A DNA stretch of 64,000 bases from a virus (Duplodnaviria; Caudoviricetes). Positions 1-64,000 of the stretch are shown piece after piece. Numbering within the stretch: the first letter of the stretch is position 1; the number at the start of each line of letters is the position of its first letter. The stretch lies in the IMG/VR virus record IMGVR_UViG_3300043434_000734, positions 96,001 to 160,000 of that record; one strand, given 5' to 3'. The notes under the pieces were generated by a model that was given only the letters and a program-made list of their open reading frames with translations, had not been told where the DNA came from and searched no databases. The position numbers were made by a program, and so were the translations under genes.

Positions 1-171
1 ACGGGAGAAAGAAAAAATTCACATCTTAAAACACATACAAAGAAAGATAATTATTCTATACCAACTAATCTAATAAAAAGTAATTCACATAAAAATTCAA
101 TATCGGCAATTAAAATAGGTGGTTTATTTGAACAAGAAATTGAAAAAATTAAAAAATTAATATCATATTAA
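1..171 (+). CDS. 3' end of truncated gene; ends LFEQEIEKIKKLISY*
   Basis: Frame 1 is open from base 1 to TAA at 169-171; C-terminal helix motif shared with other virion-associated proteins. Confidence 0.7.
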   Translation, partial: TGERKNSHLKTHTKKDNYSIPTNLIKSNSHKNSISAIKIGGLFEQEIEKIKKLISY

Positions 172-172
172 T

Positions 173-850
173 ATGACAAAATTAGACACATTATCTGAAA
201 AATTTAGATTAGACAACATCACAAGAAACCCTTATAACGATAAAAATAACTATTCATCGTTAAGTGCAAACGCTCTATCTGATAAAGATGACAAAGGTAA
301 AGGTGAAAACAATGGTAAAATTGGTTCGGCAACCGACATTATTAATCGCACATCTAACGTTACAAAAAACACTTTTAATGAAAATAATCAATACAACGTA
401 TTAAATCCAAGAGCGCTTGCCGACGGAGATGATTACGGTAAAGGACAAAAAGATAATAACGTTGCTGTTGGTAGTAAAACTGACATTAAAAGTAGAAATG
501 AATTATTATCGAAAAATACATACGGTAAAAATAAAGGATATAGTTCACTTAATCCAAATGCCCTATCTGATAATGATAACAAAGGTAAGGGAGAGAATGA
601 TGGTAAAGTTGGTTCGTTTACTGATATTAAAATGAGAACGGAAAACTTAGGTAGAAATACTTATAATTCAGAAAATGGTTATAATTTAATTAATAAAAAT
701 GCAATATCAGATGGTGACGATTATGGTAAAGGTCAAAATGGACCTAATGGAACTATCGGATCGAAAACTGATATTTTAAAACGAGTTGAAAACACCGGTA
801 AAAACGAATATAACAGTAAAAAGGAATATAATAGACACCCAAAAGTATAA
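173..850 (+). CDS. Tandem-repeat protein (4 x 47-49 aa, ALSDxDxxGKG...GSxTDI)
   Basis: Repeats visible in the translation. Confidence 0.85.
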   Translation: MTKLDTLSEKFRLDNITRNPYNDKNNYSSLSANALSDKDDKGKGENNGKIGSATDIINRTSNVTKNTFNENNQYNVLNPRALADGDDYGKGQKDNNVAVGSKTDIKSRNELLSKNTYGKNKGYSSLNPNALSDNDNKGKGENDGKVGSFTDIKMRTENLGRNTYNSENGYNLINKNAISDGDDYGKGQNGPNGTIGSKTDILKRVENTGKNEYNSKKEYNRHPKV

Positions 851-851
851 A

Positions 852-1565
852 ATGATAATAAATAACACATTCTTTAAAATTCTTGAAGAACAAAATATAT
901 TAAAAACGACAAAAACAAAACCTATTGTTGATGCAATAAAAAATAGGAATAAGATTTCGTTTTATTATTCAGGACCAAGAAAACCTAAAAAAGATAGTGT
1001 AAAATCAGGTTATAGAGTAAAGGCGGAAGTAGTTGCGTTAGGGTTAAGTAAAAAAGGTAATCTAATCATTAGAGCATACGTACAGCCACCATCAACAACC
1101 AAAACCGGTTTTGCTAAAGGTGGATGGAGAACTTTTATGGTCGGTAGAATGGGAAGTGTTCAAATAACTGACGAAAAATTTGACGAAAAAAGACCCAATT
1201 ACAAAGAAGGTGATGACAGTTCGATGTCAGTGACTTATGTAACGGCAAATTGGACTAAACAACCTAAAAAAGTTAAATCAATTGAAAAACCAACAGTAGA
1301 ACCACCACAACAAATCTCTCCAACGGTGCAAGTAACAAAACCCGAAGTAAAAGATATTAAAGTAAGTCCCGAGGAACTTCCTCAACCAAAACCTGAGGAA
1401 AAACCACAACCCCAAGTTGAACCTACAGATGTTAATTTAAAAACTGATGATGAAGAGCTTCCTCAACCAAAACCTGAGGAAAAACCACAACCTAACCCAG
1501 ATGATGAGGAAAATGTGGAACTTAAAGAAAGTATAAAGAAAATTAAGAGTTTAATGTTTTCATAA
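852..1565 (+). CDS. Stand-alone WYL-domain protein with Pro/Glu-rich tail
   Basis: AIKNRNKISFYY...ALG...IRAY...WRTFMVGRM matches the WYL pattern; ATG at 852 follows the upstream stop. Confidence 0.7.
   Translation: MIINNTFFKILEEQNILKTTKTKPIVDAIKNRNKISFYYSGPRKPKKDSVKSGYRVKAEVVALGLSKKGNLIIRAYVQPPSTTKTGFAKGGWRTFMVGRMGSVQITDEKFDEKRPNYKEGDDSSMSVTYVTANWTKQPKKVKSIEKPTVEPPQQISPTVQVTKPEVKDIKVSPEELPQPKPEEKPQPQVEPTDVNLKTDDEELPQPKPEEKPQPNPDDEENVELKESIKKIKSLMFS
1377..1492 (+). repeat. Exact 35-bp direct repeat (1377-1411, 1458-1492) encoding LPQPKPEEKPQP
   Basis: cttcctcaaccaaaacctgaggaaaaaccacaacc occurs twice. Confidence 0.95.
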
Positions 1566-1598
1566 AAAACGTTATTATTATAAAAACAAATTAGAATT

Positions 1599-2171
1599 AT
1601 GGCACAAGGTCAAGGAAGTATTACGTCAAACGATTTAATGTTAAAATTAGTACAAGCGAAGAAAGTAATGAACAAAGTGGATGGTGGTAATTTTGAAAGA
1701 GGTCACGTTAATGAATCTATGTTATTATCTGACCCATCAGAATTTTTAAATTCACAAGAACCAATACAGACTTCAACAAAACCTGTCGGAGTACCTAATG
1801 CTGACAAAATACAAAATTCTAAATTACCTGACGCAATTAAAAAGGCAATGATGGAAAACCCAATTCAACAAATTTCACTTAATGATACCCTAGATATGGA
1901 TTTTGTTAAGGGTGCAAAACGTTTAATGGAACAAGAAGGTGTATCCACAAAGAAACAAACACAACAACCACAAAGACAATCTTCTGGTGTTAATATCGAT
2001 ATGAATGCAATCGCAGTTTTAATCGAAAATACGGTTCGTAAAGTTATGGATGAGAAATTAAATCAAATTCTAACGGCACAAACAACCTCAACAATTAACG
2101 AAAACTTAGTATTAAAGGTTGGAGACTCAATCTTTAAAGGAAAAATTACAGGGGTAAATAAAGCAAAGTAG
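1599..2171 (+). CDS. Hypothetical protein
   Basis: 190-aa ORF with A-rich start context. Confidence 0.8.
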   Translation: MAQGQGSITSNDLMLKLVQAKKVMNKVDGGNFERGHVNESMLLSDPSEFLNSQEPIQTSTKPVGVPNADKIQNSKLPDAIKKAMMENPIQQISLNDTLDMDFVKGAKRLMEQEGVSTKKQTQQPQRQSSGVNIDMNAIAVLIENTVRKVMDEKLNQILTAQTTSTINENLVLKVGDSIFKGKITGVNKAK

Positions 2172-2222
2172 TTTTGTTTTTTCATTTTTTTTTGTTATAT
2201 TTTTCTTATATAACTTAGATTA

Positions 2223-3449
2223 ATGTCAAAAATTAAAATTTTAGCAATCCCATCAGACAAACACGGTGTTGGGAAATTTAGAATGATGGACCCGTATAAA
2301 TTTATCGGGGAAAACCATTCTGATGATGTGCACGTTGATATCACATTCAACGCCGAAGATAAAGACGAATATTTTTTAAATTACGATATTGTAGTTTTTC
2401 ACTCATTTATTCACCAAACAAATCACGATTCTAATATAAAGAGAATAAAATGGTTACAATCAAAAGGTATTAAGGTTGTAATGGACATTGATGATTTATG
2501 GTTTGTTGATCAAAGACACCCAATGTATTATCAAATTAAAGTTTCAGGTATTGCTGAAATGAAGATTGAAATGTTAAAGTTGGTCGATTACGTTTCAACA
2601 ACTACATCCATTTTTGCACAAACAATTAAAGAACGATTAGGTGTGAAAAATGTTGTTATTTTTCCTAATGCAGTTAATGAAGACGAACCACAATTCAAAC
2701 GTGAAACCGTCAAATCTGATAAAGTTAGATTTGGTTGGTTAGGTGGGTCTTCTCACTTATACGATATTGAATTAATGTCAAGTGGTATTGCTACAACTCA
2801 CAATTTATTTAAAGATAAAGTTCAGTTTGTTTTATGTGGTTTTGACATAAGAGGGTCGGTAACTGAAATTGACCCAAAAACTAAGCAACAAAGACAACGA
2901 CAAATTAGACCCATTGAAACAGTTTGGTATAAGTATGAGAAATTCTTTACTGATGATTATCGAGCTGTAAGTCCTGAATATAAATCATACCTTAATACAT
3001 TTGTTGAAACATCTTACGATGATATTAATTTACCATATAGAAGAAAATGGACAAAAGAAATTAATTCATATGCAACAAATTATAATACTTTTGATGTATC
3101 TTTGGCACCGTTAGTGGAATCTATGTTTAATGCTAATAAGTCACAATTAAAAGTTATCGAGGCTGGTTTTCATAAAAAGGCAATTATCGCAAGTGAAACT
3201 CAACCATATACATTAGATTTAATATCTGCAGTTGATGAGGGTAAGTTTAACAATAAAGGAAATGCATTATTCGTTAACCCAAAAAGAAATCATAAAGATT
3301 GGGCAAAACATATGAAACGTTTAATTGAAAATCCTAATATGATTGAGGATTTAGGTGAACGTTTATATGAGACAGTAAAAGACACGTATTCATTAAAAAA
3401 AGTATGTGGAGATAGATTAGAATTTTTTAAAACAATTATAAATAAATAA
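2223..3449 (+). CDS. Glycosyltransferase (GT-B/GT4-like)
   Basis: MDIDDLW, FGWLGGSSH, DVSLAPL..SMFNANKSQLKVIEAG motifs. Confidence 0.85.
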   Translation: MSKIKILAIPSDKHGVGKFRMMDPYKFIGENHSDDVHVDITFNAEDKDEYFLNYDIVVFHSFIHQTNHDSNIKRIKWLQSKGIKVVMDIDDLWFVDQRHPMYYQIKVSGIAEMKIEMLKLVDYVSTTTSIFAQTIKERLGVKNVVIFPNAVNEDEPQFKRETVKSDKVRFGWLGGSSHLYDIELMSSGIATTHNLFKDKVQFVLCGFDIRGSVTEIDPKTKQQRQRQIRPIETVWYKYEKFFTDDYRAVSPEYKSYLNTFVETSYDDINLPYRRKWTKEINSYATNYNTFDVSLAPLVESMFNANKSQLKVIEAGFHKKAIIASETQPYTLDLISAVDEGKFNNKGNALFVNPKRNHKDWAKHMKRLIENPNMIEDLGERLYETVKDTYSLKKVCGDRLEFFKTIINK

Positions 3450-3460
3450 AACAAACAATT

Positions 3461-3691
3461 ATGCACTACACAGTAACAGTAGGATACGAATCCGAACAAT
3501 TAGACAGAGAGGGTAACCCACGTTTAACAAAATCAAATATCATAGTACAAGCCGAGTCAAATGCTGAAGCTAATATTACGGCATCTAAATTTTTAGCTGG
3601 AGATATTCGATCAAGTCAAATTATCGATGTTAAAAGATTAAAAATCGATTGTGTGATTGATGAAAAAAATACACCAGAATATTACAAATAG
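3461..3691 (+). CDS. Hypothetical protein
   Basis: 76-aa ORF in operon context. Confidence 0.75.
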   Translation: MHYTVTVGYESEQLDREGNPRLTKSNIIVQAESNAEANITASKFLAGDIRSSQIIDVKRLKIDCVIDEKNTPEYYK

Positions 3692-3715
3692 AAATAAGTA
3701 AACACCAACTGTACA

Positions 3716-3937
3716 ATGGAATTTTATAGTAAAGATATACAAATTATGCGCCAATCTCAAAGTAAGATGGCGTTAGAATACCTAACTACAGTTGGTGTTC
3801 AAGTTACTTTTGAAGAGTTTCAACGTGTAACTGATGTGTTTGTTGAGTGTTGTTTACGACCTCAAGATAACGACTTAAAAGAGAGAATTAAGAAGTTAGA
3901 TAAATGGATTTTAGAAAAAAAGAATAACAATGGATAA
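3716..3937 (+). CDS. Hypothetical protein
   Basis: 73-aa ORF overlapping the next start. Confidence 0.75.
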   Translation: MEFYSKDIQIMRQSQSKMALEYLTTVGVQVTFEEFQRVTDVFVECCLRPQDNDLKERIKKLDKWILEKKNNNG

Positions 3938-4559
3938 GGGTGAAGCGGAAGAGTATTTAAAAAAATTAGAGAATTTAGAAAAAAACATAAATTCTGATGA
4001 TGGTGATGAAGATGGTATTGATTTAAATTTTATTGGGGAATTAAATGAACTACTATCTAAGTTAGAACAAGAATTTAAAGTAGACCAATCAAAAACACAA
4101 ATGAACAATAATGGTACAATTATTGATAATGGTGTTATGGTTAAGGTTAAGAAATTACAACCGAATGCGGTGATACCATCCTACTCAAAAATTGGCGACG
4201 CTGGAATGGATTTAACAATAACAAGGGAAATTGAAAATACATCTTTTAGTGTTTCATACGGTTTTGGCATTGCAATGGAAATTCCTAAAGGTTATGTCGG
4301 TTTAGTTTTCCCTCGTTCATCAGTACGTAACCAAGATTTGATTCTATCAAATTGTGTTGGTGTTATCGATAGTGGATATAGGGGGGAATTACAGGCAACA
4401 TTTAAAAAAACTAACGGACTCGACTCTCAAAAGTATAAAGTAGGCGAGAGAGGTGCTCAGATTATTATATTACCTTACCCTCAAGTATTTATGACTGAAG
4501 TTCCAGAATTATCTGATTCCGAAAGAGGAGAAGGTGGATTCGGTTCAACTGGAAAATAG
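3930..4559 (+). CDS. dut: Trimeric dUTPase with acidic N-terminal extension
   Basis: AGMDL, PRSS, GVIDSGYRGE, RGEGGFGSTG. Confidence 0.95.
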   Translation: MDKGEAEEYLKKLENLEKNINSDDGDEDGIDLNFIGELNELLSKLEQEFKVDQSKTQMNNNGTIIDNGVMVKVKKLQPNAVIPSYSKIGDAGMDLTITREIENTSFSVSYGFGIAMEIPKGYVGLVFPRSSVRNQDLILSNCVGVIDSGYRGELQATFKKTNGLDSQKYKVGERGAQIIILPYPQVFMTEVPELSDSERGEGGFGSTGK

Positions 4560-4599
4560 TATATTTATAATAAATAATTAGAATTTAAAATAGAAAATT

Positions 4600-5337
4600 T
4601 TGGCATTAAAACCTAAAGTCGGAAAATCACACCAACAAACCACCACCCTTACACCCGATGAAAAGAAAATTTCTCATAAAGAGAAAATTAGACAAATAAT
4701 CAAAAAACCAAAGGAAAAGTTTCTTACAAAAAATCAAGAAGAATACTGGAAAACATTAGGTGAAAATCAAATAACATTATGTTTTGGTCCTGCCGGTGTC
4801 GGTAAATCGTACATTGCTATGAAAAGGGCCGTGGACTTACTTTGGGACGATACCAATAAGTATGAGAAAATAATCATTGTTAGACCAGCTGTCGAAGCAG
4901 AAGAAAAATTAGGTTCACTACCGGGTGGTTTAGAAGAAAAATTAGACCCATATATCTACCCATCTTATTATCTTTTAAACAAAATAATTGGAAAAGAGGC
5001 GAGAGAAAGTTTAAAAGATATGGGTTATATCGAAGTTGCTGCACTTGCTTATATGAGAGGTTGGAACGTAGATAATACCATATTAGTATTTGAAGAAGCA
5101 CAAAACGCCACACCATCACAAATAAAGTTACTTTTAACTCGTATTGGATTCAATTCCAAGTTTTTTATCTCGGGAGATTTGGAACAATCTGACAAATATC
5201 GTGATAAAACTAAATCGGGTTTATATGACGCGAAAAAAAGATTAGGTGATGTAAATGGAATTGGTATTTTTGAATTTGATAATTCGGACATTGTTAGAAA
5301 TCCAATCATTGGTGAAATTTTGAATAGATACGATTAG
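4600..5337 (+). CDS. phoH: PhoH-family ATPase
   Basis: GPAGVGKS, RPAVEA, LPG, YMRG, EEAQN, GDLEQSD. Confidence 0.95.
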   Translation: MALKPKVGKSHQQTTTLTPDEKKISHKEKIRQIIKKPKEKFLTKNQEEYWKTLGENQITLCFGPAGVGKSYIAMKRAVDLLWDDTNKYEKIIIVRPAVEAEEKLGSLPGGLEEKLDPYIYPSYYLLNKIIGKEARESLKDMGYIEVAALAYMRGWNVDNTILVFEEAQNATPSQIKLLLTRIGFNSKFFISGDLEQSDKYRDKTKSGLYDAKKRLGDVNGIGIFEFDNSDIVRNPIIGEILNRYD

Positions 5338-5374
5338 GGTTTACTTATGGACCGTTTAATGTTATATTTCATAT

Positions 5375-6028
5375 ATGGAAATATTCATTAGTATAGATGG
5401 CGTATTAAGAAACACAATACAAAAATTTGATTATCATTATAACGAAGCCTTTTTAGCTGAAGACGTTGTACTTGAAGATAACACCTTTGAATATGGTGTA
5501 ACCGAACCTATTGAAAACGATAAGTTAATTAACTCATACAAATTCCAGTCAAAGGAAGAGTATGAGTTTTTTATGTTTATGGAATACCCAATTGAAATTT
5601 TCGGTCACGCCGGATTAAGTTATTCAACAACATTTACGGATTTACATAAAATAATTTTTGATAATCAGGAACACAACATCACATTAATAGGGTTAGATGA
5701 ACTTGGTAAAGCCAAGCCAGCAACGCTGTTCTTTTTATCTAAAAATGGATTCTTAGGTAACAAGATAAAATTTGCTAAAAGTGACGAAATTGAGAAGTTA
5801 TGGAACGAGTGTGATGTATGGGTTACAGATAGTAAATATGTTTTAGATAACTGTCCAGAAAATAAAACTGGACTCAAATTCATCACTAAGTACAACACAC
5901 ACTTTACTTATAAAAAAGAAATATCTAAATTAACTGAAATACAAGATTTATGGTCGAACTCTTCGGAAAAAACTACTACATTGATCTCGATGGAATCACA
6001 GAAAAATGTAGAACAGGAAACAAAATAG
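5375..6028 (+). CDS. HAD/5'-nucleotidase-like protein with degenerate motif I
   Basis: IFISIDGVLRN resembles hhhDhDGVL with the first Asp replaced by Ser. Confidence 0.55.
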   Translation: MEIFISIDGVLRNTIQKFDYHYNEAFLAEDVVLEDNTFEYGVTEPIENDKLINSYKFQSKEEYEFFMFMEYPIEIFGHAGLSYSTTFTDLHKIIFDNQEHNITLIGLDELGKAKPATLFFLSKNGFLGNKIKFAKSDEIEKLWNECDVWVTDSKYVLDNCPENKTGLKFITKYNTHFTYKKEISKLTEIQDLWSNSSEKTTTLISMESQKNVEQETK

Positions 6029-6234
6029 AAACGGAAGAAACTGATGAAGACACTTTAGAAATTAACATCTTTAAATATGAAATTATTAAGATGTGTTTGG
6101 ATAGGGTTTTATCAGAATATGAGGAAGTTGATGATGCGTTAGGTGCATTTGGTAAAAATGCACAATCATCATCATTTAAAATAGCATTTAACACTTTAAT
6201 AAAATACGAAATATTAATCGAAGACGATGAGTAA
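5950..6234 (+). CDS. Hypothetical protein
   Basis: 94-aa ORF coupled to the next gene. Confidence 0.7.
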   Translation: MVELFGKNYYIDLDGITEKCRTGNKIETEETDEDTLEINIFKYEIIKMCLDRVLSEYEEVDDALGAFGKNAQSSSFKIAFNTLIKYEILIEDDE

Positions 6235-7291
6235 ACAAGAAAACATAGAAAAATTAGAATCTGCAATTAGTAGATTACAAACAAATGAGAATGTCGTATA
6301 TTTTTTATCATACGACACCAAAAATAATGCCAGAGCTTCTGTAAAACATATCTATGATATGGCGTTAACTCTTAAAAATAACGGAGGAAATGTTAAAATT
6401 TTAGTTGAGGATAACACATACAGCGGTGTAAGTGGGTGGTTAGATGAAGAATACACTAATCTACCAATAGTTTCAATTAAAGATGATAAAATTGAAATTT
6501 CAATTGACGATGTGATTGTGGTACCCGAATACTACTCAAACGTATTACAACAATTATCGAATTTAAAATGTACTAAAGTTATGTTAGTACAACAAAAAGA
6601 TTACATTTTTGAAACATTACCAATTGGTAGTAGATGGAGTGATTATGGTTTTGATAAAGTTATCACTACAACTGAAGAATCTAAAAAATATATTTTAGAT
6701 GTATTTCCAGAATCGTTAGTTCATATTATTCCACCAATTATCGGAGATAATTTTACACATAGTGATGGTATTATTAAACCGTACATTGCTATTAGTTGTA
6801 GAGACAGAGTAATACACAGGAAAATAATTTCAGAATTTTATATCAAATACCCACATTTACGTTGGATATCATTTAGAGATATGGTTCAATTACCATATAG
6901 TGAATTCTCTGAAGTATTAAAAGAATGTGCTGTTTCCGTATGGGTTGATGATGAAAGTACATTTGGTACATTCCCATTAGAATCGATGAAGTGTGGCGTA
7001 CCCGTTGTTGGCAAAATCCCAAATACTGAACCTGATTGGTTAACTGAAAATGGTATGTGGACGTATGATGCAAATAAAATTGTTGACTTATTGGGTACAT
7101 ATGTTTTAGCTTGGTTAGAAGGGGTTGAACTAACTGATGAAGTTAAAGATAAGATGAAGGAAACTTTATTACCTTATAACACTGAAATCACAAAGAATAA
7201 CATTACGTCTGTCTTTAATTCTTTCACTAATAAAAGAATCGAAACAATAACAAAGGCATTAGAAAAATTAAAACAAGAAGAGGAAGCATAA
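6227..7291 (+). CDS. Glycosyltransferase-like (GT-B)
   Basis: VWVDDESTFGTFPLESMKCGVPVVG resembles E-x-F-G-x-x-x-x-E-A-M-x-x-G-x-P-V. Confidence 0.75.
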   Translation: MSKQENIEKLESAISRLQTNENVVYFLSYDTKNNARASVKHIYDMALTLKNNGGNVKILVEDNTYSGVSGWLDEEYTNLPIVSIKDDKIEISIDDVIVVPEYYSNVLQQLSNLKCTKVMLVQQKDYIFETLPIGSRWSDYGFDKVITTTEESKKYILDVFPESLVHIIPPIIGDNFTHSDGIIKPYIAISCRDRVIHRKIISEFYIKYPHLRWISFRDMVQLPYSEFSEVLKECAVSVWVDDESTFGTFPLESMKCGVPVVGKIPNTEPDWLTENGMWTYDANKIVDLLGTYVLAWLEGVELTDEVKDKMKETLLPYNTEITKNNITSVFNSFTNKRIETITKALEKLKQEEEA

Positions 7292-7292
7292 T

Positions 7293-8072
7293 ATGAAAAA
7301 TATAACAGTATTATTACCGGTACACACAATCGAGGGAAGTTATGAAGAAATGTTAAACAATGCGGTTAAATCCGTTGAAGATTTTCACAACGACGTGATT
7401 CTTTCAATTGTTTGTCCAAAAAACGTTGCAGATAACTTAGGTACACTATCGGATAAATTAGAAATTAAAATTGTGATTAATGAAGGTCAAACTGATTTTT
7501 GTTCACAAATTAATTTAGGTATAGACAAATGTGAAACTGAGTGGTTTACAATTTTAGAAATTGACGATGAATTTAAATCAGTTTGGTTAAAAACTGTAAA
7601 TCAATATACTAAGGCAAATACCGATGTGGACGTATTTTTACCAATAGTTCGTGACATTAATGAAGAAGGTAAGTTTATTTCATTTACAAATGAATCTGCT
7701 TGGGCTTATGGATTCACGGAAAAACAAGGTTTTATTGATAATGAAGTTTTATTAGATTTTCAAAATTACCAAATTAGTGGTGGATTATATAAAACGTCTG
7801 TCATCAAAGAAAATGGTTCCTTAAAAGAAAATATTAAATTGACCTTTGGTTATGAATTCTTATTGAGATTAACACATAATGGTGTTAAAGTAATGACAAT
7901 GCCAAAGATTGGATATCAACACCTTAACTTTAGAGAAGATTCATTATTTTGGAGTTATAAAAATAATGAGACAACTAAATTGACCGAAGACGAAGTTAAG
8001 TTTTGGTTAGAGGCGGCGAAGAAAGAGTTTTTCTTCAAAAATAAACGAGATGTAAATTATGAAGTAGTTTAA
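7293..8072 (+). CDS. Glycosyltransferase family 2
   Basis: ITVLLPVH start, N.GID.CETEWFTILEIDD (DxD-like). Confidence 0.8.
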   Translation: MKNITVLLPVHTIEGSYEEMLNNAVKSVEDFHNDVILSIVCPKNVADNLGTLSDKLEIKIVINEGQTDFCSQINLGIDKCETEWFTILEIDDEFKSVWLKTVNQYTKANTDVDVFLPIVRDINEEGKFISFTNESAWAYGFTEKQGFIDNEVLLDFQNYQISGGLYKTSVIKENGSLKENIKLTFGYEFLLRLTHNGVKVMTMPKIGYQHLNFREDSLFWSYKNNETTKLTEDEVKFWLEAAKKEFFFKNKRDVNYEVV

Positions 8073-8770
8073 TGCCAAGACCAAGAACCCAAAAGATATA
8101 CTTTGGGGAGGATCAAGAACAAGCGGTAGTACGATATTTAGAGTCCGAATCCGATGATGAAAGAAATAAGATATTCAATGAATATTTAAGAGAACCCCTA
8201 ATTATAATGGTCGAATCAATTATTCGACGTTATAAATTATACAGAAAAGATATGGAATTCGAGGAAATCCATACAGATACTATGTCTTTTCTAATTACGA
8301 AAATTAATAAATTCGACCATACTAAAAACACCAAGGCCTATTCGTATTTTGGTACCATTTGTAAGAATTATCTTATGGGGGCAATACAAAAAGATACGAA
8401 AGAACAAAATCGAAGTGTGTCGTATGATGACATTTCTTCCGATATGGAAGAGAGTCCACATTTATCATATGTCATCGATGAACACGTGATTGATTATCGA
8501 GATGTTATAATAAAACTCACGATGAATTTAGAGGATTTTGTTGAAAATCAAAACCTTACAGATAACGAGAGAAAATTAGGATATGCCTTACTTGAAATTT
8601 TCAGTAATTTCGATAAAATTTTTCAAGTCGGCGACGGTAATAAATTTAACAAAAACCTGATTTTACTCTCATTAAGAGAAATGACATCACTATCAACCAA
8701 AGAAATACGAGTTTCATTAAAACGATTCAAAAAGTTATATGACGGTATTTTAGGTGGATTTTTAGAATAA
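8072..8770 (+). CDS. Sigma-70-like factor (T4 gp55-like late sigma)
   Basis: Region-2-like PLIIMVESIIRRY...FLITKINKFDHTKNTKAYSYFGTICKNYL. Confidence 0.7.
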   Translation: MPRPRTQKIYFGEDQEQAVVRYLESESDDERNKIFNEYLREPLIIMVESIIRRYKLYRKDMEFEEIHTDTMSFLITKINKFDHTKNTKAYSYFGTICKNYLMGAIQKDTKEQNRSVSYDDISSDMEESPHLSYVIDEHVIDYRDVIIKLTMNLEDFVENQNLTDNERKLGYALLEIFSNFDKIFQVGDGNKFNKNLILLSLREMTSLSTKEIRVSLKRFKKLYDGILGGFLE

Positions 8771-8784
8771 ATCTATTTATAGGT

Positions 8785-9165
8785 ATGAGAGAAAGAAAAA
8801 ACAATATTACTTTAGATGTTGACTCTGCATTAGCATTGATGCAGGAAATATACAACGATGTTGTTGAAAACAGAAACACTGCGTCAATCATTATGAAAAA
8901 GATGATGAGTTTTATGAAAGACGCTGAGGATATGAGTGTTATTGGTCCTGTCATTAAAGAACAACAAAAAATTCTAAACGATTGTACTGAAAAGAAAATT
9001 TCGTTAGTTAAACTGCAAGGAGCATTGTTAAAACAGACGCAAGGTACTGGTAACGGTAAGGGAGGACCAATGGGTAAATTAAGTCTTTCTGATGAAGATT
9101 TAGATTTAATTGACAAATTGGTTAAACACGACCAAGATAAGAAAAGTGATAATTATATACTATAA
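8785..9165 (+). CDS. Hypothetical helical protein
   Basis: 126-aa ORF preceded by TATTTATA. Confidence 0.8.
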   Translation: MRERKNNITLDVDSALALMQEIYNDVVENRNTASIIMKKMMSFMKDAEDMSVIGPVIKEQQKILNDCTEKKISLVKLQGALLKQTQGTGNGKGGPMGKLSLSDEDLDLIDKLVKHDQDKKSDNYIL

Positions 9166-11114
9166 TGAGTGTTAAAGATACCATCTCAAAACTTAAGGCA
9201 AAAATTGATGTCATTCAGAAAACTTCGGATGACAATAGGAAAGATCTTGAGAAAAAAATAAATGAGATGGACTTTAGTGGTTTACCTGACTTTAATAAAA
9301 AAGGTAAACGTTTGGAAGGTTTAAAATCTAAAAAAAAGAATACAAAGTTAAAAAAACAAAATGACAAAAACATTTTTGAAGAGTTAATTAGTGTATTTGA
9401 TAAAATTTTAGAATCCGGTCGTAAGGTTGAAGAAGTAGGGATTAATCAATCCAATCAAAGATTGAAACAACACGTTTTAGATTCAATCGAGGTAACTCGA
9501 CACTCCGCAAGACAAATCGTGATGGATTGTGTTAAAGATGCGTTTTTTGCCAACGACGGTATTTGCGGAGGTAATTCTGTATTATCGGGTTCTACTATGG
9601 ACTCCGTTAATATAAGTCCCAAGGAAATTGATTTCTTAAATATGTTAAGAGTTGACCCTAAAAGTGACTACGGTAAAATAATGTATGAATTACCTAAAAT
9701 AGTTAATAACAAAGAAAAAGTTAATTTAGGACTATACAACGCGTTTACTTCTCCGTATTATCAATACGACACCCCAAGTAATAAAACATTGTTCAGAGCA
9801 ACTTGGAAGCCCGAAAATCAATGGTTTGAACTTACTGGTTTAACTCAAGGACCAAGTTTTGGTCAATATGGTACTGTTAATGTTTATGATTTTTTTAACG
9901 ATTATTACTCAAATATTGAAATGCCTAATTTGGGTCATATCATTAAAAATGCTATGTTATTAACACTTAAGGCTTGTGATATTACTGCGGATAAAAACGG
10001 TATATCAGTTGGAGGTAATGTAACGGGAATGGACTCTTCATTAAATTGGGATTCATCTTTAGATGAAGCAATTAATAATTTAGAAAGAATGATAAATAAA
10101 ATTTTTGCATTCTGTAATAATAACGGTAACCCTGGACTCAAAGTTCAAAATGCGTCTAAGTTATTTAATGAAAATGAAGAAAACCAAGATTTTTATTTTG
10201 ATTTTGACGATGTTGAAGGTATCGATTTAGAAGATGAGGACGCTAGACGTAGAAAAGTTTTGAGATTTAAAGATTGTAATAATTATGAGGTCCCGTATAA
10301 TCCGAGTCATATGGAAGATTTTGTTTATTTGGAGAACCGAATCAATAATCGAGATTGGATTGACGGTGCACTAAATAAAGCGGCGTCCGACGCATATGAA
10401 CAATCTGATTTTAGTATCGATTTACCTAGTTTTAAAATTTCATTAAATCTATCATTTATTATTAATTTACCTAAGGCGTTGGTTATGAGTATAATATCAC
10501 CAAAAATGTTTATACCGATTGTTGCAATTTATAAATTATTTGCGGCAACGTCTAAAGACGTAATTGTAGATGTTAAAGTTCTAATGAAAAAATTAAAGAA
10601 ATTATTTCTGTGTATTATCGATAAGTTATTTTGGAAATTCATTAGAGAATTTTGGAAAAGAGTTAAGGCAGATTTAAAAAACTTCTTAGAAAAAGTAATT
10701 AAAAGAATCTTAAGAGAAAAATTAAAAAGGTATTATATTGTAATTGCAGCCTTGGTTGCACTACTTAAAAAAATAATTGAGGACGGTATTGACAATTGCC
10801 AAGATTTATTTGAGGCAATATCGATGGCGATAGATGCTGCGTTGGATGCGTCAGGTGGTCTATCGATACCATTTCCGTTATTATCATTAGCGGGTGCTTT
10901 ACCTGGATTTAGTTCAGTAAAAACACATATGGATACTGTTGAAAGAATGTCTAAAATGGGTATACCTACAGGTGACGTTAATGGAGAGGCAAATTATCAC
11001 TTATTATCACACGCAGCAGCAACCGAATCTATGGGGATGGCGTTAAGTAAGGCACCGATTATTGTTGCAACAACATTTAGTGGATTACCGTCATATGGAT
11101 TATTAAAACCTTAA
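9165..11114 (+). CDS. Hypothetical, probable tail/baseplate protein
   Basis: 649-aa ORF directly upstream of the gp5-like gene; function inferred from context. Confidence 0.6.
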   Translation: MSVKDTISKLKAKIDVIQKTSDDNRKDLEKKINEMDFSGLPDFNKKGKRLEGLKSKKKNTKLKKQNDKNIFEELISVFDKILESGRKVEEVGINQSNQRLKQHVLDSIEVTRHSARQIVMDCVKDAFFANDGICGGNSVLSGSTMDSVNISPKEIDFLNMLRVDPKSDYGKIMYELPKIVNNKEKVNLGLYNAFTSPYYQYDTPSNKTLFRATWKPENQWFELTGLTQGPSFGQYGTVNVYDFFNDYYSNIEMPNLGHIIKNAMLLTLKACDITADKNGISVGGNVTGMDSSLNWDSSLDEAINNLERMINKIFAFCNNNGNPGLKVQNASKLFNENEENQDFYFDFDDVEGIDLEDEDARRRKVLRFKDCNNYEVPYNPSHMEDFVYLENRINNRDWIDGALNKAASDAYEQSDFSIDLPSFKISLNLSFIINLPKALVMSIISPKMFIPIVAIYKLFAATSKDVIVDVKVLMKKLKKLFLCIIDKLFWKFIREFWKRVKADLKNFLEKVIKRILREKLKRYYIVIAALVALLKKIIEDGIDNCQDLFEAISMAIDAALDASGGLSIPFPLLSLAGALPGFSSVKTHMDTVERMSKMGIPTGDVNGEANYHLLSHAAATESMGMALSKAPIIVATTFSGLPSYGLLKP

Positions 11115-11116
11115 AA

Positions 11117-11320
11117 ATGGAAAGTAAAAAATTAATAGAAATAGCCGAAGATGTTGAAAATAAATCAAATAACGATTTATTAACAGTGGCAAATGAGTTA
11201 TACGAAGAATTTGAAAGTACTAAACAATTAATTGTGGATTTAACCAGACATTTAGACGGTGTAGAAAGTTTATATAATAAGGTTAATAAGGAAATAAAAA
11301 AAAGAATAGAAGGTAAATGA
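11117..11320 (+). CDS. Small coiled-coil protein
   Basis: 67 aa with heptad pattern. Confidence 0.7.
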   Translation: MESKKLIEIAEDVENKSNNDLLTVANELYEEFESTKQLIVDLTRHLDGVESLYNKVNKEIKKRIEGK

Positions 11321-12852
11321 AGATAGTAGATATTGGTAAATGTATTGACAATGTTGACCCAAAGGGAATGGGTAGAATACGTGTTAAACGTTACAACGAT
11401 ATGGGTGGTCAGATTGAAAATGCAATAGATTATGAACCTTGGAGTGAACGTGATTTATTTGTTGCTTCACCATTTTTACCAACAAATATTAATTTCATAC
11501 CTGAAATTAATCAATCGGTTAAAATTATCACATACAATACCGAAAAAAGTACTGTCAACGTTGAATACATTGCTGGTCCGTTTACAACGATGTATGATTA
11601 TCATTCTCAGACATTTTCACAACAAGTTACTAACACAACATACGGTAATAGTGTAAAAATAAAACCGGCAATTCGTAATTCAAATGGTCAATATATTAAC
11701 GATAAATCTGAAAATGTATTTGCAAATGAAACTGATTATGCAATATATGGTAAATTTGGGTCCGATCTTTTATTTACGGAAAACGGATTACAATTAAGAG
11801 GAGGTAAATTACTTTCAAAAGAGGCGGCAAGTGAATTAAACAGACAAACAATGGTCGATTATCCATTGTTGGCAAAAAAAGCTGCTAAAATTTATCTAAA
11901 GAAATTTCCTAAAAAAATGACTTTAGATAGTAAGGTGGTTAAAAAAACTGTAGTTGAGAATAAAGACTTATCATACATTGTTGAGTATGAAGTTAATAAT
12001 GTTTCACCAACAACCGGAAATACGTCCACGATTAGTTTTTATGTTTATAAAGTGACAAATCCAAATGGTGACACATTTAAAACTAATTTTTTTACCGAAT
12101 TTTCAAGTGCACCTAATTCTTCAGTTAAATTAATTAATATAGATAACAGCAGTTCAACACCAACATTTCAAATTACCGGTGTTACAGATGTGAGTGATGT
12201 GTATCGTGAGATTAGAGATAAAATCTATAATTTGCACGAAAAAGGATTAAAAGGTTTTGATTTTTTATATGATATTGCCGATTTACCTGAAGACATACAC
12301 CCATTCTTTTTTAGACCGACTAATGTTTTTAAAAATAAAACTTATACGAACACAGGTGAAACCTTTAATAAGAAAGTAATTTTAAGAAACATTAACGTTA
12401 GACGGATTGGACCATCAAGTGGTTTGATTTGGTCGAAAGAAAAGGCAAGAATTGAATCGAAAGAAATTGAAAGTGTCGAAGAATATATAAAATTAGACCC
12501 TAATAGTCCCGAACAAACATTTGGTGCAATAACTGCGGATAAGGTTTATTTATTATCCACCGATTTGGGTGATAACGACACTTCAACACCTGTTCCATTT
12601 TTAGATTTAAATGGGTACGATTATAAACAAGAAGATTATATAAATCTAATTGAACCTAATACATTTTCGACGGTTAGAGGTGAAAACCTTATTGCCGTTT
12701 TAGAGGCTATTATTAAAGTTCTTTATTCACACGTACACAATCCCTTAATGCCTATTTCAGGACAATCTGATTATCAAGATGGTAACTCATTATTAAACTT
12801 AGTTAAAACGTTAGAAAATGACATTTTAAATAAATCGATTAGAATCAACTAA
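11317..12852 (+). CDS. Baseplate hub/spike (gp5/VgrG-like)
   Basis: N-terminal G.CIDNVDPKGMGRIRV OB-fold signature; C-terminal VRGENL...SHVHN (HxH). Confidence 0.75.
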   Translation: MKIVDIGKCIDNVDPKGMGRIRVKRYNDMGGQIENAIDYEPWSERDLFVASPFLPTNINFIPEINQSVKIITYNTEKSTVNVEYIAGPFTTMYDYHSQTFSQQVTNTTYGNSVKIKPAIRNSNGQYINDKSENVFANETDYAIYGKFGSDLLFTENGLQLRGGKLLSKEAASELNRQTMVDYPLLAKKAAKIYLKKFPKKMTLDSKVVKKTVVENKDLSYIVEYEVNNVSPTTGNTSTISFYVYKVTNPNGDTFKTNFFTEFSSAPNSSVKLINIDNSSSTPTFQITGVTDVSDVYREIRDKIYNLHEKGLKGFDFLYDIADLPEDIHPFFFRPTNVFKNKTYTNTGETFNKKVILRNINVRRIGPSSGLIWSKEKARIESKEIESVEEYIKLDPNSPEQTFGAITADKVYLLSTDLGDNDTSTPVPFLDLNGYDYKQEDYINLIEPNTFSTVRGENLIAVLEAIIKVLYSHVHNPLMPISGQSDYQDGNSLLNLVKTLENDILNKSIRIN

Positions 12853-12876
12853 TTTGATATTTATTAATAAAAAGAG

Positions 12877-14247
12877 ATGTCATATTTCCGTTCATATTTC
12901 GAAAAAAATAATACGATAATCAAGGATTCCTTGGTTAACACTGCCAAAAACCCAACCACTGAGATTTTTTATGGTACGGGATTTTCTAAATTCTTATTTA
13001 AAATTGATTTCACCGATTTATTAAGTAAAGTAAATAATGGTGAATATGTGATTGATGAGAATACAAAACACACATTAAATTTAACAAATTGTATTTTTGG
13101 TGATGAAGGTTTTAAAGGTCAAAACCGCGCAACGAGTAGGGATAGGGCAACGTCATTTGATTTAATTTTATTTAAAGTACCTGAATTTTGGGATGAGGGT
13201 GTGGGATTCGATTATTCCGACGATGGATTTGATTATACGAGGGGAAATAAAACATACGACCAGAGACCATCGAATTGGTACAATAGAACAACAACTAACA
13301 CTTGGACTGATGTTGGTGTTTATACCACATCTCCTGAGATTATTTCAACAATAAGTTTTGACAATGGAAATGAAAATATAAACGTTGATATAACCGATTA
13401 CGTAAATGGTATTTTAACAGGCGATACTGATAATGGATTAGGGTTGGCTTTTAGTTTAATATTTGAATTACTATCACCTGATAATGACCAATCCGTTTCA
13501 TTTTTTACAAAATACACACAAACATTCTTTGAACCTTTTGTTGAGTCATTTTTTGATGATAGAATAGAAGATAATAGAAGTCAATTTGCGGTAAATATAA
13601 GTCAAAATTTATACTTATACGTAACCAAGGGAGGTAACTTTTATGATTTAGATACTTTACCTACAGTGGATATCACTGATTCGTTAAATAATCCAATATT
13701 TGGTTTAGATGAACTATTTGTCACAAAAGTTAAAAAGGGTGTGTATAAAGTGTCATTTGGAATACCGATTAATCTTTGTGACGGTAAAAAATTCTATTAT
13801 GATAATTGGTATAATTTAAATATTGATGGGGTTTCGATACCTAACGTCACACAAAAATTTGTACCTAAACCTTATACATCACAATATACGATTGGTACAA
13901 ATCAAACTGAGATAGAACGTTATAAAATACAATTCTTTGGGGTAAAACAAAATGAAAAGATTAAACGAGGTGAAAAGAGAAAAATTGTAGTTTTATTTAA
14001 ATCTATTAATGACCCTAAAACGGTATTATTTAATGAGGTATATTATCGAATGTATATTAAGGAAGGTAGAACTAATGTTACAATACACGATTGGACCCAA
14101 GTGGATATGACAAATGAAAATTCATTTACTTTGGATACGTCAATCTATATCCCTAGAGAATATTTTATTGAAATTAAAGGTAAAACTCACAATGAGGAAA
14201 TATTCTATAACAACGAGATTCAATTTGAAATTATCTCGGAAAAGTAA
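12877..14247 (+). CDS. Probable virion structural protein
   Basis: Beta-rich 456-aa ORF after the spike gene with a late-motif upstream. Confidence 0.6.
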   Translation: MSYFRSYFEKNNTIIKDSLVNTAKNPTTEIFYGTGFSKFLFKIDFTDLLSKVNNGEYVIDENTKHTLNLTNCIFGDEGFKGQNRATSRDRATSFDLILFKVPEFWDEGVGFDYSDDGFDYTRGNKTYDQRPSNWYNRTTTNTWTDVGVYTTSPEIISTISFDNGNENINVDITDYVNGILTGDTDNGLGLAFSLIFELLSPDNDQSVSFFTKYTQTFFEPFVESFFDDRIEDNRSQFAVNISQNLYLYVTKGGNFYDLDTLPTVDITDSLNNPIFGLDELFVTKVKKGVYKVSFGIPINLCDGKKFYYDNWYNLNIDGVSIPNVTQKFVPKPYTSQYTIGTNQTEIERYKIQFFGVKQNEKIKRGEKRKIVVLFKSINDPKTVLFNEVYYRMYIKEGRTNVTIHDWTQVDMTNENSFTLDTSIYIPREYFIEIKGKTHNEEIFYNNEIQFEIISEK

Positions 14248-14260
14248 ACTATTTATAACA

Positions 14261-14866
14261 ATGGAATTAAATGAATTAATTAAAAAACACTTAAAATCTA
14301 TCGTTAAAGAAAACGAAGATAACGGTGGTAACTATATGTTCTTTAGTAATTTAGAACAAATCAAAAGACAATGTGATTTATTATTGAGTTTCGACCAAAA
14401 TATGATAAATCAGTTGTTAAATAATGGTCACGATTGGGCTGATGATCACATATCGACAGCAAAAGAAAATATGGACCAAGTATTCGACTTCATAATGAAT
14501 GAAAAAGAGAAGGGTTCTTCCCAAGAGGGTGATATGAATGAAGAATGTTGGAAAGGTTATAAACAAGTTGGTGGTAAAGTAAAAAACGGTAAAAACGTTC
14601 CAAATTGTGTACCAACAAATGAAGCAAATAACCCTACACAACAGGCGGCAATTGCCATCAATATGAAGAAAAAAGGTGTTGAACCTAAAAATGAATCTGA
14701 GGGAGAAATTAATGAAAGTAAAAATAAACCGACTAATCCAAAATTATGGGCTCAATGTTTAGCGTGGGCCAGGTCAAAATATGACGTTTGTCCAAGTGCT
14801 TATTGTAATGGTGCTGCGGCTAAACGGTACAAATCTAAAGGTGGTGGATGGAGAAAAGAAAAATAA
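14261..14866 (+). CDS. Probable head-associated protein with CWKGY..VPNCVP and PSAYCNG modules
   Basis: ATG at 14261 three bases after TATTTATA; modules recurrent in large phages (recalled). Confidence 0.7.
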   Translation: MELNELIKKHLKSIVKENEDNGGNYMFFSNLEQIKRQCDLLLSFDQNMINQLLNNGHDWADDHISTAKENMDQVFDFIMNEKEKGSSQEGDMNEECWKGYKQVGGKVKNGKNVPNCVPTNEANNPTQQAAIAINMKKKGVEPKNESEGEINESKNKPTNPKLWAQCLAWARSKYDVCPSAYCNGAAAKRYKSKGGGWRKEK

Positions 14867-14867
14867 T

Positions 14868-15629
14868 ATGAATATTATAGTATCTAAAGAAGATAAAGAT
14901 TATATTAACGAATGTCTTGAATCAGGTGAAGTTTTGAAAGAAGATTTAAGAAGATGGTTTAAAGAAAAATGGGTTGACGTTAGTAGAAAGGTAAAAGGAA
15001 AACACCCTCCTTGTGGAAGAAAAGATGCCAACGGTAAATCATATCCTAAATGTAGACCATCAAAAAAAGTATCGAAGGAAACACCAAAAGTTGCATCTTC
15101 ATATGACAAAAAAGAAAAAAGGGCAATGACAAGTCAAAAAAGAAGAGCCGAAAAAAAAGAACCTAAAGTGGGTAAAGGTAATAAACCTACTATGACACAC
15201 TTTGATGAACAAAACAATAGTTTAAAACGTAAAAATATGATTATATCAATCACAGAAGAACAATTTCAAAGATTATTTGAATTTAATGAAGAAACACCCG
15301 TTTTAATATATGAAGATGAATATGGTTCCGTTGAAAAAACAAACTTCGAATCTAATAATATGTTAAACGAGGCCGAATATCAAGGACGTAAAGTACAACT
15401 TGGTAAAATAATGCAAGGTGATGTTAAGAAATTTAAAGTTTACGTTAAAAACGATAAAGGTAAGGTTGTAAAGGTGAACTTTGGGTTTGGTGGAAAGTCC
15501 GCTAAAGGTAAAAGAATGGTTATCAAAAAGAACAACCCTAAAAGACGTAAATCATTTAGGGCTCGTATGAATTGTGATAATCCGGGCCCTCGTTGGAAAC
15601 CGAGATATTGGGCTTGTAAAACTTGGTAA
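14868..15629 (+). CDS. Probable head-associated basic protein (LRRWFKEKWVD and FRARMNC..YWAC modules)
   Basis: ATG at 14868 after the upstream stop; modules recurrent in large phages (recalled). Confidence 0.7.
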   Translation: MNIIVSKEDKDYINECLESGEVLKEDLRRWFKEKWVDVSRKVKGKHPPCGRKDANGKSYPKCRPSKKVSKETPKVASSYDKKEKRAMTSQKRRAEKKEPKVGKGNKPTMTHFDEQNNSLKRKNMIISITEEQFQRLFEFNEETPVLIYEDEYGSVEKTNFESNNMLNEAEYQGRKVQLGKIMQGDVKKFKVYVKNDKGKVVKVNFGFGGKSAKGKRMVIKKNNPKRRKSFRARMNCDNPGPRWKPRYWACKTW

Positions 15630-15639
15630 AAAAATTAAT

Positions 15640-16413
15640 ATGAACTTACAAGAGAATATACAAAGAATTAAAGAAATGATGATTTCTGAGGAGATGGTAC
15701 AATCTGATGCTTGGAAATCACTAAAAAGCACGTTAGATATTCTTAAAACAAAGAAAAAAGTTTTACTATTAAGTTGTTCAAATAGACACAATTGGGATGA
15801 TGATAATATTGACATACCCAAGTCTAAAATGATTGCTATGTACCTTAATGAAGAATTGGGTAATAAATCGACCTTAATTGATGTATCCGAACTAAATATC
15901 GTTCCTTGTGAGGGTAATGTATCGAGAAAGGACGGTAACGGTTGTGGGGTTTTAAAATCCAAACTAAAAGATAAAGATAAAAACCCATCGGGTCAACATA
16001 GATGTTGGGCTAGTTTTAATAATCCAAAAGACGAACTTTGGAAAATAAGTAAAGAATTATTTGAATCGGACGTGGTTATATTTTTTAGCTCTATCAGATG
16101 GGGACAAACAAATATGTTTTATCAAAATCTAATTGAACGTTTAACTTGGATTGAAAATAGACACACAACATTAGGTGAATCTAATTTAGTTAAAGATATT
16201 GAGACAGGTTTTATTTGTGTGGGACAAAATTGGAATGGATCAAATGTAAACGATTTACAAAAGAAGGTACACGAATTCTACGGATTTAAAATAAATGATA
16301 AGTTATATTGGAATTGGCAGTATTCTAAAGATATGAATGATGAGACGGAAAAGTCATATAAAGATTCATATGTAAAATTTTTAAAGGACACTAAACTATC
16401 TGATTTTCAATAA
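15640..16413 (+). CDS. Flavodoxin-fold FMN reductase / Fe-S flavoprotein-like protein
   Basis: VLLLSCSNR, IDVSELNIVPC, SDVVIFFSSIRWG..QNLIERL. Confidence 0.7.
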   Translation: MNLQENIQRIKEMMISEEMVQSDAWKSLKSTLDILKTKKKVLLLSCSNRHNWDDDNIDIPKSKMIAMYLNEELGNKSTLIDVSELNIVPCEGNVSRKDGNGCGVLKSKLKDKDKNPSGQHRCWASFNNPKDELWKISKELFESDVVIFFSSIRWGQTNMFYQNLIERLTWIENRHTTLGESNLVKDIETGFICVGQNWNGSNVNDLQKKVHEFYGFKINDKLYWNWQYSKDMNDETEKSYKDSYVKFLKDTKLSDFQ

Positions 16414-16871
16414 TAAATAACATTGATTCCACACTCACTCAGAAGTTGTTTGGCTTTACTTTGTGATTCTTCCCATTTTTCTTTATTTTTTGTGGTACAA
16501 ACCTCCTTACAATACACTGTCTTTATACCTGAATTAACAATTCCCCTTGCACAATCCATACAAGGTAATCCAGATGTTAAATAAATTGTTGAATTTTTAA
16601 GGGACACACCTTCTAATGCCGCGTTATAAATAGCATTACGTTCTGCGTGTTCTATCCAGAAGTATTTTTCAGGTCTTTCCTGACGTCCTTGTAATGAATC
16701 ATCTAAACCTCTTGGGAATGAATTATAACCCGTAGAAAGAACGTTATTACCTTCGCCCACAACTACTGCACCTATCTGTGTAGATTGGTCCTTAGATTTA
16801 AGTTTAACCACTTCTGCAATCTCTAAAAAATATCGTACCCAATCCATTATATTAATTTTTGTTTTGACCAA
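16407..16871 (-). CDS. dCMP deaminase
   Basis: STGYN, HAERNAI, PCMDC zinc motifs. Confidence 0.92.
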   Translation of the reverse strand: MVKTKINIMDWVRYFLEIAEVVKLKSKDQSTQIGAVVVGEGNNVLSTGYNSFPRGLDDSLQGRQERPEKYFWIEHAERNAIYNAALEGVSLKNSTIYLTSGLPCMDCARGIVNSGIKTVYCKEVCTTKNKEKWEESQSKAKQLLSECGINVIYY

Positions 16872-17167
16872 TAATAAACTACTCCGTTAGCGAATCTCAT
16901 TAAATTTCTTGCCTCTTTTTTTAACATTAGGTTACCGGCTTGGATTAAATGTGAACGATTATGTAAATCAATCCCAATAACATACCCACCATCAAATTTT
17001 TCATATGTGGTTTCTTTTATCGGAATTTGATATTTCCCCTCATCATCGAGTTTTAACATCTTTATCATTTCGTCTTTTTTCGTCTTACATTCTATACCTC
17101 TAGAATATACTAACTTTTCTAAGACGTCTAACCTTAATTTACTGTAATCTACCTCGGCCATATGCAA
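16847..17167 (-). CDS. Hypothetical protein
   Basis: 106-aa ORF. Confidence 0.7.
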   Translation of the reverse strand: MHMAEVDYSKLRLDVLEKLVYSRGIECKTKKDEMIKMLKLDDEGKYQIPIKETTYEKFDGGYVIGIDLHNRSHLIQAGNLMLKKEARNLMRFANGVVYYWSKQKLI

Positions 17168-17189
17168 ATATACTAAATTTTTGACAAAT

Positions 17190-17221
17190 AAAAAACCCCC
17201 GTATTTCTACGAGGGTTTTTA
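17190..17221. terminator. Intrinsic terminator after the major capsid gene
   Basis: GC stem flanked by A- and T-tracts. Confidence 0.75.
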
Positions 17222-17239
17222 TTATGATAAATCCTAAGA

Positions 17240-18982
17240 TTATCTTAAAGTTCCCATATCAAATGTAGTAATACCCGCTACGTCAATGATACCAAAGTAA
17301 CGGTTGTTAACCATTTTCTTCGCGTATCTTGTCATAATTCCTTTGATAGGAGTCATATTGAACGGATTGTACATTGTTGGTGTTAACTGTAATGGCACAT
17401 ATGGTGCGTATACATAACCTGCATCTAACAAAGATTTACCTTTGTGGCCGATTAAGATTTTTCCAGCTGGGAAGTAAGGATCACGATACACTTGGTAACG
17501 ACCTGCTACTGAACCGATTTTCTCGATACCCATATTGTACTGATCTTGCTCTGGTTCTGCGTTAGAAACGTGGAAATACTCTAAATCATCGAATACTGCA
17601 GATACTTCTGAAGAAACAACAATCCAGTTTGCTCCACCTCTTAACGTAGTTTTATGAATTTGTGCAGAAATTTGGTTGATTTTAGTAACCAAAGTTTGGT
17701 TCCAATCTTTTTGAGTGTAACCTTGTAGAGTTGCTCCACTAGTTCCACCGTACTTCCAACCATTGTAATCCCACTTAGCTTTCCAAGCCGCACCTTTACG
17801 TAAATCACGTAAAATTTCACGGTCAACTTCAGCAGCAATTTGCTCAGATAATAAAGCTGTTAATTCAGCTTCAGCATCGATATTGTGGAATGCACTAACG
17901 TCTTGTGCTAATTCTGGAGACCAGCTAGCTCTTAATTTTCTCTCAGTTACAGAAACCGTTACTGATTCTAAATCAAAAGAAACTTCACCAATCATATCTT
18001 CAAACTCTAAAGATGCGTATTGACGATAAGTCGCTGCGAAGTCACCTTTAGCAAGTGTTGAACTTTCAACAGTGTATGGTGAAAATCCTGCAGTTGCACT
18101 GTACTTTTCTAAATCAACTTGAACGTAAATTTTACCTTCGATATCACAAACGTCATAGTATGAACCTGTGTTACCAGCCGCTTTAGCACCATATTCAACA
18201 ATACCTTTACCGTATTTGTTAGTAACTAAGTTGAATGGTAATGTTGCTGAACCTGTGTGACCAGTGATTGCTGCGTCTGCAGTTGTGATTTGTAATGAAG
18301 CTAAGAACTCTTCAGTGTCCATTTCGTTACCGTTAGGACCTGCTAATTTACCAGCACCTGCTTGTGTAAATCCTGTTAATACTAATACGATAGAACTAAC
18401 TGAACTACCAGTTGCAATTGGGTTAACTGAAGTAGTTTGGCCGTTTGCAAATGTAACGATATCAGCAACCGTTAAAGATTGTGAAGTGAAAGAACCTTTT
18501 GAATAATCGAAAAGACCTTGATCGTTAGCATCTGAATTTTCGTAGAAACGATCATAAAGATTTTTTACACCTGTATCGTAACCAGCGGTTGCTGAATCAC
18601 TATTACCTGGCATCTTATAAGGAGCATAATGGTCTGCACCATTTCTCTCTTGAATTTTAGGTACAAAGTAGAATAATTTACCAATTGGTAAGTTCATTGC
18701 TTGTACTGAAACGATATCGTTCGCTAATAATTTAGAGAACACACGACGAATGATAGGGAATACCACAGTCTCGAATGAACCTGAAGCGTCACTTGTAGCC
18801 GCTTCGTTGATTAAATAAGACGCTTGGTTTTCATATAATTGCGCGATGTTATCTTTTTGGTGACCGTCAAGACCTTCTAAAAAGCCTAACTCATCCCATT
18901 TTTTGATGGTATCTTCTTTAATAACACGAAGGTGCTTAAGACCGATGTTACCTACCATACCTGATTCTAATAATGCTCCCAT
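17240..18982 (-). CDS. gp23: Major capsid protein (T4 gp23 family)
   Basis: VSVQAMNLPIG, RKLRASWSPELAQD..A.H.IDAEAELTALLSEQIAAEVDREI, YAPYVPL, GIMTRYA. Confidence 0.97.
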   Translation of the reverse strand: MGALLESGMVGNIGLKHLRVIKEDTIKKWDELGFLEGLDGHQKDNIAQLYENQASYLINEAATSDASGSFETVVFPIIRRVFSKLLANDIVSVQAMNLPIGKLFYFVPKIQERNGADHYAPYKMPGNSDSATAGYDTGVKNLYDRFYENSDANDQGLFDYSKGSFTSQSLTVADIVTFANGQTTSVNPIATGSSVSSIVLVLTGFTQAGAGKLAGPNGNEMDTEEFLASLQITTADAAITGHTGSATLPFNLVTNKYGKGIVEYGAKAAGNTGSYYDVCDIEGKIYVQVDLEKYSATAGFSPYTVESSTLAKGDFAATYRQYASLEFEDMIGEVSFDLESVTVSVTERKLRASWSPELAQDVSAFHNIDAEAELTALLSEQIAAEVDREILRDLRKGAAWKAKWDYNGWKYGGTSGATLQGYTQKDWNQTLVTKINQISAQIHKTTLRGGANWIVVSSEVSAVFDDLEYFHVSNAEPEQDQYNMGIEKIGSVAGRYQVYRDPYFPAGKILIGHKGKSLLDAGYVYAPYVPLQLTPTMYNPFNMTPIKGIMTRYAKKMVNNRYFGIIDVAGITTFDMGTLR

Positions 18983-19016
18983 TTTAAAATTGTATTTTGT
19001 TTTTTGTTTAGTTTAT

Positions 19017-20234
19017 TTATTTTATTTTACTCATCATTTCCTTAATTCTTCTAAACTGAGGATTCTCATACGCTTTAGACTCAGATAAAACTTCAGTAGA
19101 TGAAGAAGATGATGGAGTATTAGAGATTTTTGTCGCAACTGATTCGGTAACTGTTGTTTTTGAACCTAATTCAGTTTTGATTGTTGCGAATAAAGACTTT
19201 GCCTCATTCATTGTAGAAACTGTATCGAATCTCTTTAAGATATTCAATTTCTCTTGTTTTGTTGTAGAATGTTCTGTAAACAAACGAGTAGCGTAAGCTA
19301 AGTTTGCATTAAATACGGCAACTTCGTTAAGTTTTTCCTTGAATAAAACTAATGCTTTCTTATATTCAGCGTTTTGCTTTTTTAAGTTTTCAACTTCTTC
19401 ATTCATTTCGTGACGACCCGCCTTGTATTTCATACCTTGACGTGGACCTTCACCTCTAACGTCATTTGCTTGTGTTCTTGCAGCTTCGGTAGTCTCAATT
19501 TCTTTAGAATCATCTTCTTCAGAAACCTCTTCTTCCTCTTCTTCTTCCTCGTCCAATTCAATTTCGTAAATTGTTTCTTCCTCTTCTTCAGAAACATCAC
19601 CCGCCATATCGTCAGATACAGGTGGGAAATCGGTGTCATCATCTTCAGAATCTAAACCATCAACGGGTAATTCCATTGTGTCTTCAGTTTCTAATGAATC
19701 TTCACCATCTAATTTAATGATGTATTCGTCTTCACCAGTATTGAAATCGATATTATCACCGTCTTTCTTAACTACAATACCATCTTCTGGTTTCATAGCC
19801 TTGAAAACCTTTAAAACTTCATCATCTGAAGCTGTGGTCATATCCATTACATCATCGTCATCCTCAACATCTGTATTATCTAAATCAGGTAATTCTAATG
19901 AATCCCCTTCTTCGTCATTAATACCTCCGTCAAGACCTTCGATGTCTTTACTTGGCTCATTATCGAGGTCTGTGTCATTTTCAGTATCGTCAGCCGTAGC
20001 TTCCTCATCTGACATATCGTCTTCCTCTTCTTCAGGTGTTGGTTGTTCGTCGATAGGAGTTTCTTCCTCCTCTTCTTTCGCAACTTCTTCCTCTTCTTCC
20101 AATGATTCTTTAAGCAAATCTTTAAGTTCTTCCTTCATAGTTGAAGCAAGTATACCTTTTGCATTTTGCTTTACTGCTTCTTCAAGATTCTGTACTTGAA
20201 GTAACGCTTGTTCTAAAATAGATTTTTCAGTCAT
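19017..20234 (-). CDS. Prohead core/scaffold protein (acidic)
   Basis: Between protease and MCP; acidic centre and coiled-coil C-terminus. Confidence 0.8.
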   Translation of the reverse strand: MTEKSILEQALLQVQNLEEAVKQNAKGILASTMKEELKDLLKESLEEEEEVAKEEEEETPIDEQPTPEEEEDDMSDEEATADDTENDTDLDNEPSKDIEGLDGGINDEEGDSLELPDLDNTDVEDDDDVMDMTTASDDEVLKVFKAMKPEDGIVVKKDGDNIDFNTGEDEYIIKLDGEDSLETEDTMELPVDGLDSEDDDTDFPPVSDDMAGDVSEEEEETIYEIELDEEEEEEEEVSEEDDSKEIETTEAARTQANDVRGEGPRQGMKYKAGRHEMNEEVENLKKQNAEYKKALVLFKEKLNEVAVFNANLAYATRLFTEHSTTKQEKLNILKRFDTVSTMNEAKSLFATIKTELGSKTTVTESVATKISNTPSSSSSTEVLSESKAYENPQFRRIKEMMSKIK

Positions 20235-20322
20235 TGTGAAAATTTGTTGTTTTATTACCTTATAAATAGTGTGAAATGTTGAAAAATTCTCTTTTTCAAT
20301 ATAATCACCCCCATAAAATTTA

Positions 20323-21006
20323 TTATTTAGATAAAAAAGTGTCTAAATTACCCATTAATTTTTTCATTCTATCTTCCATTGCGGGTTTCTTAATTTCAGA
20401 TTCTTGATATTGTTCTCTATCCGATGGATCACTAAAAATGTAAGCACCAGGAGTAGATGGGGAGGATACTAAATCAAAACAAACTAATTCAAAGTCCTCT
20501 TGTACGATGTTTTGACCCTTTACATTCTTCAATGAGCCAACACCACGAGAAGAAATACCCAATGTTGCACCGTTCATTATTAACATTGCAGCTTGGTCTC
20601 CTTTTGTTGAAACGATTCCCATCTTCTTCCAACCTGGAGAAGTGAATAATTTTATTTTACCCATAAGAATTTTTCCGTCCCACCAAGTTTCAAGAATTGA
20701 GTGTGAGACCCTATCTAAGTCGATAAGTGAAGATGATGGGTGATTAAGCTCATTTAACGCACTACCCTTCCTAATTAGAGTTTGATATTTTTCGTTTTCT
20801 CTCTTTAATAGAACTTCGGGATAAATTCTTCCATTCTTATTTGGAGTGTCGTATTTTTGTAAAACGGCATAAAGAATAAGGTCTTGTGAAAAGTCCATAT
20901 TCTTCATTTCCGATATAATTTGTTTGTTGTCGTCTGGAGATACGTGTCCTGCGTCGTATTCAATTAAAATCCCGTGTCCAGTTTCCTTTGGTCCTAATAT
21001 CTTCAT
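20323..21006 (-). CDS. gp21: Prohead protease (T4 gp21 family)
   Basis: NKNGRIYP, ELNHP, GISSRGVGS, FDLVSSPSTPGAY. Confidence 0.95.
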   Translation of the reverse strand: MKILGPKETGHGILIEYDAGHVSPDDNKQIISEMKNMDFSQDLILYAVLQKYDTPNKNGRIYPEVLLKRENEKYQTLIRKGSALNELNHPSSSLIDLDRVSHSILETWWDGKILMGKIKLFTSPGWKKMGIVSTKGDQAAMLIMNGATLGISSRGVGSLKNVKGQNIVQEDFELVCFDLVSSPSTPGAYIFSDPSDREQYQESEIKKPAMEDRMKKLMGNLDTFLSK

Positions 21007-21044
21007 TTATAGATTTTATTACTATAAATACATCAATATCTAAG

Positions 21045-21470
21045 TTATTTTTTTGATTTGTAAAAATTGAATAATTTTTTATTGGAAAGACCCTCCTCAA
21101 TAACCGTTAATAAAATATCTTTTACATTATTTTTGGTTTCTTTTGACTTAACATCGAATTGTTTATCGACATATAAAGTCACCTCTAAGTTCATAAAAGA
21201 CCTTTTTTCTAATTTTATTCCTTTTGTTCTTACATCTAAATCAACAATTGATTGTTGTTTAAAATTGGGACTATTAAGATTGTAAATAATTTCTTTTACT
21301 TTTCTTCTGGTTTTACTAATCGTTAAATCAAAATCGTCGGTTTCATTATCAGCTTGAATCCAAGAATTTAATTTAAGATAAATGGTTTTTAAATTTTTAA
21401 AATCTACGGTACCATAACCGATTTTTACGTTTTGGTATGTCCCTAATGGGATATACTTACCTGTCTTCAT
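21045..21470 (-). CDS. Hypothetical protein
   Basis: 141-aa ORF in the head module. Confidence 0.75.
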   Translation of the reverse strand: MKTGKYIPLGTYQNVKIGYGTVDFKNLKTIYLKLNSWIQADNETDDFDLTISKTRRKVKEIIYNLNSPNFKQQSIVDLDVRTKGIKLEKRSFMNLEVTLYVDKQFDVKSKETKNNVKDILLTVIEEGLSNKKLFNFYKSKK

Positions 21471-21547
21471 TAATTTTTCATATTATTTCATTTTATGGTG
21501 TTAATAAAAAATAACAAAAAAAAATTACAATACCAAAAATATTTTTA

Positions 21548-21555
21548 TATATTTG
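21548..21555 (+). promoter_or_regulatory. Bacteroidota-type -7 element (TATATTTG) upstream of rpsU
   Basis: Matches TAnnTTTG, 17 nt before ATG. Confidence 0.7.
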
Positions 21556-21572
21556 TAATATACTTATATATT

Positions 21573-21764
21573 ATGATTATAATTGACTTATCTAAAGAAA
21601 AAAGCATAGAGAGTGCGTTAAGGACTTACAAACAGAAAGTTCAAAAAACTAAACAGATTCAAAAATTGAGGGAAAGAAAAGAATTCACCAAACCTTCAGT
21701 TATTAAAAGAAATGAAAAGTTGAAGGCAGTCTATGTACAACAAATAAAAAATGGTCTTAATTAA
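21573..21764 (+). CDS. rpsU: Ribosomal protein bS21
   Basis: IESALRTYKQKV.KT.....LRERKEFTKPSVIKR (F.KPS..R signature), 63 aa. Confidence 0.92.
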   Translation: MIIIDLSKEKSIESALRTYKQKVQKTKQIQKLRERKEFTKPSVIKRNEKLKAVYVQQIKNGLN

Positions 21765-21776
21765 GACCATTTTTTA
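21745..21776. terminator. 32-bp perfect palindrome / bidirectional terminator spanning two convergent stops
   Basis: taaaaaatggtcttaa|ttaagaccatttttta. Confidence 0.85.
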
Positions 21777-22506
21777 ATTCTGTCAATCTATAGTAATTAT
21801 ATCTTGAAGTTTCCATTTCGTCTACTTCATTTTTTACTTTATTTAATTTACTTATCATTTCACTATCATTTACCACTGACTCGTTTAAAAGTGTATTGAC
21901 TTGATTTGTAATTGATTCTTTTAATTCAATTGTTTTAGATTCCAATTCTTCACTTGGGATTGATAATATGTTTTTCAACTCTTCTTGTTGTGACTCAGAT
22001 AATGTATTTGAATATAATATATTAAAATTATTTGCTAATACTGCGTGTAATAGATTTTCGTTTTGAGAATAAACGACTTGCTTAGATTCGTTTACATCTT
22101 TTTTAGTTATTAAATGGTCGACCAATTTCTTTTTAGCAATCACTTTATTTTCAATATTTGAAAGTGAATCTTTTAACGTTAATTGATCTAACGATTCATA
22201 CAATTGATTAGTTTTAATTTCAACATCACCTAATTTATTATTTAATGATTCACAAAAAACTGTTAAGTCATCTTTAGTCATTAATTGTGATAACATTGTG
22301 CTCACCCCCTCAACGTATAATTTTGCAGTTTCTTTATCCTCAATATACTTGTTTTCAATTTCTTCATAGAACAAATACATTTCTTTAAAGTCTTTATTTT
22401 CTTTAATTGTTTTTAATATATCTTTAACTTCTGTCTTATTTTCTTTTGTGTAAGACTCAGTTAATTTTGTCAACATTTTGGATTTTAATTCCCCGAATTT
22501 GTTCAT
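21757..22506 (-). CDS. Hypothetical head-module protein
   Basis: 249-aa ORF immediately downstream of portal. Confidence 0.8.
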   Translation of the reverse strand: MNKFGELKSKMLTKLTESYTKENKTEVKDILKTIKENKDFKEMYLFYEEIENKYIEDKETAKLYVEGVSTMLSQLMTKDDLTVFCESLNNKLGDVEIKTNQLYESLDQLTLKDSLSNIENKVIAKKKLVDHLITKKDVNESKQVVYSQNENLLHAVLANNFNILYSNTLSESQQEELKNILSIPSEELESKTIELKESITNQVNTLLNESVVNDSEMISKLNKVKNEVDEMETSRYNYYRLTELKNGLN

Positions 22507-22508
22507 TT

Positions 22509-24320
22509 TTAGTCGTTTAATATGTCTTTTATTTTTGTTTCTATTTCATAAATATTCTTTTGTGCTCTTTCCATATCAAATAAGATATTGAAATCTTCGT
22601 TTTCCTCACCCAACATACCTAATATTTTTGATTTTTTTGTTTCACTTAGTGGTTCTTCACCTCCACCACTCGATGGTGGTGGGCCTCCACCCATATCCAT
22701 ACCACCTCCTTCGGCACCCTCACCTGATGCGGCATCCATTGCCTTTTCTCTTTCCTCCTCAGGTATACCATACTTCTTATCCACCTCATCAAATACTCCA
22801 GAACGTTTGATAACCATTTGAGAATTTGTTAATTCGAATCCCATTGCTCTTTCTAAACGTTGTTGTTGTAAATCAAGTAACACTTCACTATCACTCATAC
22901 CTAAGATATTTTTCTTGGCCCAAGTGTGTGAAACAGGTAAGATACCAACTTGTGATTGGTCAGACGTAGCGTCTTTATATAATGTAATTTTTTCTTTCCA
23001 CTGCTCAATACGTAATAAATCGGATTGTGCGGATGGGTTTGTTAATGATAATGTGAAGTTATTTAATTCATCTTCCATACCTAAAAGGTATAGTTGAATA
23101 AGTGCAATTTTATTTAATTCCTGTATTAACGATTTTTGAATTCTGTTAATTGTACGTGCAAAACGAATATCCATTAATGCTAAACTCTTACCCTCGCCAA
23201 CAACCTCCTCAAATCCTAAGAATGCCTTTGGGATACGTAAAGCGGCTAATAACTTTTTTTGAATATATTCAATATCCGCAATCTCACCTAAATTTTGAGC
23301 CCCCGGTAACGTTTCAATTGGGTTGGTTTGTGATGGGTCTCGAACAGGAATAAAATAATCTTGGTCAACGGCCATTTGGTTGTACCTCATATCCACTTGT
23401 CCATTACGTGGGTCGGAAATTTGGTCTCTCTTAAATTTGTTAGCCACACGTTGTACATATGGTTCAATATCTTTATCGTCCATATTACCAACAAATACTT
23501 TAAATACACGTCTTTCAGGTGCTCTCGACGTTCTATAAATTAACATAGCATCTTCAGCAAGTAAAAGTTGTTTCCATATTCTTCTAATCTTATCTAACAT
23601 AGATGTACCATATGGTAATTTTCTATCGTCACCTAATAATCTAAAATGTGCAATTTCCCAAGCTTGGAATTCCATATCTTTGTTCTTCCAAGTAAATCTC
23701 AATTCCCTTGATGGTACTTTTGAATCTTTATTTATGACTCCACCTGCGGTTTTACTTGTTGCGCCCTCTAATCTTTCTATTTCTATATTCGGTAATTGTT
23801 GTACTCCAACAATTCCTTTTTCGGGGTCAATTTTTAGATACACAAAATCATCACCGTACTTACACATACCACGAGCCCACATTTGTAAGTTCGTATTTAT
23901 ATCTAATTGATTATTAAATAAATCTTCTAATATGTTTTTAATTCTATCAGATTCTGAATATATAGTCAATATTTGACCTTTTTCGGACATAGTTGTCGAC
24001 TCTTCAGCATAAATGTCAAGTGCAGCTGAAATCTCAGGTGTAAACTCCATAGATTCAAAATCGTAATATGCAGCCAATCTATTTGGTTCATAATATACCG
24101 ATTGGTTATATAGTGATTGGTCTAACTTGGTCCACTTATCAGCAATGTATTGACTTTGTTGTGCTTGTAACATTGCCTTTTCATACTCTTCTCTACTATC
24201 TGTTTTTAATAATTCATCCTTATTGAAATTAAACGAAGGTGTGTTATCCTGTTTCACACGATTAGGATAACCAAACATTCTGGTCATTTTTTGGAATACT
24301 GTTAAATTTTGATTTGCCAT
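22509..24320 (-). CDS. gp20: Portal protein (T4 gp20 family)
   Basis: YRTSRAPERRVFKVFVGNM, DYFIPVR, LPGAQNLGEIADIEY.QKKL..ALRIP. Confidence 0.95.
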   Translation of the reverse strand: MANQNLTVFQKMTRMFGYPNRVKQDNTPSFNFNKDELLKTDSREEYEKAMLQAQQSQYIADKWTKLDQSLYNQSVYYEPNRLAAYYDFESMEFTPEISAALDIYAEESTTMSEKGQILTIYSESDRIKNILEDLFNNQLDINTNLQMWARGMCKYGDDFVYLKIDPEKGIVGVQQLPNIEIERLEGATSKTAGGVINKDSKVPSRELRFTWKNKDMEFQAWEIAHFRLLGDDRKLPYGTSMLDKIRRIWKQLLLAEDAMLIYRTSRAPERRVFKVFVGNMDDKDIEPYVQRVANKFKRDQISDPRNGQVDMRYNQMAVDQDYFIPVRDPSQTNPIETLPGAQNLGEIADIEYIQKKLLAALRIPKAFLGFEEVVGEGKSLALMDIRFARTINRIQKSLIQELNKIALIQLYLLGMEDELNNFTLSLTNPSAQSDLLRIEQWKEKITLYKDATSDQSQVGILPVSHTWAKKNILGMSDSEVLLDLQQQRLERAMGFELTNSQMVIKRSGVFDEVDKKYGIPEEEREKAMDAASGEGAEGGGMDMGGGPPPSSGGGEEPLSETKKSKILGMLGEENEDFNILFDMERAQKNIYEIETKIKDILND

Positions 24321-24374
24321 TGTATATAAATACTTTTCTTTACAATATAAACTAAATAATTAGCAATGGGAAGT

Positions 24375-26150
24375 TTATCTCGGTTTACCAAATAACCACA
24401 TATGGTCACGATAAACTTCTTTCGACACATTCATTGAATTATTTTGATGATAAATGTTGTTAGTGTCCATACCCATAGAACCAATTTGGTCAAAAGACGT
24501 ACCATATGAATAAAATGTTTTATTCGGTTCATATGTTCTTTCTGTCATAGTCCAAGATTCCAACATTGCCTTATTTGCGTTTTCATTTTTTTGTAATTGA
24601 TTAAACGACATATCCGCCACATAAAGGGCCATTGACATACTCATAATGGCATCATCGTGAGCACCCTTCATATGGTCGGGCCTACCATTTATGTAAACAA
24701 ATGTATTTAACTCGTTTAGTAATCTATTTGACCTAACTTGAAATCCTTTTCTTAATTGTTCTTCGAACGCTGCCACAATTTGAGTTCGTTTATTATTAAA
24801 ATTAAGTCCGGGTATTTTTTCCATAGCTTTTGAATTATACTCCCATATATTTTTGGTGTTAATTCCATCAATATATAAGTTTTTATAATTCATTTCTTGT
24901 AATTTTCTTGAAGTTGCCACACCCATACCTCCGGTAATATCAATCACAATAAACGCCTCATATAAAATCCCCCACTTATAACAAATGGATGCCAAATCAT
25001 CTGGAGGTATTTTACCGATATATTCTGCAACTTGTTCACGCTCATCAAAATCGATTACACATATAGACGAAAAGTCTTCACTATCACCCCTACTTACGTC
25101 AACTCCCATAATGTATCTATGTCCTTGAATTGGTTCTTTCCATTGCCAAAATGTACCTTGCATATACTTTTCTTTAGGTACACGAATCATATTTTTGGCA
25201 ATATTCTCTTGTACATCACCGGGAATTACACCATCTCCCGAACCTAAAAAGTCACATTCTAACTCTTGAGCAATTTTACGTCTATCGTATTTAAACTTTT
25301 TAGACATAGATTCAAACCAAGAAGAATATGGTTTATAACCTTGTTCTTCTAATTCCTGATACTTTTCAATATCAAAATCAGTTATTACAACCTCATCATC
25401 ATTATATTGTTCTCTATTTAACATATAGTGACAAATATCTTGACATTTTACCCAACGTAAATCTTTGGTATATCGAGGGTCTTTAAACCATCTTAAATCA
25501 GTAATATGAAAGTCGTTTAACCCACGAATTGCTTGGTCATAAACACCGTAATATATGGGGTCATAACCATTTGGGGTAGATACTAATATAATCTTACCAC
25601 CCGTAGATAAGGACGCCATTGAAGCTGCCCAAAAATCTTCGCCCGCCTCAATATAGGCTGCCTCGTCAAATACAAGTATGGTCGGTGTATAACCTCGCAA
25701 AGCATCTGCGGATGTTGCCACCGCCTTAACTTCACAACCATTGTTTAATCTAAATCTACTTTCTGAGTTTTTATCTGGTGAAAATCCGACATTTAACCAT
25801 TCGGGCCATTGTTCTAAAAAGTGACGAACTTTGTTCGCCATTTCCACTGCGGTATCTTTTTTATTTGCAATTAATAAAACTCTTTCAGGTTCATCAGGTT
25901 TTGCTGTTTGTAATTTTTTTGAAATCCAAGCGGCGGTTACTGTTGTCACGCCCGCTTGTCTATATTTTCTTGTGATATTTTCGTTATAGACCTCATAATC
26001 TTTTATTAATTGAACTTGGTCTGGAAATAACTCTAACGGTACATATTTTTTTTGTGTATTATCATATGTTGTTAGATATGTTCTTAATGCATATGGAGCG
26101 TCCTTTATGATTTTAGCGTACTCCATTAATTGTTCTGCTCTCGTATTCAT
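24375..26150 (-). CDS. terL: Terminase large subunit (T4 gp17 family)
   Basis: KYRQAGVTT, ILVFDEAA, STPNG, GVDVSRGDSED, HDDAIMS. Confidence 0.96.
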   Translation of the reverse strand: MNTRAEQLMEYAKIIKDAPYALRTYLTTYDNTQKKYVPLELFPDQVQLIKDYEVYNENITRKYRQAGVTTVTAAWISKKLQTAKPDEPERVLLIANKKDTAVEMANKVRHFLEQWPEWLNVGFSPDKNSESRFRLNNGCEVKAVATSADALRGYTPTILVFDEAAYIEAGEDFWAASMASLSTGGKIILVSTPNGYDPIYYGVYDQAIRGLNDFHITDLRWFKDPRYTKDLRWVKCQDICHYMLNREQYNDDEVVITDFDIEKYQELEEQGYKPYSSWFESMSKKFKYDRRKIAQELECDFLGSGDGVIPGDVQENIAKNMIRVPKEKYMQGTFWQWKEPIQGHRYIMGVDVSRGDSEDFSSICVIDFDEREQVAEYIGKIPPDDLASICYKWGILYEAFIVIDITGGMGVATSRKLQEMNYKNLYIDGINTKNIWEYNSKAMEKIPGLNFNNKRTQIVAAFEEQLRKGFQVRSNRLLNELNTFVYINGRPDHMKGAHDDAIMSMSMALYVADMSFNQLQKNENANKAMLESWTMTERTYEPNKTFYSYGTSFDQIGSMGMDTNNIYHQNNSMNVSKEVYRDHMWLFGKPR

Positions 26151-26162
26151 ATATATAAATAC

Positions 26163-26188
26163 AAAAAAAGGGAGTTAAACTCCCTTTT
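26163..26188 (-). terminator. Intrinsic terminator
   Basis: aagggag ttaaa ctccctt with A-tract on +. Confidence 0.75.
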
Positions 26189-26191
26189 AAA

Positions 26192-27511
26192 TTAATCTTT
26201 CGATGTTGTGATACCAAGTGAACCTAAAAAATCGTCCAAATCGTCACCGCCATCTTCATCGTCATAATTATCCATTTCTCGATTATATTCGTCCTCTTCC
26301 CAATCTTCATTTCTTAAACTTTCCTCAATCTCACGTACCATTCTTTCTATAACCTGTTTTGCTCTTGGGTCACCTTTAACAACCATATTCATTAATTTAG
26401 CAAAATCCTTAGTTGATAATTTTGAAATTCTTGAAAACAAGTAATTTTGAATATGTTTTAAATCGTCTTCATATAATCTATCAGGATATGTGGATAATAA
26501 TTTTTCCCATATATACGGTCCAAATCGTAAATCCCATATTTCCATAGGTAAAGTATCCGTAACACCCATTACCATATCAGCCTGTCTTTTTTCATCAGGT
26601 AATCCCTGTGTTGCTATGATTTCCATTGTACCCTTAATTAATTCGTGAACTAACACTGGGAAAAATACTCCACGTGCTCTAACTGTAGGTGGTTCCGTTT
26701 CGGGGTCAATCTCTTCTTTACCGGCTTTAGTTCTTCCATCACCACCTAACATCATCTCATCAGGGAATATCCAATATAACATATCGTTAACGGACATTAA
26801 AATACCGTATAATGTAACAATGTTTGGTTTAAGCGCCACTAATCTTTCAGATACCAATTCAAACATATAGTGGCCCTTTTTTGAAGATCCCTGAATGAGT
26901 GCATTCATCACCTTTCTTTTTGCAACTTCGTCATTGAATATCTCAACTGCACTCATAAATTCCTCAACGTCATCACCAGCTTCTTCCGGATTAACACCAA
27001 ACTCTTGTTCAATTTCTTCTTCAGTTGGGTTCTCAGATTGATTTGCAAACCCCTCATTACTAATATCACCAATGCCGACCAACTTAGCGTCATATTGAAC
27101 TACCCCCTCAGGAACGGCTAATTCTTTCTTAACCAATTCAATCGCTAAGTTTTCTAACATTTCCTTATTCTCAGATTCAAATGATAACACTTCTCTCATT
27201 GCCCCCATCATAGACATTTGTAACTGTCTAAATGTGTTACCGTCGGTCACATTACCTTGTTGTCCTGTGTAATGTTTAACTTTATTAACCACATCAATAA
27301 AACGTTTTGAAGCGATTAATTCTTCAAAATTAGAAGGAATTCCCTCTGGTTGGTCCTGTGGTATGGATGGATTATCCTTATAAGGGGTCTCCTTATCTGC
27401 TAATTTTCTTTCCAAATCAGGATTCATCCTCTCTGGATTATTACCGTAGTCTATTGGCATCTCATTCAATGTTTCTTGAATTAAAGATAACAATTTTTTC
27501 TTGGAAAACAT
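26192..27511 (-). CDS. Hypothetical, probable virion protein
   Basis: 439 aa; N-terminal LIQETLNEM motif. Confidence 0.7.
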   Translation of the reverse strand: MFSKKKLLSLIQETLNEMPIDYGNNPERMNPDLERKLADKETPYKDNPSIPQDQPEGIPSNFEELIASKRFIDVVNKVKHYTGQQGNVTDGNTFRQLQMSMMGAMREVLSFESENKEMLENLAIELVKKELAVPEGVVQYDAKLVGIGDISNEGFANQSENPTEEEIEQEFGVNPEEAGDDVEEFMSAVEIFNDEVAKRKVMNALIQGSSKKGHYMFELVSERLVALKPNIVTLYGILMSVNDMLYWIFPDEMMLGGDGRTKAGKEEIDPETEPPTVRARGVFFPVLVHELIKGTMEIIATQGLPDEKRQADMVMGVTDTLPMEIWDLRFGPYIWEKLLSTYPDRLYEDDLKHIQNYLFSRISKLSTKDFAKLMNMVVKGDPRAKQVIERMVREIEESLRNEDWEEDEYNREMDNYDDEDGGDDLDDFLGSLGITTSKD

Positions 27512-27513
27512 AA

Positions 27514-28203
27514 TTAGTTTTGGTCTTTAAATTTAAAACCTAAATTTTTGAATTTCATAAACTCAGGCATTTTATTTTTTTTATCACCCTCTTCACCCAA
27601 TGCTTTAGGTTTTGGTGTGTGCTTCGGCTCAAAAGGATTTTCTCTTTTTGGTTTACCTGGTTTTGTTGTTGGTTTTTCTCTAACAGGGGTATCAGTATCA
27701 GGTTTTGAAGGTTCCCCCTTGTTTTCGGTTATTTTAACTTTAATGAGTTCCATAATTTCATTTTTTGAAGTGAAACTATGAAATTTTTCATTTTCAACCA
27801 AACCTTTTATCCATTTTTTTATTTGACTTTCCTTTAACTTTTTCGAATCCATAAATTCAGGAATATTATTATGACCCTTAGTGATTTTTTTACCAAAGCT
27901 AGGAGATTCTTCTAAATGTGAATGATCACATTTACAATTTTTAATTGTTTTACCACAATCTTCACATTTTTTAACATCATCATTTTTCTTTTCTCTCAAT
28001 TCAACATTAAGACCTTGATCTGTTAATTTTTTAACGTCATTTGGGTTTGAAGTTACTTTTGACATAACAACACTACCCTTTTTTACTTGTTCACTTAACA
28101 TTCTTTCCGCTAAATTCACAAGTTGTTTATCGTTTAATTTAACTAATGTTTTTTCTGATAAACCCTCGGCAATCAATTTACCTACTATAACGTCTCTTTT
28201 CAT
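27514..28203 (-). CDS. Hypothetical, probable virion protein
   Basis: 229 aa; Pro/Lys-rich C-terminus. Confidence 0.7.
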   Translation of the reverse strand: MKRDVIVGKLIAEGLSEKTLVKLNDKQLVNLAERMLSEQVKKGSVVMSKVTSNPNDVKKLTDQGLNVELREKKNDDVKKCEDCGKTIKNCKCDHSHLEESPSFGKKITKGHNNIPEFMDSKKLKESQIKKWIKGLVENEKFHSFTSKNEIMELIKVKITENKGEPSKPDTDTPVREKPTTKPGKPKRENPFEPKHTPKPKALGEEGDKKNKMPEFMKFKNLGFKFKDQN

Positions 28204-28601
28204 ATATTCTTGAATTTTATTTCTTCATTTAAAAGAATGTAACTTCTTTGTTTTAATTTTTTAGTGACACTTTCAATAGACTCACCAAATTTAAAAGTAA
28301 GTCTTTCATTTTCAGATTCAAAATCAAACTTCTCCCAAGCCATTGCAATTACACCATCTACAGCATCAATAACTCCGAAATAATCGGAGTTTTGAATAAG
28401 TTCTAATTGTAAATCTGTATTTTTTAAAAGTCCCACTAAATCAATATATTCAATATCTGGTGATTTTGGTTCTACACTTAAAGATGCTGGAACCTTGAAC
28501 CATACGTCCATATCTATTTCAGTACTATTGCTGAATATAAATTCGTATTGTTTTTGTCCTTTGTAATCTTCACCGATTTCATTGACATATATCAAATGCA
28601 T
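28200..28601 (-). CDS. Hypothetical protein
   Basis: 133 aa, translationally coupled. Confidence 0.75.
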   Translation of the reverse strand: MHLIYVNEIGEDYKGQKQYEFIFSNSTEIDMDVWFKVPASLSVEPKSPDIEYIDLVGLLKNTDLQLELIQNSDYFGVIDAVDGVIAMAWEKFDFESENERLTFKFGESIESVTKKLKQRSYILLNEEIKFKNI

Positions 28602-29611
28602 TAGTTGAAATGTTTACTTAAAATCTCGTTTGTCATTTTATTGATTTCATCCTTAATTTCATCCAAATCAAGTTCTTTTATTTCATCTTCGTCATTTACC
28701 GATTCAGATGAAACCTCTTCGTCAGTCTCTTTAATTGAATACTTACTTAAGTTAATTTCATCAGTGTCCATTGGAGTACTAATAAATTCTTCCAATGCAT
28801 TAATTCCCACATATTCATCAATATCAGATTCAGGTTCATCAGCCGGCTCTTCAGAAGGAAGTTCATTTGGTACATCTTGACTACCTTTTTCATCTTCTTC
28901 TCTTTCGAATTTTTTACCGATTTCTTCGATATCTTCGTCATCTAATTTATCCAAATCGACAGCGGAGATTATCATATTTAAAATGTATTTAATATCATCA
29001 CTCTCCATCTTATCTTGTAAATCTCTCAATTCCTGACCTAATTTACCTGCATATTTTTGTGCCTCGGCCATATATGACGATCTTTTACCTTCATCTTCAC
29101 CACCTTCTTGAGATATTGAGTCTGATGGTACATCTGACGGTAAATCATTACCAATTGACGTGTCATCACTCATATCAGGCACCTCCTCACCTGAATCGTC
29201 AGGTGTTGGTACAGGTGGTAAATCCATTGATGGTTCCGCAATTGGAGCTTCCGCTTGTGGCTTAGTTTGTTTTAAAACATACTTTGTGGCTTCTTGTAAT
29301 TCTTCTTGACCTTTTAACAATTCAAGTCTTTTATAAGCTTCAGCGTACGACGAGAATTTGTTTTTATTCTTCATAAACATACCACCAATATAATCTAATG
29401 ATGATTCATTTAAACCTCTTTTAACGTAGTATCCGTCTTTTTCTTTTACTACACCATAAACTCCACCTGTTTTAGATTCTTTCACTAATTCAGTTGTTTT
29501 TGAGGAATTACTTTTATTATTGTTGTTTTTAAAGTAAGTAAGTTCAAGGATTCTTTTTAATTTGTCGTCCCCATTTAATTTCTCACTACCTAGTGGTTTT
29601 AAATCTCCCAT
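28601..29611 (-). CDS. Hypothetical acidic protein, probable head-associated
   Basis: 336 aa with late motif upstream. Confidence 0.7.
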   Translation of the reverse strand: MGDLKPLGSEKLNGDDKLKRILELTYFKNNNNKSNSSKTTELVKESKTGGVYGVVKEKDGYYVKRGLNESSLDYIGGMFMKNKNKFSSYAEAYKRLELLKGQEELQEATKYVLKQTKPQAEAPIAEPSMDLPPVPTPDDSGEEVPDMSDDTSIGNDLPSDVPSDSISQEGGEDEGKRSSYMAEAQKYAGKLGQELRDLQDKMESDDIKYILNMIISAVDLDKLDDEDIEEIGKKFEREEDEKGSQDVPNELPSEEPADEPESDIDEYVGINALEEFISTPMDTDEINLSKYSIKETDEEVSSESVNDEDEIKELDLDEIKDEINKMTNEILSKHFN

Positions 29612-29682
29612 TTTATAATTTTGTTAAGATATACTTATTCTTATCCTATAAATACATTGATATATAGAAAAAATAAGGTTCT

Positions 29683-30456
29683 TTATTGTGTTATAGACAA
29701 TTTCCTGTCTACGATGTCCGTTTTAAGCTTTAATAACTTTCCAATATAATTATTCCTTCTTAATAATTTAAATGTAAGGTTTTCATATGAATATTCACCA
29801 CCCGAATCTAAACCACTTTGTCTGAATTTTTTAAGTTTCTTTCTCAAGTCATCAATTTTAGTTAACACATCAACACCTTTATTTGACAATTCAATTAATT
29901 TATCAATTTTATCTCCGTATTCAAGACCCTTCTCAATGATAAGTCTATCATCAATATTCGGTTGATTTTTTTCAGGTTTTATTAACCATTGATTGTTAAG
30001 TATAGAGTAAACTCCCGATGAAATATGATCTTCGTCCACATCTTGAACATAAACCTCAACATCATATCCTTTAATGGTGATATTGTGTGTTTCATTCCAA
30101 ACATTCTTTTTTGCATCAAAAAACTCTTTCACAATTTTATTTACACCCGTAAGTTTTTTATCAACAATTTCGTCAAAATCAATAAGAATATGTAAATCTA
30201 CGTCAGAAAAATTAGACCAATTGTAATTTGCTAATGAACCGGTTAATACTATGTCGTGTATAAAGAATTCCACCCCTAACGAATCGATAAAATTATCCGA
30301 TATTTCTATTAATTTTTTTCTAATATCCTCGTGCATTTTAAATTCATCCCCTTCAACATCAAATATTTGATTAGAAAGGGAGTCTTTAGATTTAAAAGAT
30401 TTAACGATTTTATCGTCCAATTCTTTATCTTCAATCAATTCTTCAAATAAACTCAT
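29683..30456 (-). CDS. Pol-beta-superfamily nucleotidyltransferase
   Basis: LTGSLANYNW..SDVDLH (GS..DxD) plus downstream VEVYVQD. Confidence 0.8.
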   Translation of the reverse strand: MSLFEELIEDKELDDKIVKSFKSKDSLSNQIFDVEGDEFKMHEDIRKKLIEISDNFIDSLGVEFFIHDIVLTGSLANYNWSNFSDVDLHILIDFDEIVDKKLTGVNKIVKEFFDAKKNVWNETHNITIKGYDVEVYVQDVDEDHISSGVYSILNNQWLIKPEKNQPNIDDRLIIEKGLEYGDKIDKLIELSNKGVDVLTKIDDLRKKLKKFRQSGLDSGGEYSYENLTFKLLRRNNYIGKLLKLKTDIVDRKLSITQ

Positions 30457-30698
30457 TATAATTTCTTATAGTTATGACTTCTAGCGATATTTTCGTTGAA
30501 GTGTTTTCCTTGAGATTCGGACATTCTGAATTTAGTGAACTTATTCCAAGGAACTTTATTATATTCATAAATACTCCCATTGTTGAAAGTCACCGTTAAA
30601 TCCTCTGTTTCGGTATTGTATGTTGCTTCTTTTAAATTAGAAGATTGGATGGTGACAGTTATTAGTTTACCATCAATTTTTTCTGATATGATTCCCAT
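30456..30698 (-). CDS. KTSC-domain protein
   Basis: SSNL..ATY......LTVTFNNGSIYEY..VP......F....SQGKHFN. Confidence 0.9.
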   Translation of the reverse strand: MGIISEKIDGKLITVTIQSSNLKEATYNTETEDLTVTFNNGSIYEYNKVPWNKFTKFRMSESQGKHFNENIARSHNYKKL

Positions 30699-30739
30699 AA
30701 TATTTTATTTATACTATATTATACACAATAAATTTTAAA

Positions 30740-30766
30740 TAAAAAACCCCGAAAAATCGGGGTTTG
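30740..30766 (-). terminator. Intrinsic terminator after hsp20
   Basis: aaccccg aaaaat cggggtt with A-tract on +. Confidence 0.8.
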
Positions 30767-30768
30767 TA

Positions 30769-31125
30769 TTAATTTAATGAGACTAAACGCTCGATTGATT
30801 TTTTCCTATCAATCGGAAGGACTAACTCTAAAATACCGTTTTCTACTTTTCCTTCGATATCTCGTTCTTTAACGTCCTCAGGAATGTCATATGACTTGAC
30901 AAAACTATCGACAAAATAATATGATTTATCACTTTCAGTTTTATCAAATGAAATCTTCAACACCCCTTCTTTGGTGGTAATTTTTATATCCTCCTTAGTT
31001 AAGCCAGGAATACTTATCGAAACCTTATATTCGGTTTCACTTTTCATAATTTTAGTTTCAGGAGTTGATAGAAATCTGTTTCCGTCAAAACTCTTAAAAA
31101 ATGGATCGTTAAATAATGTTATCAT
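30769..31125 (-). CDS. Small heat-shock protein (Hsp20)
   Basis: ISIPGLTKEDIKI, FVKSYDIPEDV, IEGKVENGILELVLP. Confidence 0.92.
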   Translation of the reverse strand: MITLFNDPFFKSFDGNRFLSTPETKIMKSETEYKVSISIPGLTKEDIKITTKEGVLKISFDKTESDKSYYFVDSFVKSYDIPEDVKERDIEGKVENGILELVLPIDRKKSIERLVSLN

Positions 31126-31167
31126 AGTTTTGTGTTTTTTTGATTTATATTTTACAAATTGTAAACC

Positions 31168-31225
31168 AAATGTCTAAAACTGACATTTAGACATTTGTTA
31201 GATATTTTTTTAGACATTTTGTCTT
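31168..31225. promoter_or_regulatory. Array of (TA)GACATTT repeats between divergent hsp20 and clpC
   Basis: Copies at 31168 (inverted), 31181, 31188, 31199, 31211. Confidence 0.6.
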
Positions 31226-31282
31226 TTATTTGTTTTTTAGAATGAAAAATGTTATGTTTGTATTCAACTAAACTTATGTAAA

Positions 31283-33301
31283 ATGTCTGTAGATTTTTTT
31301 GAAGAAGGACCAACCACAAATCCTAAAAAAGTAAGAAAAGGGTCTAACACCCCAATTCTTGATAATTTTTCTCGTGACCTTATTAAAATGGCCGAGGAAG
31401 GTAAAATTGACCCTGTTGTTGGTAGGGACAAGGAGGTAAAAAGAATTGCTCAGATTCTTTCTCGAAAAAAGAAAAATAATGCCGTAATTGTTGGTGATGC
31501 TGGTGTTGGTAAATCAGCATTGGTTGAAAAATTAGCAATTATGATTTATAAAGGTGAATGTCCATCTAATTTGTTAGATAAAAGAGTTATGTCTCTTGAT
31601 TTAACTTCATTAGTTGCGGGTACAAAATACCGAGGTCAATTTGAGGAAAGAATTAAAGCAATTTTAAATGAATTACAAGAAAATCCAAATGTAATTGTTT
31701 TCATCGATGAATTACATACAATGGTGGGTGCGGGTAATGCAAGTGGTGCAATGGATGCGGCTAATATCCTTAAACCCGCCTTAGCTCGTGGAGAAATTCA
31801 ATGTATCGGTGCAACCACATTTGACGAATTTAAAAAACACATTGAAAAAGATGCCGCGTTAGTTAGACGTTTTCAAAAGGTGATATTAAAAGAACCAACA
31901 CAAGAAGAGACAGTTGAAATCTTACGTAATTTACAAGAATCATATCAAGAGTATCATAAAGTATCATATGATGAGGGTGTTATTGAATCGATAGTAAAAC
32001 TTTCACATCGTTATATTACGGATAGACAATTTCCTGATAAGGCAATTGATGTATTAGACGAATTAGGTTCAGAAAAACGAGTATCGAGTCGAACACCTGA
32101 ATCGATTGAAAAATTAAAACGTGAAGTTGACGAAATTAAGGAGAAAAAAATACAAGTCGTAAAAAATCAAAATTATGAACAAGCGGCAAAACTTCGTGAT
32201 GAAGAAAAGAAAGTAATTACCAAACTTGAAGATGAAAAATTAAAATGGGTCGATAAACAAAAGAATAATAAAACACCTGTTAGTGTCAGTGATGTTTACG
32301 ATATCATTTCTGATATGACAGGGGTACCTATTACAAAATTAGACACTAAAGAAACTCAAAAGTTATTGAAATTAGAGTCTATTTTATCTACTAAAGTTAT
32401 CGGTCAAAATGAAGCAATCACTTCTATTTCAAAATCAATTAGAAGAAATCGAGTTGGTATAAAAGACGGTAATAAACCAATTGGTTCATTTATCTTCATT
32501 GGTTCTACCGGTGTTGGTAAAACATTTTTAGCGAAATCAATTGCGGATATTTTATTTGGGGATTCAGAAAAAATTATTCGTGTAGATATGAGTGAATTTA
32601 TGGAGAAACATAATGTATCTAAATTGATTGGTTCCCCTCCAGGTTATGTTGGTTATGACGAGGGAGGACAATTAACTGAAAAAGTTAAAAACAATCCATT
32701 TTCAGTAATTTTATTTGACGAGATTGAAAAGGCACATAAAGACGTTTTCAATTTATTATTACAAATTTTAGATGAGGGTCATTTGACTGATTCGTTTGGT
32801 AGAAAAGTAAACTTTACCAATACAATCATTATTATGACATCTAATATTGGGGCAAAACGAGTTTCCGAATTTGGGGGAGGAGTTGGATTCTCAACTTCAT
32901 CAAGCGAACAACAAAAGTATGAAGTCAAAAAAACGATGATTCAGAAATCATTAAAACAACAATTTAATCCTGAATTTTTAAATCGTATTGATGATGTTAT
33001 TTTGTTTAATTCGTTAGATACTGAAACACTTAAAAAAATAATCACAATTGAAATGAGTAAACTAAATTCTCGTTTAATTGACAAGAATTATAAAATTACC
33101 TTTGATAAAACAGTTATTAATAGAATATTCGAATTGAATAGTCAAGAAGAATATGGGGCTCGTCCACTTAAACGAATTATCCAAAATCTTTGCGAAGACT
33201 TTTTAAGTGAAGAAATATTAAAAGGTAATATTGTTGAAAATCAACTATATACCATCAAATATAAAAACGACGAATTAACGATTATTAAAAATTCTAAGTA
33301 G
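31283..33301 (+). CDS. clpC: ClpC-type AAA+ unfoldase lacking the N-terminal Clp-repeat domain
   Basis: Two NBDs (GDAGVGKS, GSTGVGKT), UVR-like M domain, VGF ClpP-docking loop; TATGTTTG promoter at 31253. Confidence 0.88.
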   Translation: MSVDFFEEGPTTNPKKVRKGSNTPILDNFSRDLIKMAEEGKIDPVVGRDKEVKRIAQILSRKKKNNAVIVGDAGVGKSALVEKLAIMIYKGECPSNLLDKRVMSLDLTSLVAGTKYRGQFEERIKAILNELQENPNVIVFIDELHTMVGAGNASGAMDAANILKPALARGEIQCIGATTFDEFKKHIEKDAALVRRFQKVILKEPTQEETVEILRNLQESYQEYHKVSYDEGVIESIVKLSHRYITDRQFPDKAIDVLDELGSEKRVSSRTPESIEKLKREVDEIKEKKIQVVKNQNYEQAAKLRDEEKKVITKLEDEKLKWVDKQKNNKTPVSVSDVYDIISDMTGVPITKLDTKETQKLLKLESILSTKVIGQNEAITSISKSIRRNRVGIKDGNKPIGSFIFIGSTGVGKTFLAKSIADILFGDSEKIIRVDMSEFMEKHNVSKLIGSPPGYVGYDEGGQLTEKVKNNPFSVILFDEIEKAHKDVFNLLLQILDEGHLTDSFGRKVNFTNTIIIMTSNIGAKRVSEFGGGVGFSTSSSEQQKYEVKKTMIQKSLKQQFNPEFLNRIDDVILFNSLDTETLKKIITIEMSKLNSRLIDKNYKITFDKTVINRIFELNSQEEYGARPLKRIIQNLCEDFLSEEILKGNIVENQLYTIKYKNDELTIIKNSK

Positions 33302-33966
33302 TGAATAGTAAAAGAAATCTTTGGGTATTTGGTGATTCATTTTCGGTTCCTTTTAAAAAAATTGAAAATGAACATCCTTATGTCCCTTACAAAGGATATT
33401 GCCCAAAGATTTTTTCGAATATTTTATCCGAAGAATTGGATTTAAACTTAATGGATATGTCAATGGGTGGATGTTCAAATCAATCGATATTCCACACCTA
33501 TATAAAAAACATTAATAAGATAAATGATAATGATATTGTCATTTTTGGTTGGACTCAACCAATTAGATTTAGAATTGCATCTAAACGTAATGATTTTTAT
33601 GATGTAATAATTGCGGTTGCACCTTATATGAGGGAATTTATCGACATATCAATAGATACGTTAAATGAAATAACAATTAATAGATTAACATACTCAATCG
33701 TTTGGGACGAACTAATCGATTACATTAACATAATAGGTAAGTCATCACCCGGATCTCAAATTTTTCATTGGACGTGGGTTGAACCAACAAATAATATCGG
33801 TGTCGACATATACGAACGTAACTTCTTTGAATTATTATTACCCTTCAAAAAGTACAAAACTGTAAAAGAAGAAACTAATGGTGATGTGGACGATTTTCAC
33901 TATGGTGAAATTGGTCATCGTGAATTGGCCAATGATTTATTGATTGAAATTAAAAAAATGTCATAA
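33301..33966 (+). CDS. SGNH-hydrolase-like protein
   Basis: VFGDSFS ... DDFHYGEIGH. Confidence 0.65.
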   Translation: MNSKRNLWVFGDSFSVPFKKIENEHPYVPYKGYCPKIFSNILSEELDLNLMDMSMGGCSNQSIFHTYIKNINKINDNDIVIFGWTQPIRFRIASKRNDFYDVIIAVAPYMREFIDISIDTLNEITINRLTYSIVWDELIDYINIIGKSSPGSQIFHWTWVEPTNNIGVDIYERNFFELLLPFKKYKTVKEETNGDVDDFHYGEIGHRELANDLLIEIKKMS

Positions 33967-34005
33967 ATACTTTACTTTTTGTTAAAAATATATATATTTA
34001 TATTC

Positions 34006-34108
34006 TCAGAGGTTCTCTTTGTCGATTACCTTTTCGTTTTTTTTCATAAGTAAGTGAAGTTGAATTCACCGAAAGACCTTAAAACCCCGACAAATCGTTG
34101 GGGTTTTT
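34006..34108 (+). ncRNA. Putative sRNA A
   Basis: TATTTATA at 33995-34002, internal hairpin, terminator 34082-34108; sequence blocks shared with 61656-61713. Confidence 0.5.
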
Positions 34109-34152
34109 ACTGCATTTTGTTTTCTCAAAATTATTTAGTATATTTACTTTAT

Positions 34153-34368
34153 ATGAAAAAAGTAACATTTATTTTGACCATTGGTGTATTATTTACATTG
34201 ATGTCTTGTGGTTCAGAGTCTACCACAACTCAAACAACTGACTCCACTACAGTTCAATCTGACACCACCACGGTATCGACTGATTCTACAGTATCGGGAG
34301 TACCGGTAGAAGCAACTGAATTACATTCAGATGTAGAAAACCCAACTTCTAATCAAGAAGTAAAATAA
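34153..34368 (+). CDS. Small Thr/Ser-rich lipoprotein
   Basis: MKK-hydrophobic-LMSC lipobox. Confidence 0.8.
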   Translation: MKKVTFILTIGVLFTLMSCGSESTTTQTTDSTTVQSDTTTVSTDSTVSGVPVEATELHSDVENPTSNQEVK

Positions 34369-34421
34369 GAATTTGGGTCGGTTAATCCGACCCTATTTTC
34401 TTTTCATTTAAATTTAAAGTA

Positions 34422-34844
34422 ATGGAAAATGTATTTACAGGAGATTTAATTTTATTAAGAGGTGTGCCTGGTTCAGGTAAAACCACATTAGCAAATGTTA
34501 TTTTACAACAACCAAATAATAATCCACAAGAAGTTTTGTCTGCGGATGATTTTTTTATAAATAAAGAAGGTGAATATATTTTTGAACCTTCAAAAATAAA
34601 AGAAGCACATAACTATTGTCAATTTAGATGTTCTGAAAGGATGAGACAGGGAATTGGTAGAATAGTCATTGCAAATACGTTCACACAAGAATGGGAAATG
34701 AAAACTTATTTTGATATGGCCGAAAGATATAATTATAGAGTCCATACGGTTGTCGTTGAAAATAGACACGGTAATAATAATGTTCACGGCGTTCCCGATT
34801 TAAAACTTCAACAAATGAAAGATAGATTTGAAATCAAATTGTAA
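34422..34844 (+). CDS. P-loop polynucleotide-kinase-like protein (AAA_33 type)
   Basis: RGVPGSGKTT, SADDFF, HNYCQ, IANTF, HGVP. Confidence 0.85.
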   Translation: MENVFTGDLILLRGVPGSGKTTLANVILQQPNNNPQEVLSADDFFINKEGEYIFEPSKIKEAHNYCQFRCSERMRQGIGRIVIANTFTQEWEMKTYFDMAERYNYRVHTVVVENRHGNNNVHGVPDLKLQQMKDRFEIKL

Positions 34845-34901
34845 ACGGATAATTTTATTTTAAAATCAACTCAATCATAAAAAAAACACTAATCAAATAT
34901 T

Positions 34902-35972
34902 GTGTTAACTACCTTAGAAAAATATCACAAAGATGGTTTGTTACATAAACAAACACACCCGACTCTTGATTTAACTATTTGGAATTACACCCCAAAAGTT
35001 CAGTATGAAAAATTATGGGATGAAATCACAATACAATGTCGTGGATTGGTAACTAATTCTAATGGTGACATTGTTGCTCGACCATTTAAGAAATTCTTTA
35101 ATTATGAAGAACATAAACCAGAAGAGATACCAAACGAAGAATTTGTTGTTTATGAAAAATTAGACGGTTCATTAGGTATTTTATTTAATTACCAAGGGGA
35201 ATGGATATTGTGCACTCGTGGATCATTCACATCACCCCAAGCAATTAAGGGTAAAGAGATTCTTAATAGACACGATATAAGTGCGTTAAGAAAAGATAAT
35301 ACACTTTTATTTGAAATTATTTATCCTGAAAATAGAATTGTTGTTGATTATGGTAACGAAGAAAAATTAGTGGTAATTGGTGGTATACATACTGAAACCG
35401 GCGATGAAATATCCGATGAAGGTTTATCTTTTTTACAACAAGCTGGGTTTGAAGTTGTAACAACATATAAAACTTGGGGTGAAGGTTATGATTTACTTAA
35501 AGAGGATATAAGTAAAGATAAAGAAGGATATGTAATTCGTTTTAAAAGTGGTTTTCGTATGAAAATCAAAGGAGACGAATATGTAAGACTTCATCGTATT
35601 TTAACAAACATATCTAATAGGGATATATGGGAGTATTTAAAGGACAATAGACCGTTTGATGAATTACTCGAAAAAGTACCTGATGAATTTAACGATTGGG
35701 TTAAAAAAACCGTTAGTGATTTAAGATATGGATGTTACCAATTAAGAGAACGCGCAGGTAAATTACACGATGGTTTTAGATATGGTAAATTTGGAGACAG
35801 AGAGGTCGAACCATCTAAAAAAGAATTTGCGGAATTTGTAATGAAACAACAAGAAGTCCTACACGGTATTATGTTTGCTATGTGGGACGGTAATAATAAA
35901 AAAGTAGACGAAATAATTTGGAAATTAGTGAAACCAAAATATTCAAAACCATTTAAGAAAGATGAAAATTGA
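34902..35972 (+). CDS. RNA ligase (T4 Rnl1-like)
   Basis: CRGLV, ARPFKKFFNY, EKLDGSLG, FEIIYPENRIVV, EGYV, KIK. Confidence 0.92.
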   Translation: MLTTLEKYHKDGLLHKQTHPTLDLTIWNYTPKVQYEKLWDEITIQCRGLVTNSNGDIVARPFKKFFNYEEHKPEEIPNEEFVVYEKLDGSLGILFNYQGEWILCTRGSFTSPQAIKGKEILNRHDISALRKDNTLLFEIIYPENRIVVDYGNEEKLVVIGGIHTETGDEISDEGLSFLQQAGFEVVTTYKTWGEGYDLLKEDISKDKEGYVIRFKSGFRMKIKGDEYVRLHRILTNISNRDIWEYLKDNRPFDELLEKVPDEFNDWVKKTVSDLRYGCYQLRERAGKLHDGFRYGKFGDREVEPSKKEFAEFVMKQQEVLHGIMFAMWDGNNKKVDEIIWKLVKPKYSKPFKKDEN

Positions 35973-36441
35973 AAAAAAAAGAATATATCTCGATGATGTA
36001 AGAACACCATTACAAGATGATTGGGTAGTTGTCAGAAACTATGATGAATTTGTTAGTAAGATTCGTTTAGTGGGGTTAGAAAATATTGAGGTTATTTCAC
36101 TAGATCACGATTTAGGTGATAGTGCAATGATTGAATATTACAATAATGTAAAGGATAATTATGAATTAGACTACTCAAACATTACAGAAAAAACCGGATA
36201 CGACTGCTGTAAATTTTTAGTTAGTGAGAGTATGAGTAAAAATATCCCATTACCCCAAATTTATGTACATTCCGCAAACCCAATTGGGAGTGCAAATATG
36301 ATGGGGTACATAAATAATTATTTTATGAATTCTAAATTACCACAAACTTGTATTCGTGTCAATATTCAACACACAATTGGAGAAGAGTTTATCTTATCAC
36401 CTGAACTTAGAGAAAAAAAATGGAAAAGAAAGGATAATTAA
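35962..36441 (+). CDS. Receiver-like cyclic-phosphate-processing domain protein
   Basis: YLDDVR, ISLDHDLG, TGYDC, HSANPIG; adjacent to RNA ligase. Confidence 0.75.
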   Translation: MKIEKKRIYLDDVRTPLQDDWVVVRNYDEFVSKIRLVGLENIEVISLDHDLGDSAMIEYYNNVKDNYELDYSNITEKTGYDCCKFLVSESMSKNIPLPQIYVHSANPIGSANMMGYINNYFMNSKLPQTCIRVNIQHTIGEEFILSPELREKKWKRKDN

Positions 36442-36497
36442 TTTTTTTTATTCAAAAAATGATATATTTTTGCTAACCATTTAACTAACTAAACTTT

Positions 36498-36833
36498 ATG
36501 ACTAAAATTGATAACCCAACTAAACAAAAGTACTTCAAAGAATTGAAACTGGAGGGTAAATACAAAGATTTTACGGACTTTTATGATGAAAACAAGGAAA
36601 CCATCTATAAATCAATAATCGACGTTTTTAAAGAGTTTAAAGAGACTAAAAAAACAAAATTAACCTTGAACATATCGGCTAAAATAAAAGGTCTCGAATG
36701 GGATACCGAATTTAATTTCGATAGGTCTGAAACAATAGTTTTAAAAAGAGATGTGATGCCGTATTTTGAAGAAATTGAAGATTACGAGACTTGTGGTGAA
36801 GTATTAAAATTATATGATTGCTTGACTTTTTAA
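36498..36833 (+). CDS. Hypothetical protein
   Basis: 111-aa ORF. Confidence 0.75.
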   Translation: MTKIDNPTKQKYFKELKLEGKYKDFTDFYDENKETIYKSIIDVFKEFKETKKTKLTLNISAKIKGLEWDTEFNFDRSETIVLKRDVMPYFEEIEDYETCGEVLKLYDCLTF

Positions 36834-36860
36834 AGAAATTTAACTATTATAGTATTGTAT

Positions 36861-36923
36861 CAGGAGAGAGGTACATTTATTTTTGTCATATCCCCGTGGG
36901 TTTTTAATCTTCGGGGATTTTTT
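36861..36923 (+). ncRNA. Putative trans-antisense sRNA C
   Basis: 5' 30 nt nearly identical to + strand 46397-46426, so antisense to that mRNA start; ends in atccccg...cggggat-T6 terminator. Confidence 0.65.
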
Positions 36924-37170
36924 ATGAATTAAAAATTTAATTGTACTATATAAAGAACTTCTTGTTATTATTATATTTTTCTTGGTATTCTGATATTTTT
37001 GTTGTATTTTTCTAATAGTTATATAAAAAAAATACAATATGTTAAATTTAATTATAGGTTTATTCGTCTTATGTTCCTCATTTGGAATTACACTTTCTAA
37101 AACACAAACTCATTACGGGTTTCGTAAACAACGTCAACACGTTAAACCTTTAACGTTAGATAAAGATGTG

Positions 37171-38478
37171 TTAAAGCATAACTCTTGATCCGACCAAGAA
37201 GTTACTTAACATTGGGGTATTCGGTTCGGTATTTAAATTCAATTTGTAATTAAAACTGAATCCAAAACGTTTAGTTATTTTATAATCAAAACTACTACCC
37301 AATAAAAACCCAATCTGTCTTCCTACCATAGTACCACCAGTAAAGGTGTTGTAACCTAACGGTGACCACATTGTAAAAACTTGTGGAGATATCGTTAATT
37401 TCTTATTATACTGATACGGTTTTGTCCAAAATACTACTGTGGATGTTGACAAACTAGTTGTGTAGGATTCTTCACCTTTCATTAGTAAGGTAATCAACCC
37501 AACATTATATCCGTAAGTCCCCAATTTAGGGTGAGGTTTAATCCAAGTATAACCTAAGAGACCCATATATGTTCCTTTTAAGTACGCTGAGGTAAATGAA
37601 TAACTATTTAATGAATTCAATTGTCCTTTATTTGTCAATTTCATTACAGTTACTCCCGATGAAATTGCAAATTGGTCAAATGTTGAGAAAGCCATTCCAT
37701 TTAAACTATATGATTTATCACCCATCAAAGATGATTTAGACATTCCTACGGTCATAGCTAAAGAATATGTACCGTCGGCCGATTGTGCGGTTGTTAAATC
37801 CGATGCTATTAACATAGGATTTAAATTTTGTTGTTTTCTTTTCTCTTCTTTTTTCTTTTCTTCCTCTTTTTTCTCTTCTTTCTTAGACTCGGATTTTGAC
37901 TCGTCTTTCTTCTTCTCAGTCTTACTTTCTGATTTTGATTCACTCTTACTTTCTGTTTTTGAATCGGTTTTAGATTCTGACGAAGATGAGGTGTTATTTT
38001 TATTATCCGACGATGAGGGTGGTGTTCCACTATTTGATGATGAGGTTGATGGTTGTGTACTTGTTGTTGCACTTGAACTGACGGCTGACGCAGAATTACT
38101 TGCAGCATTCGATGCTGAATTACTAGCAGCATTGGATGCGGCGGTCGATGCTGCCTGACTTGCCGCAGCAGTTGCAGCCGCTGCAACTTGTTGTGTAATT
38201 GTTTGTTGTACTACGGTATTTGTGGGACATCCCATACTATTATATGCCACATATGTTTGTTGTAACCAAACTTGTAATGAACCACCTTGTACTTGTGCTG
38301 GGGTGAATGTTTTTATTTGATTGTAAAATGAAACTACGGCATTACCATTAACATACGTTGTGGTGGCAATTTTAATCTCACCAGAACATTTATCAACAAA
38401 TGTTTGAGTCATAATTGATTGACCCTTTGTGGTAAAACTAAAAAATAATATTAGGAGAGAGATAATTATTTTTTTCAT
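37171..38478 (-). CDS. Exported protein with Ser/Ala and Lys/Glu linkers and predicted C-terminal beta-barrel
   Basis: Signal peptide; amphipathic beta-strands to the C-terminus (FSFNYKLNLN...NFLVGSRVML). Confidence 0.65.
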   Translation of the reverse strand: MKKIIISLLILFFSFTTKGQSIMTQTFVDKCSGEIKIATTTYVNGNAVVSFYNQIKTFTPAQVQGGSLQVWLQQTYVAYNSMGCPTNTVVQQTITQQVAAAATAAASQAASTAASNAASNSASNAASNSASAVSSSATTSTQPSTSSSNSGTPPSSSDNKNNTSSSSESKTDSKTESKSESKSESKTEKKKDESKSESKKEEKKEEEKKKEEKRKQQNLNPMLIASDLTTAQSADGTYSLAMTVGMSKSSLMGDKSYSLNGMAFSTFDQFAISSGVTVMKLTNKGQLNSLNSYSFTSAYLKGTYMGLLGYTWIKPHPKLGTYGYNVGLITLLMKGEESYTTSLSTSTVVFWTKPYQYNKKLTISPQVFTMWSPLGYNTFTGGTMVGRQIGFLLGSSFDYKITKRFGFSFNYKLNLNTEPNTPMLSNFLVGSRVML

Positions 38479-38488
38479 TATGTTATTT

Positions 38489-39220
38489 CTATTCCATCAA
38501 TTTTAAGTTGTAGTCGTTTATTGTGAATGGACTATATATTGAGTATCTAACATTATTAGATATATTTTTTGTCACTTCGTGAGTGTAATTATATTTTTGA
38601 TGTTCAATTAAAATACATTTTCTAAAATCGGGTAAAAAATCAATAATACCGTTGTTAGTGTATAGCTTTAAGATTGATCCGTCGTCATAACTTCTTTTGT
38701 CGTTTAAAAAAAATAGGATAGTAAATAAACGATTTCCATCTGGATCATTATCCGTATGTTTTCTAATAAACGAACCATTTGGGTAGACGTTAATGTTACC
38801 CATTAAATTTTGTTTAAATTCTTCTTTTACTTTTTTATAAAATAAATCATTTATTATACCTTCATATACCTTTAATAAAATATCATAAATTCCCACATCT
38901 TTTAGGTATTGTATTGGGTGAGTGAGAAAAAAATTAAAATAGTCTTCATCGTAGAATCCAAACTCATCATTTAAATTCTTTAAGAATTGAAAATCGTCAT
39001 ACTTTATTCGATAATTTGAATTGATTTTATTAAATCTTGATAAATCGATTTCTTTTACTTTATTCTGTACATTATCTGACCATTGTAAGAACCCTAATGA
39101 ACTATCTATTTTATTTAAATCAATATTGAAATTATTCACCAACTCACCTAGCCGTGTAAATTCGTCAATATTAAGTAGTTCTTCTAAATTATATATTTTA
39201 TAGTCAAAATTTAAATTCAT
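38489..39220 (-). CDS. 2OG-Fe(II) oxygenase
   Basis: NVYPNGSFIRKHTD, TILFFLN, HEV, RYSI. Confidence 0.85.
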   Translation of the reverse strand: MNLNFDYKIYNLEELLNIDEFTRLGELVNNFNIDLNKIDSSLGFLQWSDNVQNKVKEIDLSRFNKINSNYRIKYDDFQFLKNLNDEFGFYDEDYFNFFLTHPIQYLKDVGIYDILLKVYEGIINDLFYKKVKEEFKQNLMGNINVYPNGSFIRKHTDNDPDGNRLFTILFFLNDKRSYDDGSILKLYTNNGIIDFLPDFRKCILIEHQKYNYTHEVTKNISNNVRYSIYSPFTINDYNLKLME

Positions 39221-39233
39221 AATTATAAATATA

Positions 39234-39257
39234 AAAAAAGGGGTAATTAACCCCTTA
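39234..39257 (-). terminator. Intrinsic terminator
   Basis: aagggg taatta acccctt hairpin with A-tract on +. Confidence 0.7.
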
Positions 39258-39282
39258 ATTTAATATTGTTTTAATTGTACGA

Positions 39283-40002
39283 TTATTTTGTAAAAATCCC
39301 CTTTTTAATCATTCTATCAAGAATGTTGGCACAAGCAATATCAAGTGCTTTCTTTGTTGCAATTGATATTGTTGATTGGTTAAATTTAATTGGGTCAATG
39401 GATGCGTCGGATAATAGAGTTAACTCTCTTTTTGTTGTTGCTTCACCTAAACCCGAGGCACCAAACAAAACACCAGTTTCAGCGTCGGTAAACCTAACTT
39501 GTAAACCAATACGAGTTACCATATTATCTTTAATTCCATCTTTAAGATTAATAGTTTCATCTTCAGAAATTGAATAGTCATAACATTCGATAGTCACAAA
39601 GTATTTTGCTAAATTAATTTTACCACGACCATCTAATTTATTTTCGGAAATACCTGATTGAGATGCTTGAAATTGCTTCACCATACGGTTTTTAATTTCG
39701 GTTTTATCTTCAGTAAACTTAAAACGATTTAAATTCTCTAAATACTCCATTGATATGTTGGCAACACCCAAACCAACACGCTTTTCTTTTAGTTCGGGAT
39801 ACATTTCATAAATTTCATCTGAAATACCACATTTAAGAATTTGAATGGGAATTTGTGGACCTTCGTAATCCATATATTGTGAAATGTCTTTTTTCTTCTC
39901 AAAATCGGCTTTATATTGTTCAGTTTTAGTTGACCCTATTGTTTGTGCGTTTCCTAAAAAACCAATTAGGATTAACGATAATAAAAGAAATATTTTTTTC
40001 AT
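39283..40002 (-). CDS. CsgG/HfaB-like exported protein
   Basis: Signal peptide; GVANISMEYL..LNRFKFTE, GLQVRFTDAETG. Confidence 0.7.
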   Translation of the reverse strand: MKKIFLLLSLILIGFLGNAQTIGSTKTEQYKADFEKKKDISQYMDYEGPQIPIQILKCGISDEIYEMYPELKEKRVGLGVANISMEYLENLNRFKFTEDKTEIKNRMVKQFQASQSGISENKLDGRGKINLAKYFVTIECYDYSISEDETINLKDGIKDNMVTRIGLQVRFTDAETGVLFGASGLGEATTKRELTLLSDASIDPIKFNQSTISIATKKALDIACANILDRMIKKGIFTK

Positions 40003-40005
40003 AAA

Positions 40006-40236
40006 TTATTTTGTTTTTGGTTTTTCATACCAAATATTATTTGGGTTATTTTTAAATGTCCCATCTATTTTCCAAGCAATACGGTTTGAAATGTCTAAAG
40101 CTCTGTTTTCTTGATTTGTGAAGTGTAAATAAATGCCGAATCCCTGAAAGGATAGGGCAAAACCTATCCAAATAACTATTAAAATTAAATATACTTTAAA
40201 GAGTGACTCCCCGACGTTTTTTAATGATATTGTCAT
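40006..40236 (-). CDS. Small membrane protein
   Basis: One long hydrophobic segment. Confidence 0.7.
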   Translation of the reverse strand: MTISLKNVGESLFKVYLILIVIWIGFALSFQGFGIYLHFTNQENRALDISNRIAWKIDGTFKNNPNNIWYEKPKTK

Positions 40237-40262
40237 AATCTATTTTATATATAAATACATCG

Positions 40263-40290
40263 AAAAAAAAAGGAGTCATTTGACTCCTTT
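40263..40290 (-). terminator. Intrinsic terminator
   Basis: aaggagtc attt gactcctt with A-tract on +. Confidence 0.8.
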
Positions 40291-40293
40291 ATA

Positions 40294-40542
40294 TTAACCT
40301 TCAGTTTCTTCTTTCTTTTTATGTGAGAATTTATCCAAAGTATCGGCTCCCATCCCAATACCCGTAATTAACATTACTGCGTTTACCAATTCAGGTGACG
40401 GTGCAAAATCCGAGTGAGAGAACGAATTTAAAACCATTGTTACACATAGGAATAACGCACCTATCATTGCGATTACCGGTTTTACCGATATTGATCCTCT
40501 TTCGTCTTTGAAGAGTTCAATTAACCATTCTTTAAATTTCAT
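40294..40542 (-). CDS. Small 2-TM membrane protein (holin-like topology)
   Basis: Two hydrophobic helices, basic C-terminus. Confidence 0.65.
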   Translation of the reverse strand: MKFKEWLIELFKDERGSISVKPVIAMIGALFLCVTMVLNSFSHSDFAPSPELVNAVMLITGIGMGADTLDKFSHKKKEETEG

Positions 40543-40568
40543 AGTTTTTTATTTTTGTCATTTGTTTA

Positions 40569-41180
40569 TTATCCTTCCATATGTATTTCTGCGTATTCAT
40601 CTTTTACTTTACCACACTTCAAACATTCTTCACTTCCGTCACCATCTAAATCCCCCCAAACGTGTTCACATTGTCTATGAGTAAAGTATTCGTCGATTTT
40701 ACCGTCACCATCAAAGTCCAAACCATCCATTACCCCATCACCATCTTCATCAATTTCAGTACCCTTCTTTTCAATTTTTGTTGTCTCATCAATTTCTATT
40801 GTATTTTCAGTTGTCAATTCTGGTAATACTAAAGGAGATACGGACATCGGTACTATCGGATTGTTTGGTCCGTCATTAGTATTACTTAACGATATGCCAT
40901 CTTCCTCATCCATTTTTTGAACTAACATTTTATCTTTATCCGTATCACTAAACCAATAATCAATAATTTTACCGTAACTACCGATAAAGGCACCCAACAA
41001 TAATAAAAGAAGTTCTTTCCACTCTCCCTCTATTGCTGATTTATTTAAAATCGCACCAAATATCCCCATTATAATTATCATAAAACCACCCAATACGATG
41101 GCCGTGATGAACCATCTACGCTTCATCATACTACTCAATAATTCCTTAAATCCACTTGGTGGTTGTTGTTGTTCACTCAT
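40569..41180 (-). CDS. 2-TM protein with DxDxDG Ca-loops and Cys/His cluster
   Basis: DEDGDGVMD, DFDGDGKID, DLDGDGSEE; CEH...CLKC. Confidence 0.7.
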   Translation of the reverse strand: MSEQQQPPSGFKELLSSMMKRRWFITAIVLGGFMIIIMGIFGAILNKSAIEGEWKELLLLLLGAFIGSYGKIIDYWFSDTDKDKMLVQKMDEEDGISLSNTNDGPNNPIVPMSVSPLVLPELTTENTIEIDETTKIEKKGTEIDEDGDGVMDGLDFDGDGKIDEYFTHRQCEHVWGDLDGDGSEECLKCGKVKDEYAEIHMEG

Positions 41181-41263
41181 CTTTTTTTTTGTTTTTTAAA
41201 AGTATGTCTTATTAAGAACGTTAGTGAACATATAAAGAGCACTAACGTTCGAATTTGATAAAA

Positions 41264-41578
41264 TTACCACTTAGGTGCCTCTTCCTTAAACTCATCACCC
41301 TCCTTTTTCTTAGGTTTTGGTTGAGGTTGTGTCGGCTCTGACGATTTTTCTTTAATTATTATAGTCTTTCCACCTGCAGCTTGTTGTTGAGCTTGTTGAT
41401 TTGAGTTTGTAATATTAATCACCGGCGCAGCCTGTTGTACTGGTGTTTCTTCTTTATCACCACCCGTTAATTGTGTTGTGAACCAACCACCTACACCTAG
41501 TGTAATTGTTGATACTAACCCTAATAGAATGTTCTTTAACGAACCTCCTGTACTTTCTGATTTTTCTTCTTCTGCCAT
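41264..41578 (-). CDS. Single-TM protein with Gln-rich tail
   Basis: ILLGLVSTITLGVGGWF. Confidence 0.75.
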   Translation of the reverse strand: MAEEEKSESTGGSLKNILLGLVSTITLGVGGWFTTQLTGGDKEETPVQQAAPVINITNSNQQAQQQAAGGKTIIIKEKSSEPTQPQPKPKKKEGDEFKEEAPKW

Positions 41579-41597
41579 TGTATTTGTTTTTATATAA

Positions 41598-41978
41598 TTA
41601 TTGTATTTTATTAAAATCTGTTATTCCTAATTGTCTATTGTCGGAATTAAATAATCCAATTCTGTATGCTGATTTTGGGAGGGCATTAGTATATACCTTT
41701 AATACATTATCTCCGGCAACAACATTCATAGTTTCTTTTGAGACTACTCGATTTGCGATATCAAATATTTTAACCGTAACCGAACCAGAGGTTTCCATTT
41801 TAAGGTTCATTGCAACTTCTGAAGTTACAAATGCAGTCTGTAATTTAATACCAACTGAGTTATTAATTTTAAGTTCTTCAGATACTGATTGTGGTATTGG
41901 TACAATATCTTCTTTATAACATCCCGTTAATATTGTCGACACAAGTACCAATAAGAGAATTTTTTTCATTTTTGCCAT
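41598..41978 (-). CDS. Lipoprotein with T9SS C-terminal-domain-like fold
   Basis: LTGC lipobox; VKIFDIANRVV...GDNVLKVYTNALPKSAY. Confidence 0.6.
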   Translation of the reverse strand: MAKMKKILLLVLVSTILTGCYKEDIVPIPQSVSEELKINNSVGIKLQTAFVTSEVAMNLKMETSGSVTVKIFDIANRVVSKETMNVVAGDNVLKVYTNALPKSAYRIGLFNSDNRQLGITDFNKIQ

Positions 41979-41980
41979 TT

Positions 41981-42325
41981 TTAATTTACTATTATTGTTG
42001 TCTTTTTTAATTCTTTCCTATCCACATCTTCGAGTACCAAATATAAATATCCCTTGGGTAGTGAATTAGTGTAAATCTTCTTTACATTTTCACCATTTTG
42101 TCCAATAAATTTTTCTCGACCTATTACCTGATTTGTGTTTTTATCTATTAGTGTTAAATAATGAATAGTATTCGATGTTAAATCAAAGTGTATAGATTGA
42201 CCATTTGAAACACTACTTTCGGTTACACTAAATATATCATCTTTGGCCATAACCTTTGGGTACGGTATTTCAGGTTTAGTACACCCCCAAAGTAAAATAA
42301 CCCATATAAATAATATTCGTTTCAT
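41981..42325 (-). CDS. Lipoprotein, paralog of 41598-41978
   Basis: LWGC lipobox; GENVKKIYTNSLPKGYLYL. Confidence 0.6.
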   Translation of the reverse strand: MKRILFIWVILLWGCTKPEIPYPKVMAKDDIFSVTESSVSNGQSIHFDLTSNTIHYLTLIDKNTNQVIGREKFIGQNGENVKKIYTNSLPKGYLYLVLEDVDRKELKKTTIIVN

Positions 42326-44262
42326 TATTTTAATTTTACTTTTAACTGTGTCCCACCCTTATTTACGGCATCTGTTGTTGATATCGATGTCAACCCCAAA
42401 ATACTACTTAATCCCATTTTCGGTAGAAATGTTATTTTGTATTCCGTTGTCTTATCTAATATAGTTGAACCATCAGTAATCAATGAACCTAACGTTATAT
42501 TATCACCTTTATCGGTCCCAAAATTAGTAGGATTACCTTTTGTTGTGAATTCTATTTTTTGAAATTCTAAAGCCGCATTATCATAGTTTAATTGAAATTG
42601 TGTACCAACTAATTCTTGTTCTAATGGGTCTACCGAAAGTGTTACAATCAACTTATTACCTACATTTTCGCTCATAACTAACACATTTACTTCATTGGTG
42701 GTTGTTTTACTTACCAAACTCATAGTTCTAATCGAATTACTACCAACACTACTTACACTTTGTTGTGCGGAATGTGATAGATTTATATCCCCTAACCAAG
42801 TGCCTGATATATTAAATACATCCGTTGAATTTGTGGTATTGATATCAAATACATAAGTGTTTCCTATGTATTTTGGAAACGTATTCCAATTGGATTTACC
42901 AATTGTATTATAAGTTTGCGTTGGTACTAATTTCACTAAATTAGGAAAGGTAAATGTATCTACTATATTATTAAATCCTGTCAAATGTTGTAATAATCGA
43001 TATGTATCTGATTCATTAAAAATTCCATCTCCGTTTACGTCGGCATTCATATATTGAACGCCATTTGTGAATTCCAGTCCATTTTGATTTCCTAAGATTC
43101 CACCATTTGATAATTCTTTAAATGCCAAATACACGTCCGATACCGTCACAACACTATTATATAATGTAGATAATGAATTTGTTGTCATTATCACTGATTG
43201 TGGTTTGTATTGTTGAATTTGATTAAATGTAAATTCGGCTTTTGTTCCATACCAACCATTTTGTAAACGAAGATATGATTGATATGTGGATGACGTAATT
43301 TTAGTTGAAATATTTGGAACGATTCGGAATATCTTCCAACCGCCAGCATCTTGTACATAAGTTATTGGTCCGTCGTATATATCAAATAATTGAATTGATT
43401 TAACATCTGATGGTGAAATACCCGTACCATCAAACTCTCTCGCATCTATGTATAATCGATGTCCACCAAATGATGTGGAATACACATCTATAATTGCCCA
43501 TTCAACTGAACCTGGAGTTGTTAGTGATTTGTATCCGTTTGGTATTTTGGTAGTATCTAATGAGTTCGTAACATCCACCACACCAGTTGAACTTAATGTA
43601 GTTCCACTTACTGATAATTTTGTTTTATCTAAATTACTACCAAAATCAAAATTGATTTTTGCTTGTTTGGTTGGAACACTTGCCACATTGGTTACTTCAT
43701 TTGTCCAATATGAATATACTTGTGGTGCGGAAGGTTTTGACCAATGTAAGTAAAATGCTTCTCCACCACCATATTCCTGAAATCTTGCAACCACCGAATA
43801 TCTTCTTCCGGCAATTAAATTTATCTGACCATATTGATACCCACTTGCCCCGTGTCCACCATAATATGATGTTACCACAACCCCATCAATTAATAAATCA
43901 GAAGCATCGTCTGAATTCACACCAAAGGTATATGTTCCGGTTTCTTGTGGTATAAAAAAGAATTCAAATTTATACCCAAAGTAATCACTAGCCCAACGAG
44001 GTACATTAAATGAACCGGTTGCAATATTTTGTAAAGTGGTTTCTCCTGTTCTGAATATTGTTGTGTTTGAATTTGTTGTGTTAAACATCGTAACAAAATC
44101 GGATGAAGTATTGGCAAATGCACTATATTGATTTGTTACACCGTTTCCATTGTGGGTTTTGTAAGAAGTATAATTAACATATCCCCAACCCGATTGAGCT
44201 AAGGATATGTTATATGTTAATACCAATAATAAAAGTACAAGTAATTTTTTCATACTACTCAA
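42325..44262 (-). CDS. Exported PA14 + dockerin-like + cohesin-like protein
   Basis: PA14: TGTYTFGVNSDDASDLLIDG; ADVNGDGIFNESD; GTQFQLNYDNAAL. Confidence 0.75.
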   Translation of the reverse strand: MSSMKKLLVLLLLVLTYNISLAQSGWGYVNYTSYKTHNGNGVTNQYSAFANTSSDFVTMFNTTNSNTTIFRTGETTLQNIATGSFNVPRWASDYFGYKFEFFFIPQETGTYTFGVNSDDASDLLIDGVVVTSYYGGHGASGYQYGQINLIAGRRYSVVARFQEYGGGEAFYLHWSKPSAPQVYSYWTNEVTNVASVPTKQAKINFDFGSNLDKTKLSVSGTTLSSTGVVDVTNSLDTTKIPNGYKSLTTPGSVEWAIIDVYSTSFGGHRLYIDAREFDGTGISPSDVKSIQLFDIYDGPITYVQDAGGWKIFRIVPNISTKITSSTYQSYLRLQNGWYGTKAEFTFNQIQQYKPQSVIMTTNSLSTLYNSVVTVSDVYLAFKELSNGGILGNQNGLEFTNGVQYMNADVNGDGIFNESDTYRLLQHLTGFNNIVDTFTFPNLVKLVPTQTYNTIGKSNWNTFPKYIGNTYVFDINTTNSTDVFNISGTWLGDINLSHSAQQSVSSVGSNSIRTMSLVSKTTTNEVNVLVMSENVGNKLIVTLSVDPLEQELVGTQFQLNYDNAALEFQKIEFTTKGNPTNFGTDKGDNITLGSLITDGSTILDKTTEYKITFLPKMGLSSILGLTSISTTDAVNKGGTQLKVKLK

Positions 44263-45904
44263 TTATTAAATCGACTTTATTTCCTTTTGAGTCGACAGCA
44301 TCGGATAATACAAAATAGAATAATCCGGCGGTATTTGTTAAAGATGTTTTTGGTGTAAATATTAATTTGTAAGGTGTACCAACTTTAATTCTTGATGTTT
44401 TTAATTGGTCAATGGAACCAAATGTCAATCTACCATTTTCGTGTGTTGAGAAGTTAGTGATTGTCGAACCCGAATCAAATATTACATTATCCAAAGTTAA
44501 TTTAGATTCGTCGTAATTCATTACAACTTGTAAACCCGCTAATTCCGATTTGGTTAATGTTGTTGTTAAAATAACTTTTCCATTTTCTAAGGTAGAAGTG
44601 ATACCCAATGTTACCTTCTCGAGTGATGTTGTTTTATAAGACATTGGTGAAGTGCTCATAGTTTTTAATGAATTGGTGTTTTTATTACTCACCGAATTAG
44701 TATATTGTCCGTCACTTATTTTAGTTGCAATTACTGACGGGTCGGATGAATGTGACCAATTTAAATCCCCACCCCAAGCAAAAACGGCATATACTTCTTT
44801 AATTGGAGAATCAATTATTACCTTATTTTTAACCATACCATCTAACCAACTTTGATTTAATAAACCACTATACCATCTGACCGATGTTGAGGTACTTGTT
44901 GGAATCATAGCCAATGTTGACATATCTTGACCCATTACGTGAGCAAATAAAGTATATGAATCACTTTCACCAAATGAATTACCATTTAGTGTAACCTTAC
45001 CTATCTTTTTTTCTAACTCAGGTAAAGTAAAGTAATTTCCGGTTCCACTAATATCAGTTTGTGAATGACCTAAAAATGCTTTATATGCGTCCGATACCGT
45101 CACAATATTATTCATCCAACTTTTCTGAAATGCTGCACCAACGAATACACCAACTGAATCACCCACTTTAACTTGTGTGGTAAAAAGTACTTCACCACTG
45201 GCATCTAATGGTAATTGTGCAATAGGTTGTTGTGACCAATCAATATCACCACTACCATCCGATTTTAATTTCATCAGTTGAACATTATGGTCTGTGATGT
45301 TATATCCCTGTGGATATAACACTTTTACTTTAAATTGAGAAGTGTTACCTGTCACACTATTCAAAGATGACCACCCACCACCATAAATAGTTCCCACATT
45401 TGAACCATCGATATCGGTACCTGTAGCTAAATCTATTTTGAAAATATTATTGTATGTATTTTGATCTTTTAGAATATATTTCTGAGTTGCAATCAAACCA
45501 CTAATCGAAGCATCCGCTCTTTGAACTGTTAATTGACCAACATTCCAATCTGCATTAACCACATAATTCCAAGGCGTTAAACCATATTGAACATCTAAAT
45601 CATTATCACTTGCACCACCATTGAAATTAAATTTGTAATTGTTCCAACCTGTATAAAAAGTTTGAGCGGAGGAACCTTGATTAAATGTCGTTGAAATATA
45701 TGACAGTGCTTTGTTATTGTACTGATATCTAAACCAAAGATAACGAGGATTTTTAATCACTTGTCCTTTTGATAATGTATATTTGACAGTAATCGTGTCA
45801 CCAACCTTTAATCCGGTTGTGGGTGTTAGTGATTGACTAATTGTTAATTGACCAAATGATGTTAGACTTATTAATAGTAAACATAAGGAGAGAAGTTTTT
45901 TCAT
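44255..45904 (-). CDS. Exported cohesin-like/dockerin-like protein, paralog of 42325-44262
   Basis: VGDTITV..RYQYNNKAL; shared VTVSDAY.AF, W.GD.N.SHS, GLQVVMNYD. Confidence 0.7.
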   Translation of the reverse strand: MKKLLSLCLLLISLTSFGQLTISQSLTPTTGLKVGDTITVKYTLSKGQVIKNPRYLWFRYQYNNKALSYISTTFNQGSSAQTFYTGWNNYKFNFNGGASDNDLDVQYGLTPWNYVVNADWNVGQLTVQRADASISGLIATQKYILKDQNTYNNIFKIDLATGTDIDGSNVGTIYGGGWSSLNSVTGNTSQFKVKVLYPQGYNITDHNVQLMKLKSDGSGDIDWSQQPIAQLPLDASGEVLFTTQVKVGDSVGVFVGAAFQKSWMNNIVTVSDAYKAFLGHSQTDISGTGNYFTLPELEKKIGKVTLNGNSFGESDSYTLFAHVMGQDMSTLAMIPTSTSTSVRWYSGLLNQSWLDGMVKNKVIIDSPIKEVYAVFAWGGDLNWSHSSDPSVIATKISDGQYTNSVSNKNTNSLKTMSTSPMSYKTTSLEKVTLGITSTLENGKVILTTTLTKSELAGLQVVMNYDESKLTLDNVIFDSGSTITNFSTHENGRLTFGSIDQLKTSRIKVGTPYKLIFTPKTSLTNTAGLFYFVLSDAVDSKGNKVDLIIE

Positions 45905-45906
45905 TT

Positions 45907-46425
45907 TTACTTTTTGTTAAAAAATGTTTTATTAATTAACGATTCACACGTTTTTTTTATGGCAGACGATAACGCTTGTTGATTAACTTTATCACTACCC
46001 TCATCAGTAATTAACGTTGAGGTGGATATTTCCGAACTGGATTCTTCTGAGGTCGACTCTTTAAGTTTCTTACCTGTGTTATCGGTAAGAATCCCTTTCA
46101 TAATAACCAAAGTTTCCTCAACGTCTGAATGAAATACTGACACATTACGTTTTGTTCTATTAACGTCAAAGTATAAAATAACAGCACCAAATATTAAATC
46201 GGCCTGACTTTTGTCCTCCACGATGAAAAACTCCTTGTCTTGTAAAATTTCTTGAAAAATGTTTTTAACACCAAAAGCGAAGTTTCGGTTACCGGTAAAT
46301 TTACCAATTTTGATTTTGTTCTCAACCTCACCAATATATACTTTTCTCGTTTCCTGAGCATATGAAGAGAGTGCTAGGAATGAAAGTAATAAAAGGAGGA
46401 GAGAGGTTCCCTTTATTTTTGTCAT
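45907..46425 (-). CDS. Exported CsgG-like protein, distant paralog of 39283-40002
   Basis: Signal peptide; C-terminal NQQALSSAIKK aligns with NQSTISIATKK; ATG 3 nt after TATTTATT. Confidence 0.55.
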   Translation of the reverse strand: MTKIKGTSLLLLLLSFLALSSYAQETRKVYIGEVENKIKIGKFTGNRNFAFGVKNIFQEILQDKEFFIVEDKSQADLIFGAVILYFDVNRTKRNVSVFHSDVEETLVIMKGILTDNTGKKLKESTSEESSSEISTSTLITDEGSDKVNQQALSSAIKKTCESLINKTFFNKK

Positions 46426-46535
46426 ACCAATAAATACTCCGCATTTAAGTACTGACAAAAATCATATTTAAAAAAATTACTAATATTTTGTTTTGTTATT
46501 AAAATATTGTATATTAGACATATAAACATAAAAAT

Positions 46536-47318
46536 ATGAGTAATTTTAAACATCTTACCGAATTGGAAATCCAACAAATGACATTTGATTGGAGATATAG
46601 AGGTTTCACAGTTTTGGAACTTTTAACCGAAGAAGAATGTGATGAAATAAATGATGAATTGGAAGGATTACGTCAAGCACGTATCGGTACGACTACCGAA
46701 GACGGTAAAGCTTGGGGTGAGTGGGACCCATTCGCATATCCACACAAACTATCTGATAAATTAGCAAAATTATACGTTCACCCTAAACTTATTGAGGCTT
46801 GTGAGTTTTTGATGGAAGGTGAAATCGTAGGTATGCAAAGTTGGGCATATTTTAAACCACCTGGACAATTGGGTAGAGATCAACACCAAAACGCATTTTA
46901 TACTGGATGTAAACATAATGAAATTATCAATACCGCGTTAGCTTTAGATAATCACGACGAGGGTAATGGTGCGGTTTGGAACTATGAGGGTTCACACAGA
47001 TTACCGACATTACCTATTGAGGTGGATGAAGAAAGAACGAAAACGAATCCATCGTTTTGGAGAAATGAAAGAGGTAAACCTTGTATTATGCCCGAAGGAC
47101 ACGATTTCCGTAAAGTGGAAGGTATTTTGAAAAAAGGACAAGTCGTTTTACTTCACTCACACTGTGTACACGGTTCCGAAGCTAACAATTCAAATAGAAT
47201 GAGAAGAAACTATTTGGGTGGATTTTTAAAGAAAGGGGCTTATTACAATCAAGGAAGTCATATGAAACGTGAACCAATTGACGTTTATGAATTAAGAGAT
47301 AAACATTGGGGGAAATAA
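46536..47318 (+). CDS. PhyH-family 2OG-Fe(II) dioxygenase
   Basis: YFKPPG..HQNAFY, GSHRLP, HCVHGSEANNSNRMRR. Confidence 0.85.
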   Translation: MSNFKHLTELEIQQMTFDWRYRGFTVLELLTEEECDEINDELEGLRQARIGTTTEDGKAWGEWDPFAYPHKLSDKLAKLYVHPKLIEACEFLMEGEIVGMQSWAYFKPPGQLGRDQHQNAFYTGCKHNEIINTALALDNHDEGNGAVWNYEGSHRLPTLPIEVDEERTKTNPSFWRNERGKPCIMPEGHDFRKVEGILKKGQVVLLHSHCVHGSEANNSNRMRRNYLGGFLKKGAYYNQGSHMKREPIDVYELRDKHWGK

Positions 47319-47321
47319 ACT

Positions 47322-47708
47322 ATGAAAAAACCAAATGTCATAAACGTTCACGAATGTCCTGAATGTAAAGTACCCAAAGGATGGGGTGAAGAAATTATTA
47401 TTTGCAATCACGAATTATATTGTGGTAAATTAATGTGTTTCAAAAAGGGTGCAATGTTTTCAATGCACTACCATATGATTAAAGATGAGACTTGGTACGT
47501 AAACGAGGGTGAATTTTTATATCGATGGATTGATACTGAGACAGCAGTGGTAAACGAACAACATTTAAAAGTAGGTGATGTTGTGAGACAACTACCAGGA
47601 CAACCTCATCAATTAGAGGCATTAACTGACGGTGTGGTTTTTGAAGTTTCCACGGAACACTTTGATTCTGACTCATATAGAGTTTGGAAAGGAGATTCAC
47701 AAAAATAA
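47322..47708 (+). CDS. Cupin-domain protein
   Basis: KGWGEE, SMHYHMIKDETWYV, PGQPHQLEA, EVST.HFDSDSYR. Confidence 0.85.
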   Translation: MKKPNVINVHECPECKVPKGWGEEIIICNHELYCGKLMCFKKGAMFSMHYHMIKDETWYVNEGEFLYRWIDTETAVVNEQHLKVGDVVRQLPGQPHQLEALTDGVVFEVSTEHFDSDSYRVWKGDSQK

Positions 47709-47748
47709 AATATATTTAACTTTTCTTGATTATATACATATTTATATG

Positions 47749-47756
47749 TATCTTTG
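47749..47756 (+). promoter_or_regulatory. Bacteroidota-type -7 element TATCTTTG
   Basis: TAnnTTTG upstream of leader peptide 1. Confidence 0.75.
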
Positions 47757-47786
47757 TAAAAAGAAACAAACATTAATAAAAATTCA

Positions 47787-47885
47787 ATGAGACAATTTAC
47801 ACATACAATGTCGTTTACAATCTGTTCAAAATGGGCGGATGAAACTCGTATGTCCAATAGTCTCAGAGATATTAATCACGGTTAA
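47787..47885 (+). CDS. Putative attenuator leader peptide 1 (MRQFTHTMSFTICSKWADETRMSNSLRDINHG)
   Basis: A-rich start; carries an 8-nt complement of the downstream terminator arm. Confidence 0.65.
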   Translation: MRQFTHTMSFTICSKWADETRMSNSLRDINHG

Positions 47886-47911
47886 ATGTAAGTTTAACTA
47901 ATAGAATTAAG

Positions 47912-47945
47912 AAACCCTGAGACTTCAAAATCTCAGGGTTTTTTG
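47912..47945 (+). terminator. Terminator/attenuator directly before tRNA-Ala
   Basis: aaaccctgaga-cttcaaaa-tctcagggttt plus T-tract. Confidence 0.9.
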
Positions 47946-47950
47946 TTTAT

Positions 47951-48023
47951 GGGCCTGATGTCAACGGCAGACCATCTGATTTGCAATCAGAATGAATGGG
48001 TTCGATTCCCACAGCGTCCACCA
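47951..48023 (+). tRNA. tRNA-Ala(TGC), bulged acceptor stem, encoded CCA
   Basis: tctga-tttgcaa-tcaga; G3:U70. Confidence 0.8.
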
Positions 48024-48026
48024 AAT

Positions 48027-48099
48027 TGGAATGTAGCTCAATGGTGAGAGCATCCGCCTGATACGCGGAAGGTTATAAGTTCGAGTCTTATCATTCCAA
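48027..48099 (+). tRNA. tRNA-Ile(GAT)
   Basis: tccgc-ctgatac-gcgga; full cloverleaf. Confidence 0.95.
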
Positions 48100-48104
48100 C
48101 ATTG

Positions 48105-48177
48105 GGAACTTTGGTATAGCCGGTGCGTACGTTGGACTGAAAATCCGAAGGAACAAGTTCGATTCTTGTAGGTTCCA
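48105..48177 (+). tRNA. tRNA-Phe(GAA)
   Basis: ttgga-ctgaaaa-tccga. Confidence 0.9.
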
Positions 48178-48240
48178 CAAATAAAGTAAAATTTGAACGA
48201 TAAAGTTAATCACTTTATTAAACAGAAATAACTTTATTAT

Positions 48241-48314
48241 GACCTCTTAGCTCAGTTGGTTAGAGCACCTCACTTTTAATGAGGGAGTCCCGCGTTCGAG
48301 TCGCGGAGGGGTCA
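48241..48314 (+). tRNA. tRNA-Lys(TTT)
   Basis: cctca-cttttaa-tgagg. Confidence 0.95.
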
Positions 48315-48319
48315 CACAC

Positions 48320-48392
48320 ACGGGTATGGTGAAAATGGTTATCATTTTAGTCTCCAAAACTAAAGTTCCTGATTCGAGTTCAGGTATCCGTG
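48320..48392 (+). tRNA. tRNA-Trp(CCA)
   Basis: ttagt-ctccaaa-actaa. Confidence 0.92.
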
Positions 48393-48453
48393 CAAATGTT
48401 CGATTTTTTTAGTCCGTTTCGAACTTTCGTGATATTTATAAATAAAGAACATT

Positions 48454-48993
48454 ATGAAAGAAGAAATATTAAAATTAAGAAATGAAGGTAAAACATTTAA
48501 CCAAATAAAAGAAATAATAAAATGTTCTAAATCTACAATTTCATATTATTGTAGTGAAGGGCAAAAAGAAAAAACAAAAATTAGAACTAAAAAGAGGAGA
48601 GAAAACATTATAATTGATAAATTAGAAAGATTTAAATATAGAAAATCTAAATCGAATAAAGAACGAATTAGAAAATTCAATAAAAGAGATAATCAAATGG
48701 ATGGATTAGTTAACAAAAAAATAGAAATTACATTCACATTTGAAGATGTTATCAAGAAGTTTGGTTATAGTACTGTTTGTTATCTTTCCGGAGAAAAAAT
48801 AAATTTAAATGAAAACACATACCATTTTGACCATATTTTACCATCAAGTAGAGGTGGTGATAACACATTAGAAAATTTAGGTGTTACACACGAAATTGTA
48901 AATAAAATGAAAGGGGACTTAACACCAAAGGAACTTATTCTTTGGTGTGAAAAAATTTTGAAATATAATGGATATGATGTAAATAAAATTTAA
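48454..48993 (+). mobile_element. HNH homing endonuclease with N-terminal HTH
   Basis: CYLSG...HFDHILPSSRGG.NTLENL...VNKMK. Confidence 0.88.
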
Positions 48994-49039
48994 TATTATG
49001 AAAAAAGAATTCGATATGCATTAGTTAAACTAATCGCAT

Positions 49040-49243
49040 ATGACAAACAAAGAGTACAGAGTAAAGAGAATGAAACAATCACACGATTATTGTTTCATAT
49101 GTCAGAAGAGAAATGGAAGTTGGTATTATGATTGCTCCCCAACTTTTGTTCACGGAAGACACGGTAATGGGAAACCGATTGAATCTCATAAAAGAAGAGA
49201 GTATAGAAGTTGGAAGTACAACAGAAAAACTCAATGGAAGTAA
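49040..49243 (+). CDS. Small basic hypothetical protein
   Basis: 67 aa with CxxC. Confidence 0.55.
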   Translation: MTNKEYRVKRMKQSHDYCFICQKRNGSWYYDCSPTFVHGRHGNGKPIESHKRREYRSWKYNRKTQWK

Positions 49244-49272
49244 TGTTTACTATTAACAGTAAACAGTAAACG

Positions 49273-49344
49273 GGTCTCTTGGTGTAACGGATAGCACGAA
49301 ACACTACGGATGTTTTAGTAAGGGTTCAAATCCTTTAGAGACCT
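49273..49344 (+). tRNA. tRNA-Arg(ACG)
   Basis: aaaca-ctacgga-tgttt. Confidence 0.92.
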
Positions 49345-49405
49345 CAATGTTCACAAATTTTTAATGTTCACGTTCCGTGAACAAACAAAAAAAGTGAACA
49401 AAAAA

Positions 49406-49476
49406 GTCAGGTTGGCCGAGCGGCTAGGTGAAGGTCTGCAAAACCTTTAAGATAGGTTCGACTCCTATACTTGACT
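49406..49476 (+). tRNA. tRNA-Cys(GCA)
   Basis: aaggt-ctgcaaa-acctt; U73. Confidence 0.93.
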
Positions 49477-49481
49477 CTTAT

Positions 49482-49553
49482 GGTGTTTGAAGCTTTAAGG
49501 TGAAGCACGAGTTTGTGGAGCTCGGGAAGACGGTTCGATACCGTTCATACACC
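49482..49553 (+). tRNA. tRNA-His(GTG)
   Basis: cgagt-ttgtgga-gctcg; G-1:C73. Confidence 0.92.
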
Positions 49554-49558
49554 CATAT

Positions 49559-49629
49559 TGCGGGGAGGAAGGTTCCCGACCAGTCTCATAAGCTGTGTCT
49601 CCCGAGTTCGATTCTCGGCCCCGCAACCA
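49559..49629 (+). tRNA. Atypical tRNA-Met(CAT): initiator-like acceptor, short D-arm
   Basis: tgcgggg/ccccgca-acca; ctcataa loop. Confidence 0.7.
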
Positions 49630-49680
49630 AAAAGTTTTAAAAATAATTTGAAATAATTTCGGATATTCGTATTTATTTCT

Positions 49681-49688
49681 TACATTTG
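49681..49688 (+). promoter_or_regulatory. Bacteroidota-type -7 element TACATTTG
   Basis: Same tacatttgtaaaacaataa context as 56016. Confidence 0.75.
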
Positions 49689-49709
49689 TAAAACAATAAT
49701 GACAGAAAA

Positions 49710-49838
49710 ATGGCGAAAGCACCGAGAACATCGAAAAGAGTTGGTAAAGTGGCAAGTAAAGCATTAAGAAGTAAAAAAAGTAGCAAGACAACAAAAACTC
49801 TTGCGGGAAGTTCTTTGAGACAACGGAGAAAAAAGTAA
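49710..49838 (+). CDS. 42-aa highly basic peptide (MAKAPRTSKRVGKVASKALRS...)
   Basis: Below the ORF-track cutoff; promoter and A-rich start upstream. Confidence 0.65.
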   Translation: MAKAPRTSKRVGKVASKALRSKKSSKTTKTLAGSSLRQRRKK

Positions 49839-49843
49839 AATAA

Positions 49844-49915
49844 GCCTCTTAAGCATTGCAGGCGATGCGCCAGATTTGTAATCTGGATAACTCGGTTCGA
49901 TTCCGGGCGGAGGCT
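49844..49915 (+). tRNA. tRNA-Thr(TGT)
   Basis: ccaga-tttgtaa-tctgg. Confidence 0.9.
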
Positions 49916-49916
49916 C

Positions 49917-50375
49917 AACAAGTGACGACTGTGGTGTAACCCCACGGTATATAAATCCCAAAGAACTGTCTTGATTCGCGATATCAGAGCAGTGAGGGTA
50001 GAGTTTACTATAAGCGGGGAGTAATTAACCCAATGCGAAAATGTAACCACCAAGTGTAGAGATATATTTGGTTATGATGTACAGAAGGGTACAAAAAACT
50101 TGTTAATTTATTAATTTAGATTCTGATAACTTATAACTAAAGTTTTACTTAAACAAAGGTTATGGAGCAATTTGAGAAATGTTGTTATCACTAAGAATGT
50201 AAATTAATAAAGTTTGATTACGTTAGGTATGTAGTTTAAAAAGAACAATGTCCTAATAGATGAAGGTGTGAGTAATCACCTTACTTAACGTAATTTAAAT
50301 TTAAAACTAACTCAACGAGGACTTTGTTAACCAGAGCAAGACTTGGATGGTGCAACTTAAGGTGAGTTAGAATTT
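49917..50375 (+). ncRNA. Putative ~460-nt structured RNA of unknown class
   Basis: No + strand ORF; helices 50217-27/50284-94, 50263-68/50277-82, 50307-14/50363-70. Confidence 0.5.
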
Positions 50376-50376
50376 T

Positions 50377-50448
50377 GGTCCTGTAGTTAATCGGCTATAA
50401 TATTGCCCTGTCACGGCAAAGTGCCGGGTTCGATTCCCGGTGGGACCG
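50377..50448 (+). tRNA. tRNA-Asp(GTC)
   Basis: ttgcc-ctgtcac-ggcaa. Confidence 0.93.
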
Positions 50449-50672
50449 CAATGAGTAAGAGATACTCAATAGTCTTTAATCCAAGACTCATTTAACAATG
50501 GATGGTGGTTTGTAGTATCAACCTTAACGACTGCATATTGGGAACAAGGATTGTGGACCTACTCTCCCCCAAGTATTAGGTTGACGTTTTAACAGAGGGA
50601 TGCCTCGCAGGTTTTTGAGACAGACAAAAAACCGAAGTAACTACTCATCAGGAATCTCAAGGTGGGGAAAAT

Positions 50673-50760
50673 GGAGAGATGGTAGAGTTGGTCTATTGCA
50701 CCTGACTTGAAATCAGGAGTACTCGTGAGGGTACCGTGGGTTCGAATCCTACTCTCTCCG
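50673..50760 (+). tRNA. tRNA-Ser(TGA)
   Basis: cctga-cttgaaa-tcagg; long variable arm. Confidence 0.95.
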
Positions 50761-50876
50761 CTGTAGAGTTTGCCCGTGGTAACGGTCTGATAAGATACTT
50801 TCAGACTTCTCGCGTCAAAACCCAAAACACTGACCTACTGGTGCTTGGGCTAAATGTAGAAAAAAAACGGGATATT

Positions 50877-50964
50877 GGAGAGATGGCAGAGTTGGTCGAT
50901 TGCGTCAGACTTGAAATCTGAAGAACGGGAAACTGTTCCGTGGGTTCGAATCCTACTCTCTCCG
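50877..50964 (+). tRNA. tRNA-Ser(TGA), second copy
   Basis: tcaga-cttgaaa-tctga; long variable arm. Confidence 0.95.
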
Positions 50965-51063
50965 CGAACCAAAAGTCCAATGGGGAGGATCCACTACACG
51001 ATTAGCAATCGGAAGAGTAGATTAAGACTAAGGTTGCTTGACACTCCGGAAAGACGAGAAAAC

Positions 51064-51202
51064 AATCAAGTAGAGTGGTGGTACACTCACTATGTATGCA
51101 TCGTAAGATGGACGCCTTCTTCCCGCAGAGCACATAGATATGTCGTTTAGTGATATGGAAGAACACGGGAACGATTTGTAGGTTCGAATCCTATCTTGAT
51201 TG
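51064..51202 (+). ncRNA. Oversized tRNA-like RNA 1 (139 nt)
   Basis: Perfect 7-bp acceptor, D-arm and T-arm; 38-nt anticodon loop; 40-nt variable region. Confidence 0.7.
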
Positions 51203-51317
51203 CCTTTCCTTTCAGGGTAACGACCTGATAAATTTTGAGATACTAAAGTTGTAACACCAGGGACTCAACGAAAGAAAGTCGGAAACTAAACTTGACTGAT
51301 GGAAAGACATCAAATTT

Positions 51318-51447
51318 GGGAAGGTAGCAGAAATGGAAGATGCGTTATACGAAAGCTACGTATAAGACGCGATGACGGACACAAAAGTACAATGTGTTGA
51401 ACTAAAGATTACGCATCGTTATGGGTTCGATTCCCACTCCTGTCCCA
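51318..51447 (+). ncRNA. Oversized tRNA-like RNA 2 (130 nt)
   Basis: Bulged acceptor, D-arm, 7-bp anticodon-like stem, 55-nt variable domain, T-arm. Confidence 0.6.
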
Positions 51448-51648
51448 CAGGTCGTCTTTTTATATTGCTCAGTTTGTGGAGTTAACTTTAGAGACGTTAA
51501 ACTTAAAGTAATGAATCCAAGCCCTTTTAAAGTTGTGGTACAACTGGGTCCATTTCCTTACCGAAGGAGGTTTCCGGACCTAAAATAGAAGCCTCAAACG
51601 ACTGAAAAAAGTAGGGACATATGAGACTACCTAATCTCGTCCCGAAAT

Positions 51649-51720
51649 GGCCCTATCGACAAGCGGTTAAGTCACGTCCCTTTCACGGATGAGTCACGGG
51701 TTCGAATCCCGTTGGGGCTA
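51649..51720 (+). tRNA. tRNA-Glu(TTC)
   Basis: cgtcc-ctttcac-ggatg. Confidence 0.95.
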
Positions 51721-51735
51721 CTAAATGGTTTTACT

Positions 51736-51894
51736 ATGAAGAAGATTGTATTTTTATTGTTAGTAATGGTTACAATGAGTAGTTGTTTATATACAACATA
51801 TAGACGACCTTATTATCAACGATATCCGACTTATCAGAAACATTATCAACCAAATAAAAAATATAAACCTTACTTTAGACCAGGTCGTTGGTAA
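51736..51894 (+). CDS. Small Tyr/Arg/Pro-rich lipoprotein
   Basis: MKK-hydrophobic-MSSC lipobox. Confidence 0.75.
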   Translation: MKKIVFLLLVMVTMSSCLYTTYRRPYYQRYPTYQKHYQPNKKYKPYFRPGRW

Positions 51895-51948
51895 AAAATA
51901 TTTACTATTAAATTGAATTTTTATATATTTGTATATACTTATTAAGAA

Positions 51949-52053
51949 ATGAAGAACATAAATAACATATTGTCACTTAGTACTAGACCATTAAATAATG
52001 GTAACGGGTATGGTGTGCAACCCGTGAATTTATGTTCGGATACTCATATTTAG
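51949..52053 (+). CDS. Putative attenuator leader peptide 2 (MKNINNILSLSTRPLNNGNGYGVQPVNLCSDTHI)
   Basis: TATATTTG promoter at 51924; tgttcgg complementary to the terminator 5' arm. Confidence 0.55.
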   Translation: MKNINNILSLSTRPLNNGNGYGVQPVNLCSDTHI

Positions 52054-52075
52054 AAATTTAATTAATTAAAATATA

Positions 52076-52111
52076 GACCCGAACGACTTAAAAAATTGTT
52101 CGGGTTTTTTT
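52076..52111 (+). terminator. Terminator/attenuator before the second tRNA block
   Basis: gacccgaacga...ttgttcgggtt plus T-tract. Confidence 0.88.
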
Positions 52112-52142
52112 ATGTTATTTTTTTTCTTTATATTTGAAATGT

Positions 52143-52155
52143 AGTTCTTTGACAT
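52143..52155 (+). promoter_or_regulatory. boxA-like element AGTTCTTTGACAT
   Basis: Follows TATATTTG (52129-52136); similar copies at 49809, 56042, 59421. Confidence 0.6.
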
Positions 52156-52169
52156 TGTGGAAATGATTT

Positions 52170-52254
52170 GCTCGGGTGGTGTAATGGTAGCCACGAGGGA
52201 CTTAAAATCCCTTGGACAGAAACGTCCGTGCCGGTTCGAGTCCGGCCCCGAGTA
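52170..52254 (+). tRNA. tRNA-Leu(TAA)
   Basis: aggga-cttaaaa-tccct; long variable arm. Confidence 0.95.
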
Positions 52255-52369
52255 CAATGTAATGACTTAGAAATAAGTGACGGAACAGACGCTATGTATG
52301 AAATGGAAACGTTTGAAACATTTTAAAGATGTTGATTCGACACAAACCGTACAGACATTACATTAAATT

Positions 52370-52443
52370 GGTCCAATAGCTCAGCTGGATAGAGCAACTC
52401 TCTTCTAAAGAGTAGGTCTCAGGTTCGAATCCTGATTGGATCA
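52370..52443 (+). tRNA. tRNA-Arg(TCT)
   Basis: actct-cttctaa-agagt. Confidence 0.95.
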
Positions 52444-52588
52444 CGAAGATAATGGTTTTCACCACCTTACGGATGTCGACAATCCACGGTGGAATCTGAA
52501 AACAGCACCCTCTGCCGAGCGCTCGTAAAACTACGATTAAGCAGTTAAGATTGGAACGAGACGGGTATTCCAACATTATCTTTATTTT

Positions 52589-52661
52589 AGAGTAGTTGAC
52601 CAATCGGTAGGTCCCTTGCTTTGGGAGCAAGTGTGTGTAGGTTCGAGTCCTGTCTACTCTA
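52589..52661 (+). tRNA. tRNA-Pro(TGG)
   Basis: cttgc-tttggga-gcaag. Confidence 0.9.
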
Positions 52662-52668
52662 CAAAAAC

Positions 52669-52740
52669 GTTGGTATAGCTTAATGGTGAAGCATTCGGCT
52701 GTTAACCGAAAGACTGTAGGTTCGAGCCCTACTACCAACG
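52669..52740 (+). tRNA. tRNA-Asn(GTT)
   Basis: ttcgg-ctgttaa-ccgaa. Confidence 0.95.
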
Positions 52741-52747
52741 CAAAAAT

Positions 52748-52824
52748 ACCCGTATGGCGGAATTGGCATACGCGTCAGATTTAGGATCTGAATTTTGTAG
52801 GTTCGAGTCCTACTATGGGTACCA
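52748..52824 (+). tRNA. tRNA-Leu(TAG), short variable loop, encoded CCA
   Basis: tcaga-tttagga-tctga. Confidence 0.88.
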
Positions 52825-52870
52825 GGGATTGGTTGACACTAAACAACAAAACCAAAAGGAAGTGTAAAAT

Positions 52871-52954
52871 TGGAGGATGGGTGAGTGGCTAAAACCGGCA
52901 GACTGTAAATCTGCTCTCAGAACGGGTACGGGGGTTCGAATCCCTCTCCTCCAA
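52871..52954 (+). tRNA. tRNA-Tyr(GTA)
   Basis: gcaga-ctgtaaa-tctgc. Confidence 0.95.
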
Positions 52955-52968
52955 CAAAAACAAAAACT

Positions 52969-53616
52969 ATGGCAACATTAGAAACACAGTACAAGAATTA
53001 CTTAAAGTTGAATCCAGATTCAACATTCACATTTGAAGAATGGAAAGAAGATTTCGGTGGTAACGTGCTTAGACAAATGTCCGATATCTTAAAAGAAATC
53101 AAAACTCCTGAATATAAAGAAAGACGTATTAAGGAACACGAAGAACGTCTTAAAAATATTACAATGGATTATCAATTGGGACAATACGTTGGTGAGTACA
53201 TTGTAAGTCACAATCTTCCAACATTATCGACCGATATGATTCACTCTAATCGTGTGATTAAAGTGTCTGACGAAGAACAAACTGAATGTGAAAGATTGGA
53301 TGGTGAATATGTTAAATCATTGGAAGCCAATCAATGGAAAAATGGTGATAGTGAATTATTTGAAGCGTGGAAACAATATCGTAAGGTATTGGAAAAGAAA
53401 TATCTTCCACAAGTTTTAGAGTGTCATCTTAGTTTAATAAGAATTGATGACATAGTAAAATTTAAAGAAGGTTTATCTGATTGTCTTTGGAATTGTGATA
53501 TGTGTTCTTATGACATCAAAGAAGAAAACATCACAATTGAAAATGATTTACTTAACGGATTTACAATTATCAAATTTCAATATGATTCGAGTTGTAATGA
53601 TGAAATGAAAAAATAA
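52969..53616 (+). CDS. Hypothetical protein inside the tRNA array
   Basis: 215-aa ORF with A-rich start. Confidence 0.8.
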   Translation: MATLETQYKNYLKLNPDSTFTFEEWKEDFGGNVLRQMSDILKEIKTPEYKERRIKEHEERLKNITMDYQLGQYVGEYIVSHNLPTLSTDMIHSNRVIKVSDEEQTECERLDGEYVKSLEANQWKNGDSELFEAWKQYRKVLEKKYLPQVLECHLSLIRIDDIVKFKEGLSDCLWNCDMCSYDIKEENITIENDLLNGFTIIKFQYDSSCNDEMKK

Positions 53617-53667
53617 AATATCGTTTAAATATACGATATACGATTTTATCGTCTTAATAAACGATAT

Positions 53668-53741
53668 GGACTTGTAGCTCAGTAGGTTAGAGCAACTGAC
53701 TCATAATCAGTAGGTCCCTGGTTCGAGCCCAGGCTGGTCCA
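53668..53741 (+). tRNA. tRNA(CAT), elongator Met or Ile2 (lysidine)
   Basis: actga-ctcataa-tcagt. Confidence 0.9.
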
Positions 53742-53802
53742 CAAAGAGATTAGGATATTCCTTACCCGTCGCCTCGGGATGACATCGTCAGTCTCTTTAC
53801 AT

Positions 53803-53877
53803 AGAAGATTAGTTCAGTCGGTTCAGAGCATCTGTTTTACACACAGAAAGTCGGGGGTTCGAATCCCTCATCTTCTA
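53803..53877 (+). tRNA. tRNA-Val(TAC)
   Basis: tctgt-tttacac-acaga. Confidence 0.93.
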
Positions 53878-53946
53878 CAAAAAAATTGGGATTGGGTTAA
53901 TACTGATATGGAGGCAATTCCTGGTATTATCGCCGCCCAATTAAAT

Positions 53947-54022
53947 GCGAAAGTAGCTCAGTCGGTAGAGCACAACCTTGCCAAGGTTGGGGTCGCGAGT
54001 TCGAATCTCGTCTTTCGCTCCA
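53947..54022 (+). tRNA. tRNA-Gly(GCC), encoded CCA
   Basis: caacc-ttgccaa-ggttg. Confidence 0.96.
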
Positions 54023-54025
54023 TAT

Positions 54026-54098
54026 GCGAATATAGCTCAATTGGTAGAGCACTAGTTTTCCAAACTGGGGGTTGCAGGATCGTTCCCTGTTATTCGCT
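54026..54098 (+). tRNA. tRNA-Gly(TCC), atypical T-loop ATCGTTC
   Basis: ctagt-tttccaa-actgg. Confidence 0.88.
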
Positions 54099-54192
54099 CA
54101 ACTCAAGTACCCATACCGCTAACGATGGGCTAAGTAAGATACAAATTCGTACCACATTATTGTGGAGGCGGGAAGTAGAATGCTTGAGACAC

Positions 54193-54263
54193 TGTCCTTT
54201 GGTGTAACGGTAACACAATCGTTTTTGGTGCGATTATTTTAGGTTCGAATCCTAAAGGGACAA
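54193..54263 (+). tRNA. tRNA-Gln(TTG)
   Basis: atcgt-ttttggt-gcgat. Confidence 0.88.
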
Positions 54264-54278
54264 CTTAAATTTTTAAGT

Positions 54279-54509
54279 ATGAGTATTTTTGCAATTTACT
54301 ACGTAATATGTATTGCGTATTGTTTCTATCAATTAAATAAAAAATATAGAAACAGAGGTGTTGATTATGGAACATCACCAGAGTTAGATTCCATAATGGT
54401 TTTGGTTATGGCTTGGATTTTAGTGCCAATTGATGTGTCGATAACTTGGATACGAATGGTGAAAGAAGCAGAGGAGTCTAAAAGAAGACAAGAGAAACAA
54501 GTACTTTAA
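54279..54509 (+). CDS. Small 2-TM membrane protein
   Basis: Two hydrophobic segments. Confidence 0.7.
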   Translation: MSIFAIYYVICIAYCFYQLNKKYRNRGVDYGTSPELDSIMVLVMAWILVPIDVSITWIRMVKEAEESKRRQEKQVL

Positions 54510-54570
54510 CTAGTGGGCCACGGTGGTAGGCCAAAAGAAAAATAGATGTTTTTCATCCACCAAATTTTAT

Positions 54571-54656
54571 AGAGAGTTACCCAAGTTGGTGAAGGGGCCT
54601 GTTTGCTAAACAGGTAGGATGTTAAAGTCGCAAGGGTTCGAGCCCCTTACTCTCTA
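54571..54656 (+). tRNA. tRNA-Ser(GCT)
   Basis: cctgt-ttgctaa-acagg; variable arm. Confidence 0.9.
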
Positions 54657-54661
54657 CACAT

Positions 54662-54811
54662 TGTAGTGTGACGAAACTTGGCAGACGTGCCCTCCTGTCT
54701 CGGGGGTGTGGAACAAGAAATAGGTTAATAATATGGGGTAGACCACCAGCCGGCCGGCGAAGTGTTATTAACTGAATCTCCATTTAAGTGGTTCGAATCC
54801 CTTCACTACAG
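54662..54811 (+). tRNA. Oversized tRNA with Asp(GTC) anticodon and 79-nt variable arm (150 nt)
   Basis: tgtagtg/cactaca acceptor; ccctc-ctgtctc-ggggg; 10-bp helix in the insert. Confidence 0.65.
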
Positions 54812-54848
54812 CACTAATAAACCAATAATTATAATAAATGAAAAAGTA

Positions 54849-55310
54849 ATGAAAAAATTCAGAACTCTCCACGGAACCCCAATTCCAGATGTAATCAATT
54901 ACATTAGAGAGTATATTTCAACAAGAGAGGATGTGGAAATTCTCATAGGATCAGATTCACAATCATATTCAAACAGGAAAACTGTTTATGGTGTTGTTAT
55001 TGCCCTTTATACAAAAGGTAAGGGTGCACACGTATTATGTACACGTGAGACATTACCTATGGAATATAATGTGGCATCGAGATTACTTGGTGAAGTTTGG
55101 AAATCAATTGAGATTGCTGAATTTTTAAAAGAGAATGGTTTACCAAAACCTACTTGGATTGATATTGACTTAAATCCCGACCCAAAATACAAATCAAATA
55201 ATGTTCTTAGACAAGCAGTTGGTATGGTTGAGGGTATGGGTTATAAAGTAAGGTACAAACACGTAGGTGCGTTAATGACATATGCCGCAAATCATTTAGT
55301 TAGGTTATAA
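54849..55310 (+). CDS. RNase H-like YkuK-family protein
   Basis: ILIGSDSQ, RLLGEVWKSIEIA, IDIDLN, AANHL. Confidence 0.8.
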   Translation: MKKFRTLHGTPIPDVINYIREYISTREDVEILIGSDSQSYSNRKTVYGVVIALYTKGKGAHVLCTRETLPMEYNVASRLLGEVWKSIEIAEFLKENGLPKPTWIDIDLNPDPKYKSNNVLRQAVGMVEGMGYKVRYKHVGALMTYAANHLVRL

Positions 55311-55347
55311 TTTTGTTTTTTAAAATAATTCAATTACTTTTTATTAT

Positions 55348-55701
55348 ATGGTAAAACAACAAATTATAAATTTAACATATTCTTTAATGTTATTTTTACT
55401 CGGTTCGATAGGACATTGGTACATTATGTATTGGCAATTTAAAATGCCGAATTGGGTTAAGACCCCGTGGCCGTATTTGATATCAGTGGGTTGTACTTTT
55501 TTATGGATTACAGCATCCCATTATGGTGTTAAAGCATTCAACGGTGAAATGTGGAGTAATAGGTTTTTGTTCTTTGTAACAGGTATCATTATTGCGGCAA
55601 TGTTATATCCGTACCATTTCGGTCAACCATTTACAGTTAAAACGATGGTACAATTAATATTGGCATTTACCATAATATTAATTTCACTTTTTTGGAAATA
55701 G
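55348..55701 (+). CDS. 4-TM membrane protein
   Basis: Four hydrophobic segments. Confidence 0.75.
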   Translation: MVKQQIINLTYSLMLFLLGSIGHWYIMYWQFKMPNWVKTPWPYLISVGCTFLWITASHYGVKAFNGEMWSNRFLFFVTGIIIAAMLYPYHFGQPFTVKTMVQLILAFTIILISLFWK

Positions 55702-55752
55702 ATTTTTTTATTTGATTTTTATTTCTTATATTTTAATTATAAAGACAACAAT

Positions 55753-55980
55753 ATGAAATGTATTAAGGCAATTAAAGAAACTAAATCCTATTCATTAGGT
55801 GAAATTCGTAGAACTGATGACGTTGATGCTGACCAAAAAGTGGCTAGTGGTGTATGGACGTTTATTCCTAAATCAGAATGGAAAGTAAGTAAGAAAGGTA
55901 AAAAAGAAGAAGTGGAAATTACTCACGATATGGGTGGTTCTATTGAAGTAAAAAAAGAAAAGAAAAAAAATAAAAAATAA
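55753..55980 (+). CDS. Small basic hypothetical protein
   Basis: 75 aa. Confidence 0.7.
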   Translation: MKCIKAIKETKSYSLGEIRRTDDVDADQKVASGVWTFIPKSEWKVSKKGKKEEVEITHDMGGSIEVKKEKKKNKK

Positions 55981-55992
55981 TTTAATTAATAT

Positions 55993-56023
55993 TTTGTTTT
56001 TATAAAAAGTATTCGTACATTTG
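55993..56023 (+). promoter_or_regulatory. Bacteroidota -33/-7 promoter (TTTG-N19-TACATTTG)
   Basis: Both consensus elements at consensus spacing. Confidence 0.8.
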
Positions 56024-56063
56024 TAAAACAATAAGAGAAAAAGTTCTTTGATTTAAAAATATT

Positions 56064-56870
56064 GGCCGCCTATGGTCGATTAAAATAAACCACGAAAGTG
56101 GGATAAAGTGACGAGTCCTTGGTTGGGACAAGTTGCGGTTTCAGTAATGGAACTTGAGTAGGCAAGTGGAGTATCGTTGAACCTTAAGTACTGAGGGTAA
56201 CACTTTAGGGAAAGTGGTTTGATGACTGAGCAATCCGAGTTGTTTGGTTGAGGTGGGAACACCAATAAGAATAATCCATAGAGTTATTGTGAGAAATATG
56301 GTTATCCGACTATATGATTACGTGATTCAATATGATGGGAATCTTAAAACCGAAAGGTATGGTGAAGTACGAGTGGTGTCGTTATCATCCTTTATTAAAC
56401 TCTACCAAGGGTTTAGTTTTGAAGGGGTCCAAAAATATGGTAGCAGGGATGTTACAGAGAGTAGTTTAGTATCGAGTCGCTCAAAAGGTGGCTTGGCTAG
56501 GTGACGAACCACTACTTTCCAAATTCGGATAACTAAATTTTGTTAATTTTGGTTTAACAACTTAAAATCATACAAGAAAAAGTGTTCGTCAGTCGTTGTA
56601 GACAGGTGGCTACATAGTCGTGAGGGGTTCACGGCCACAAAGGGTCTCAAGCCCAATGTGATTTTTAAAAAAGTTCTCTAAACCCGCAAGGTTGAATCAG
56701 GGAGGCATCTTTGATGAGTAATGAGTATTAAAAGAGTATATAACGACTCAAGGATTGGTTAATCTAATTGACCGCCGCTGATTGGTACTACTCAAAAGGT
56801 AGTGGATATGGGAAGAATCAAATAATGTCCCTAAGTCAATCAAAAAATGGTGTAATCTCAGCCCTTTCTT
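56064..56870 (+). ncRNA. ~800-nt structured RNA, GOLLD-like candidate
   Basis: GC-enriched, no credible ORF, many hairpins, long-range 5'/3' pairing, next to tRNAs. Confidence 0.65.
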
Positions 56871-56943
56871 TTTTCAATTTTGTGTAAAATTGAATGGTGG
56901 AATTAAGTACGATATTAAAAAACCGTGCGGCCCTCAACAAAAT

Positions 56944-56970
56944 TAGTCAGGAGAAATTCTGACTTTTTTT
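56944..56970 (+). terminator. Intrinsic terminator
   Basis: agtcag-gagaaatt-ctgact plus T-tract. Confidence 0.85.
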
Positions 56971-56988
56971 ATGCTCTATTTATTATAT

Positions 56989-57624
56989 ATGTTTGAAGTT
57001 AAAAAAGTAAAATCCTTAGACAATCAGTGTGTTAGTAACATAACAAATTTTTTAGATTCTTATGAATGGGATTCTAATGTTTTTAGTGTTGCAAACAACG
57101 ATACTGTTTATGTGAACAATAACAGAAAATCAGATGGTATAAACACCTTACGTGATTTATCAGAAACTGAAATAAATAAATTCGGTAATTCCGAATTATT
57201 AAACTGTTTAAGTGAAACGATTGAAATCATAAAAAATAATTTTAATCCTTCAATTATATGGTTAATGACATACCCACCTCACACTCGATTAAATTTTCAC
57301 GTAGATGATTCAAAAGAAAGACATATATTAACATTTAACGAAAATAATCGTTTTTTTAATTATGAATATGTACGTAAAATAATTAAAATAAATTCTTTAA
57401 TTTATGTAAATGAAAGCTATCACGATAAAGAACAAGAATTTAATGATTTATTAAAAACTGAGAATTTAAATCTTGATTCTTTTAATGATTACTTTTCCAA
57501 ATTGGATAATACCCAAATAATCAATTTAGAAAAAAATTCAGTCTATTCGTTTGGTGATTCTTTACATAATTTCATAAATGGATCTAACAAATTAAGGATG
57601 ATTTTAGTTTTTGAAAATCTATAG
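56989..57624 (+). CDS. Probable 2OG-Fe(II) oxygenase-fold protein
   Basis: LMTYPPHTRLNFHVD...HNFINGS..RMIL; ATG 4 nt after TATTTATT. Confidence 0.55.
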   Translation: MFEVKKVKSLDNQCVSNITNFLDSYEWDSNVFSVANNDTVYVNNNRKSDGINTLRDLSETEINKFGNSELLNCLSETIEIIKNNFNPSIIWLMTYPPHTRLNFHVDDSKERHILTFNENNRFFNYEYVRKIIKINSLIYVNESYHDKEQEFNDLLKTENLNLDSFNDYFSKLDNTQIINLEKNSVYSFGDSLHNFINGSNKLRMILVFENL

Positions 57625-57665
57625 TTTTATTTTGAATATTAAATTATAATTCGTATATTAGGGGT

Positions 57666-58418
57666 ATGAGAATAATTTGCATTTCCGACACACACAGTCT
57701 TCAAGATTTAATGACTCACCCGATACCCAAAGGTGATGTGTTAATCCATTCTGGTGACATTTCAAATAAAGGTGGTGAAAAAGATGTTACCAATTTTGTA
57801 CATTGGTTTCAAAATATTGAGGGTTTTAACTCTAAGATATTCATCGCTGGTAATCACGATTTTTGTTTTGAGAGAATTAATCAACCTTACCATAAAGGTG
57901 ATTACGATTGGTTAAATAATTTAATGTCACCAGAAAATTTATCACAATCAAACGTAACGTATTTGGAGGATAATGAATTAGTTATTGAATCACCCGAGTT
58001 TTCTAAACCAATCAAGTTTTATGGTAGTCCTTGGCAACCTAATTTCTGGGATTGGGCGTTTAACTTACCAAGAATGGGTGATGAAATAAAAAGTAAATGG
58101 GATATGATTCCTGACGATACTGACGTATTGATCACACACGGACCACCAAACGAAATTAGAGATTTTGTAAGTAATTGGAGACAAGGTGATACGAACGTTG
58201 GTTGTGAATTATTAAGACACCAATTAGAGAATAGACTAAAACCATCTTTACACGTATTTGGACATATTCACGGAGCGTATGGTGCCGCGTTAATTAAAGA
58301 TACACTTTATGTTAATGCATCAATTTGTACTGAAAGATATGAACCATCAAATAAACCAATCATTGTTGACTTAGAAGAAGTCGAAGGTAAAATAATTGCA
58401 AGTTATGTCGAAGAATAA
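57666..58418 (+). CDS. Metallophosphoesterase (MPPED-like)
   Basis: ISDTH, HSGDI, IAGNHD, THGPP, HVFGHIH. Confidence 0.93.
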   Translation: MRIICISDTHSLQDLMTHPIPKGDVLIHSGDISNKGGEKDVTNFVHWFQNIEGFNSKIFIAGNHDFCFERINQPYHKGDYDWLNNLMSPENLSQSNVTYLEDNELVIESPEFSKPIKFYGSPWQPNFWDWAFNLPRMGDEIKSKWDMIPDDTDVLITHGPPNEIRDFVSNWRQGDTNVGCELLRHQLENRLKPSLHVFGHIHGAYGAALIKDTLYVNASICTERYEPSNKPIIVDLEEVEGKIIASYVEE

Positions 58419-59085
58419 TGAAGTGGTTAGTGTTGTAATATCAACACGTAAAATAGACGAGACTTATGTTAGTCACGTTAAAAAAATGTTTTCACACCCA
58501 AAGACCCAAATTCTCATTTATGAGAACGACGGAGAGAAATCATTAACCCAAATGTATAATATTGGATTAAAAGAATCGGTAAATAATATTGTGGTGTTTA
58601 TGCACGATGATCTTATTTTGGAAACGACCAATATAACTCCAAAGATTACTAAGATGTTCGAAAAACATCCCGAATATGGTATTATCGGTATTGCTGGCAC
58701 CGATAAATTAACCAGCGGGATGTGGTGGCAAAATAGGGATAATATGTTTGGTGTTGTTGGTCATCTACATCAAGGTAAACGTCACATTAATCGGTATTCT
58801 AAGGGGGTTTTTAACGACGTTCTTAAAGATGTGGTAGTTGTGGACGGTTTATTCTTTATTGTTCATAAGAATCGAATTAAGAAGGAATTTAACGAAGAGT
58901 TTGAAGGATTTCATTTCTATGATATCTCATTCTGTGTTGAAAACCATTTAGAAGGGGTTAAAGTGGGTTTAACCACTAAATTTGAAGTAACTCACAAGTC
59001 AATTGGAGAAATCAATAAGAAGTGGGAAAAGAATAAATTATTCTTTGAGGCATTATATAGTAAATCCTTACCGTTAACCACTTGA
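58405..59085 (+). CDS. Glycosyltransferase family 2-like protein
   Basis: YNIGLKES...VFMHDDL, DGLF, FHFYD. Confidence 0.8.
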   Translation: MSKNNEVVSVVISTRKIDETYVSHVKKMFSHPKTQILIYENDGEKSLTQMYNIGLKESVNNIVVFMHDDLILETTNITPKITKMFEKHPEYGIIGIAGTDKLTSGMWWQNRDNMFGVVGHLHQGKRHINRYSKGVFNDVLKDVVVVDGLFFIVHKNRIKKEFNEEFEGFHFYDISFCVENHLEGVKVGLTTKFEVTHKSIGEINKKWEKNKLFFEALYSKSLPLTT

Positions 59086-59134
59086 TAATTTACCAAATTT
59101 TGTATATATTTATATTATATAAAAAAACTAATTT

Positions 59135-59347
59135 ATGAAAAAAATTATCGAACTTATTAAGAAACTTTTGGGTAAAGGTACTATGGCGGAAAAGTCAGTA
59201 GTATTGAATGAACTTCAGGTTGAGGTAAAACAAGACATTGAATTGATTCAAGAAGTTGTTAAGGAAGTTAAAGCTAAAAAGGCTAAAGCACCGAAAACAT
59301 CGGCAGAACCAAAAGCACCAAAAGCTAAGAAAACAGTTAAGAAATAA
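59135..59347 (+). CDS. Small protein with Lys/Ala/Pro-rich tail
   Basis: KAKKAKAPKTSAEPKAPKAKK. Confidence 0.7.
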   Translation: MKKIIELIKKLLGKGTMAEKSVVLNELQVEVKQDIELIQEVVKEVKAKKAKAPKTSAEPKAPKAKKTVKK

Positions 59348-59371
59348 TTTTTTTCTTTTGGTAACATAATT

Positions 59372-59403
59372 GAGGGTTAAAATTAGTTTTTTAACCCTTT
59401 TTT
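59372..59403 (+). terminator. Intrinsic terminator
   Basis: agggttaaa...tttaaccct plus T-tract. Confidence 0.8.
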
Positions 59404-59406
59404 GTT

Positions 59407-59433
59407 TACCTTTGTTTTATAGTTCTTTAACAT
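59407..59433 (+). promoter_or_regulatory. -7 element TACCTTTG plus boxA-like AGTTCTTTAACAT before tmRNA
   Basis: Direct sequence match. Confidence 0.7.
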
Positions 59434-59435
59434 AT

Positions 59436-59836
59436 GGGGATGTCTGGTATTGATTTCAGGTATCAGGGATAAATGGCACGTAGTCAGAATTCATCTATGA
59501 CTTAAATCCACGGTGAAACATTTTAGACGGCAACGTTTACAACAATATGGAAATTGCAGGTTTACTTGCAACTTCTAAAGTAGCGGCCTAACCAAGTTAG
59601 CACTACACTCGGGTCGATGTACATATAACCTAGGAACAGAAGTACTTAAGGTGTGATACCACCTAAGAGTGTCAAAGGTCTCGTTCAGAGGGCTACCTTA
59701 AAGTGAACTCGACACAGTTATAGGGAACGATGTTAAAATAGGAACCTTTTATTTGTCTGTTGTGAACTAACAGAATAAACGTGTAGTCATTTATTGTTGA
59801 ACAGGAAAGACACGGGTTCGACTCCCGTCATCTCCA
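59436..59836 (+). ncRNA. ssrA: tmRNA; tag GNVYNNMEIAGLLATSKVAA* (59529-59591)
   Basis: ggggatg/catctcc-a acceptor with G3:U70, T-arm acggg-ttcgact-cccgt, tag ending VAA. Confidence 0.93.
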
Positions 59837-59839
59837 CAT

Positions 59840-59870
59840 AAAAAAACCCACCTAAATGGTGGGTTTTTTA
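59840..59870. terminator. Bidirectional terminator after tmRNA
   Basis: aaaaaacccacc-taaat-ggtgggtttttt. Confidence 0.88.
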
Positions 59871-61603
59871 TTTTCTATTAAACTCATTAGGTGTTCGGCT
59901 AATTCCATATGTCCCACTCTTCCAGTGTGACCGTCCATAACTCCACCATTGGTTTCATCTTTAATTAAACTATATTTCTTATAAGGTATCATATTGTCAA
60001 AACATTTCTTCTTGTGATTGACGGAACCAAAATGTTTAATATTAAATTCGTTGTGTGCGAACCTTTGTCTCTCAGGTGTTCCGTATTCAATGTTGACAAT
60101 TGCAATTTTTTTACCATTATCCGCCAATTTTTTCATCTCAACTAAATCAACGTCGGTTTTTAAATCAACAACATAATCACAATTATTGTTAATCACTTCT
60201 TTTAATTTATCATCGGTATCTCTCCAATTTGGTACCATTAAAGAATGTTTTAAATCAATACTTTCTTGTGACCATATGTTATTTGATACCACAATTTCAG
60301 GATCAACCCAAGTCCAATGGTATATTTTATTTTTGGGTAATAAATTTTTAATCACATCCATAAATTGACTTATTTCTGTCCACCAAATTGAATGAGTGTC
60401 TCTATTAATCGACAATTGTTGGGTACTCGATAAATCTACATCGTCGTTTTGTTTTGGATGTGGTGTGTTTGGTAAGATATCAACAAAGGAATTTACATTA
60501 TTCGCTAATTTAAATCTATTGATTGCTGTCCAACCAAATACCAAAATATCATTTGGTTTTATGGATTTGTAATTGTCCATAAATTTATCAAATATAGTGT
60601 AGTTAGAACATCCACCTATACCGTAGTTATGTAATTCAATGTCATATTTTTTAGAAATTATTTCACTGTAAGTTTCAGGTATGTCACCTAAAAAATCAAA
60701 ATAGTTTTTTGCCCAAACCGTACCAGCATCAAAGTGCGATTTAAATGTTTTTGTATGTGAATCACCAAACGCAAATAATCTCGGTTTTAATCTATCCTCA
60801 ATCATTTTAATTATTTTTTCACCATACATCTTATTACCAAAATAACCGGGATGTTTATCATCGGTAATACCGGGTACCTCATCTTTAATTGTTTGACCGT
60901 TGAATGTGCAGAACTGATTAACACAATTATATTCACCAAATTTTAAATTTTTTTTTGGGTCCAACAAAGAATAAAACTCATCGTATGGATTTTTCATACT
61001 CTCATCGTCAAACCAATAAAAGAATTCAATATTATTTTTTTCTAAAAAACTAAACAACCCAACAAGTTCACCTCTGTATCTATCAACATAGGCAACCGGA
61101 TTGTGATATTTTGATAAATATTCTTTAGTTTCGTCGGTAATTCTACCCTCAAAAAATTCACGTGAATACTTTATTTTATCTTTAGTGATAACTTCTTGTA
61201 TCTGTATTCCTGATAAATTACCAATATTTCTGTCATCGTCATATCTCACATTTGTAATTGCATAATCACCAATTTCATTATAATATTGGTCGACCCTATG
61301 TACTGGACTTGTAATCTCCAATAAGAATAAAGTTTTTCTTGCTTTCTCAATACCAATCTCTTCAATATGTTCATACGTTCTTCTAACTAGTCTTGGTGCT
61401 CCCGAACCCGAAAAAGCATCGTGTATTAATGAAACACCAAAATGGTTGGCGATGTATTTTGGATATGTGACATCTTTTTCATTATCCCATTCTATATTAT
61501 ATAATCTCTTATACTCATTTTTAATCATCCCTTGGTCTAAACCACCACCCGCAGTTAGTGAAGAACCATTAACATATATTCTTGTAAAGTTGTAATATTT
61601 CAT
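59852..61603 (-). CDS. Tandem SGNH-like domain protein, paralog of 33301-33966
   Basis: YVNGSSLT..DDKHP and FAFGDSHT..DGH. Confidence 0.65.
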   Translation of the reverse strand: MKYYNFTRIYVNGSSLTAGGGLDQGMIKNEYKRLYNIEWDNEKDVTYPKYIANHFGVSLIHDAFSGSGAPRLVRRTYEHIEEIGIEKARKTLFLLEITSPVHRVDQYYNEIGDYAITNVRYDDDRNIGNLSGIQIQEVITKDKIKYSREFFEGRITDETKEYLSKYHNPVAYVDRYRGELVGLFSFLEKNNIEFFYWFDDESMKNPYDEFYSLLDPKKNLKFGEYNCVNQFCTFNGQTIKDEVPGITDDKHPGYFGNKMYGEKIIKMIEDRLKPRLFAFGDSHTKTFKSHFDAGTVWAKNYFDFLGDIPETYSEIISKKYDIELHNYGIGGCSNYTIFDKFMDNYKSIKPNDILVFGWTAINRFKLANNVNSFVDILPNTPHPKQNDDVDLSSTQQLSINRDTHSIWWTEISQFMDVIKNLLPKNKIYHWTWVDPEIVVSNNIWSQESIDLKHSLMVPNWRDTDDKLKEVINNNCDYVVDLKTDVDLVEMKKLADNGKKIAIVNIEYGTPERQRFAHNEFNIKHFGSVNHKKKCFDNMIPYKKYSLIKDETNGGVMDGHTGRVGHMELAEHLMSLIENKKPTI

Positions 61604-61643
61604 AATAGAAATATAAATAAATAAAATTAAAAAGGGAATGTAT

Positions 61644-61739
61644 TTAAACGAACAAAGAGGTCTTTAGGACCCCCTTGTCGAGATTAAGAACACCTCCTTT
61701 TCGTTTATATAAGTTATCGTTTAATGGCGACCAAACCAA
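61644..61739 (-). CDS. Possible 31-aa TTG-start leader peptide containing an extended SD
   Basis: (M)VWSPLNDNLYKRKGGVLNLDKGVLKTSLFV*; TATTTATA motif at 61751-61758. Confidence 0.35.
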   Translation of the reverse strand: MVWSPLNDNLYKRKGGVLNLDKGVLKTSLFV

Positions 61740-61762
61740 TTAAACTCTCTTATAAATATCGT

Positions 61763-62371
61763 TTATTTTTTAATTAATCGTTCTTTTAATATATTTTTTA
61801 CAGTTTCTTTTACTATAGATTCTTGTAATTTAACGTAACCTTGTTCTTTACCCAATTTTAAAACTTCATTGTAAATATCCTCAGTTATTTTAGTGTCATT
61901 CGGAGCCAAATACCTTATGTTTCTTAATTTACTTAATAATTCTGGTCCATAAATTTTACCATATTCGTCACCAAACAAAATAGTGTTCATTAAACCTATT
62001 TTGTTGTTTTTACAACCATAATCCCAATCATAGACTTTTTCATCACAATCTTTATAATTAAACGGTTTTGTTGGATTTTGTGCGGCTGGGTATCTTACTT
62101 TATAGTCAATAGTTGTTACAGATTTTTGTGGTTCGGTACTATTCGCTGATTGTTGAGTTGTTGACGATAATGTATCAGTTGTTAGATTCTTTTCATATGT
62201 TACATAATCACCCAAATCGATTTTATTATGAAACATATTCCAAAATTTCTTTCTACCCTCCGGACTTTGCATATTTGTTTTGAAATAATCATATGTAAAC
62301 TGTTTTCTTTGGTCAGAAAATTTTTCACCTAACTTATCCCATATTTTTTTTAATTCTAATTCGTTTACCAT
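61763..62371 (-). CDS. Hypothetical, probable virion protein
   Basis: C-terminal LQESIVKETVKNILKE motif. Confidence 0.7.
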   Translation of the reverse strand: MVNELELKKIWDKLGEKFSDQRKQFTYDYFKTNMQSPEGRKKFWNMFHNKIDLGDYVTYEKNLTTDTLSSTTQQSANSTEPQKSVTTIDYKVRYPAAQNPTKPFNYKDCDEKVYDWDYGCKNNKIGLMNTILFGDEYGKIYGPELLSKLRNIRYLAPNDTKITEDIYNEVLKLGKEQGYVKLQESIVKETVKNILKERLIKK

Positions 62372-62379
62372 AATTTCAT

Positions 62380-63606
62380 TTATTGTTTAAATGGGTCGAT
62401 AATTTGTTCTTTACCTGCACTATCTAATTGATTAGGTTTATTTGGTGATATTTTATTTTTTAATGTTTGAGTCAAACTATCAACTTTAGGTTGATATTCT
62501 TGGTTTAAAGAATCTAATTTAGGTGAGATTTTTTTTATTAAAGTGTCTGCTTTATTTTTGATATATTCTTTAGTCTTCTGTACATTAGTTTTATCATTTT
62601 TCTTATTTTTAATAAAAATCGCATATCGAACAATACTGTCTAATGTTAATCCTATGTAAATAAAAAGAGCATATGGGTTAAGTGACACTATCACCTTTCC
62701 AATATATTGTGCGGCCGCCTTAACCCCAAAAGTTGTGTAACCATCTGCACCCAATGGTCCCTTAAAAGGACCATCTTCACCAGATGCCCTTACAAGGTCC
62801 AACGCACCACTAATAGTCGTTGACCCAATAATAACCATACTGGTGTATTTTGAATCTTTTATATTACGAAGAAAATCAACAATTCCATCATTTAATCTGT
62901 TAATTATTTTTTGTGATAAATTTTTTTCTTCTCCTAATTTTTTCATATTATCCCTTACCTTGACTAACATTTCTTTCTGTTCTGTTGGTGATAGTCTGTC
63001 ATATGATTTTTTTAGATTATTTAGGTGAATTTCAAATTTAGGTGATATTTTTGCAATTTCTTTCTGTACTGCTGAACGTACTTCAAGAATAAATAATTTA
63101 CGGTCAGTTGGTCGAAACTTTTTTAAAAGTCCAAAATTTTTCATTTCATCACCAAAAAACGACCATAATTCATCAATATTCTGTGTAAGTGGAGTGACTC
63201 TTGGAGTTTTCGGTATTTTTAAATTTACCACGTCGTTAGCAAATGCGTTTTTAATACCTAATCTATTTGCAATGTTGGCTTTAGCTTGTTTTATTCCCTG
63301 TGTGGTTGTTAAATCTGATACTCTTAATATTAACTCAATTTCCCTTTCTTTATTTGCAATTATTGATTTAGCAATAATCTGTCTATATTCCTTAAACTCG
63401 ACCCTTAGTAACGCTTTTGATATTTCCTCGTCGGTGGCTCTAGTGAGTTGTCTAACTGACGGATTAATTTTTTGAACCGCACTTAAAAGTGCCCCGTTTG
63501 CCTCACCAACACCCTTTCCCGCAGCTCTTAATGCAAATTCAAAGGCGGCTAAGGGACCTTTTATTGCTTCGTTTAACACCTCACTGTGAATTTCCTCTAA
63601 TTTCAT
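62380..63606 (-). CDS. Hypothetical protein with hydrophobic segments
   Basis: 408 aa; N-terminal VLNEA. Confidence 0.75.
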   Translation of the reverse strand: MKLEEIHSEVLNEAIKGPLAAFEFALRAAGKGVGEANGALLSAVQKINPSVRQLTRATDEEISKALLRVEFKEYRQIIAKSIIANKEREIELILRVSDLTTTQGIKQAKANIANRLGIKNAFANDVVNLKIPKTPRVTPLTQNIDELWSFFGDEMKNFGLLKKFRPTDRKLFILEVRSAVQKEIAKISPKFEIHLNNLKKSYDRLSPTEQKEMLVKVRDNMKKLGEEKNLSQKIINRLNDGIVDFLRNIKDSKYTSMVIIGSTTISGALDLVRASGEDGPFKGPLGADGYTTFGVKAAAQYIGKVIVSLNPYALFIYIGLTLDSIVRYAIFIKNKKNDKTNVQKTKEYIKNKADTLIKKISPKLDSLNQEYQPKVDSLTQTLKNKISPNKPNQLDSAGKEQIIDPFKQ

Positions 63607-63629
63607 AATAATAAATATTGTTTTAGTGA

Positions 63630-64000
63630 TTAATCTTCAAAATCCTCAGGTTTCGCAATTTTTTCGTTTGACCCTCTATTAATCATTTTATCTTCTTCTT
63701 TTTTTTCTTTATATTTAAGACCACCATACATCACAAAACCACTAGCCAGTATATCAAACCCAAATCTTTGTAAATTTAAATTTTTATAAAACGCGGCGGC
63801 AGATGCCTTAGGTAATTTACCACTTTTAAGTAAATTATTAATTTGAGTGGCAACTCTTAACGCTTCTTGTTTAGTTGCTACCTTACTCATTACAATCCCC
63901 TTAATTATATTATTTAATGTATTGGGGTCTTGTTTTAATACTTGCTGTACAATATATTGTTCTTGTTTAGTTAATTTTGATATTGCAGATAAAACCTGTT
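63630..64000 (-). CDS. 3' part of a gene truncated by the window edge
   Basis: Frame is open from 64000 through the ATG at 63890 to the stop at 63630. Confidence 0.7.
   Translation of the reverse strand, partial: QVLSAISKLTKQEQYIVQQVLKQDPNTLNNIIKGIVMSKVATKQEALRVATQINNLLKSGKLPKASAAAFYKNLNLQRFGFDILASGFVMYGGLKYKEKKEEDKMINRGSNEKIAKPEDFED

What the first reader, a model, noticed from the sequence alone, without database searches (positions are those of the whole stretch)
21745..21776. 32-bp perfect palindrome makes two convergent proteins end in the same peptide (KNGLN*)
taaaaaatggtcttaattaagaccatttttta is a perfect inverted repeat. The + strand encodes the bS21 end (IKNGLN*, stop 21762-64). The - strand encodes the end of the 249-aa head-module protein (LKNGLN*, stop 21757-59). 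Each transcript gets a stem followed by a U-tract, so a bidirectional terminator is encoded wholly within two coding sequences. It could also be a cruciform or the scar of rpsU insertion (inference).
Basis: seen in the sequence. Interest (0 to 1): 0.75.

Follow-up and report, generated by a model that had tools for sequence, protein, structure and literature searches.

The report
Two-way terminator inside two gene ends
A giant freshwater phage ends its ribosomal-protein gene and the facing head-module gene inside one conserved 32-base hairpin that most likely stops transcription from both directions, which forces both proteins to end in the same few amino acids; it is a neat, compact variant of a well-known signal rather than a new kind of element.

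Summary
Window 21745-21776 is a perfect 32-nt palindrome, the only one of this size in the window. The phage bS21 gene (+, 21573-21764) and a 249-aa gene (-, 21757-22506) overlap by 8 nt in it, and both end KNGLN*.

It is not an artefact. The junction recurs in more than 150 independent IMG/VR contigs of this freshwater Bacteroidota-phage group (Chen et al. 2022).
- 61 of 69 distinct bS21-bearing junctions keep the hairpin.
- Three stem pairs change on both arms together, with no mismatched intermediate in 70 rows. One of these changes turns N into D in both proteins.
- One more distant bS21 clade lacks the long palindrome.

Relatives without bS21 carry a canonical terminator at or just after the end of the 249-aa gene, twice embedded in its last codons. 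The hairpin is therefore not simply an insertion scar.

Best reading: a bidirectional intrinsic terminator, or 3'-end hairpin, that insulates the antisense bS21 cassette from late head-gene transcription. The mirrored peptide is a consequence of its symmetry. RNA 3' ends could not be tested.

Novelty is a variant of a known kind. Interest is moderate.

The parts
21745..21776 (.). Perfect 32-nt palindrome. As RNA on either strand it forms a 14-bp stem with a 4-nt AAUU loop.
   Evidence: Conserved in 61 of 69 distinct bS21+ junctions.
21752..21769 (.). G/C-containing core stem-loop (7 bp plus a 4-nt loop, -7.2 kcal/mol on both strands). This is the part that covaries.
21770..21779 (+). T-run (six T, then AATT) that would follow the core stem in the bS21 transcript. 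It is encoded by the Glu-Leu-Lys codons of the 249-aa gene.
   Evidence: Synonymous sites of these codons are almost invariant.
21738..21751 (-). T-run (six T, A, TTT, G, TT, G on the - strand) that would follow the core stem in the 249-aa gene transcript. It is encoded by the Gln-Gln-Ile-Lys codons of bS21.
   Evidence: CAA is used at both Gln codons with no CAG, against 13% CAG at the other Gln codons of the gene.
21757..21764 (.). 8-nt overlap of the two coding sequences (TTAATTAA). It holds both TAA stop codons across the hairpin loop.
21573..21764 (+). Phage bS21 (rpsU), 63 aa.
   Evidence: Pfam PF01165 E 3e-11. PHROG 21469. Aligns 1-62 with 7jil chain z.
21757..22506 (-). 249-aa all-helical protein of unknown function. 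It is family 'fam498 / bS21_CN' of Chen et al. 2022.
   Evidence: No Pfam, PHROG or PDB fold match.
21548..21555 (+). TATATTTG, a match to the Bacteroidota -7 promoter consensus TAnnTTTG, 18 nt before the bS21 start. Conserved in relatives.
21491..21501 (-). Conserved ACACCATAAAA motif about 20 nt upstream of the 141-aa gene. It is also present in bS21-less relatives. It is a possible promoter or leader of the next late unit.
   Evidence: It is not a repeated motif in the window.
21045..21470 (-). 141-aa gene, the first gene downstream of the hairpin on the - strand, followed by the prohead protease.

Best explanation
The palindrome is a selected hairpin that acts as a bidirectional factor-independent terminator, or at least a 3'-end-forming and stabilising hairpin.

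How it is read on each strand:
- On the - strand it ends the portal/249-aa late transcript.
- On the + strand it ends the short bS21 transcript, which starts at its own host-type promoter.

Why it would matter: bS21 lies antisense inside the head module. The hairpin would keep bS21 transcription from running antisense into the 249-aa and portal genes. It would also keep late transcription from running antisense through bS21.

Why the peptides match: both coding sequences run into the hairpin and stop in its loop, and the hairpin is symmetric. The stem-encoded residues K-N-G-L are therefore read identically on both strands, so the identical tail is a consequence of RNA-structure selection.

Shown: anatomy, conservation, covariation and the context in relatives.
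Inferred: that RNA polymerase actually stops here, and in both directions.
For: 1. Canonical anatomy on both strands. There is a 7-bp G/C core, a 4-nt loop, six U directly 3', an A-tract 5', and a fold z-score of about -6.

2. Genome habit. The same A-stem-T hairpins stand at other gene ends in this window: 17196-17215, 26170-26184, 30747-30762, 40272-40287 and 59847-59863. The last of these also has its stop codon in the loop. Others lie 6-7 nt after a stop codon.

3. Conservation with covariation.
- On 38 distinct junctions, 95.5% of cells are paired, no core cell is unpaired, and 0 of 500 shuffles reach the observed score.
- Synonymous choices are mirrored almost exactly in the two genes: AAT/AAC is 56/9 against 55/9, and GGT/GGA is 45/20 against 44/20. 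Leu is CTT in 65 of 65 and 64 of 65 sequences.
- On a tree built without the hairpin codons, the two pairs change 5 and 6 times, always on both arms, and 9 of 9 independent contrasts are concordant.

4. A non-synonymous paired change. AAT to GAT on both arms gives KDGL in both proteins in L173 and L176.

5. Loop-encoded last residues vary freely and differ between the two proteins.

6. bS21-less relatives keep a strong terminator at the same place.
- It is embedded in the last codons in L161 and L174.
- It lies 11 nt downstream in L164-167 and about 35 nt downstream in L162.

7. Chen et al. 2022 (PMC9723584) report that this conserved region is not transcribed as one operon.
Against: - No RNA 3'-end data exist for it.
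- Both stop codons lie in the loop, so a terminating ribosome would cover the hairpin. In E. coli a terminator placed a few bases after a gene is almost fully repressed (PMC4824070, abstract).
- The core stem is modest (-7.2 kcal/mol, 3 G-C pairs).
- One bS21 clade (L168-L189) manages without the long palindrome and has only weak, shifted hairpins.
- The two arms are only 32 nt apart. Recombination, or hairpin-templated repair, could move or create paired changes as a unit, so the number of independent mutational events is uncertain.
- The covariation would equally fit a DNA hairpin.
Confidence: 0.68

Rival explanations
1. One-way terminator with a passenger. The hairpin is the terminator of the 249-aa/late transcript only. 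bS21 merely overlaps it, and its transcript ends elsewhere or by polymerase collision. The symmetry on the bS21 side is a by-product.
For: bS21-less relatives have the hairpin plus a T8-T9 run at the end of the 249-aa gene. The - strand T-run is the better of the two; the simple scan flagged only the - strand. The A-tract on the 249-aa side is also present in bS21-less L174, where it simply encodes Leu-Lys.
Against: The + strand also has six U directly after the same core stem. The Glu, Leu and Lys codons of the 249-aa gene that supply this run show almost no synonymous variation. An unterminated bS21 transcript would run antisense into the portal gene.
Confidence: 0.15
2. DNA-level element. 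The palindrome works as double-stranded or extruded DNA: a cruciform, a binding site for a dimeric protein, or a recombination or insertion site for the bS21 cassette. It would not act as an RNA signal.
For: It is a perfect 32-bp palindrome with an AT-rich centre. The DNA hairpin is stable (-11.4 kcal/mol, z -7). It lies exactly at the boundary of the stretch that is present or absent relative to L174. Covariation alone cannot tell a DNA hairpin from an RNA hairpin.
Against: Base identity changes while pairing is kept, which argues against a sequence-specific protein site. The palindrome is unique in the window, with no second copy. The central TTAATTAA occurs at chance frequency. The outer A-T pairs tolerate G-T type departures while the T-runs stay T-rich, as expected for a terminator. 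bS21-less relatives have ordinary terminators at this place.
Confidence: 0.08
3. Protein-level selection. The shared tail is a functional peptide, such as a targeting or interaction tag, that both proteins need. The palindrome is then a by-product of encoding it twice, tail to tail.
For: The 249-aa family keeps a C-terminal L-[KN]-x-[GSN]-L motif down to 26% identity, with or without a hairpin. Cellular F. johnsoniae bS21 ends in a similar ...LKDSL. The tail lies in a confidently predicted terminal helix.
Against: Protein selection cannot explain synonymous third positions that are mirrored in 70 of 70 rows, or the invariant CTT Leu codon. In another bS21 clade the two tails differ completely (NNPKD against SKSLD). 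The peptide is probably tolerated by both proteins rather than being the selected object.
Confidence: 0.06
4. Chance duplication or assembly artefact.
For: Logan contigs (k = 31) break exactly at the palindrome, which shows that assemblers do struggle here.
Against: The junction is present in more than 150 independently assembled contigs from many samples, with sequence variants. No simulated sequence reached 16-nt arms.
Confidence: 0.01

Closest known systems
Bidirectional intrinsic (Rho-independent) terminators between convergent genes, such as those analysed in Bacillus cereus (PMC5381666) and discussed for E. coli (PMC4824070)
   Same: An A-tract, a G/C stem-loop and a T-tract that read as a terminator on both strands. 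It lies at a convergent gene pair. The stem is kept by compensatory changes. Such shared terminators are reported to be more conserved than one-way terminators.
   Different: There is no intergenic DNA here at all. Both coding sequences enter the hairpin and overlap by 8 nt in its loop. Both stop codons are in the loop. The stem therefore encodes four residues of each protein, and structure-preserving changes alter both proteins in parallel.
Intrinsic terminators that overlap the 3' end of the upstream gene (noted as existing in PMC4824070, introduction)
   Same: The 5' arm of the hairpin is coding and the stop codon lies in or next to the hairpin. This also holds at 59847-59863 in this window and in relatives L161 and L174.
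   Different: In this case the 3' arm and the T-run are coding too, on the other strand. In E. coli such proximity represses termination (PMC4824070). Whether that applies in the Bacteroidota host is unknown.
bS21 phages of freshwater Bacteroidota and their 'bS21_CN' neighbour gene (Chen et al. 2022, PMC9723584)
   Same: The same phage group and the same gene pair. bS21 is on the reverse strand of the head module, next to fam498, which is the 249-aa gene.
   Different: The paper does not mention a terminator, palindrome, hairpin or stem-loop (0 text hits). The overlap offers a simple reason for three of its observations: the clade-specific bS21 C-terminus, the matching phylogenies, and the similar RNA levels of the two genes. 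Unlike the paper's outgroups, I find fam498 homologues in phages without bS21.

Membership tests
Intrinsic (factor-independent) bidirectional terminator | Stable stem-loop with G-C pairs and a 3-8 nt loop | tested here: met
   7-bp core (3 G-C pairs) within a 14-bp stem, with a 4-nt loop. Energy is -7.2 and -14.1 kcal/mol respectively, z about -6.
Intrinsic (factor-independent) bidirectional terminator | U-run directly 3' of the stem on both strands (A-tract 5' and T-tract 3') | tested here: met
   Six T follow the core on both strands. The simple scanner listed the - strand only.
Intrinsic (factor-independent) bidirectional terminator | Position at the 3' ends of two convergent transcription units | tested here: met
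   bS21 (+) and the 249-aa gene (-) converge and overlap by 8 nt. bS21 has its own conserved promoter-like motif.
Intrinsic (factor-independent) bidirectional terminator | Stem maintained in relatives by compensatory change | tested here: met
   Three pairs change on both sides, with no unpaired core cells in 70 rows and 9 of 9 concordant contrasts.
Intrinsic (factor-independent) bidirectional terminator | RNA 3' ends map in the U-runs, with termination in vivo or in vitro | not testable with these tools
   Only Logan contigs of relatives were available, with no raw RNA reads.
Ribosomal protein bS21 (Pfam PF01165) | Profile match above the curated cut-off, with full-length alignment to a ribosome-bound bS21 including the aromatic residue at position 54 | tested here: met
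   43.3 bits against a cut-off of 27. Aligns 1-62 with 7jil chain z, with Tyr at the equivalent of Tyr54 (the role of Tyr54 is as described in PMC9723584).
Palindromic protein-binding site (operator or restriction-type site) | Base identity conserved, not merely pairing; usually more than one copy | tested here: not met
   Pairs switch identity while keeping complementarity. There is a single copy in the window. TTAATTAA occurs at chance frequency.

The most novel reading that the evidence does not exclude
The hairpin may be a translation-gated, two-way terminator. Both stop codons sit in the loop, so a ribosome finishing either protein would melt the hairpin. Termination in each direction would then depend on how closely ribosomes follow the polymerase. 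One of the two genes makes bS21, a protein thought to bias translation initiation towards phage messages. This could close a feedback loop between translation status, bS21 output and antisense read-through into the head genes.

A weaker novel point is essentially shown here: selection on a nucleic-acid stem drives parallel amino-acid change (N to D) in two unrelated proteins.
Probability: 0.1. Interest if true: 0.7.

Novelty: new variant of a known kind. Interest (0 to 1): 0.45.

Why it matters
- It shows how far a large phage compresses regulatory signals into coding sequence. One 32-nt hairpin serves as the 3' end of two genes and as part of both proteins.
- It gives a clean natural example of RNA or DNA structure constraining, and even co-changing, two protein sequences.
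- It offers a simple physical explanation for unexplained observations in the published description of bS21 phages: the clade-specific bS21 C-terminus, and the co-phylogeny and similar expression of bS21 and its 'CN' neighbour.
- It marks a transcription boundary that matters for interpreting when and how the phage-encoded ribosomal protein is made.
- It is also a practical warning. k = 31 assemblies break at this site.

Tried and rejected
- RNA evidence. The one run search found only small shares (0.15 or less) in freshwater runs kept as Logan contigs, mostly of uncertain RNA or DNA nature. Laying them gave fragments of relatives, and contigs begin or end at the palindrome (for example 21401-21774 and 21751-22520). 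A 32-nt perfect palindrome collapses k = 31 graphs, so these ends say nothing about transcripts.
- The window's own genome is not held.
- A DNA search of GenBank phages found no close relative.
- Retrieval of more bS21-less relatives failed with a profile of distant homologues, with P0197 and with P0127.
- The ACACCATAAAA and TATATTTG motifs are not enriched in the window. They are conserved locally but are not shown to be general promoter motifs.
- The fold of the 249-aa protein gave no informative match: no PDB match with E 0.001 or better, and only uncharacterised phage proteins in BFVD.
- 'Insertion scar' was rejected because the hairpin occurs without bS21.
- Whether bS21 was gained or lost could not be resolved. 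L174, which lacks bS21, is nested among bS21-bearing lineages, but on a long branch.
- An earlier-findings search by words returned nothing relevant.

Full report
**1. The observation**

The sequence at 21745-21776 is a perfect inverted repeat with 16-nt arms and no spacer.
- The + ORF ends ...QQIKNGLN with TAA at 21762-21764.
- The - ORF of 249 aa ends ...TELKNGLN with its stop at 21757-21759.
- The two coding sequences therefore overlap by 8 nt.

No other zero-spacer palindrome in the window has arms longer than 8 nt. In 200 second-order Markov simulations of the window, none exceeded 12-nt arms. The motif occurs once, even allowing 3 mismatches.

As RNA, either strand folds into a 14-bp stem with an AAUU loop. 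The energy is -14.1 kcal/mol, z is about -6, and no shuffle did as well.

Bases that pair in the stem occupy the same codon position in the two genes. A perfect palindrome must therefore give the same peptide in both directions.

**2. What the genes are**

- The + gene is bS21: Pfam Ribosomal_S21 at 43 bits against a cut-off of 27, and PHROG 21469. Its start is most likely ATG 21573 (63 aa). From there it aligns residue 1-62 with the ribosome-bound bS21 of Flavobacterium johnsoniae (7jil chain z).
- The - strand carries a T4-type head module: large terminase, portal (Portal_T4, 1e-77), the 249-aa gene, then [bS21 on the other strand], a 141-aa gene, the prohead protease (Peptidase_S77), a 405-aa gene and the major head protein.
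- The 249-aa protein has no family. Its model is all-helical (pLDDT 90.7) and matches only uncharacterised phage proteins.

This is the phage group described by Chen et al. 2022 (PMC9723584). They are 293-331 kb myoviruses of freshwater Bacteroidota with bS21 'on the reverse strand' of the structural region. Their supplementary gene tables place fam498, their 'bS21_CN' gene, between bS21 and the portal. fam498 is therefore the 249-aa gene. The paper's text contains no mention of a terminator, palindrome, hairpin or stem-loop.

**3. Relatives**

Two IMG/VR scans returned 160 loci, and 158 of them carry both genes in the convergent arrangement.

*Pairing and covariation*
- In an alignment of 38 distinct junctions, 95.5% of cells pair. 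No shuffle (0 of 500) reaches that figure or the covariation score. Sliding the partner by one to three columns collapses pairing to 42-64%.
- Two core pairs switch identity with no unpaired cell: U-A to C-G, and U-A to A-U.
- At codon level the choices are mirrored in the two genes: AAT/AAC is 56/9 against 55/9, GGT/GGA is 45/20 against 44/20, and the six-fold Leu codon is CTT in 65/65 and 64/65.
- On a tree of the 249-aa protein built without its last eight residues, the two pairs need 5 and 6 changes, always on both arms. All 9 independent contrasts are concordant, and 70 of 70 rows are paired.
- A third pair changes at a first codon position. AAT becomes GAT on both arms in L173 and L176, so both proteins read KDGL instead of KNGL.

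*Tails*
- The last residue is loop-encoded and varies freely: N, S, D, V or I. It differs between the two proteins.
- Of 69 distinct bS21-bearing junctions, 61 keep the mirrored [K/R]-[N/D]-G-L design.
- The other eight, all from one more distant clade (L168-L189), have only a 4-nt TTAA overlap, unrelated tails (for example SKSLD against NNPKD), and weak, shifted hairpins.

*Caveat*
- The arms are 32 nt apart. Recombination or hairpin-templated repair could transfer or create paired states as a unit. The events on the tree are therefore an upper bound on independent mutations.

**4. Why a terminator**

The core stem (21752-21769, -7.2 kcal/mol) is followed by six T on each strand and preceded by an A-run.

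The window holds several hairpins of exactly this A-stem-T design at gene ends: 17196-17215, 26170-26184, 30747-30762, 40272-40287 and 59847-59863.
- Three hairpins lie only 6-7 nt after a stop codon.
- The one at 59847-59863 has the TAG stop of the 583-aa gene in its loop.

Embedding terminators in gene ends is thus a habit of this genome.

The codons that supply the T-runs on the opposite strand show almost no synonymous variation.
- The two Gln codons of bS21 at -8 and -7 are always CAA, whereas the other Gln codons of the gene use CAG in about 13% of sequences.
- Glu -7 of the 249-aa gene is GAA in 64 of 65, whereas Glu -23 is mostly GAG.

*Relatives without bS21*

| Locus | Terminator after the 249-aa homologue |
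|---|---|
| L161 | Hairpin embedded in the codons for N-D-S-L, stop in the loop, nine T |
| L174 | Hairpin embedded in K-N-G-I, eight T |
| L164-L167 | 11 nt downstream of the stop |
| L162 | About 35 nt downstream of the stop |
| L163 | No clear terminator |

L174 is a close relative. Its 141-aa homologue starts 81 nt after the 249-aa gene. It shares with the window the conserved ACACCATAAAA motif and the leader upstream of that gene. Compared with L174, the window has about 210 extra bases (about 21534-21744). These hold the bS21 promoter-like TATATTTG (21548-21555, conserved in relatives) and all of bS21 except its last codons. The extra stretch sits exactly between the terminator and the upstream region of the next gene.

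A transcription stop after the 249-aa gene is therefore a conserved feature of this head module and does not depend on bS21. Chen et al. also report that the region is not transcribed as one operon.

**5. Origin of the shared tail**

The hairpin is not a scar of insertion, because it exists without bS21. The direction of change, gain or loss, is unresolved. L174 is nested among bS21-bearing lineages with SH-aLRT 88, but on a long branch.

- The 249-aa family keeps an L-[K/N]-x-[G/S/N]-L C-terminus down to 26% identity.
- F. johnsoniae bS21 ends ...YIQTLKDSL, which aligns with the phage ...YVQQIKNGL.

My inference is that the peptide encoded by the stem was acceptable to both proteins, which allowed the 3' end of rpsU to be merged with the opposite arm of an existing terminator.

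This would explain three observations in Chen et al.:
- phage bS21 C-termini are clade-specific;
- bS21 and bS21_CN have matching phylogenies;
- the two genes have similar RNA levels.

**6. Rivals**

- Protein-level selection for a common tag cannot produce mirrored synonymous sites. It is also contradicted by the clade with different tails.
- A sequence-specific protein site is contradicted by pairs that change identity, by the single copy, and by the chance frequency of TTAATTAA.
- A DNA cruciform or DNA hairpin remains possible. The DNA fold is -11.4 kcal/mol, and covariation cannot separate DNA from RNA. However, nothing specifically points to it.
- A one-way terminator with bS21 as a passenger is the most serious rival.
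- Assembly artefact is excluded.

**7. Main weakness**

No RNA 3' ends could be examined. The only runs found were Logan contigs of relatives, and these break at the palindrome for a technical reason: k = 31.

Both stops lie in the loop. In E. coli a terminator a few bases behind a gene is almost fully repressed by the terminating ribosome (PMC4824070). The many stop-proximal terminators in this genome suggest the host system tolerates this. It also leaves open a translation-gated mechanism, which I rate at about 10%.

**8. Verdict**

This is a real, conserved, covarying hairpin with the full anatomy and context of a bidirectional intrinsic terminator. It is unusual in being coding on both strands throughout, and so it imprints the same residues on two unrelated proteins. 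It is a variant of a known kind. Interest is moderate (0.45).

Noticed in passing
window 59847-59863: A second A-stem-T bidirectional hairpin has its 5' arm in the last codons of the 583-aa gene (59852-61603, - strand). That gene's TAG stop lies in the loop. It is the same compact design as the finding, but coding on one strand only.
   Followed up: partly
window 21491-21501 (- strand); also L161, L165, L174: An ACACCATAAAA motif and an AT-rich leader about 20 nt upstream of the 141-aa gene are conserved in relatives with and without bS21. They may be the promoter or leader of the next late unit. The motif is not repeated elsewhere in the window.
   Followed up: partly
window 21548-21555: TATATTTG (a fit to TAnnTTTG) lies 18 nt before the bS21 ATG and is conserved in most of 57 distinct relatives. 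The 89-aa ORF from 21495 is probably an over-call, and the true start is probably 21573.
   Followed up: partly
L161, L162, L164-L167, L174: Homologues of the 249-aa 'bS21_CN' (fam498) protein occur directly after the portal gene in phages that lack bS21. Chen et al. 2022 did not detect the family in their two bS21-less outgroups.
   Followed up: partly
window 21745-21776, in Logan contigs: k = 31 contigs of several public runs start or stop exactly at the palindrome, and depth piles up in the bin that holds it. This is an assembly effect of a 32-nt perfect palindrome shared by many strains.
   Followed up: no
window 21757-22506: The database copy of this protein is called as 239 aa (starting at Met11), against the 249-aa ORF. 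The first ten residues (MNKFG..K.K) are conserved in distant homologues, so the longer form is probably right.
   Followed up: no
L168-L189 junctions: In one bS21 clade the two genes overlap only by TTAA, and a small hairpin (TAATCC, a 3-nt loop, GGATTA) lies wholly inside the bS21 tail codons. How transcripts end there is unclear.
   Followed up: no

What the first reader, a model, noticed from the sequence alone, without database searches (positions are those of the whole stretch)
33995..34108. Putative sRNA A shares ordered sequence blocks with the extended-SD leader 27 kb away
Architecture: TATTTATA, then ~100 nt, then a terminator. Blocks agaggt, ttgtcga, att, ccttttcgttt and ataag occur in the same order at 61656-61713. 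A + strand RNA from here would therefore be complementary to the minus-strand leader transcript, overlapping the 5' part of its extended SD. In addition, tttgtcg (34018-24) can pair with cgacaaa (34088-94) in its own terminator, a possible switch for the downstream lipoprotein. Antisense also reads as a mini-ORF, MKKNEKVIDKENL*.
Basis: partly seen in the sequence, partly recalled or inferred. Interest (0 to 1): 0.7.

Follow-up and report, generated by a model that had tools for sequence, protein, structure and literature searches.

The report
Phage small RNA partnering SD-decoy RNA
This 100-base stretch is a real, very strongly conserved small-RNA gene of giant lake phages that carry their own ribosomal protein S21, and its best-kept bases stay complementary to a second phage small RNA that imitates a ribosome-binding site, so the two probably work as an RNA pair that meddles with the host's ribosome control.

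Summary
Window 34006-34108 (+) is a stand-alone small-RNA gene ("A") with a Bacteroidota-type promoter, hairpin P1 with a conserved hexaloop, a U-rich linker, hairpin P2 and an intrinsic terminator. It occurs in at least 140 IMG/VR phage contigs, always just after a phage ClpC-like ATPase gene. Both hairpins show compensatory changes, and no Rfam family matches.

The "leader" 27 kb away is a second conserved small RNA ("B", 61750-61644, minus strand). In most relatives no gene follows it. Its core is a 13-nt Shine-Dalgarno-like decoy.

A's loop and linker are complementary to the two B segments that flank that core. B is the best non-self duplex partner of A in the window, and ranks 1, 2 and 1 in three divergent phages. 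In 21 phages carrying both RNAs, the variable loop pair is U-A, U.G or C-G, never C.A. Cognate pairs are more stable than swapped ones. Pairing remains unproven: B's sites are internally folded, and no RNA data exist.

New here: A's reverse complement resembles the start of host rpsU (bS21).

The terminator switch and the antisense mini-ORF are not supported.

This scan had already reported the A/B pair on other phage genomes.

The parts
33971..34000 (+). Promoter of sRNA A: -33-type box TTTACT (TTGACT in most relatives) at 33971-33976, a 16-nt spacer counted to the sigma-70-type hexamer TATATT, and a Bacteroidota -7-type box TATATTTA at 33993-34000.
   Evidence: One search lists TTTACT-16-TATATT ending at 33998. 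The block TTGACTTTTT..N..ATATATATTTATAT is conserved in 80+ relatives, and the next ~6 nt (the likely start site) are variable. The TTG-N19-TAnnTTTG consensus is from my own knowledge of Bacteroidota promoters. ATATTTATA occurs 8 times in the window, including in front of sRNA B.
34006..34108 (+). sRNA A transcript. The 5' end is inferred to within about 3 nt; the 3' end is the U-tail of the terminator.
   Evidence: CM R1 hit at 34004-34118, 128.8 bits, the only copy in the window. G.U pairs exist only on the + strand. MFE -26.6 kcal/mol, z -2.4.
34009..34032 (+). Hairpin P1: outer stem GAGGU/ACCUU, inner UC/GA, hexaloop UUUGUC (34018-34023). The loop plus adjacent bases (UUGUCGA, 34019-34025) is A's first site complementary to B.
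   Evidence: P1 folds in all 34 diverse members. Outer-stem variants keep Watson-Crick pairing: GGU/ACC, GGA/UCC, GGC/GCC, GGGUU/AACCC and GGUA/UACC. The loop UCUUUG(U/C)CGA is nearly invariant.
34029..34039 (+). CCUUUUCGUUU, spanning the 3' strand of P1 and the start of the U-rich linker. This is A's second site complementary to B (AAACGAAAAGG). It also partly resembles the 16S 3' tail.
   Evidence: The 5' 32 nt of A have a median 91% identity to the window in relatives retrieved through the neighbouring protein, against 75% for the ClpC-like gene DNA.
34054..34069 (+). Hairpin P2: GUGAA-GUUGAA-UUCAC. The loop GUUGAA is invariant.
   Evidence: 4 of 5 pairs show changes on both sides. 99.4% of cells are paired, and 0 of 500 shuffles reach the observed values. 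The window's GUGAA/UUCAC against the common GUGGG/CCCAC is itself a double compensation.
34075..34078 (+). Invariant single-stranded GACC between P2 and the terminator. Its role is unknown.
   Evidence: The alignments show A70 G72 A73 C74 C75 invariant and nearly invariant in the diverse set. It does not covary with the 5' AGGU.
34081..34108 (+). Intrinsic terminator: AAAACCCCGAC-AAAUC-GUUGGGGUUUU plus a U-tail.
   Evidence: G.U alternates with A-U at one pair and GC/UA variants occur. The simple scan missed it because the A/U extension of the stem consumes the T-run.
34156..34368 (+). Downstream lipoprotein gene (70 aa, lipobox LMSC). It has its own promoter-like box GTATATTTAC just upstream and is not part of the RNA.
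   Evidence: It is present downstream of A in 115 of 124 loci.
31283..33301 (+). ClpC/ClpB-like AAA+ ATPase gene, the constant upstream neighbour of sRNA A. In this window and 13 other loci a 221-aa gene (33301-33966) is inserted between the two.
   Evidence: Pfam AAA_2, AAA_lid_9 and ClpB_D2-small; PHROG 4871. Synteny in 118 loci.
61644..61758 (-). sRNA B, the partner: promoter box at 61751-61758, P1 hairpin with loop UGGUUUGGUCGCC, conserved core, and a GC hairpin followed by UUUUGUUCGUUU.
   Evidence: Conserved in 30+ contigs with covarying hairpins. CM R2. MFE -31.6 kcal/mol, z -4.1.
61696..61706 (-). B site 1, AAACGAAAAGG, complementary to A 34029-34039. It overlaps the 5' AAAGG of B's 13-nt SD-like core (61688-61700).
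61675..61681 (-). B site 2, UCGACAA, complementary to the A loop region 34019-34025. It contains the A/G position that tracks A's U/C.
21574..21764 (+). Phage bS21 (rpsU) gene, context for the proposed function. It has no SD in front, and its 5' region is not complementary to A.
   Evidence: Pfam PF01165, 41.7 bits. Sequence. Duplex with A only -14.7 kcal/mol. bS21 is present in 4 of 5 long related contigs.

Best explanation
Window 34006-34108 (+) encodes a stand-alone, trans-acting small RNA of about 100 nt (sRNA A). It belongs to a clade of giant freshwater phages that encode bS21 and are predicted to infect Bacteroidota.

Shown by comparison:
- It has its own conserved promoter and intrinsic terminator.
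- It has two hairpins supported by compensatory changes.
- Its 5' module, the P1 hexaloop plus the following linker, is extremely conserved.

Inferred mechanism: the P1 loop (UUUGYCGA) makes first contact with UCGRCAA in the second phage small RNA, sRNA B (61750-61644, minus strand). B's core AAAGGAGGUGUUC imitates the extended Shine-Dalgarno of rpsU. Pairing then spreads to A's CCUUUUCGUUU and B's AAACGAAAAGG. The two helices bracket B's SD core, cover its 5' AAAGG, and displace B's own 3' strand, which looks like A's 5' region.

A would therefore act as an anti-sRNA, an antidote or tuner, for the SD-decoy RNA. Equally, B could buffer A.

My odds: A is a real structured small-RNA gene, about 0.93. 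A and B pair functionally, about 0.5-0.55. The direction and consequence of the pairing are unknown.
For: Gene status:
- The exact 21-mer of the core occurs in at least 118 viral contigs.
- A covariance model finds divergent copies behind ClpC-like genes of about 70-80% identity, and only one copy in the window.
- Synteny is ClpC-like gene, A, lipoprotein, PNK-like kinase, Rnl1-like ligase.
- In the unbiased set, A's 5' 32 nt have a median 91% identity against 75% for the ClpC-like DNA.
- P2 covariation: 4 of 5 pairs change on both sides, and 0 of 500 shuffles match.
- P1 keeps Watson-Crick pairing through GGU/ACC, GGA/UCC, GGC/GCC and GGGUU/AACCC.
- G.U pairs exist only on the + strand.

Partner:
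- B is itself a conserved structured small RNA.
- B is the best non-self duplex of A in the window (-32.5 against -27.4 kcal/mol).
- B ranks 1, 2 and 1 in three divergent contigs whose A and B sequences differ from the window's.
- In 21 phages with both RNAs, the variable loop pair is U-A in 9, U.G in 7 and C-G in 4, with no C.A at that position; the remaining phage, G010, is U-A there but has a C.A mismatch at the adjacent pair.
- On the ClpC-like tree, the C state arose in three separate lineages, each with G in B.
- Second-block compensations: UUCUCG with CGAGAA in G005, and CCUUUCG with CGAAAGG in G010.
- Cognate A/B duplexes average -23.0 against -21.5 kcal/mol for non-cognate ones. No permutation in 20,000 did as well, although this is not corrected for phylogeny.
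- Among 7 lineage representatives, cognate beats swapped in 18 of 21 comparisons, with 2 ties.
Against: - No expression data: neither A nor B has been seen as RNA.
- On duplex energy alone, 2 of 31 shuffled A sequences find an equally good site in the window.
- Plain alignment scores are within chance.
- B's two target segments are base-paired in B's own predicted fold. Full-length co-folding therefore gains only -5.4 kcal/mol, and 25 of 200 shuffled-A controls match that.
- The covariation rests on few independent events: three C lineages, with a Fisher-type p of about 0.09 before phylogeny. A pair of single mutations on a tree can also yield three of four combinations.
- One phage (G010) has a C.A mismatch next to the variable pair.
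- The complementarity could be inherited from a common origin rather than selected.
Confidence: 0.5

Rival explanations
1. A is primarily an antisense RNA against the host's rpsU (bS21) mRNA. In this reading, B is a shortened mimic of that mRNA's 5' end: SD plus the same two A-binding segments. A's loop region would pair with codons I-D-K/R-A (AUCGAYAARG or AUCGAYAGAG). A's linker would pair either with the adjacent K-E-N-E codons (AAAACGAA), as in Cytophagales-like rpsU, or with the AACGARAGG flank of the extended SD, as in Flavobacteriales-like rpsU. The phage would silence host bS21 while supplying its own recoded bS21. This does not exclude A-B pairing.
For: - The reverse complement of A's 5' region, AAAACGAA-AAGGUA-AUCGACAAAG, matches rpsU of several Bacteroidota (AAAACGAA-UCN-AUCGACAAAG) in the same order, with a one-codon length difference.
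- A against 33 rpsU 5' regions gives a median duplex of -18.8 kcal/mol, against -14.6 +/- 1.3 for dinucleotide shuffles; 5 of 400 shuffles do as well.
- The phage's own bS21 5' region scores only -14.7.
- The clade encodes bS21.
- SD-bearing rpsU leaders L279, L350 and L355 read AACGA(G/A)AGG(A/G)GGUG, like B.
- bS21 autoregulation through an extended SD is established in Flavobacterium johnsoniae (PMC9976891).
Against: - The idea arose post hoc from one genome, and the host is unknown.
- Energies of -19 to -24 kcal/mol are common genome-wide, with 1-30% of local background windows as good.
- The widespread GCCG loop variant of A would mismatch the invariant Asp codon of rpsU, yet it matches B's CGGC. 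The covariation therefore tracks B, not rpsU.
- Block 1 lies in different places (coding region or leader) in different orders, which leaves room for forking-path error.
- The target site (codons ~8-15) lies downstream of the usual window for blocking initiation.
Confidence: 0.28
2. A and B are complementary only because they share an origin: an inverted duplication of an rpsU-derived segment. Each is now conserved for a separate reason. For example, A might be a protein-binding RNA through its invariant GUUGAA loop and GACC, or might act on other phage or host mRNAs, and B might be a ribosome decoy. They do not pair in vivo.
For: - A's 5' region resembles B's own 3' strand (CUCUUUGU(U)CG).
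- The modest co-fold gain is matched by 12% of shuffled controls.
- B's sites are occluded in B's own fold.
- A has invariant elements (P2 loop, GACC) that have no complement in B.
Against: - Complementarity is kept or restored in lineages where both RNAs changed.
- Cross-lineage swaps lose 3-13 kcal/mol.
- C.A was never seen at the variable pair in 21 genomes.
Confidence: 0.15
3. The element is a cis-acting leader or attenuator controlling read-through into the downstream lipoprotein gene, using a loop-terminator alternative pairing.
For: - A terminator lies 48 nt upstream of the lipoprotein ATG, and the lipoprotein follows in 115 of 124 loci.
- UGUCG and CGACA are complementary in most members.
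Against: - Loop GUCG to GCCG changes are never compensated in the terminator.
- Two of the window's 7 pairs are not conserved.
- A conserved promoter-like box (G)TATATTTAC sits between the terminator and the ATG.
- Several loci have a different downstream sequence.
- The most conserved bases are in a hairpin loop and linker, as in trans-acting RNAs.
Confidence: 0.05
4. The minus strand encodes a 13-aa micro-protein, or the region is a DNA-level site, and there is no functional RNA.
For: An ATG...TGA frame, MKKNEKVIDKENL, exists on the minus strand in this window.
Against: - The frame is intact in only 17 of 115 distinct members, and U-run indels are not multiples of three.
- Hairpins covary, with G.U pairs only on the + strand.
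- The promoter and terminator face the + direction.
Confidence: 0.02

Closest known systems
Phage-encoded anti-sRNAs (sponges), for example AgvB acting on GcvB and AsxR on FnrS in enterohaemorrhagic E. coli prophages (PMC4104026)
   Same: A short RNA made by a phage, with its own promoter and terminator. Its conserved unpaired stretch is complementary to the functional region of another small RNA, so that one RNA titrates or tunes the other.
   Different: - Here both partners are phage-encoded, in a lytic-type giant phage of Bacteroidota, which have no Hfq.
- The partner is an SD or rpsU-site mimic, not an mRNA-targeting sRNA.
- Pairing is split into two helices that bracket the partner's active core.
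- There is no sequence relationship to AgvB or AsxR.
- Pairing is predicted here, not demonstrated.
Loop-initiated antisense RNAs: CopA/CopT, RNA I/RNA II, and the c4 RNA of phages P1/P7 (reviewed in PMC12197685)
   Same: - A conserved apical loop (UUUGYC, which contains a YUNR-like UUUG) on a short hairpin is the most conserved element and is complementary to the target.
- Pairing would have to spread by opening weak stems.
- c4 also acts in trans through two short sites.
   Different: - Those RNAs are mostly cis-encoded with full complementarity; A and B lie 4-27 kb apart with only 7 + 11 nt.
- Their targets are replication primers or mRNAs, not an SD-decoy RNA.
- The U-turn geometry of A's loop is my inference and was not tested.
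Extended Shine-Dalgarno autoregulation of rpsU (bS21) in Flavobacteriales (PMC9976891, PMC7797042, PMC13000453) and bS21-encoding phages (PMC9723584)
   Same: - It is the biological circuit that this RNA pair appears to address.
- B copies the extended SD.
- A overlaps the SD's 5' part, and A's antisense resembles the start of rpsU.
- The phage clade carries bS21, like the phages of PMC9723584.
   Different: - The known circuit uses only the mRNA, the 16S tail and the bS21 protein. No small RNA has been described in it.
- The bS21-phage paper does not mention sRNA or tmRNA.
Rfam families (release 15)
   Same: The nearest scores are for generic terminator-bearing sRNAs: AgrB 24.4 bits (gathering score 40) and PsrR1 20.9 bits (gathering score 42).
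   Different: - Nothing reaches a gathering score.
- The matches cover only the terminator and U-rich stretch.
- A is therefore an undescribed family.

Membership tests
Trans-encoded base-pairing small RNA | Independent transcription unit: own promoter and Rho-independent terminator, with no ORF | tested here: met
   - The promoter block and terminator are conserved in 80+ members.
- The antisense ORF is not conserved.
- No + strand ORF lies inside the unit.
- Promoter activity itself is inferred from consensus.
Trans-encoded base-pairing small RNA | Conserved, accessible seed region | tested here: met
   - The P1 loop and linker are nearly invariant, and are more conserved than the neighbouring protein gene DNA (91% against 75%).
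- They are predicted to be unpaired or only weakly paired.
Trans-encoded base-pairing small RNA | Complementary target whose site co-varies with the seed | tested here: inconclusive
   - B ranks first in 3 of 4 genomes.
- The variable pair is U-A, U.G or C-G and never C.A in 21 genomes, and cognate duplexes beat swapped ones.
- But independent events are few, there is one nearby mismatch, and co-fold controls are weak.
Trans-encoded base-pairing small RNA | Detected as a discrete RNA in cells | not testable with these tools
   No run on record as RNA holds the locus.
Anti-sRNA / RNA sponge | The partner is itself a regulatory small RNA, and pairing covers its functional region | tested here: met
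   - B is a conserved structured sRNA.
- A's second site overlaps AAAGG of B's 13-nt SD-like core, and the two sites bracket that core.
- This is computational only.
Anti-sRNA / RNA sponge | Sequestration or decay of the partner changes its output | not testable with these tools
   Needs experiments.
Transcription attenuator / riboswitch-type leader of the downstream gene | Conserved alternative (anti-terminator) pairing that competes with the terminator | tested here: not met
   The proposed loop-terminator pairing is not compensated when the loop changes, and is only 5 bp in most members.
Transcription attenuator / riboswitch-type leader of the downstream gene | The downstream gene depends on the leader's promoter | tested here: not met
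   A conserved -7-type box TATATTTAC lies between the terminator and the lipoprotein ATG. The inference is from sequence only.
Any Rfam 15 family | Score at or above the family's gathering threshold | tested here: not met
Small protein gene (minus strand) | Reading frame conserved among relatives | tested here: not met
   17 of 115 distinct sequences keep an ATG frame across the core.

The most novel reading that the evidence does not exclude
A, B and the phage bS21 gene form one takeover module for the host's bS21 autoregulatory loop. A silences host rpsU mRNA by two-site pairing: the 5' half of the extended SD or the K-E-N-E codons, plus the I-D-K/R-A codons. The recoded phage bS21 mRNA escapes. 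B is a miniaturised rpsU 5' end (SD plus both A sites, with the start codon deleted). It buffers A and/or captures bS21-free 30S subunits, and A-B pairing sets the timing. This would be the first RNA-level hijack of ribosome composition by a virus.
Probability: 0.18. Interest if true: 0.9.

Novelty: new variant of a known kind. Interest (0 to 1): 0.66.

Why it matters
Bacteroidota ribosomes hide their anti-Shine-Dalgarno tail under bS21. They use an extended SD only on rpsU, to sense bS21-free ribosomes (PMC7797042, PMC9976891). Giant lake phages are known to carry bS21 (PMC9723584), but how they exploit it is open.

A pair of conserved phage small RNAs gives this question concrete, testable parts. 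One RNA imitates the rpsU ribosome-binding site. The other is complementary both to that mimic and, more weakly, to the start of host rpsU.

It also adds an undescribed RNA family, found in at least 140 phage contigs, to a phylum in which sRNA biology without Hfq is poorly known. It offers a natural sRNA/anti-sRNA pair encoded entirely by a virus.

If the pairing is not functional, the finding is still a solid new conserved phage ncRNA of unknown role.

Tried and rejected
- DNA search of the locus in 50,697 GenBank phage records found only a distant AAA-ATPase match in an Aeromonas phage. No cultured relative was found.
- Rfam gave no family at gathering thresholds or at permissive E-values.
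- No whole genome is held for the window.
- The genome-contig scan for the 21-mer gave two chance matches inside coding regions (a Bacteroidales MAG and Oceanobacillus) and one true copy on a 942-bp contig binned with a Flectobacillus MAG. That is too weak to name a host.
- B is not a paralogue of A: CM R1 does not hit it.
- The 583-aa gene behind B and the 202-aa gene in front of it are not conserved partners.
- An alternative P1 in which the 5' AGGU pairs with the distal GACC was rejected: GGA variants pair with the proximal UCC, not with GACC.
- A pseudoknot between the P1 loop UCUUU and AAAGA was rejected because AAAGA is not conserved (AAUGA, UAGA).
- A T-loop reading of P2 was rejected because the loop has 6 or 8 nt, not 7.
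- Full-length co-folding as a test of pairing was uninformative: -5.4 kcal/mol, with 25 of 200 controls as good.
- The top duplex hit in G005 lies inside a coding region, is G.U-rich, and was treated as chance.
- The phage bS21 leader has no SD and no complementarity to A.
- Sequencing runs: no RNA holder is listed. Only freshwater or aquatic DNA metagenome runs hold the locus.
- Clp loci of about 60% identity have no detectable A. Absence versus divergence was not resolved.
- Complex prediction and the structure tools were not relevant to an RNA finding.
Full report
**1. The observation**

The finding lies in the 189-nt gap between a 221-aa gene (33301-33966) and a 70-aa lipoprotein gene (ATG at 34156).
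- TATTTATA at 33995.
- About 100 nt, then the terminator CCCCGAC-AAATC-GTTGGGG-T5 (34081-34108).
- The blocks AGAGGT, TTGTCGA, ATT, CCTTTTCGTTT and ATAAG, in the same order at 34008-34050 and at 61656-61713.
- The self-complementary TTTGTCG/CGACAAA.
- The minus-strand frame MKKNEKVIDKENL.

As DNA similarity the A/B match is unremarkable. With four scoring schemes it ranks 1st to 17th among window-wide local alignments.

**2. What site A is**

The window is part of a giant phage. It holds 24 tRNAs by ARAGORN (Rfam lists 25 tRNA matches), a tmRNA and a GOLLD RNA, but it has no close relative among GenBank phages.

Relatives were fetched through the upstream protein. In loci whose protein is only 59-82% identical, the intergenic region is almost unchanged. 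The window's hairpin GTGAA..TTCAC is replaced there by GTGGG..CCCAC, a double compensation.

The 81 distinct sequences align into:
- a conserved promoter (TTGACTTTTT ... ATATATATTTATAT);
- about 6 variable nt;
- an invariant 5' module;
- a U-run of variable length;
- hairpin P2 with the invariant loop GUUGAA;
- an invariant GACC;
- a terminator.

P2 is well supported. Four of its five pairs change on both sides, 99.4% of cells are paired, and 0 of 500 shuffles reach the observed values. G.U pairs are compatible only with the + strand.

To remove the bias of the 21-mer search, I retrieved 80 loci through the neighbouring ClpC-like ATPase and searched them with a covariance model. The RNA is found behind ATPase genes down to about 70% identity, but not in the ~60% identity group. 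In the window it is found only at 34004-34118 (128.8 bits), so site B is not a paralogue.

These divergent members expose hairpin P1:
- The outer stem AGGU/ACCU is replaced by AGGA/UCCU, AGGC/GCCU, GGGUU/AACCC or GGUA/UACC.
- The inner pairs are UC/GA.
- The hexaloop is UUUG(U/C)C.
- P1 folds in all 34 diverse sequences.

In this unbiased set, the 5' 32 nt have a median 91% identity to the window, against 75% for the ClpC-like gene DNA.

Synteny is strict: ClpC-like gene, A, lipoprotein, AAA_33 kinase, Rnl1-type RNA ligase. No Rfam family matches.

The promoter fits the Bacteroidota TTG-N19-TAnnTTTG type; that consensus is from my own knowledge. This puts the start at about 34005-34008.

Conclusion: sRNA A is a genuine, undescribed, structured small-RNA gene. 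My odds are about 0.93.

**3. What site B is**

The 21-mer around B's SD and a second pattern from its hairpin loop recovered more than 30 contigs. On the window's minus strand these show:
- a promoter box GATATTTATAAGAG;
- hairpin P1 (GUUUAAU-UGGUUUGGUCGCC-AUUAAAC), which covaries to GUCUGAU/GUUAGAC and ACCUAAU/GUUAGGU;
- a conserved core AAACGAAAAGGAGGU(G/A)UUCUUAAUCUCG(A/G)CAA;
- a covarying GC hairpin followed by UUUUGUUCGUUU.

In most relatives this unit runs straight into the terminator of the convergent tmRNA gene. The 583-aa ORF behind it in this window is not found there in relatives. B is therefore a second stand-alone small RNA, not just a leader.

Its AAAGGAGGUGUUC is the complement of the Bacteroidota-type 16S 3' tail. 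The tail sequence is from my own knowledge. The biology of the hidden anti-SD and of the extended SD of rpsU is in PMC7797042 and PMC9976891.

Earlier notes of this scan reached the same reading of B (e1-5405006, e1-5404981).

**4. Do A and B pair?**

A's loop region UUGUCGA is complementary to B's UCGACAA. A's CCUUUUCGUUU is complementary to B's AAACGAAAAGG. The two sites flank B's SD core and cover its AAAGG.

Evidence for pairing:
- With RNAduplex, B is the best non-self partner of A's 5' 34 nt among about 12,800 windows (-32.5 kcal/mol; next -27.4; mean -11.9, sd 3.8).
- The same scan ranks B 1st, 2nd and 1st in three divergent contigs (G004, G005, G007) whose A and B sequences differ from the window's. 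The one better hit lies inside a coding region and is G.U-rich.
- In 21 contigs carrying both RNAs, the variable pair (A: G[U/C]CG; B: CG[A/G]C) is U-A in 9, U.G in 7 and C-G in 4. C.A is never seen at this position; in the remaining contig, G010, this pair is U-A but the adjacent pair is a C.A mismatch.
- On a ClpC-like tree, A's state changes at least 3 times and B's at least 4 times. The three separate C lineages all have G in B.
- The second block also shows matched changes: UUCUCG with CGAGAA in G005, and a one-base shortening on both sides in G010.
- Cognate duplexes are more stable than non-cognate ones (-23.0 against -21.5 kcal/mol). No permutation in 20,000 did as well, although this is not corrected for phylogeny.
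- Among seven lineage representatives, cognate beats swapped in 18 of 21 comparisons, with 2 ties.

Evidence against pairing:
- 2 of 31 shuffled A sequences find an equally good site somewhere in the window.
- B's two sites are paired in B's own predicted fold: AAACGAA with UUCGUUU, and ACAAGGGGG with CCUCUUUGU.
- Full-length co-folding therefore gains only -5.4 kcal/mol, and 25 of 200 controls match that.
- G010 has a C.A mismatch beside the variable pair.
- Independent compensation events are few.
- No RNA-seq run holds the locus.

I put functional pairing at about 0.5-0.55. Because A's 5' region resembles B's own 3' strand, strand displacement that opens B is a plausible mechanism. This is an inference.

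**5. A new lead: rpsU**

The clade encodes bS21: in 4 of 5 long contigs and at window 21574-21764. This matches the bS21 phages of PMC9723584, which does not mention small RNAs.

While looking at rpsU in the one bacterial MAG that contains an A copy, I saw that the reverse complement of A's 5' module (AAAACGAA-AAGGUA-AUCGACAAAG) resembles rpsU codons K-E-N-E-S-I-D-K (AAAACGAG-UCA-AUCGACAAAG).

Supporting observations:
- Across Bacteroidota rpsU genes the motif recurs, with perfect 8 + 10 nt in L315 and L321. Flavobacteriales-type genes carry AUCGAYAGAG.
- A against 33 rpsU 5' regions gives a median of -18.8 kcal/mol, against -14.6 +/- 1.3 for shuffles; 5 of 400 shuffles do as well. The phage's own bS21 start scores -14.7.
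- SD-bearing rpsU leaders (L279, L350, L355) read AACGA(G/A)AGG(A/G)GGUG, like B.

This explains the peptide-like antisense frame. It also suggests that B is a shortened copy of the rpsU 5' end, and that A may additionally target host rpsU.

Cautions:
- The idea is post hoc.
- The energies are ordinary on a genome scale.
- The common GCCG variant of A would mismatch the Asp codon but matches B. The covariation therefore follows B.

My odds for a real A-rpsU interaction are about 0.28, and it does not exclude A-B pairing.

**6.

- The loop-terminator switch is not supported. Only 5 bp are conserved, and GCCG loops are never matched by CGGC in the terminator. The lipoprotein has its own promoter-like box.
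- The mini-ORF is intact in only 17 of 115 distinct members.

**7. Comparison with known systems, and novelty**

A works like a trans-acting, loop-initiated base-pairing sRNA. With B, it resembles a phage anti-sRNA/sRNA pair such as AgvB-GcvB (PMC4104026), or two-site antisense control such as c4 of P1/P7 (PMC12197685).

It differs in three ways. Both partners are viral. The partner is a ribosome-binding-site mimic. The host phylum lacks Hfq (from my own knowledge).

I found no paper describing these RNAs.

The same A/B pair was already reported by this scan on other phage genomes (e1-5392365, e1-5392537). My analysis reached the same conclusion before I read those notes. It adds the P1 structure, the negative co-fold and shuffle controls, the tree-mapped covariation, and the rpsU link.

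**Verdict:** a real new RNA family, a probable but unproven sRNA pair, and a new variant of a known kind. Interest 0.66.

Noticed in passing
window 59852-61603 (-): A 583-aa ORF sits between sRNA B and the tmRNA gene only in this phage. Its residues ~275-436 are homologous to the 221-aa protein (33301-33966) that is itself an insertion between the ClpC-like gene and sRNA A. Several paralogues occur in G001. A mobile or expanding protein family seems to insert next to both small-RNA genes.
   Followed up: partly
L152:5169-5281: One relative has a 5'-truncated copy of sRNA A. The promoter, P1 and the loop are replaced by AT-rich sequence, while the linker, P2 and the terminator remain. It is probably a decaying copy.
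   Followed up: no
window 4561, 33994, 39224(-), 42042(-), 47738, 48432, 59106, 61751(-): The 9-mer ATATTTATA occurs 8 times (4.2 expected). It lies in front of both small RNAs and near other non-coding units. It may mark one promoter class of this phage.
   Followed up: partly
window 21574-21764 (+): The phage bS21 gene has a perfect TAnnTTTG-type box (TATATTTG) and a leader of about 15 nt without any SD. This contrasts with the extended SD of many host rpsU genes and of sRNA B.
   Followed up: partly
L124 (942-bp contig of a Flectobacillus sp. MAG): This is a complete copy of the sRNA A locus with the end of the upstream gene and the start of the lipoprotein. It is either phage DNA binned with the MAG or a weak host hint (Cytophagales). 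That MAG's rpsU has no SD.
   Followed up: partly
L254 (G002) and L226: In some phages the SD core of sRNA B reads GGGGG or AGGGAGG instead of AGGAGG. The 'perfect' 13-nt complement to the 16S tail is therefore not invariant across the family.
   Followed up: no
L183-L205: Phages whose ClpC-like protein is only ~60% identical show no detectable sRNA A behind the gene (best 23-25 bits). Either the RNA is restricted to one sub-clade or it has diverged beyond the model.
   Followed up: no
window 34054-34078: The invariant P2 loop GUUGAA and the invariant single-stranded GACC of sRNA A have no complement in sRNA B and no explanation. They could be a protein-binding or third-partner site.
   Followed up: partly
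L247 (G004) and L249 (G005): In two divergent phages sRNA B carries a tandem duplication of the A-binding block (AAACGAAAA-UAACGAAAAGG and AAACGAGAA-CAAAACAAAAGG). Its P1 loop is shortened to UUUGGUCG.
   Followed up: no

What the first reader, a model, noticed from the sequence alone, without database searches (positions are those of the whole stretch)
37171..46425. Eleven-gene cell-envelope operon: two CsgG-like, two cohesin/dockerin-like, two CTD-like lipoproteins, membrane proteins and a beta-barrel
In transcription order: CsgG-like; cohesin/dockerin-like; PA14-dockerin-cohesin; two lipoproteins; four TM proteins; CsgG-like; (2OG oxygenase insert); linker plus barrel protein. Every member has a signal peptide, lipobox or TM segment, so the products go to the host envelope rather than the virion. 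Known: CsgG forms the curli outer-membrane pore, and csgG-like genes occur in some marine phages. No curlin repeats are seen here, and the cargo candidates are modular Ca-dependent adhesin-type proteins. Inference: a phage-built secretion or adhesion complex for aggregation, glycan capture, receptor masking or exclusion of competitors.
Basis: partly seen in the sequence, partly recalled or inferred. Interest (0 to 1): 0.85.

Follow-up and report, generated by a model that had tools for sequence, protein, structure and literature searches.

The report
Phage gene row remodelling host envelope
A freshwater jumbo phage, probably of Flavobacterium-like bacteria, carries a widely conserved row of twelve genes, eleven of which send proteins into the host cell envelope, most likely to display sugar-binding proteins on the dying cell, though its purpose is untested.

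Summary
The gene row is real: twelve co-directional minus-strand ORFs (46425 to 37171). Eleven carry a signal peptide, lipobox or TM segment.

- **Transcription units.** It is not one operon. Terminator hairpins that are conserved in position follow g8 and g10, and each is followed by the motif TATTTATA. That motif also precedes the portal and terminase genes.
- **g10** is a genuine remote CsgG/HfaB homologue (Z 13.4 to CsgG; hhalign 94.8%). It lacks the lipid anchor, and no CsgA/B/E/F partners are present.
- **g1** is only weakly CsgG-like.
- **g12** is an N-terminal two-Cys domain, a disordered tether and a 12-strand outer-membrane barrel.
- **g2/g3** share a dockerin-like and cohesin tail. 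The g3 head is PA14 here, and C-type lectin or LCCL in relatives.
- **g4/g5** are lipoproteins with sub-threshold similarity to the T9SS sorting domain.
- **g8** looks like a holin.
- **g11** (2OG oxygenase) is a sporadic insert.

The row recurs in the same order in the 80 jumbo-phage contigs examined (502 in IMG/VR encode g10). Its core (g1, g6, g10, g12 plus lectin/cohesin proteins) also occurs in the cultured Flavobacterium phage immuto.

Best reading (about 0.45): a late-expressed module that displays lectins on the host envelope. The main rival is lysis or egress.

Phage CsgG clusters and phage outer-membrane proteins are already published. This scan has also noted the same module in at least 21 other genomes. 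I class it as a new variant of a known kind.

The parts
45907..46425 (-). g1, 172 aa. Signal peptide plus a small conserved domain of about 140 aa. Weakly CsgG/LptE-like. Homologue of immuto gp019.
   Evidence: hhalign of the g1 family against the g10 family gives 74% over 27 columns. hhalign to immuto gp019 gives 95% over 132 columns. Fused to a g9-like TM anchor in L008, L050, L061 and L083.
44255..45904 (-). g2, 549 aa. Signal peptide, unassigned N-terminal part, degenerate dockerin-like loop and a C-terminal cohesin-like domain.
   Evidence: Pfam Cohesin at E 0.0045, sub-threshold. Paralogue of g3 over 300 aa, E 6e-21. 16 of 29 family members hit Cohesin. Atlas neighbours are viral cohesin/dockerin/CTD clusters.
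42325..44262 (-). g3, 645 aa. Signal peptide, PA14 lectin-type head, one canonical dockerin-type Ca loop and a C-terminal cohesin-like domain.
   Evidence: PA14 at 30.7 bits against a cut-off of 24; Dockerin_1 at 16.2 bits, sub-threshold. In relatives the head is replaced by Lectin_C (11 of 29) or LCCL.
41981..42325 (-). g4, 114 aa lipoprotein with a beta-sandwich that resembles a T9SS sorting domain.
   Evidence: Lipobox L-W-G-C. Paralogue of g5, E 1e-9. Family hits to Por_Secre_tail and DUF3244 are all sub-threshold.
41598..41978 (-). g5, 126 aa lipoprotein, paralogue of g4.
   Evidence: Lipobox L-T-G-C. DUF3244 at E 0.0024..
41264..41578 (-). g6, 104 aa, one TM segment and a conserved C-terminal tail ending in W. 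Homologue of immuto gp016.
   Evidence: hhalign to gp016 gives 99.2%.
40569..41180 (-). g7, 203 aa. One clear TM and probably a second, then an acidic domain with DxDGDG loops and a C...CxxC motif.
   Evidence: Conserved at 50-90% identity in 76 loci.
40294..40542 (-). g8, 82 aa. Two TM segments and a charged C-terminal tail, as in class II holins. 85-96% identical across relatives.
   Evidence: Its counterpart lies beside a GH19 endolysin in L083 and L061.
40269..40290 (-). Terminator-like hairpin plus T run, directly after g8.
   Evidence: A hairpin of different sequence sits at the same place in L019.
40250..40257 (-). TATTTATA motif, 14 nt upstream of the g9 start.
   Evidence: The motif is enriched (24 found against 12.9 expected) and also sits just upstream of the portal and terminase starts.
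40006..40236 (-). g9, 76 aa, one TM. Equivalent to the N-terminal anchor that is fused to g1 in other lineages.
39283..40002 (-). g10, 239 aa. Signal peptide (SPI type, no lipobox). CsgG/HfaB-family protein.
   Evidence: AF2 pLDDT 82. Foldseek to CsgG, E 1.6e-8. VIA Z 13.4, rmsd 3.4 A over 184 residues. 16 of 36 homologues hit Pfam CsgG. hhalign to E. coli CsgG gives 94.8% over 224 columns.
39238..39256 (-). Terminator-like hairpin plus T run, directly after g10.
39224..39231 (-). TATTTATA motif, 4 nt upstream of the g11 start.
38489..39220 (-). g11, 243 aa cytoplasmic 2OG-Fe(II) oxygenase. A sporadic insert, not part of the envelope set.
   Evidence: Pfam 2OG-FeII_Oxy_3 at 34.6 bits. Present in only 7 of the relatives' loci.
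37171..38478 (-). g12, 435 aa. Signal peptide, N-terminal domain with two conserved Cys, a variable A/S/P/K/E-rich tether and a C-terminal 12-strand outer-membrane beta-barrel. Homologue of immuto gp018.
   Evidence: Alignments. AF2 model with 12 strands at 222-434, pLDDT 70-88. Foldseek matches to autotransporter beta-domains, FapF, NanC/KdgM and PcoB. hhalign to gp018 gives 97.3%.

Best explanation
This is a conserved host-envelope module of a freshwater jumbo phage whose host is probably a Flavobacterium-like member of the Bacteroidota. It is written as three transcripts (g1-g8, g9-g10, g11-g12), probably expressed late.

Shown:
- Eleven products carry export or membrane signals.
- g10 is a CsgG/HfaB-family protein without a lipid anchor.
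- g12 ends in a 12-strand outer-membrane barrel.
- g2 and g3 share a dockerin-like and cohesin tail, under glycan-binding heads that are swapped between relatives.
- g4 and g5 are lipoproteins.
- g1, g6, g10 and g12, together with lectin and cohesin proteins, are conserved as a set out to the distant cultured phage immuto.

Inferred:
- After Sec export, g10 (as an oligomeric ring or pore) and g12 insert at the outer membrane. g1 and the inner-membrane proteins g6, g7 and g9 act as accessory or anchoring parts.
- g2 and g3 are taken to the cell surface. In lineages with a sorting domain the host T9SS does this. Here it would happen through the sorting-domain-like lipoproteins g4/g5 or the phage's own outer-membrane proteins.
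- Once outside, cohesin-dockerin pairing links g2 and g3 into a lectin scaffold that binds glycans.
- The likely benefit is keeping host cells, debris or particles together around a lysing cell, or altering what can bind that cell.
For: - Export signals on eleven products.
- The window is a phage: major head, portal and TerL genes, plus 24 tRNAs and a tmRNA. The row sits among non-structural genes.
- g10 is CsgG family.
- g12 ends in a barrel.
- g2/g3 architecture and head swapping.
- A true T9SS sorting-domain tail sits on the g2-like protein of L064. L064 and L066 lack g4/g5. Immuto gp015 is annotated as a cohesin-domain protein, and its last residues read like a sorting-domain end; that reading is mine and was not scanned against Pfam.
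- g4/g5 keep the lipobox and give recurrent sub-threshold sorting-domain hits.
- Synteny holds in the 80 contigs inspected. The immuto core is gp016=g6, gp017=g10, gp018=g12 and gp019=g1.
- The g9-g1 fusion in other lineages links those two proteins.
- The TATTTATA motif is shared with the portal and terminase genes.
- Host evidence: the only hit in the phage collection is a Flavobacterium phage, and T9SS is a Bacteroidota system (established knowledge).
- Freshwater metagenomes hold the stretch.
Against: - No protein-protein contact, localisation or expression has been shown.
- g10 lacks the lipobox Cys and the N-F of the CsgG constriction loop. It may be a periplasmic ring, or no channel at all.
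- Dockerin evidence is one loop, below Pfam's cut-off.
- The sorting-domain likeness of g4/g5 never reaches Pfam's cut-off and may reflect only a generic Ig-like sandwich.
- The two conserved Cys in the g12 N-domain fit a periplasmic location better than passage through a 12-strand barrel.
- A holin-like gene, and in two lineages an endolysin, sit inside the row.
- 'Late' rests on a sequence motif only. The motif lies so close to start codons that it may not be a promoter.
Confidence: 0.45

Rival explanations
1. Lysis or egress cassette. g8 would be the holin. g6 and g7 would be antiholin or spanin-like inner-membrane parts, and g4/g5 outer-membrane lipoprotein partners. g10 and g12 would weaken or perforate the outer membrane at the end of infection. 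The lectin proteins would be a separate cargo that happens to sit in the same row.
For: - g8 is 82 aa with two TM segments and a charged C-tail, and is 85-96% conserved.
- In L061 and L083 a GH19 endolysin (phrog_181, 2.9e-71) lies between the g8-like gene and g6.
- In the near-complete relative G001 the endolysin is about 40 kb away, with no small TM gene beside it. The holin must therefore be elsewhere.
- The motif shared with late-type genes.
- A lysis-timing role for phage CsgG has been proposed for Melnitz (PMC9004378).
Against: - No holin or spanin family matched: g8 gives PHROG E 0.01 to 'membrane protein' only.
- g4/g5 are folded beta-sandwich lipoproteins of about 115 aa, unlike the short o-spanins known to me.
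- The immuto core has no counterpart of g7 or g8 in the seven genes compared (gp013-gp019), yet keeps g10 and g12.
- Large lectin/cohesin proteins with swapped heads are not explained.
- The endolysin is outside the row here and in close relatives.
Confidence: 0.2
2. Superinfection exclusion or receptor masking. The exported lectins and outer-membrane proteins would bind or cover host surface glycans or receptors, so that other phages cannot adsorb to the infected cell. They might also stop progeny being lost on debris.
For: - Glycan-binding heads vary between close relatives while the tail is constant, a pattern typical of arms-race interfaces.
- Phage outer-membrane proteins that block receptors are known: lambda Lom, as discussed in bioRxiv 10.64898/2026.10.24.761521.
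- All products are envelope-targeted.
Against: - By my own knowledge, exclusion genes are usually expressed early or from prophages. Here the motif is shared with head genes.
- This idea does not need a CsgG-like protein, a tethered barrel and four inner-membrane proteins.
- There are no data on adsorption.
Confidence: 0.15
3. Nutrient or glycan capture. The module would add uptake capacity (lectins plus outer-membrane channels) to feed phage replication.
For: One lineage (L061/L062) carries a TonB-dependent-receptor-like protein (Plug 1.8e-7, OMP_b-brl_3 3e-20) and a 400-aa lipoprotein in the same row. PA14 and C-type lectin heads bind sugars.
Against: The receptor-like genes occur in one lineage only. 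No glycoside hydrolases or inner-membrane transporters are present. A 12-strand barrel with a plug-like helix is a poor general porin. Late-type expression leaves little time for feeding.
Confidence: 0.05

Closest known systems
Curli-like CsgG/CsgF clusters of pelagimyophages (HTVC008M group) and Methylophilales phage Melnitz (PMC7029224, PMC9004378)
   Same: A phage-encoded CsgG-family protein sits in a small conserved cluster of exported proteins, without recognisable curlin subunits. It lies in a non-structural region, and its function is unknown.
   Different: Those CsgG genes are recognisable by ordinary annotation and come with CsgF, and the hosts are Proteobacteria. Here g10 is missed by Pfam, has no lipobox and no CsgF/CsgE. 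It is paired with a 12-strand barrel and cohesin/dockerin lectins, and the host is probably a member of the Bacteroidota.
E. coli CsgG, the type VIII secretion channel (PDB 4UV2, 4UV3, 6L7A)
   Same: Same fold over about 190 residues (Z 12-13.4, rmsd 3.2-3.6 A). Colinear over the full length in hhalign. The Y-P of the constriction loop aligns.
   Different: About 10% identity. No lipid anchor. The N-F of the loop is not conserved. The first hairpin is 5 residues shorter. No CsgA/B/E/F. Oligomer state unknown.
12-strand outer-membrane barrels with an N-terminal extension: type Va autotransporter beta-domains (NalP, EspP, BrkA) and the amyloid exporter FapF
   Same: The order is signal peptide, N-terminal part, linker, helix, then a C-terminal 12-strand barrel. 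Foldseek E is about 2e-6 to 8e-6, with TM by target of 0.46-0.59.
   Different: No sequence-family match. The N-terminal part is only about 65 residues with two conserved Cys, on a long low-complexity tether of variable length. Whether it ends up outside (autotransporter-like) or in the periplasm (FapF-like) is open.
Cohesin-dockerin assemblies (cellulosome-type and non-cellulosomal)
   Same: A cohesin domain is recognisable in the family. There is a dockerin-type Ca loop (DxNxDGxIxxxD) in g3. The heads are modular and swappable.
   Different: Both modules sit in one polypeptide. Only one clear loop is present instead of the duplicated dockerin repeat. The heads are lectins, not enzymes. The context is a phage.
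Beta-barrel outer-membrane proteins of huge phages (bioRxiv 10.64898/2026.10.24.761521)
   Same: Huge phages, many from freshwater, encode signal-peptide-bearing barrels next to other envelope genes. Transcripts were seen in nature for some.
   Different: Searching that text for CsgG, curli, cohesin, T9SS and PA14 found none of them. This particular gene set is not described there.

Membership tests
CsgG/HfaB family (PF03783) | Alpha/beta core fold with a C-terminal helix | tested here: met
   VIA Z 13.4, rmsd 3.4 A over 184 aligned residues to 4UV2, about 3 Z units above the next group. Foldseek E 1.6e-8.
CsgG/HfaB family (PF03783) | Sequence homology to the family | tested here: met
   There is no direct Pfam hit. 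However, 16 of 36 phmmer homologues hit PF03783, up to 1.9e-17. The family profile aligns to E. coli CsgG at 94.8%, E 4.8e-8, over 224 columns.
CsgG/HfaB family (PF03783) | Lipoprotein signal (lipobox Cys) | tested here: not met
   The g10 signal peptide ends ...GNAQ with no Cys. The phage relatives inspected (8 loci and immuto gp017) are likewise without a lipobox, while the bacterial homologues printed have one.
CsgG/HfaB family (PF03783) | Two transmembrane beta-hairpins per subunit that build the 36-strand barrel | tested here: inconclusive
   The model has one long hairpin (strands 134-152 and 156-173). It then has a third long strand followed by a low-confidence stretch where the second hairpin should be. 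Both regions align to CsgG, but the first is 5 residues shorter and is charged.
CsgG/HfaB family (PF03783) | Constriction loop Y-x-x-x-N-F | tested here: not met
   In the hhalign alignment Y68-P69 align with the CsgG Y-P. The N-F positions fall on a gap and a Lys.
Type VIII (curli) secretion system | Partners CsgE and CsgF, and substrates CsgA and CsgB | tested here: not met
   hhalign of every family in the row against E. coli CsgA, B, C, E and F gives probabilities of 1% or less. No curlin-type repeats were seen.
Type VIII (curli) secretion system | Nonameric ring | not tested
   No oligomer prediction was run.
Type Va autotransporter / FapF-like 12-strand barrel (g12) | C-terminal 12-strand outer-membrane beta-barrel | tested here: met
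   Twelve long antiparallel strands at 222-434, pLDDT 70-88. Matches NalP, BrkA, EspP, FapF, NanC, KdgM and PcoB. AFDB autotransporter barrels match over query residues 220-435.
Type Va autotransporter / FapF-like 12-strand barrel (g12) | Sequence membership (Pfam Autotransporter or a related family) | tested here: not met
   No such hit in Pfam or NCBIfam at E up to 0.1.
Type Va autotransporter / FapF-like 12-strand barrel (g12) | Helix in or plugging the pore, and location of the N-terminal part | not testable with these tools
   A helix at 203-215 is predicted, but with pLDDT under 50. Topology needs experiment.
Cohesin (PF00963) | Cohesin domain at the C-terminus of g2/g3 | tested here: inconclusive
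   g2 scores 17.6 bits against a cut-off of 24.1, and g3 has no hit. Sixteen of 29 diverse family members hit Cohesin, the best at 34 bits.
Dockerin (PF00404) | Duplicated Ca-binding F-hand repeat | tested here: inconclusive
   g3 scores 16.2 bits against a cut-off of 22.9. It has one canonical loop (DVNGDGIFNESD). The g2 loop is degenerate.
T9SS C-terminal sorting domain (PF18962) | Sorting-domain beta-sandwich in g4/g5 | tested here: inconclusive
   Sixteen of 30 family members hit, the best at E 4.3e-4, and none reaches the cut-off. Twelve of 30 hit DUF3244.
T9SS C-terminal sorting domain (PF18962) | Placed at the C-terminus of the cargo protein | tested here: not met
   g4 and g5 are free-standing lipoproteins. 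g2 and g3 end in the cohesin-like domain. A fused tail is seen only in relatives such as the L064 636-aa protein (25.5 bits against a cut-off of 27).
PA14 (PF07691) | Domain hit above the curated cut-off | tested here: met
   g3 residues 91-176, 30.7 bits against a cut-off of 24.
Class II holin (g8) | Small protein with two TM segments and a charged C-terminal tail, next to an endolysin | tested here: inconclusive
   Size, topology and tail fit. Endolysin adjacency is found only in the L061 and L083 lineages. No holin family matched.

The most novel reading that the evidence does not exclude
The phage carries a self-contained outer-membrane export and display route. An anchor-less CsgG homologue, a tethered 12-strand barrel and the small proteins g1 and g6 would form a trans-envelope machine. 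The T9SS sorting domain would have been split off as lipoprotein adaptors (g4/g5) that hand Sec-exported lectin-cohesin proteins to that machine. That would be a secretion pathway not described in bacteria or phages.
Probability: 0.12. Interest if true: 0.85.

Novelty: new variant of a known kind. Interest (0 to 1): 0.6.

Why it matters
Flavobacteria are major degraders of algal and particulate polysaccharide in lakes and seas. If abundant jumbo phages make infected cells display swappable lectins, infection would change how cells stick to particles, to each other and to phages. That would affect aggregation and carbon flow.

The g10 family is very abundant in metagenomes: 6,341 clusters at 90% identity. 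With g8 it is more conserved than the phage's ClpB-like chaperone, which implies a strongly constrained but unknown role.

The module also offers a natural case of a CsgG-family protein without a lipid anchor, paired with a small barrel. A cultured pair exists for experiments: phage immuto and Flavobacterium sp. LMO8.

Tried and rejected
- **Complex prediction.** g12 (22-435) with g10 (21-239) gave no verdict: score 0.01 against a mark of 0.32, and the controls were not run. This is not evidence either way.
- **RNA evidence.** No RNA holder was listed for the row or for g10.
- **Near-identity DNA search.** Searching the phage collection with the whole row found nothing. tblastn with g2 found nothing.
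- **PDB sequence search.** g1 and g10 found nothing.
- **PHROGs.** It gave nothing useful for any member.
- **Whole genome.** None is held for the window.
- **Species-genome scan with g10.** It found only two short MAG contigs (labelled Thiobacillus and Micavibrio). I take these to be mis-binned phage fragments, so they give no host information.
- **Related-loci search with the broad g10 alignment.** It failed for lack of a conserved stretch.
- **g1 as a CsgG relative.** There is no match to E. coli CsgG.
- **Endolysin.** None lies within the 64-kb window.
- **Sigma-70-type promoter scan.** It found no more sites than in shuffled sequence. The Bacteroidota -7 motif TAnnTTTG is not enriched.
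- **Virion-component reading.** I consider this unlikely, because Sec and lipoprotein signals do not fit cytoplasmic virion assembly. No proteomics exists to test it.

Full report
**What the window is.** The window is part of a large phage. It encodes a major head protein (17240-18982), a portal (22509-24320) and a large terminase (24375-26150). It also carries 24 tRNA genes and a tmRNA, at about 31% G+C. Close relatives in IMG/VR are contigs of 200-335 kb. Two of them are rated 97% and 100% complete by CheckV. Freshwater metagenomes hold the stretch (some of these may be the source sample). The row lies between a ClpB-like ATPase, an RNA ligase and a cREC domain gene on one side, and a PhyH dioxygenase, a cupin and the tRNA array on the other. 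It is therefore outside the structural module.

**The observation.** Twelve minus-strand ORFs run from 46425 to 37171. I call them g1 to g12 in transcription order. A hydrophobicity and lipobox check, together with the sequences, gives these signals:
- SPI-type signal peptides on g1, g2, g3, g10 and g12;
- lipoboxes on g4 and g5, with the Cys invariant in 30 homologues;
- one TM segment in g6 and in g9;
- probably two TM segments in g7 and in g8;
- no signal in g11.

The row is not one operon. Strong terminator-like hairpins with T runs lie directly after g8 (40290-40269) and after g10 (39256-39238). In relative L019, hairpins of different sequence occupy the same two positions, so these are conserved features. 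Each hairpin is followed by TATTTATA, 14 nt upstream of g9 and 4 nt upstream of g11. This motif is enriched in the window: 24 matches against 12.9 +/- 3.4 in shuffles, with no shuffle reaching 24. It also sits a few bases upstream of the portal gene, the terminase gene and other genes of that block. I infer co-regulation with late-type genes. I did not show that the motif is a promoter.

**g10.**
- Pfam, NCBIfam and a PDB sequence search find nothing directly.
- An exhaustive phmmer search found 220 representatives.
- Sixteen of 36 full-length homologues hit Pfam CsgG (best 1.9e-17), and seven hit LpoB.
- The family profile aligns to E. coli CsgG over 224 columns at 94.8% probability.
- The AF2 model (pLDDT 82) matches CsgG best. 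Foldseek gives E 1.6e-8. VIA gives Z 13.4 with rmsd 3.4 A over 184 residues. The next group (Cj1090c, PelC, LptE) scores Z 8.9-10.5.
- The top Swiss-Prot model is a Neisseria putative lipoprotein, followed by CsgG.

So g10 is a remote CsgG/HfaB-family member. It differs in three ways. It has no lipobox Cys. The N-F of the constriction loop is not conserved, although the Y-P is. The first hairpin is shorter and charged. Whether it forms a pore is open. Some bacterial homologues are lipoproteins fused to caspase-like domains, and one is fused to a protein kinase domain (the domain assignments are my reading of the sequences).

**g1.** BLASTP against g10 is not significant. The profile comparison matches 27 columns at 74%. 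Nothing matches E. coli CsgG. Language-model neighbours point to DUF4410, YajG and LptE-type families. In four lineages g1 is fused to an N-terminal TM anchor homologous to g9. This suggests that g9 and g1 work together here.

**g12.** It has four parts:
- a signal peptide;
- an N-terminal domain of about 65 residues with two nearly invariant Cys;
- a tether rich in A, S, P, K and E, which varies in length between relatives;
- a conserved C-terminal 215 residues.

AF2 models the C-terminal part as 12 long antiparallel strands (pLDDT 70-88). Foldseek matches 12-strand barrels: autotransporter beta-domains, FapF, NanC/KdgM and PcoB. No sequence family matches. The architecture fits either a mini-autotransporter or a FapF-like channel. 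The two conserved Cys favour a periplasmic N-domain, which is an inference.

**g2 to g5.** g2 and g3 are paralogues over their last 300 residues (E 6e-21). g3 has a PA14 domain above the curated cut-off and one canonical dockerin-type loop. Among 29 diverse members of the family, 16 hit Cohesin (best 3.9e-8), 11 Lectin_C, 2 PA14 and 1 LCCL. The picture is a constant dockerin-like and cohesin stem under interchangeable glycan-binding heads.

In L064 the g2-like protein ends in a typical T9SS sorting-domain tail (25.5 bits, cut-off 27). L064 and L066 lack g4/g5. One viral Atlas cluster of such proteins carries Por_Secre_tail in 72% of its members. g4 and g5 are paralogous lipoproteins. Their family gives recurrent but sub-threshold hits to Por_Secre_tail (16 of 30) and DUF3244 (12 of 30). 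The idea that the sorting domain exists here as separate lipoproteins is therefore a lead, not a result.

**g6 to g9 and g11.** g6 has one TM segment and a conserved C-terminal tail ending in Trp. g7 has an acidic domain with DxDGDG loops and a C...CxxC motif. g8 has the size, topology and charged tail of a class II holin. In the L061 and L083 lineages a GH19 endolysin (phrog_181, 2.9e-71) lies between the g8-like gene and g6. In the close relative G001 the endolysin is about 40 kb away with no small TM gene beside it, and none lies in this window. g11 is a cytoplasmic 2OG-Fe(II) oxygenase present in only 7 loci, so it is an insert.

**Conservation.** tblastn on the 80 best IMG/VR loci shows g1-g8, g10 and g12 in the same order in nearly every locus with enough flank. 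Median identities are 89% for g10 and 90% for g8, against 84% for the ClpB-like protein and 50-70% for the rest. The loci were chosen by similarity to g10, which inflates the g10 value but not the g8 value.

In Flavobacterium phage immuto the neighbours are as follows:

| immuto gene | Reading | Evidence |
|---|---|---|
| gp013 | C-type lectin | deposited annotation |
| gp014 | dockerin-like region | hhalign to g3, 75% |
| gp015 | cohesin-domain protein; its tail reads like a sorting domain | deposited annotation; the tail is my reading, not scanned |
| gp016 | = g6 | hhalign 99.2% |
| gp017 | = g10 | 55% identity |
| gp018 | = g12 | hhalign 97.3% |
| gp019 | = g1 | hhalign 95% |

The conserved core is thus g1, g6, g10 and g12 plus lectin and cohesin proteins.

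**Mechanism.** I commit to a late-expressed host-envelope module that places an outer-membrane assembly (g10 and g12, with g1, g6, g7 and g9 as accessories) and a lectin/cohesin scaffold (g2 and g3, with g4 and g5) on the infected cell. My confidence is about 0.45. Targeting signals, folds, modularity and co-conservation are shown. Assembly, the route across the outer membrane, pairing and purpose are inferred. The rivals are lysis or egress (0.2), superinfection exclusion (0.15) and nutrient capture (0.05).

**Comparison with what is known.** Phage CsgG/CsgF clusters without curlins are published for pelagimyophages and Melnitz, with 'sibling capture' and lysis timing as speculations (PMC7029224, PMC9004378). 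[quoted passage not shown] Searching its text for CsgG, curli, cohesin, T9SS and PA14 found none of them. No family in the row resembles CsgA, B, C, E or F.

This scan has already noted the same kind of module in at least 21 other genomes, with similar follow-up readings. Those are AI notes, not independent evidence. I class the finding as a new variant of a known kind.

Noticed in passing
window 20261-20268, 21023-21030, 24325-24332, 26154-26161, 29647-29654, 61612-61619 (all minus strand): TATTTATA is enriched in the window (24 found, 12.9 expected). It sits 4-30 nt upstream of the starts of the portal gene, the terminase gene and other genes of the head block. It resembles the T4 late promoter TATAAATA. 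It may be too close to the start codons to be a -10 element.
   Followed up: partly
window 48027-54657 and 59436-59837: An array of 24 tRNA genes interspersed with small ORFs and an HNH endonuclease gene, plus a phage-encoded tmRNA.
   Followed up: no
L061:4729-5331, L061:6469-8721, L061:8718-9920: In one lineage the same row also holds a GH19 endolysin, a TonB-dependent-receptor-like protein (Plug plus OMP_b-brl_3) and a 400-aa lipoprotein. The locus appears to be a hotspot for envelope genes.
   Followed up: partly
L050:6131-7024, L050:10746-11585, L020:1067-1885, L008:11688-12515: Relatives carry extra secreted proteins of 270-300 aa inside the row. One (L050:6131-7024) has a C-terminal part similar to the g12 barrel (37% over 62 aa), so it may be a free-standing barrel paralogue. 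The others were not compared.
   Followed up: partly
proteins P0220, P0235, P0237, P0257: Bacterial homologues of g10 are fused to other domains: three lipoproteins to what read as C-terminal caspase-like domains, and one protein to an N-terminal Ser/Thr kinase-like domain. The domain assignments are from reading the sequences, not from a scan.
   Followed up: no
window 39283-40002 and 40294-40542: g10 and g8 are more conserved across relatives (about 90%) than the ClpB-like AAA+ protein (about 84%). Each is the last gene before a conserved terminator. The cause of this constraint is unexplained.
   Followed up: partly
window 36840-37037 (minus strand) and 36861-36923: A 65-aa ORF lies just downstream of g12. 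Another first-reader note proposes an antisense sRNA here that matches the g1 start region. Neither was examined.
   Followed up: no
window 46536-47708: A PhyH-type dioxygenase and a cupin are transcribed divergently from g1. With g11 that makes several oxygenase-type genes around the row. The PhyH gene is present in only 6 of the relatives' loci.
   Followed up: no
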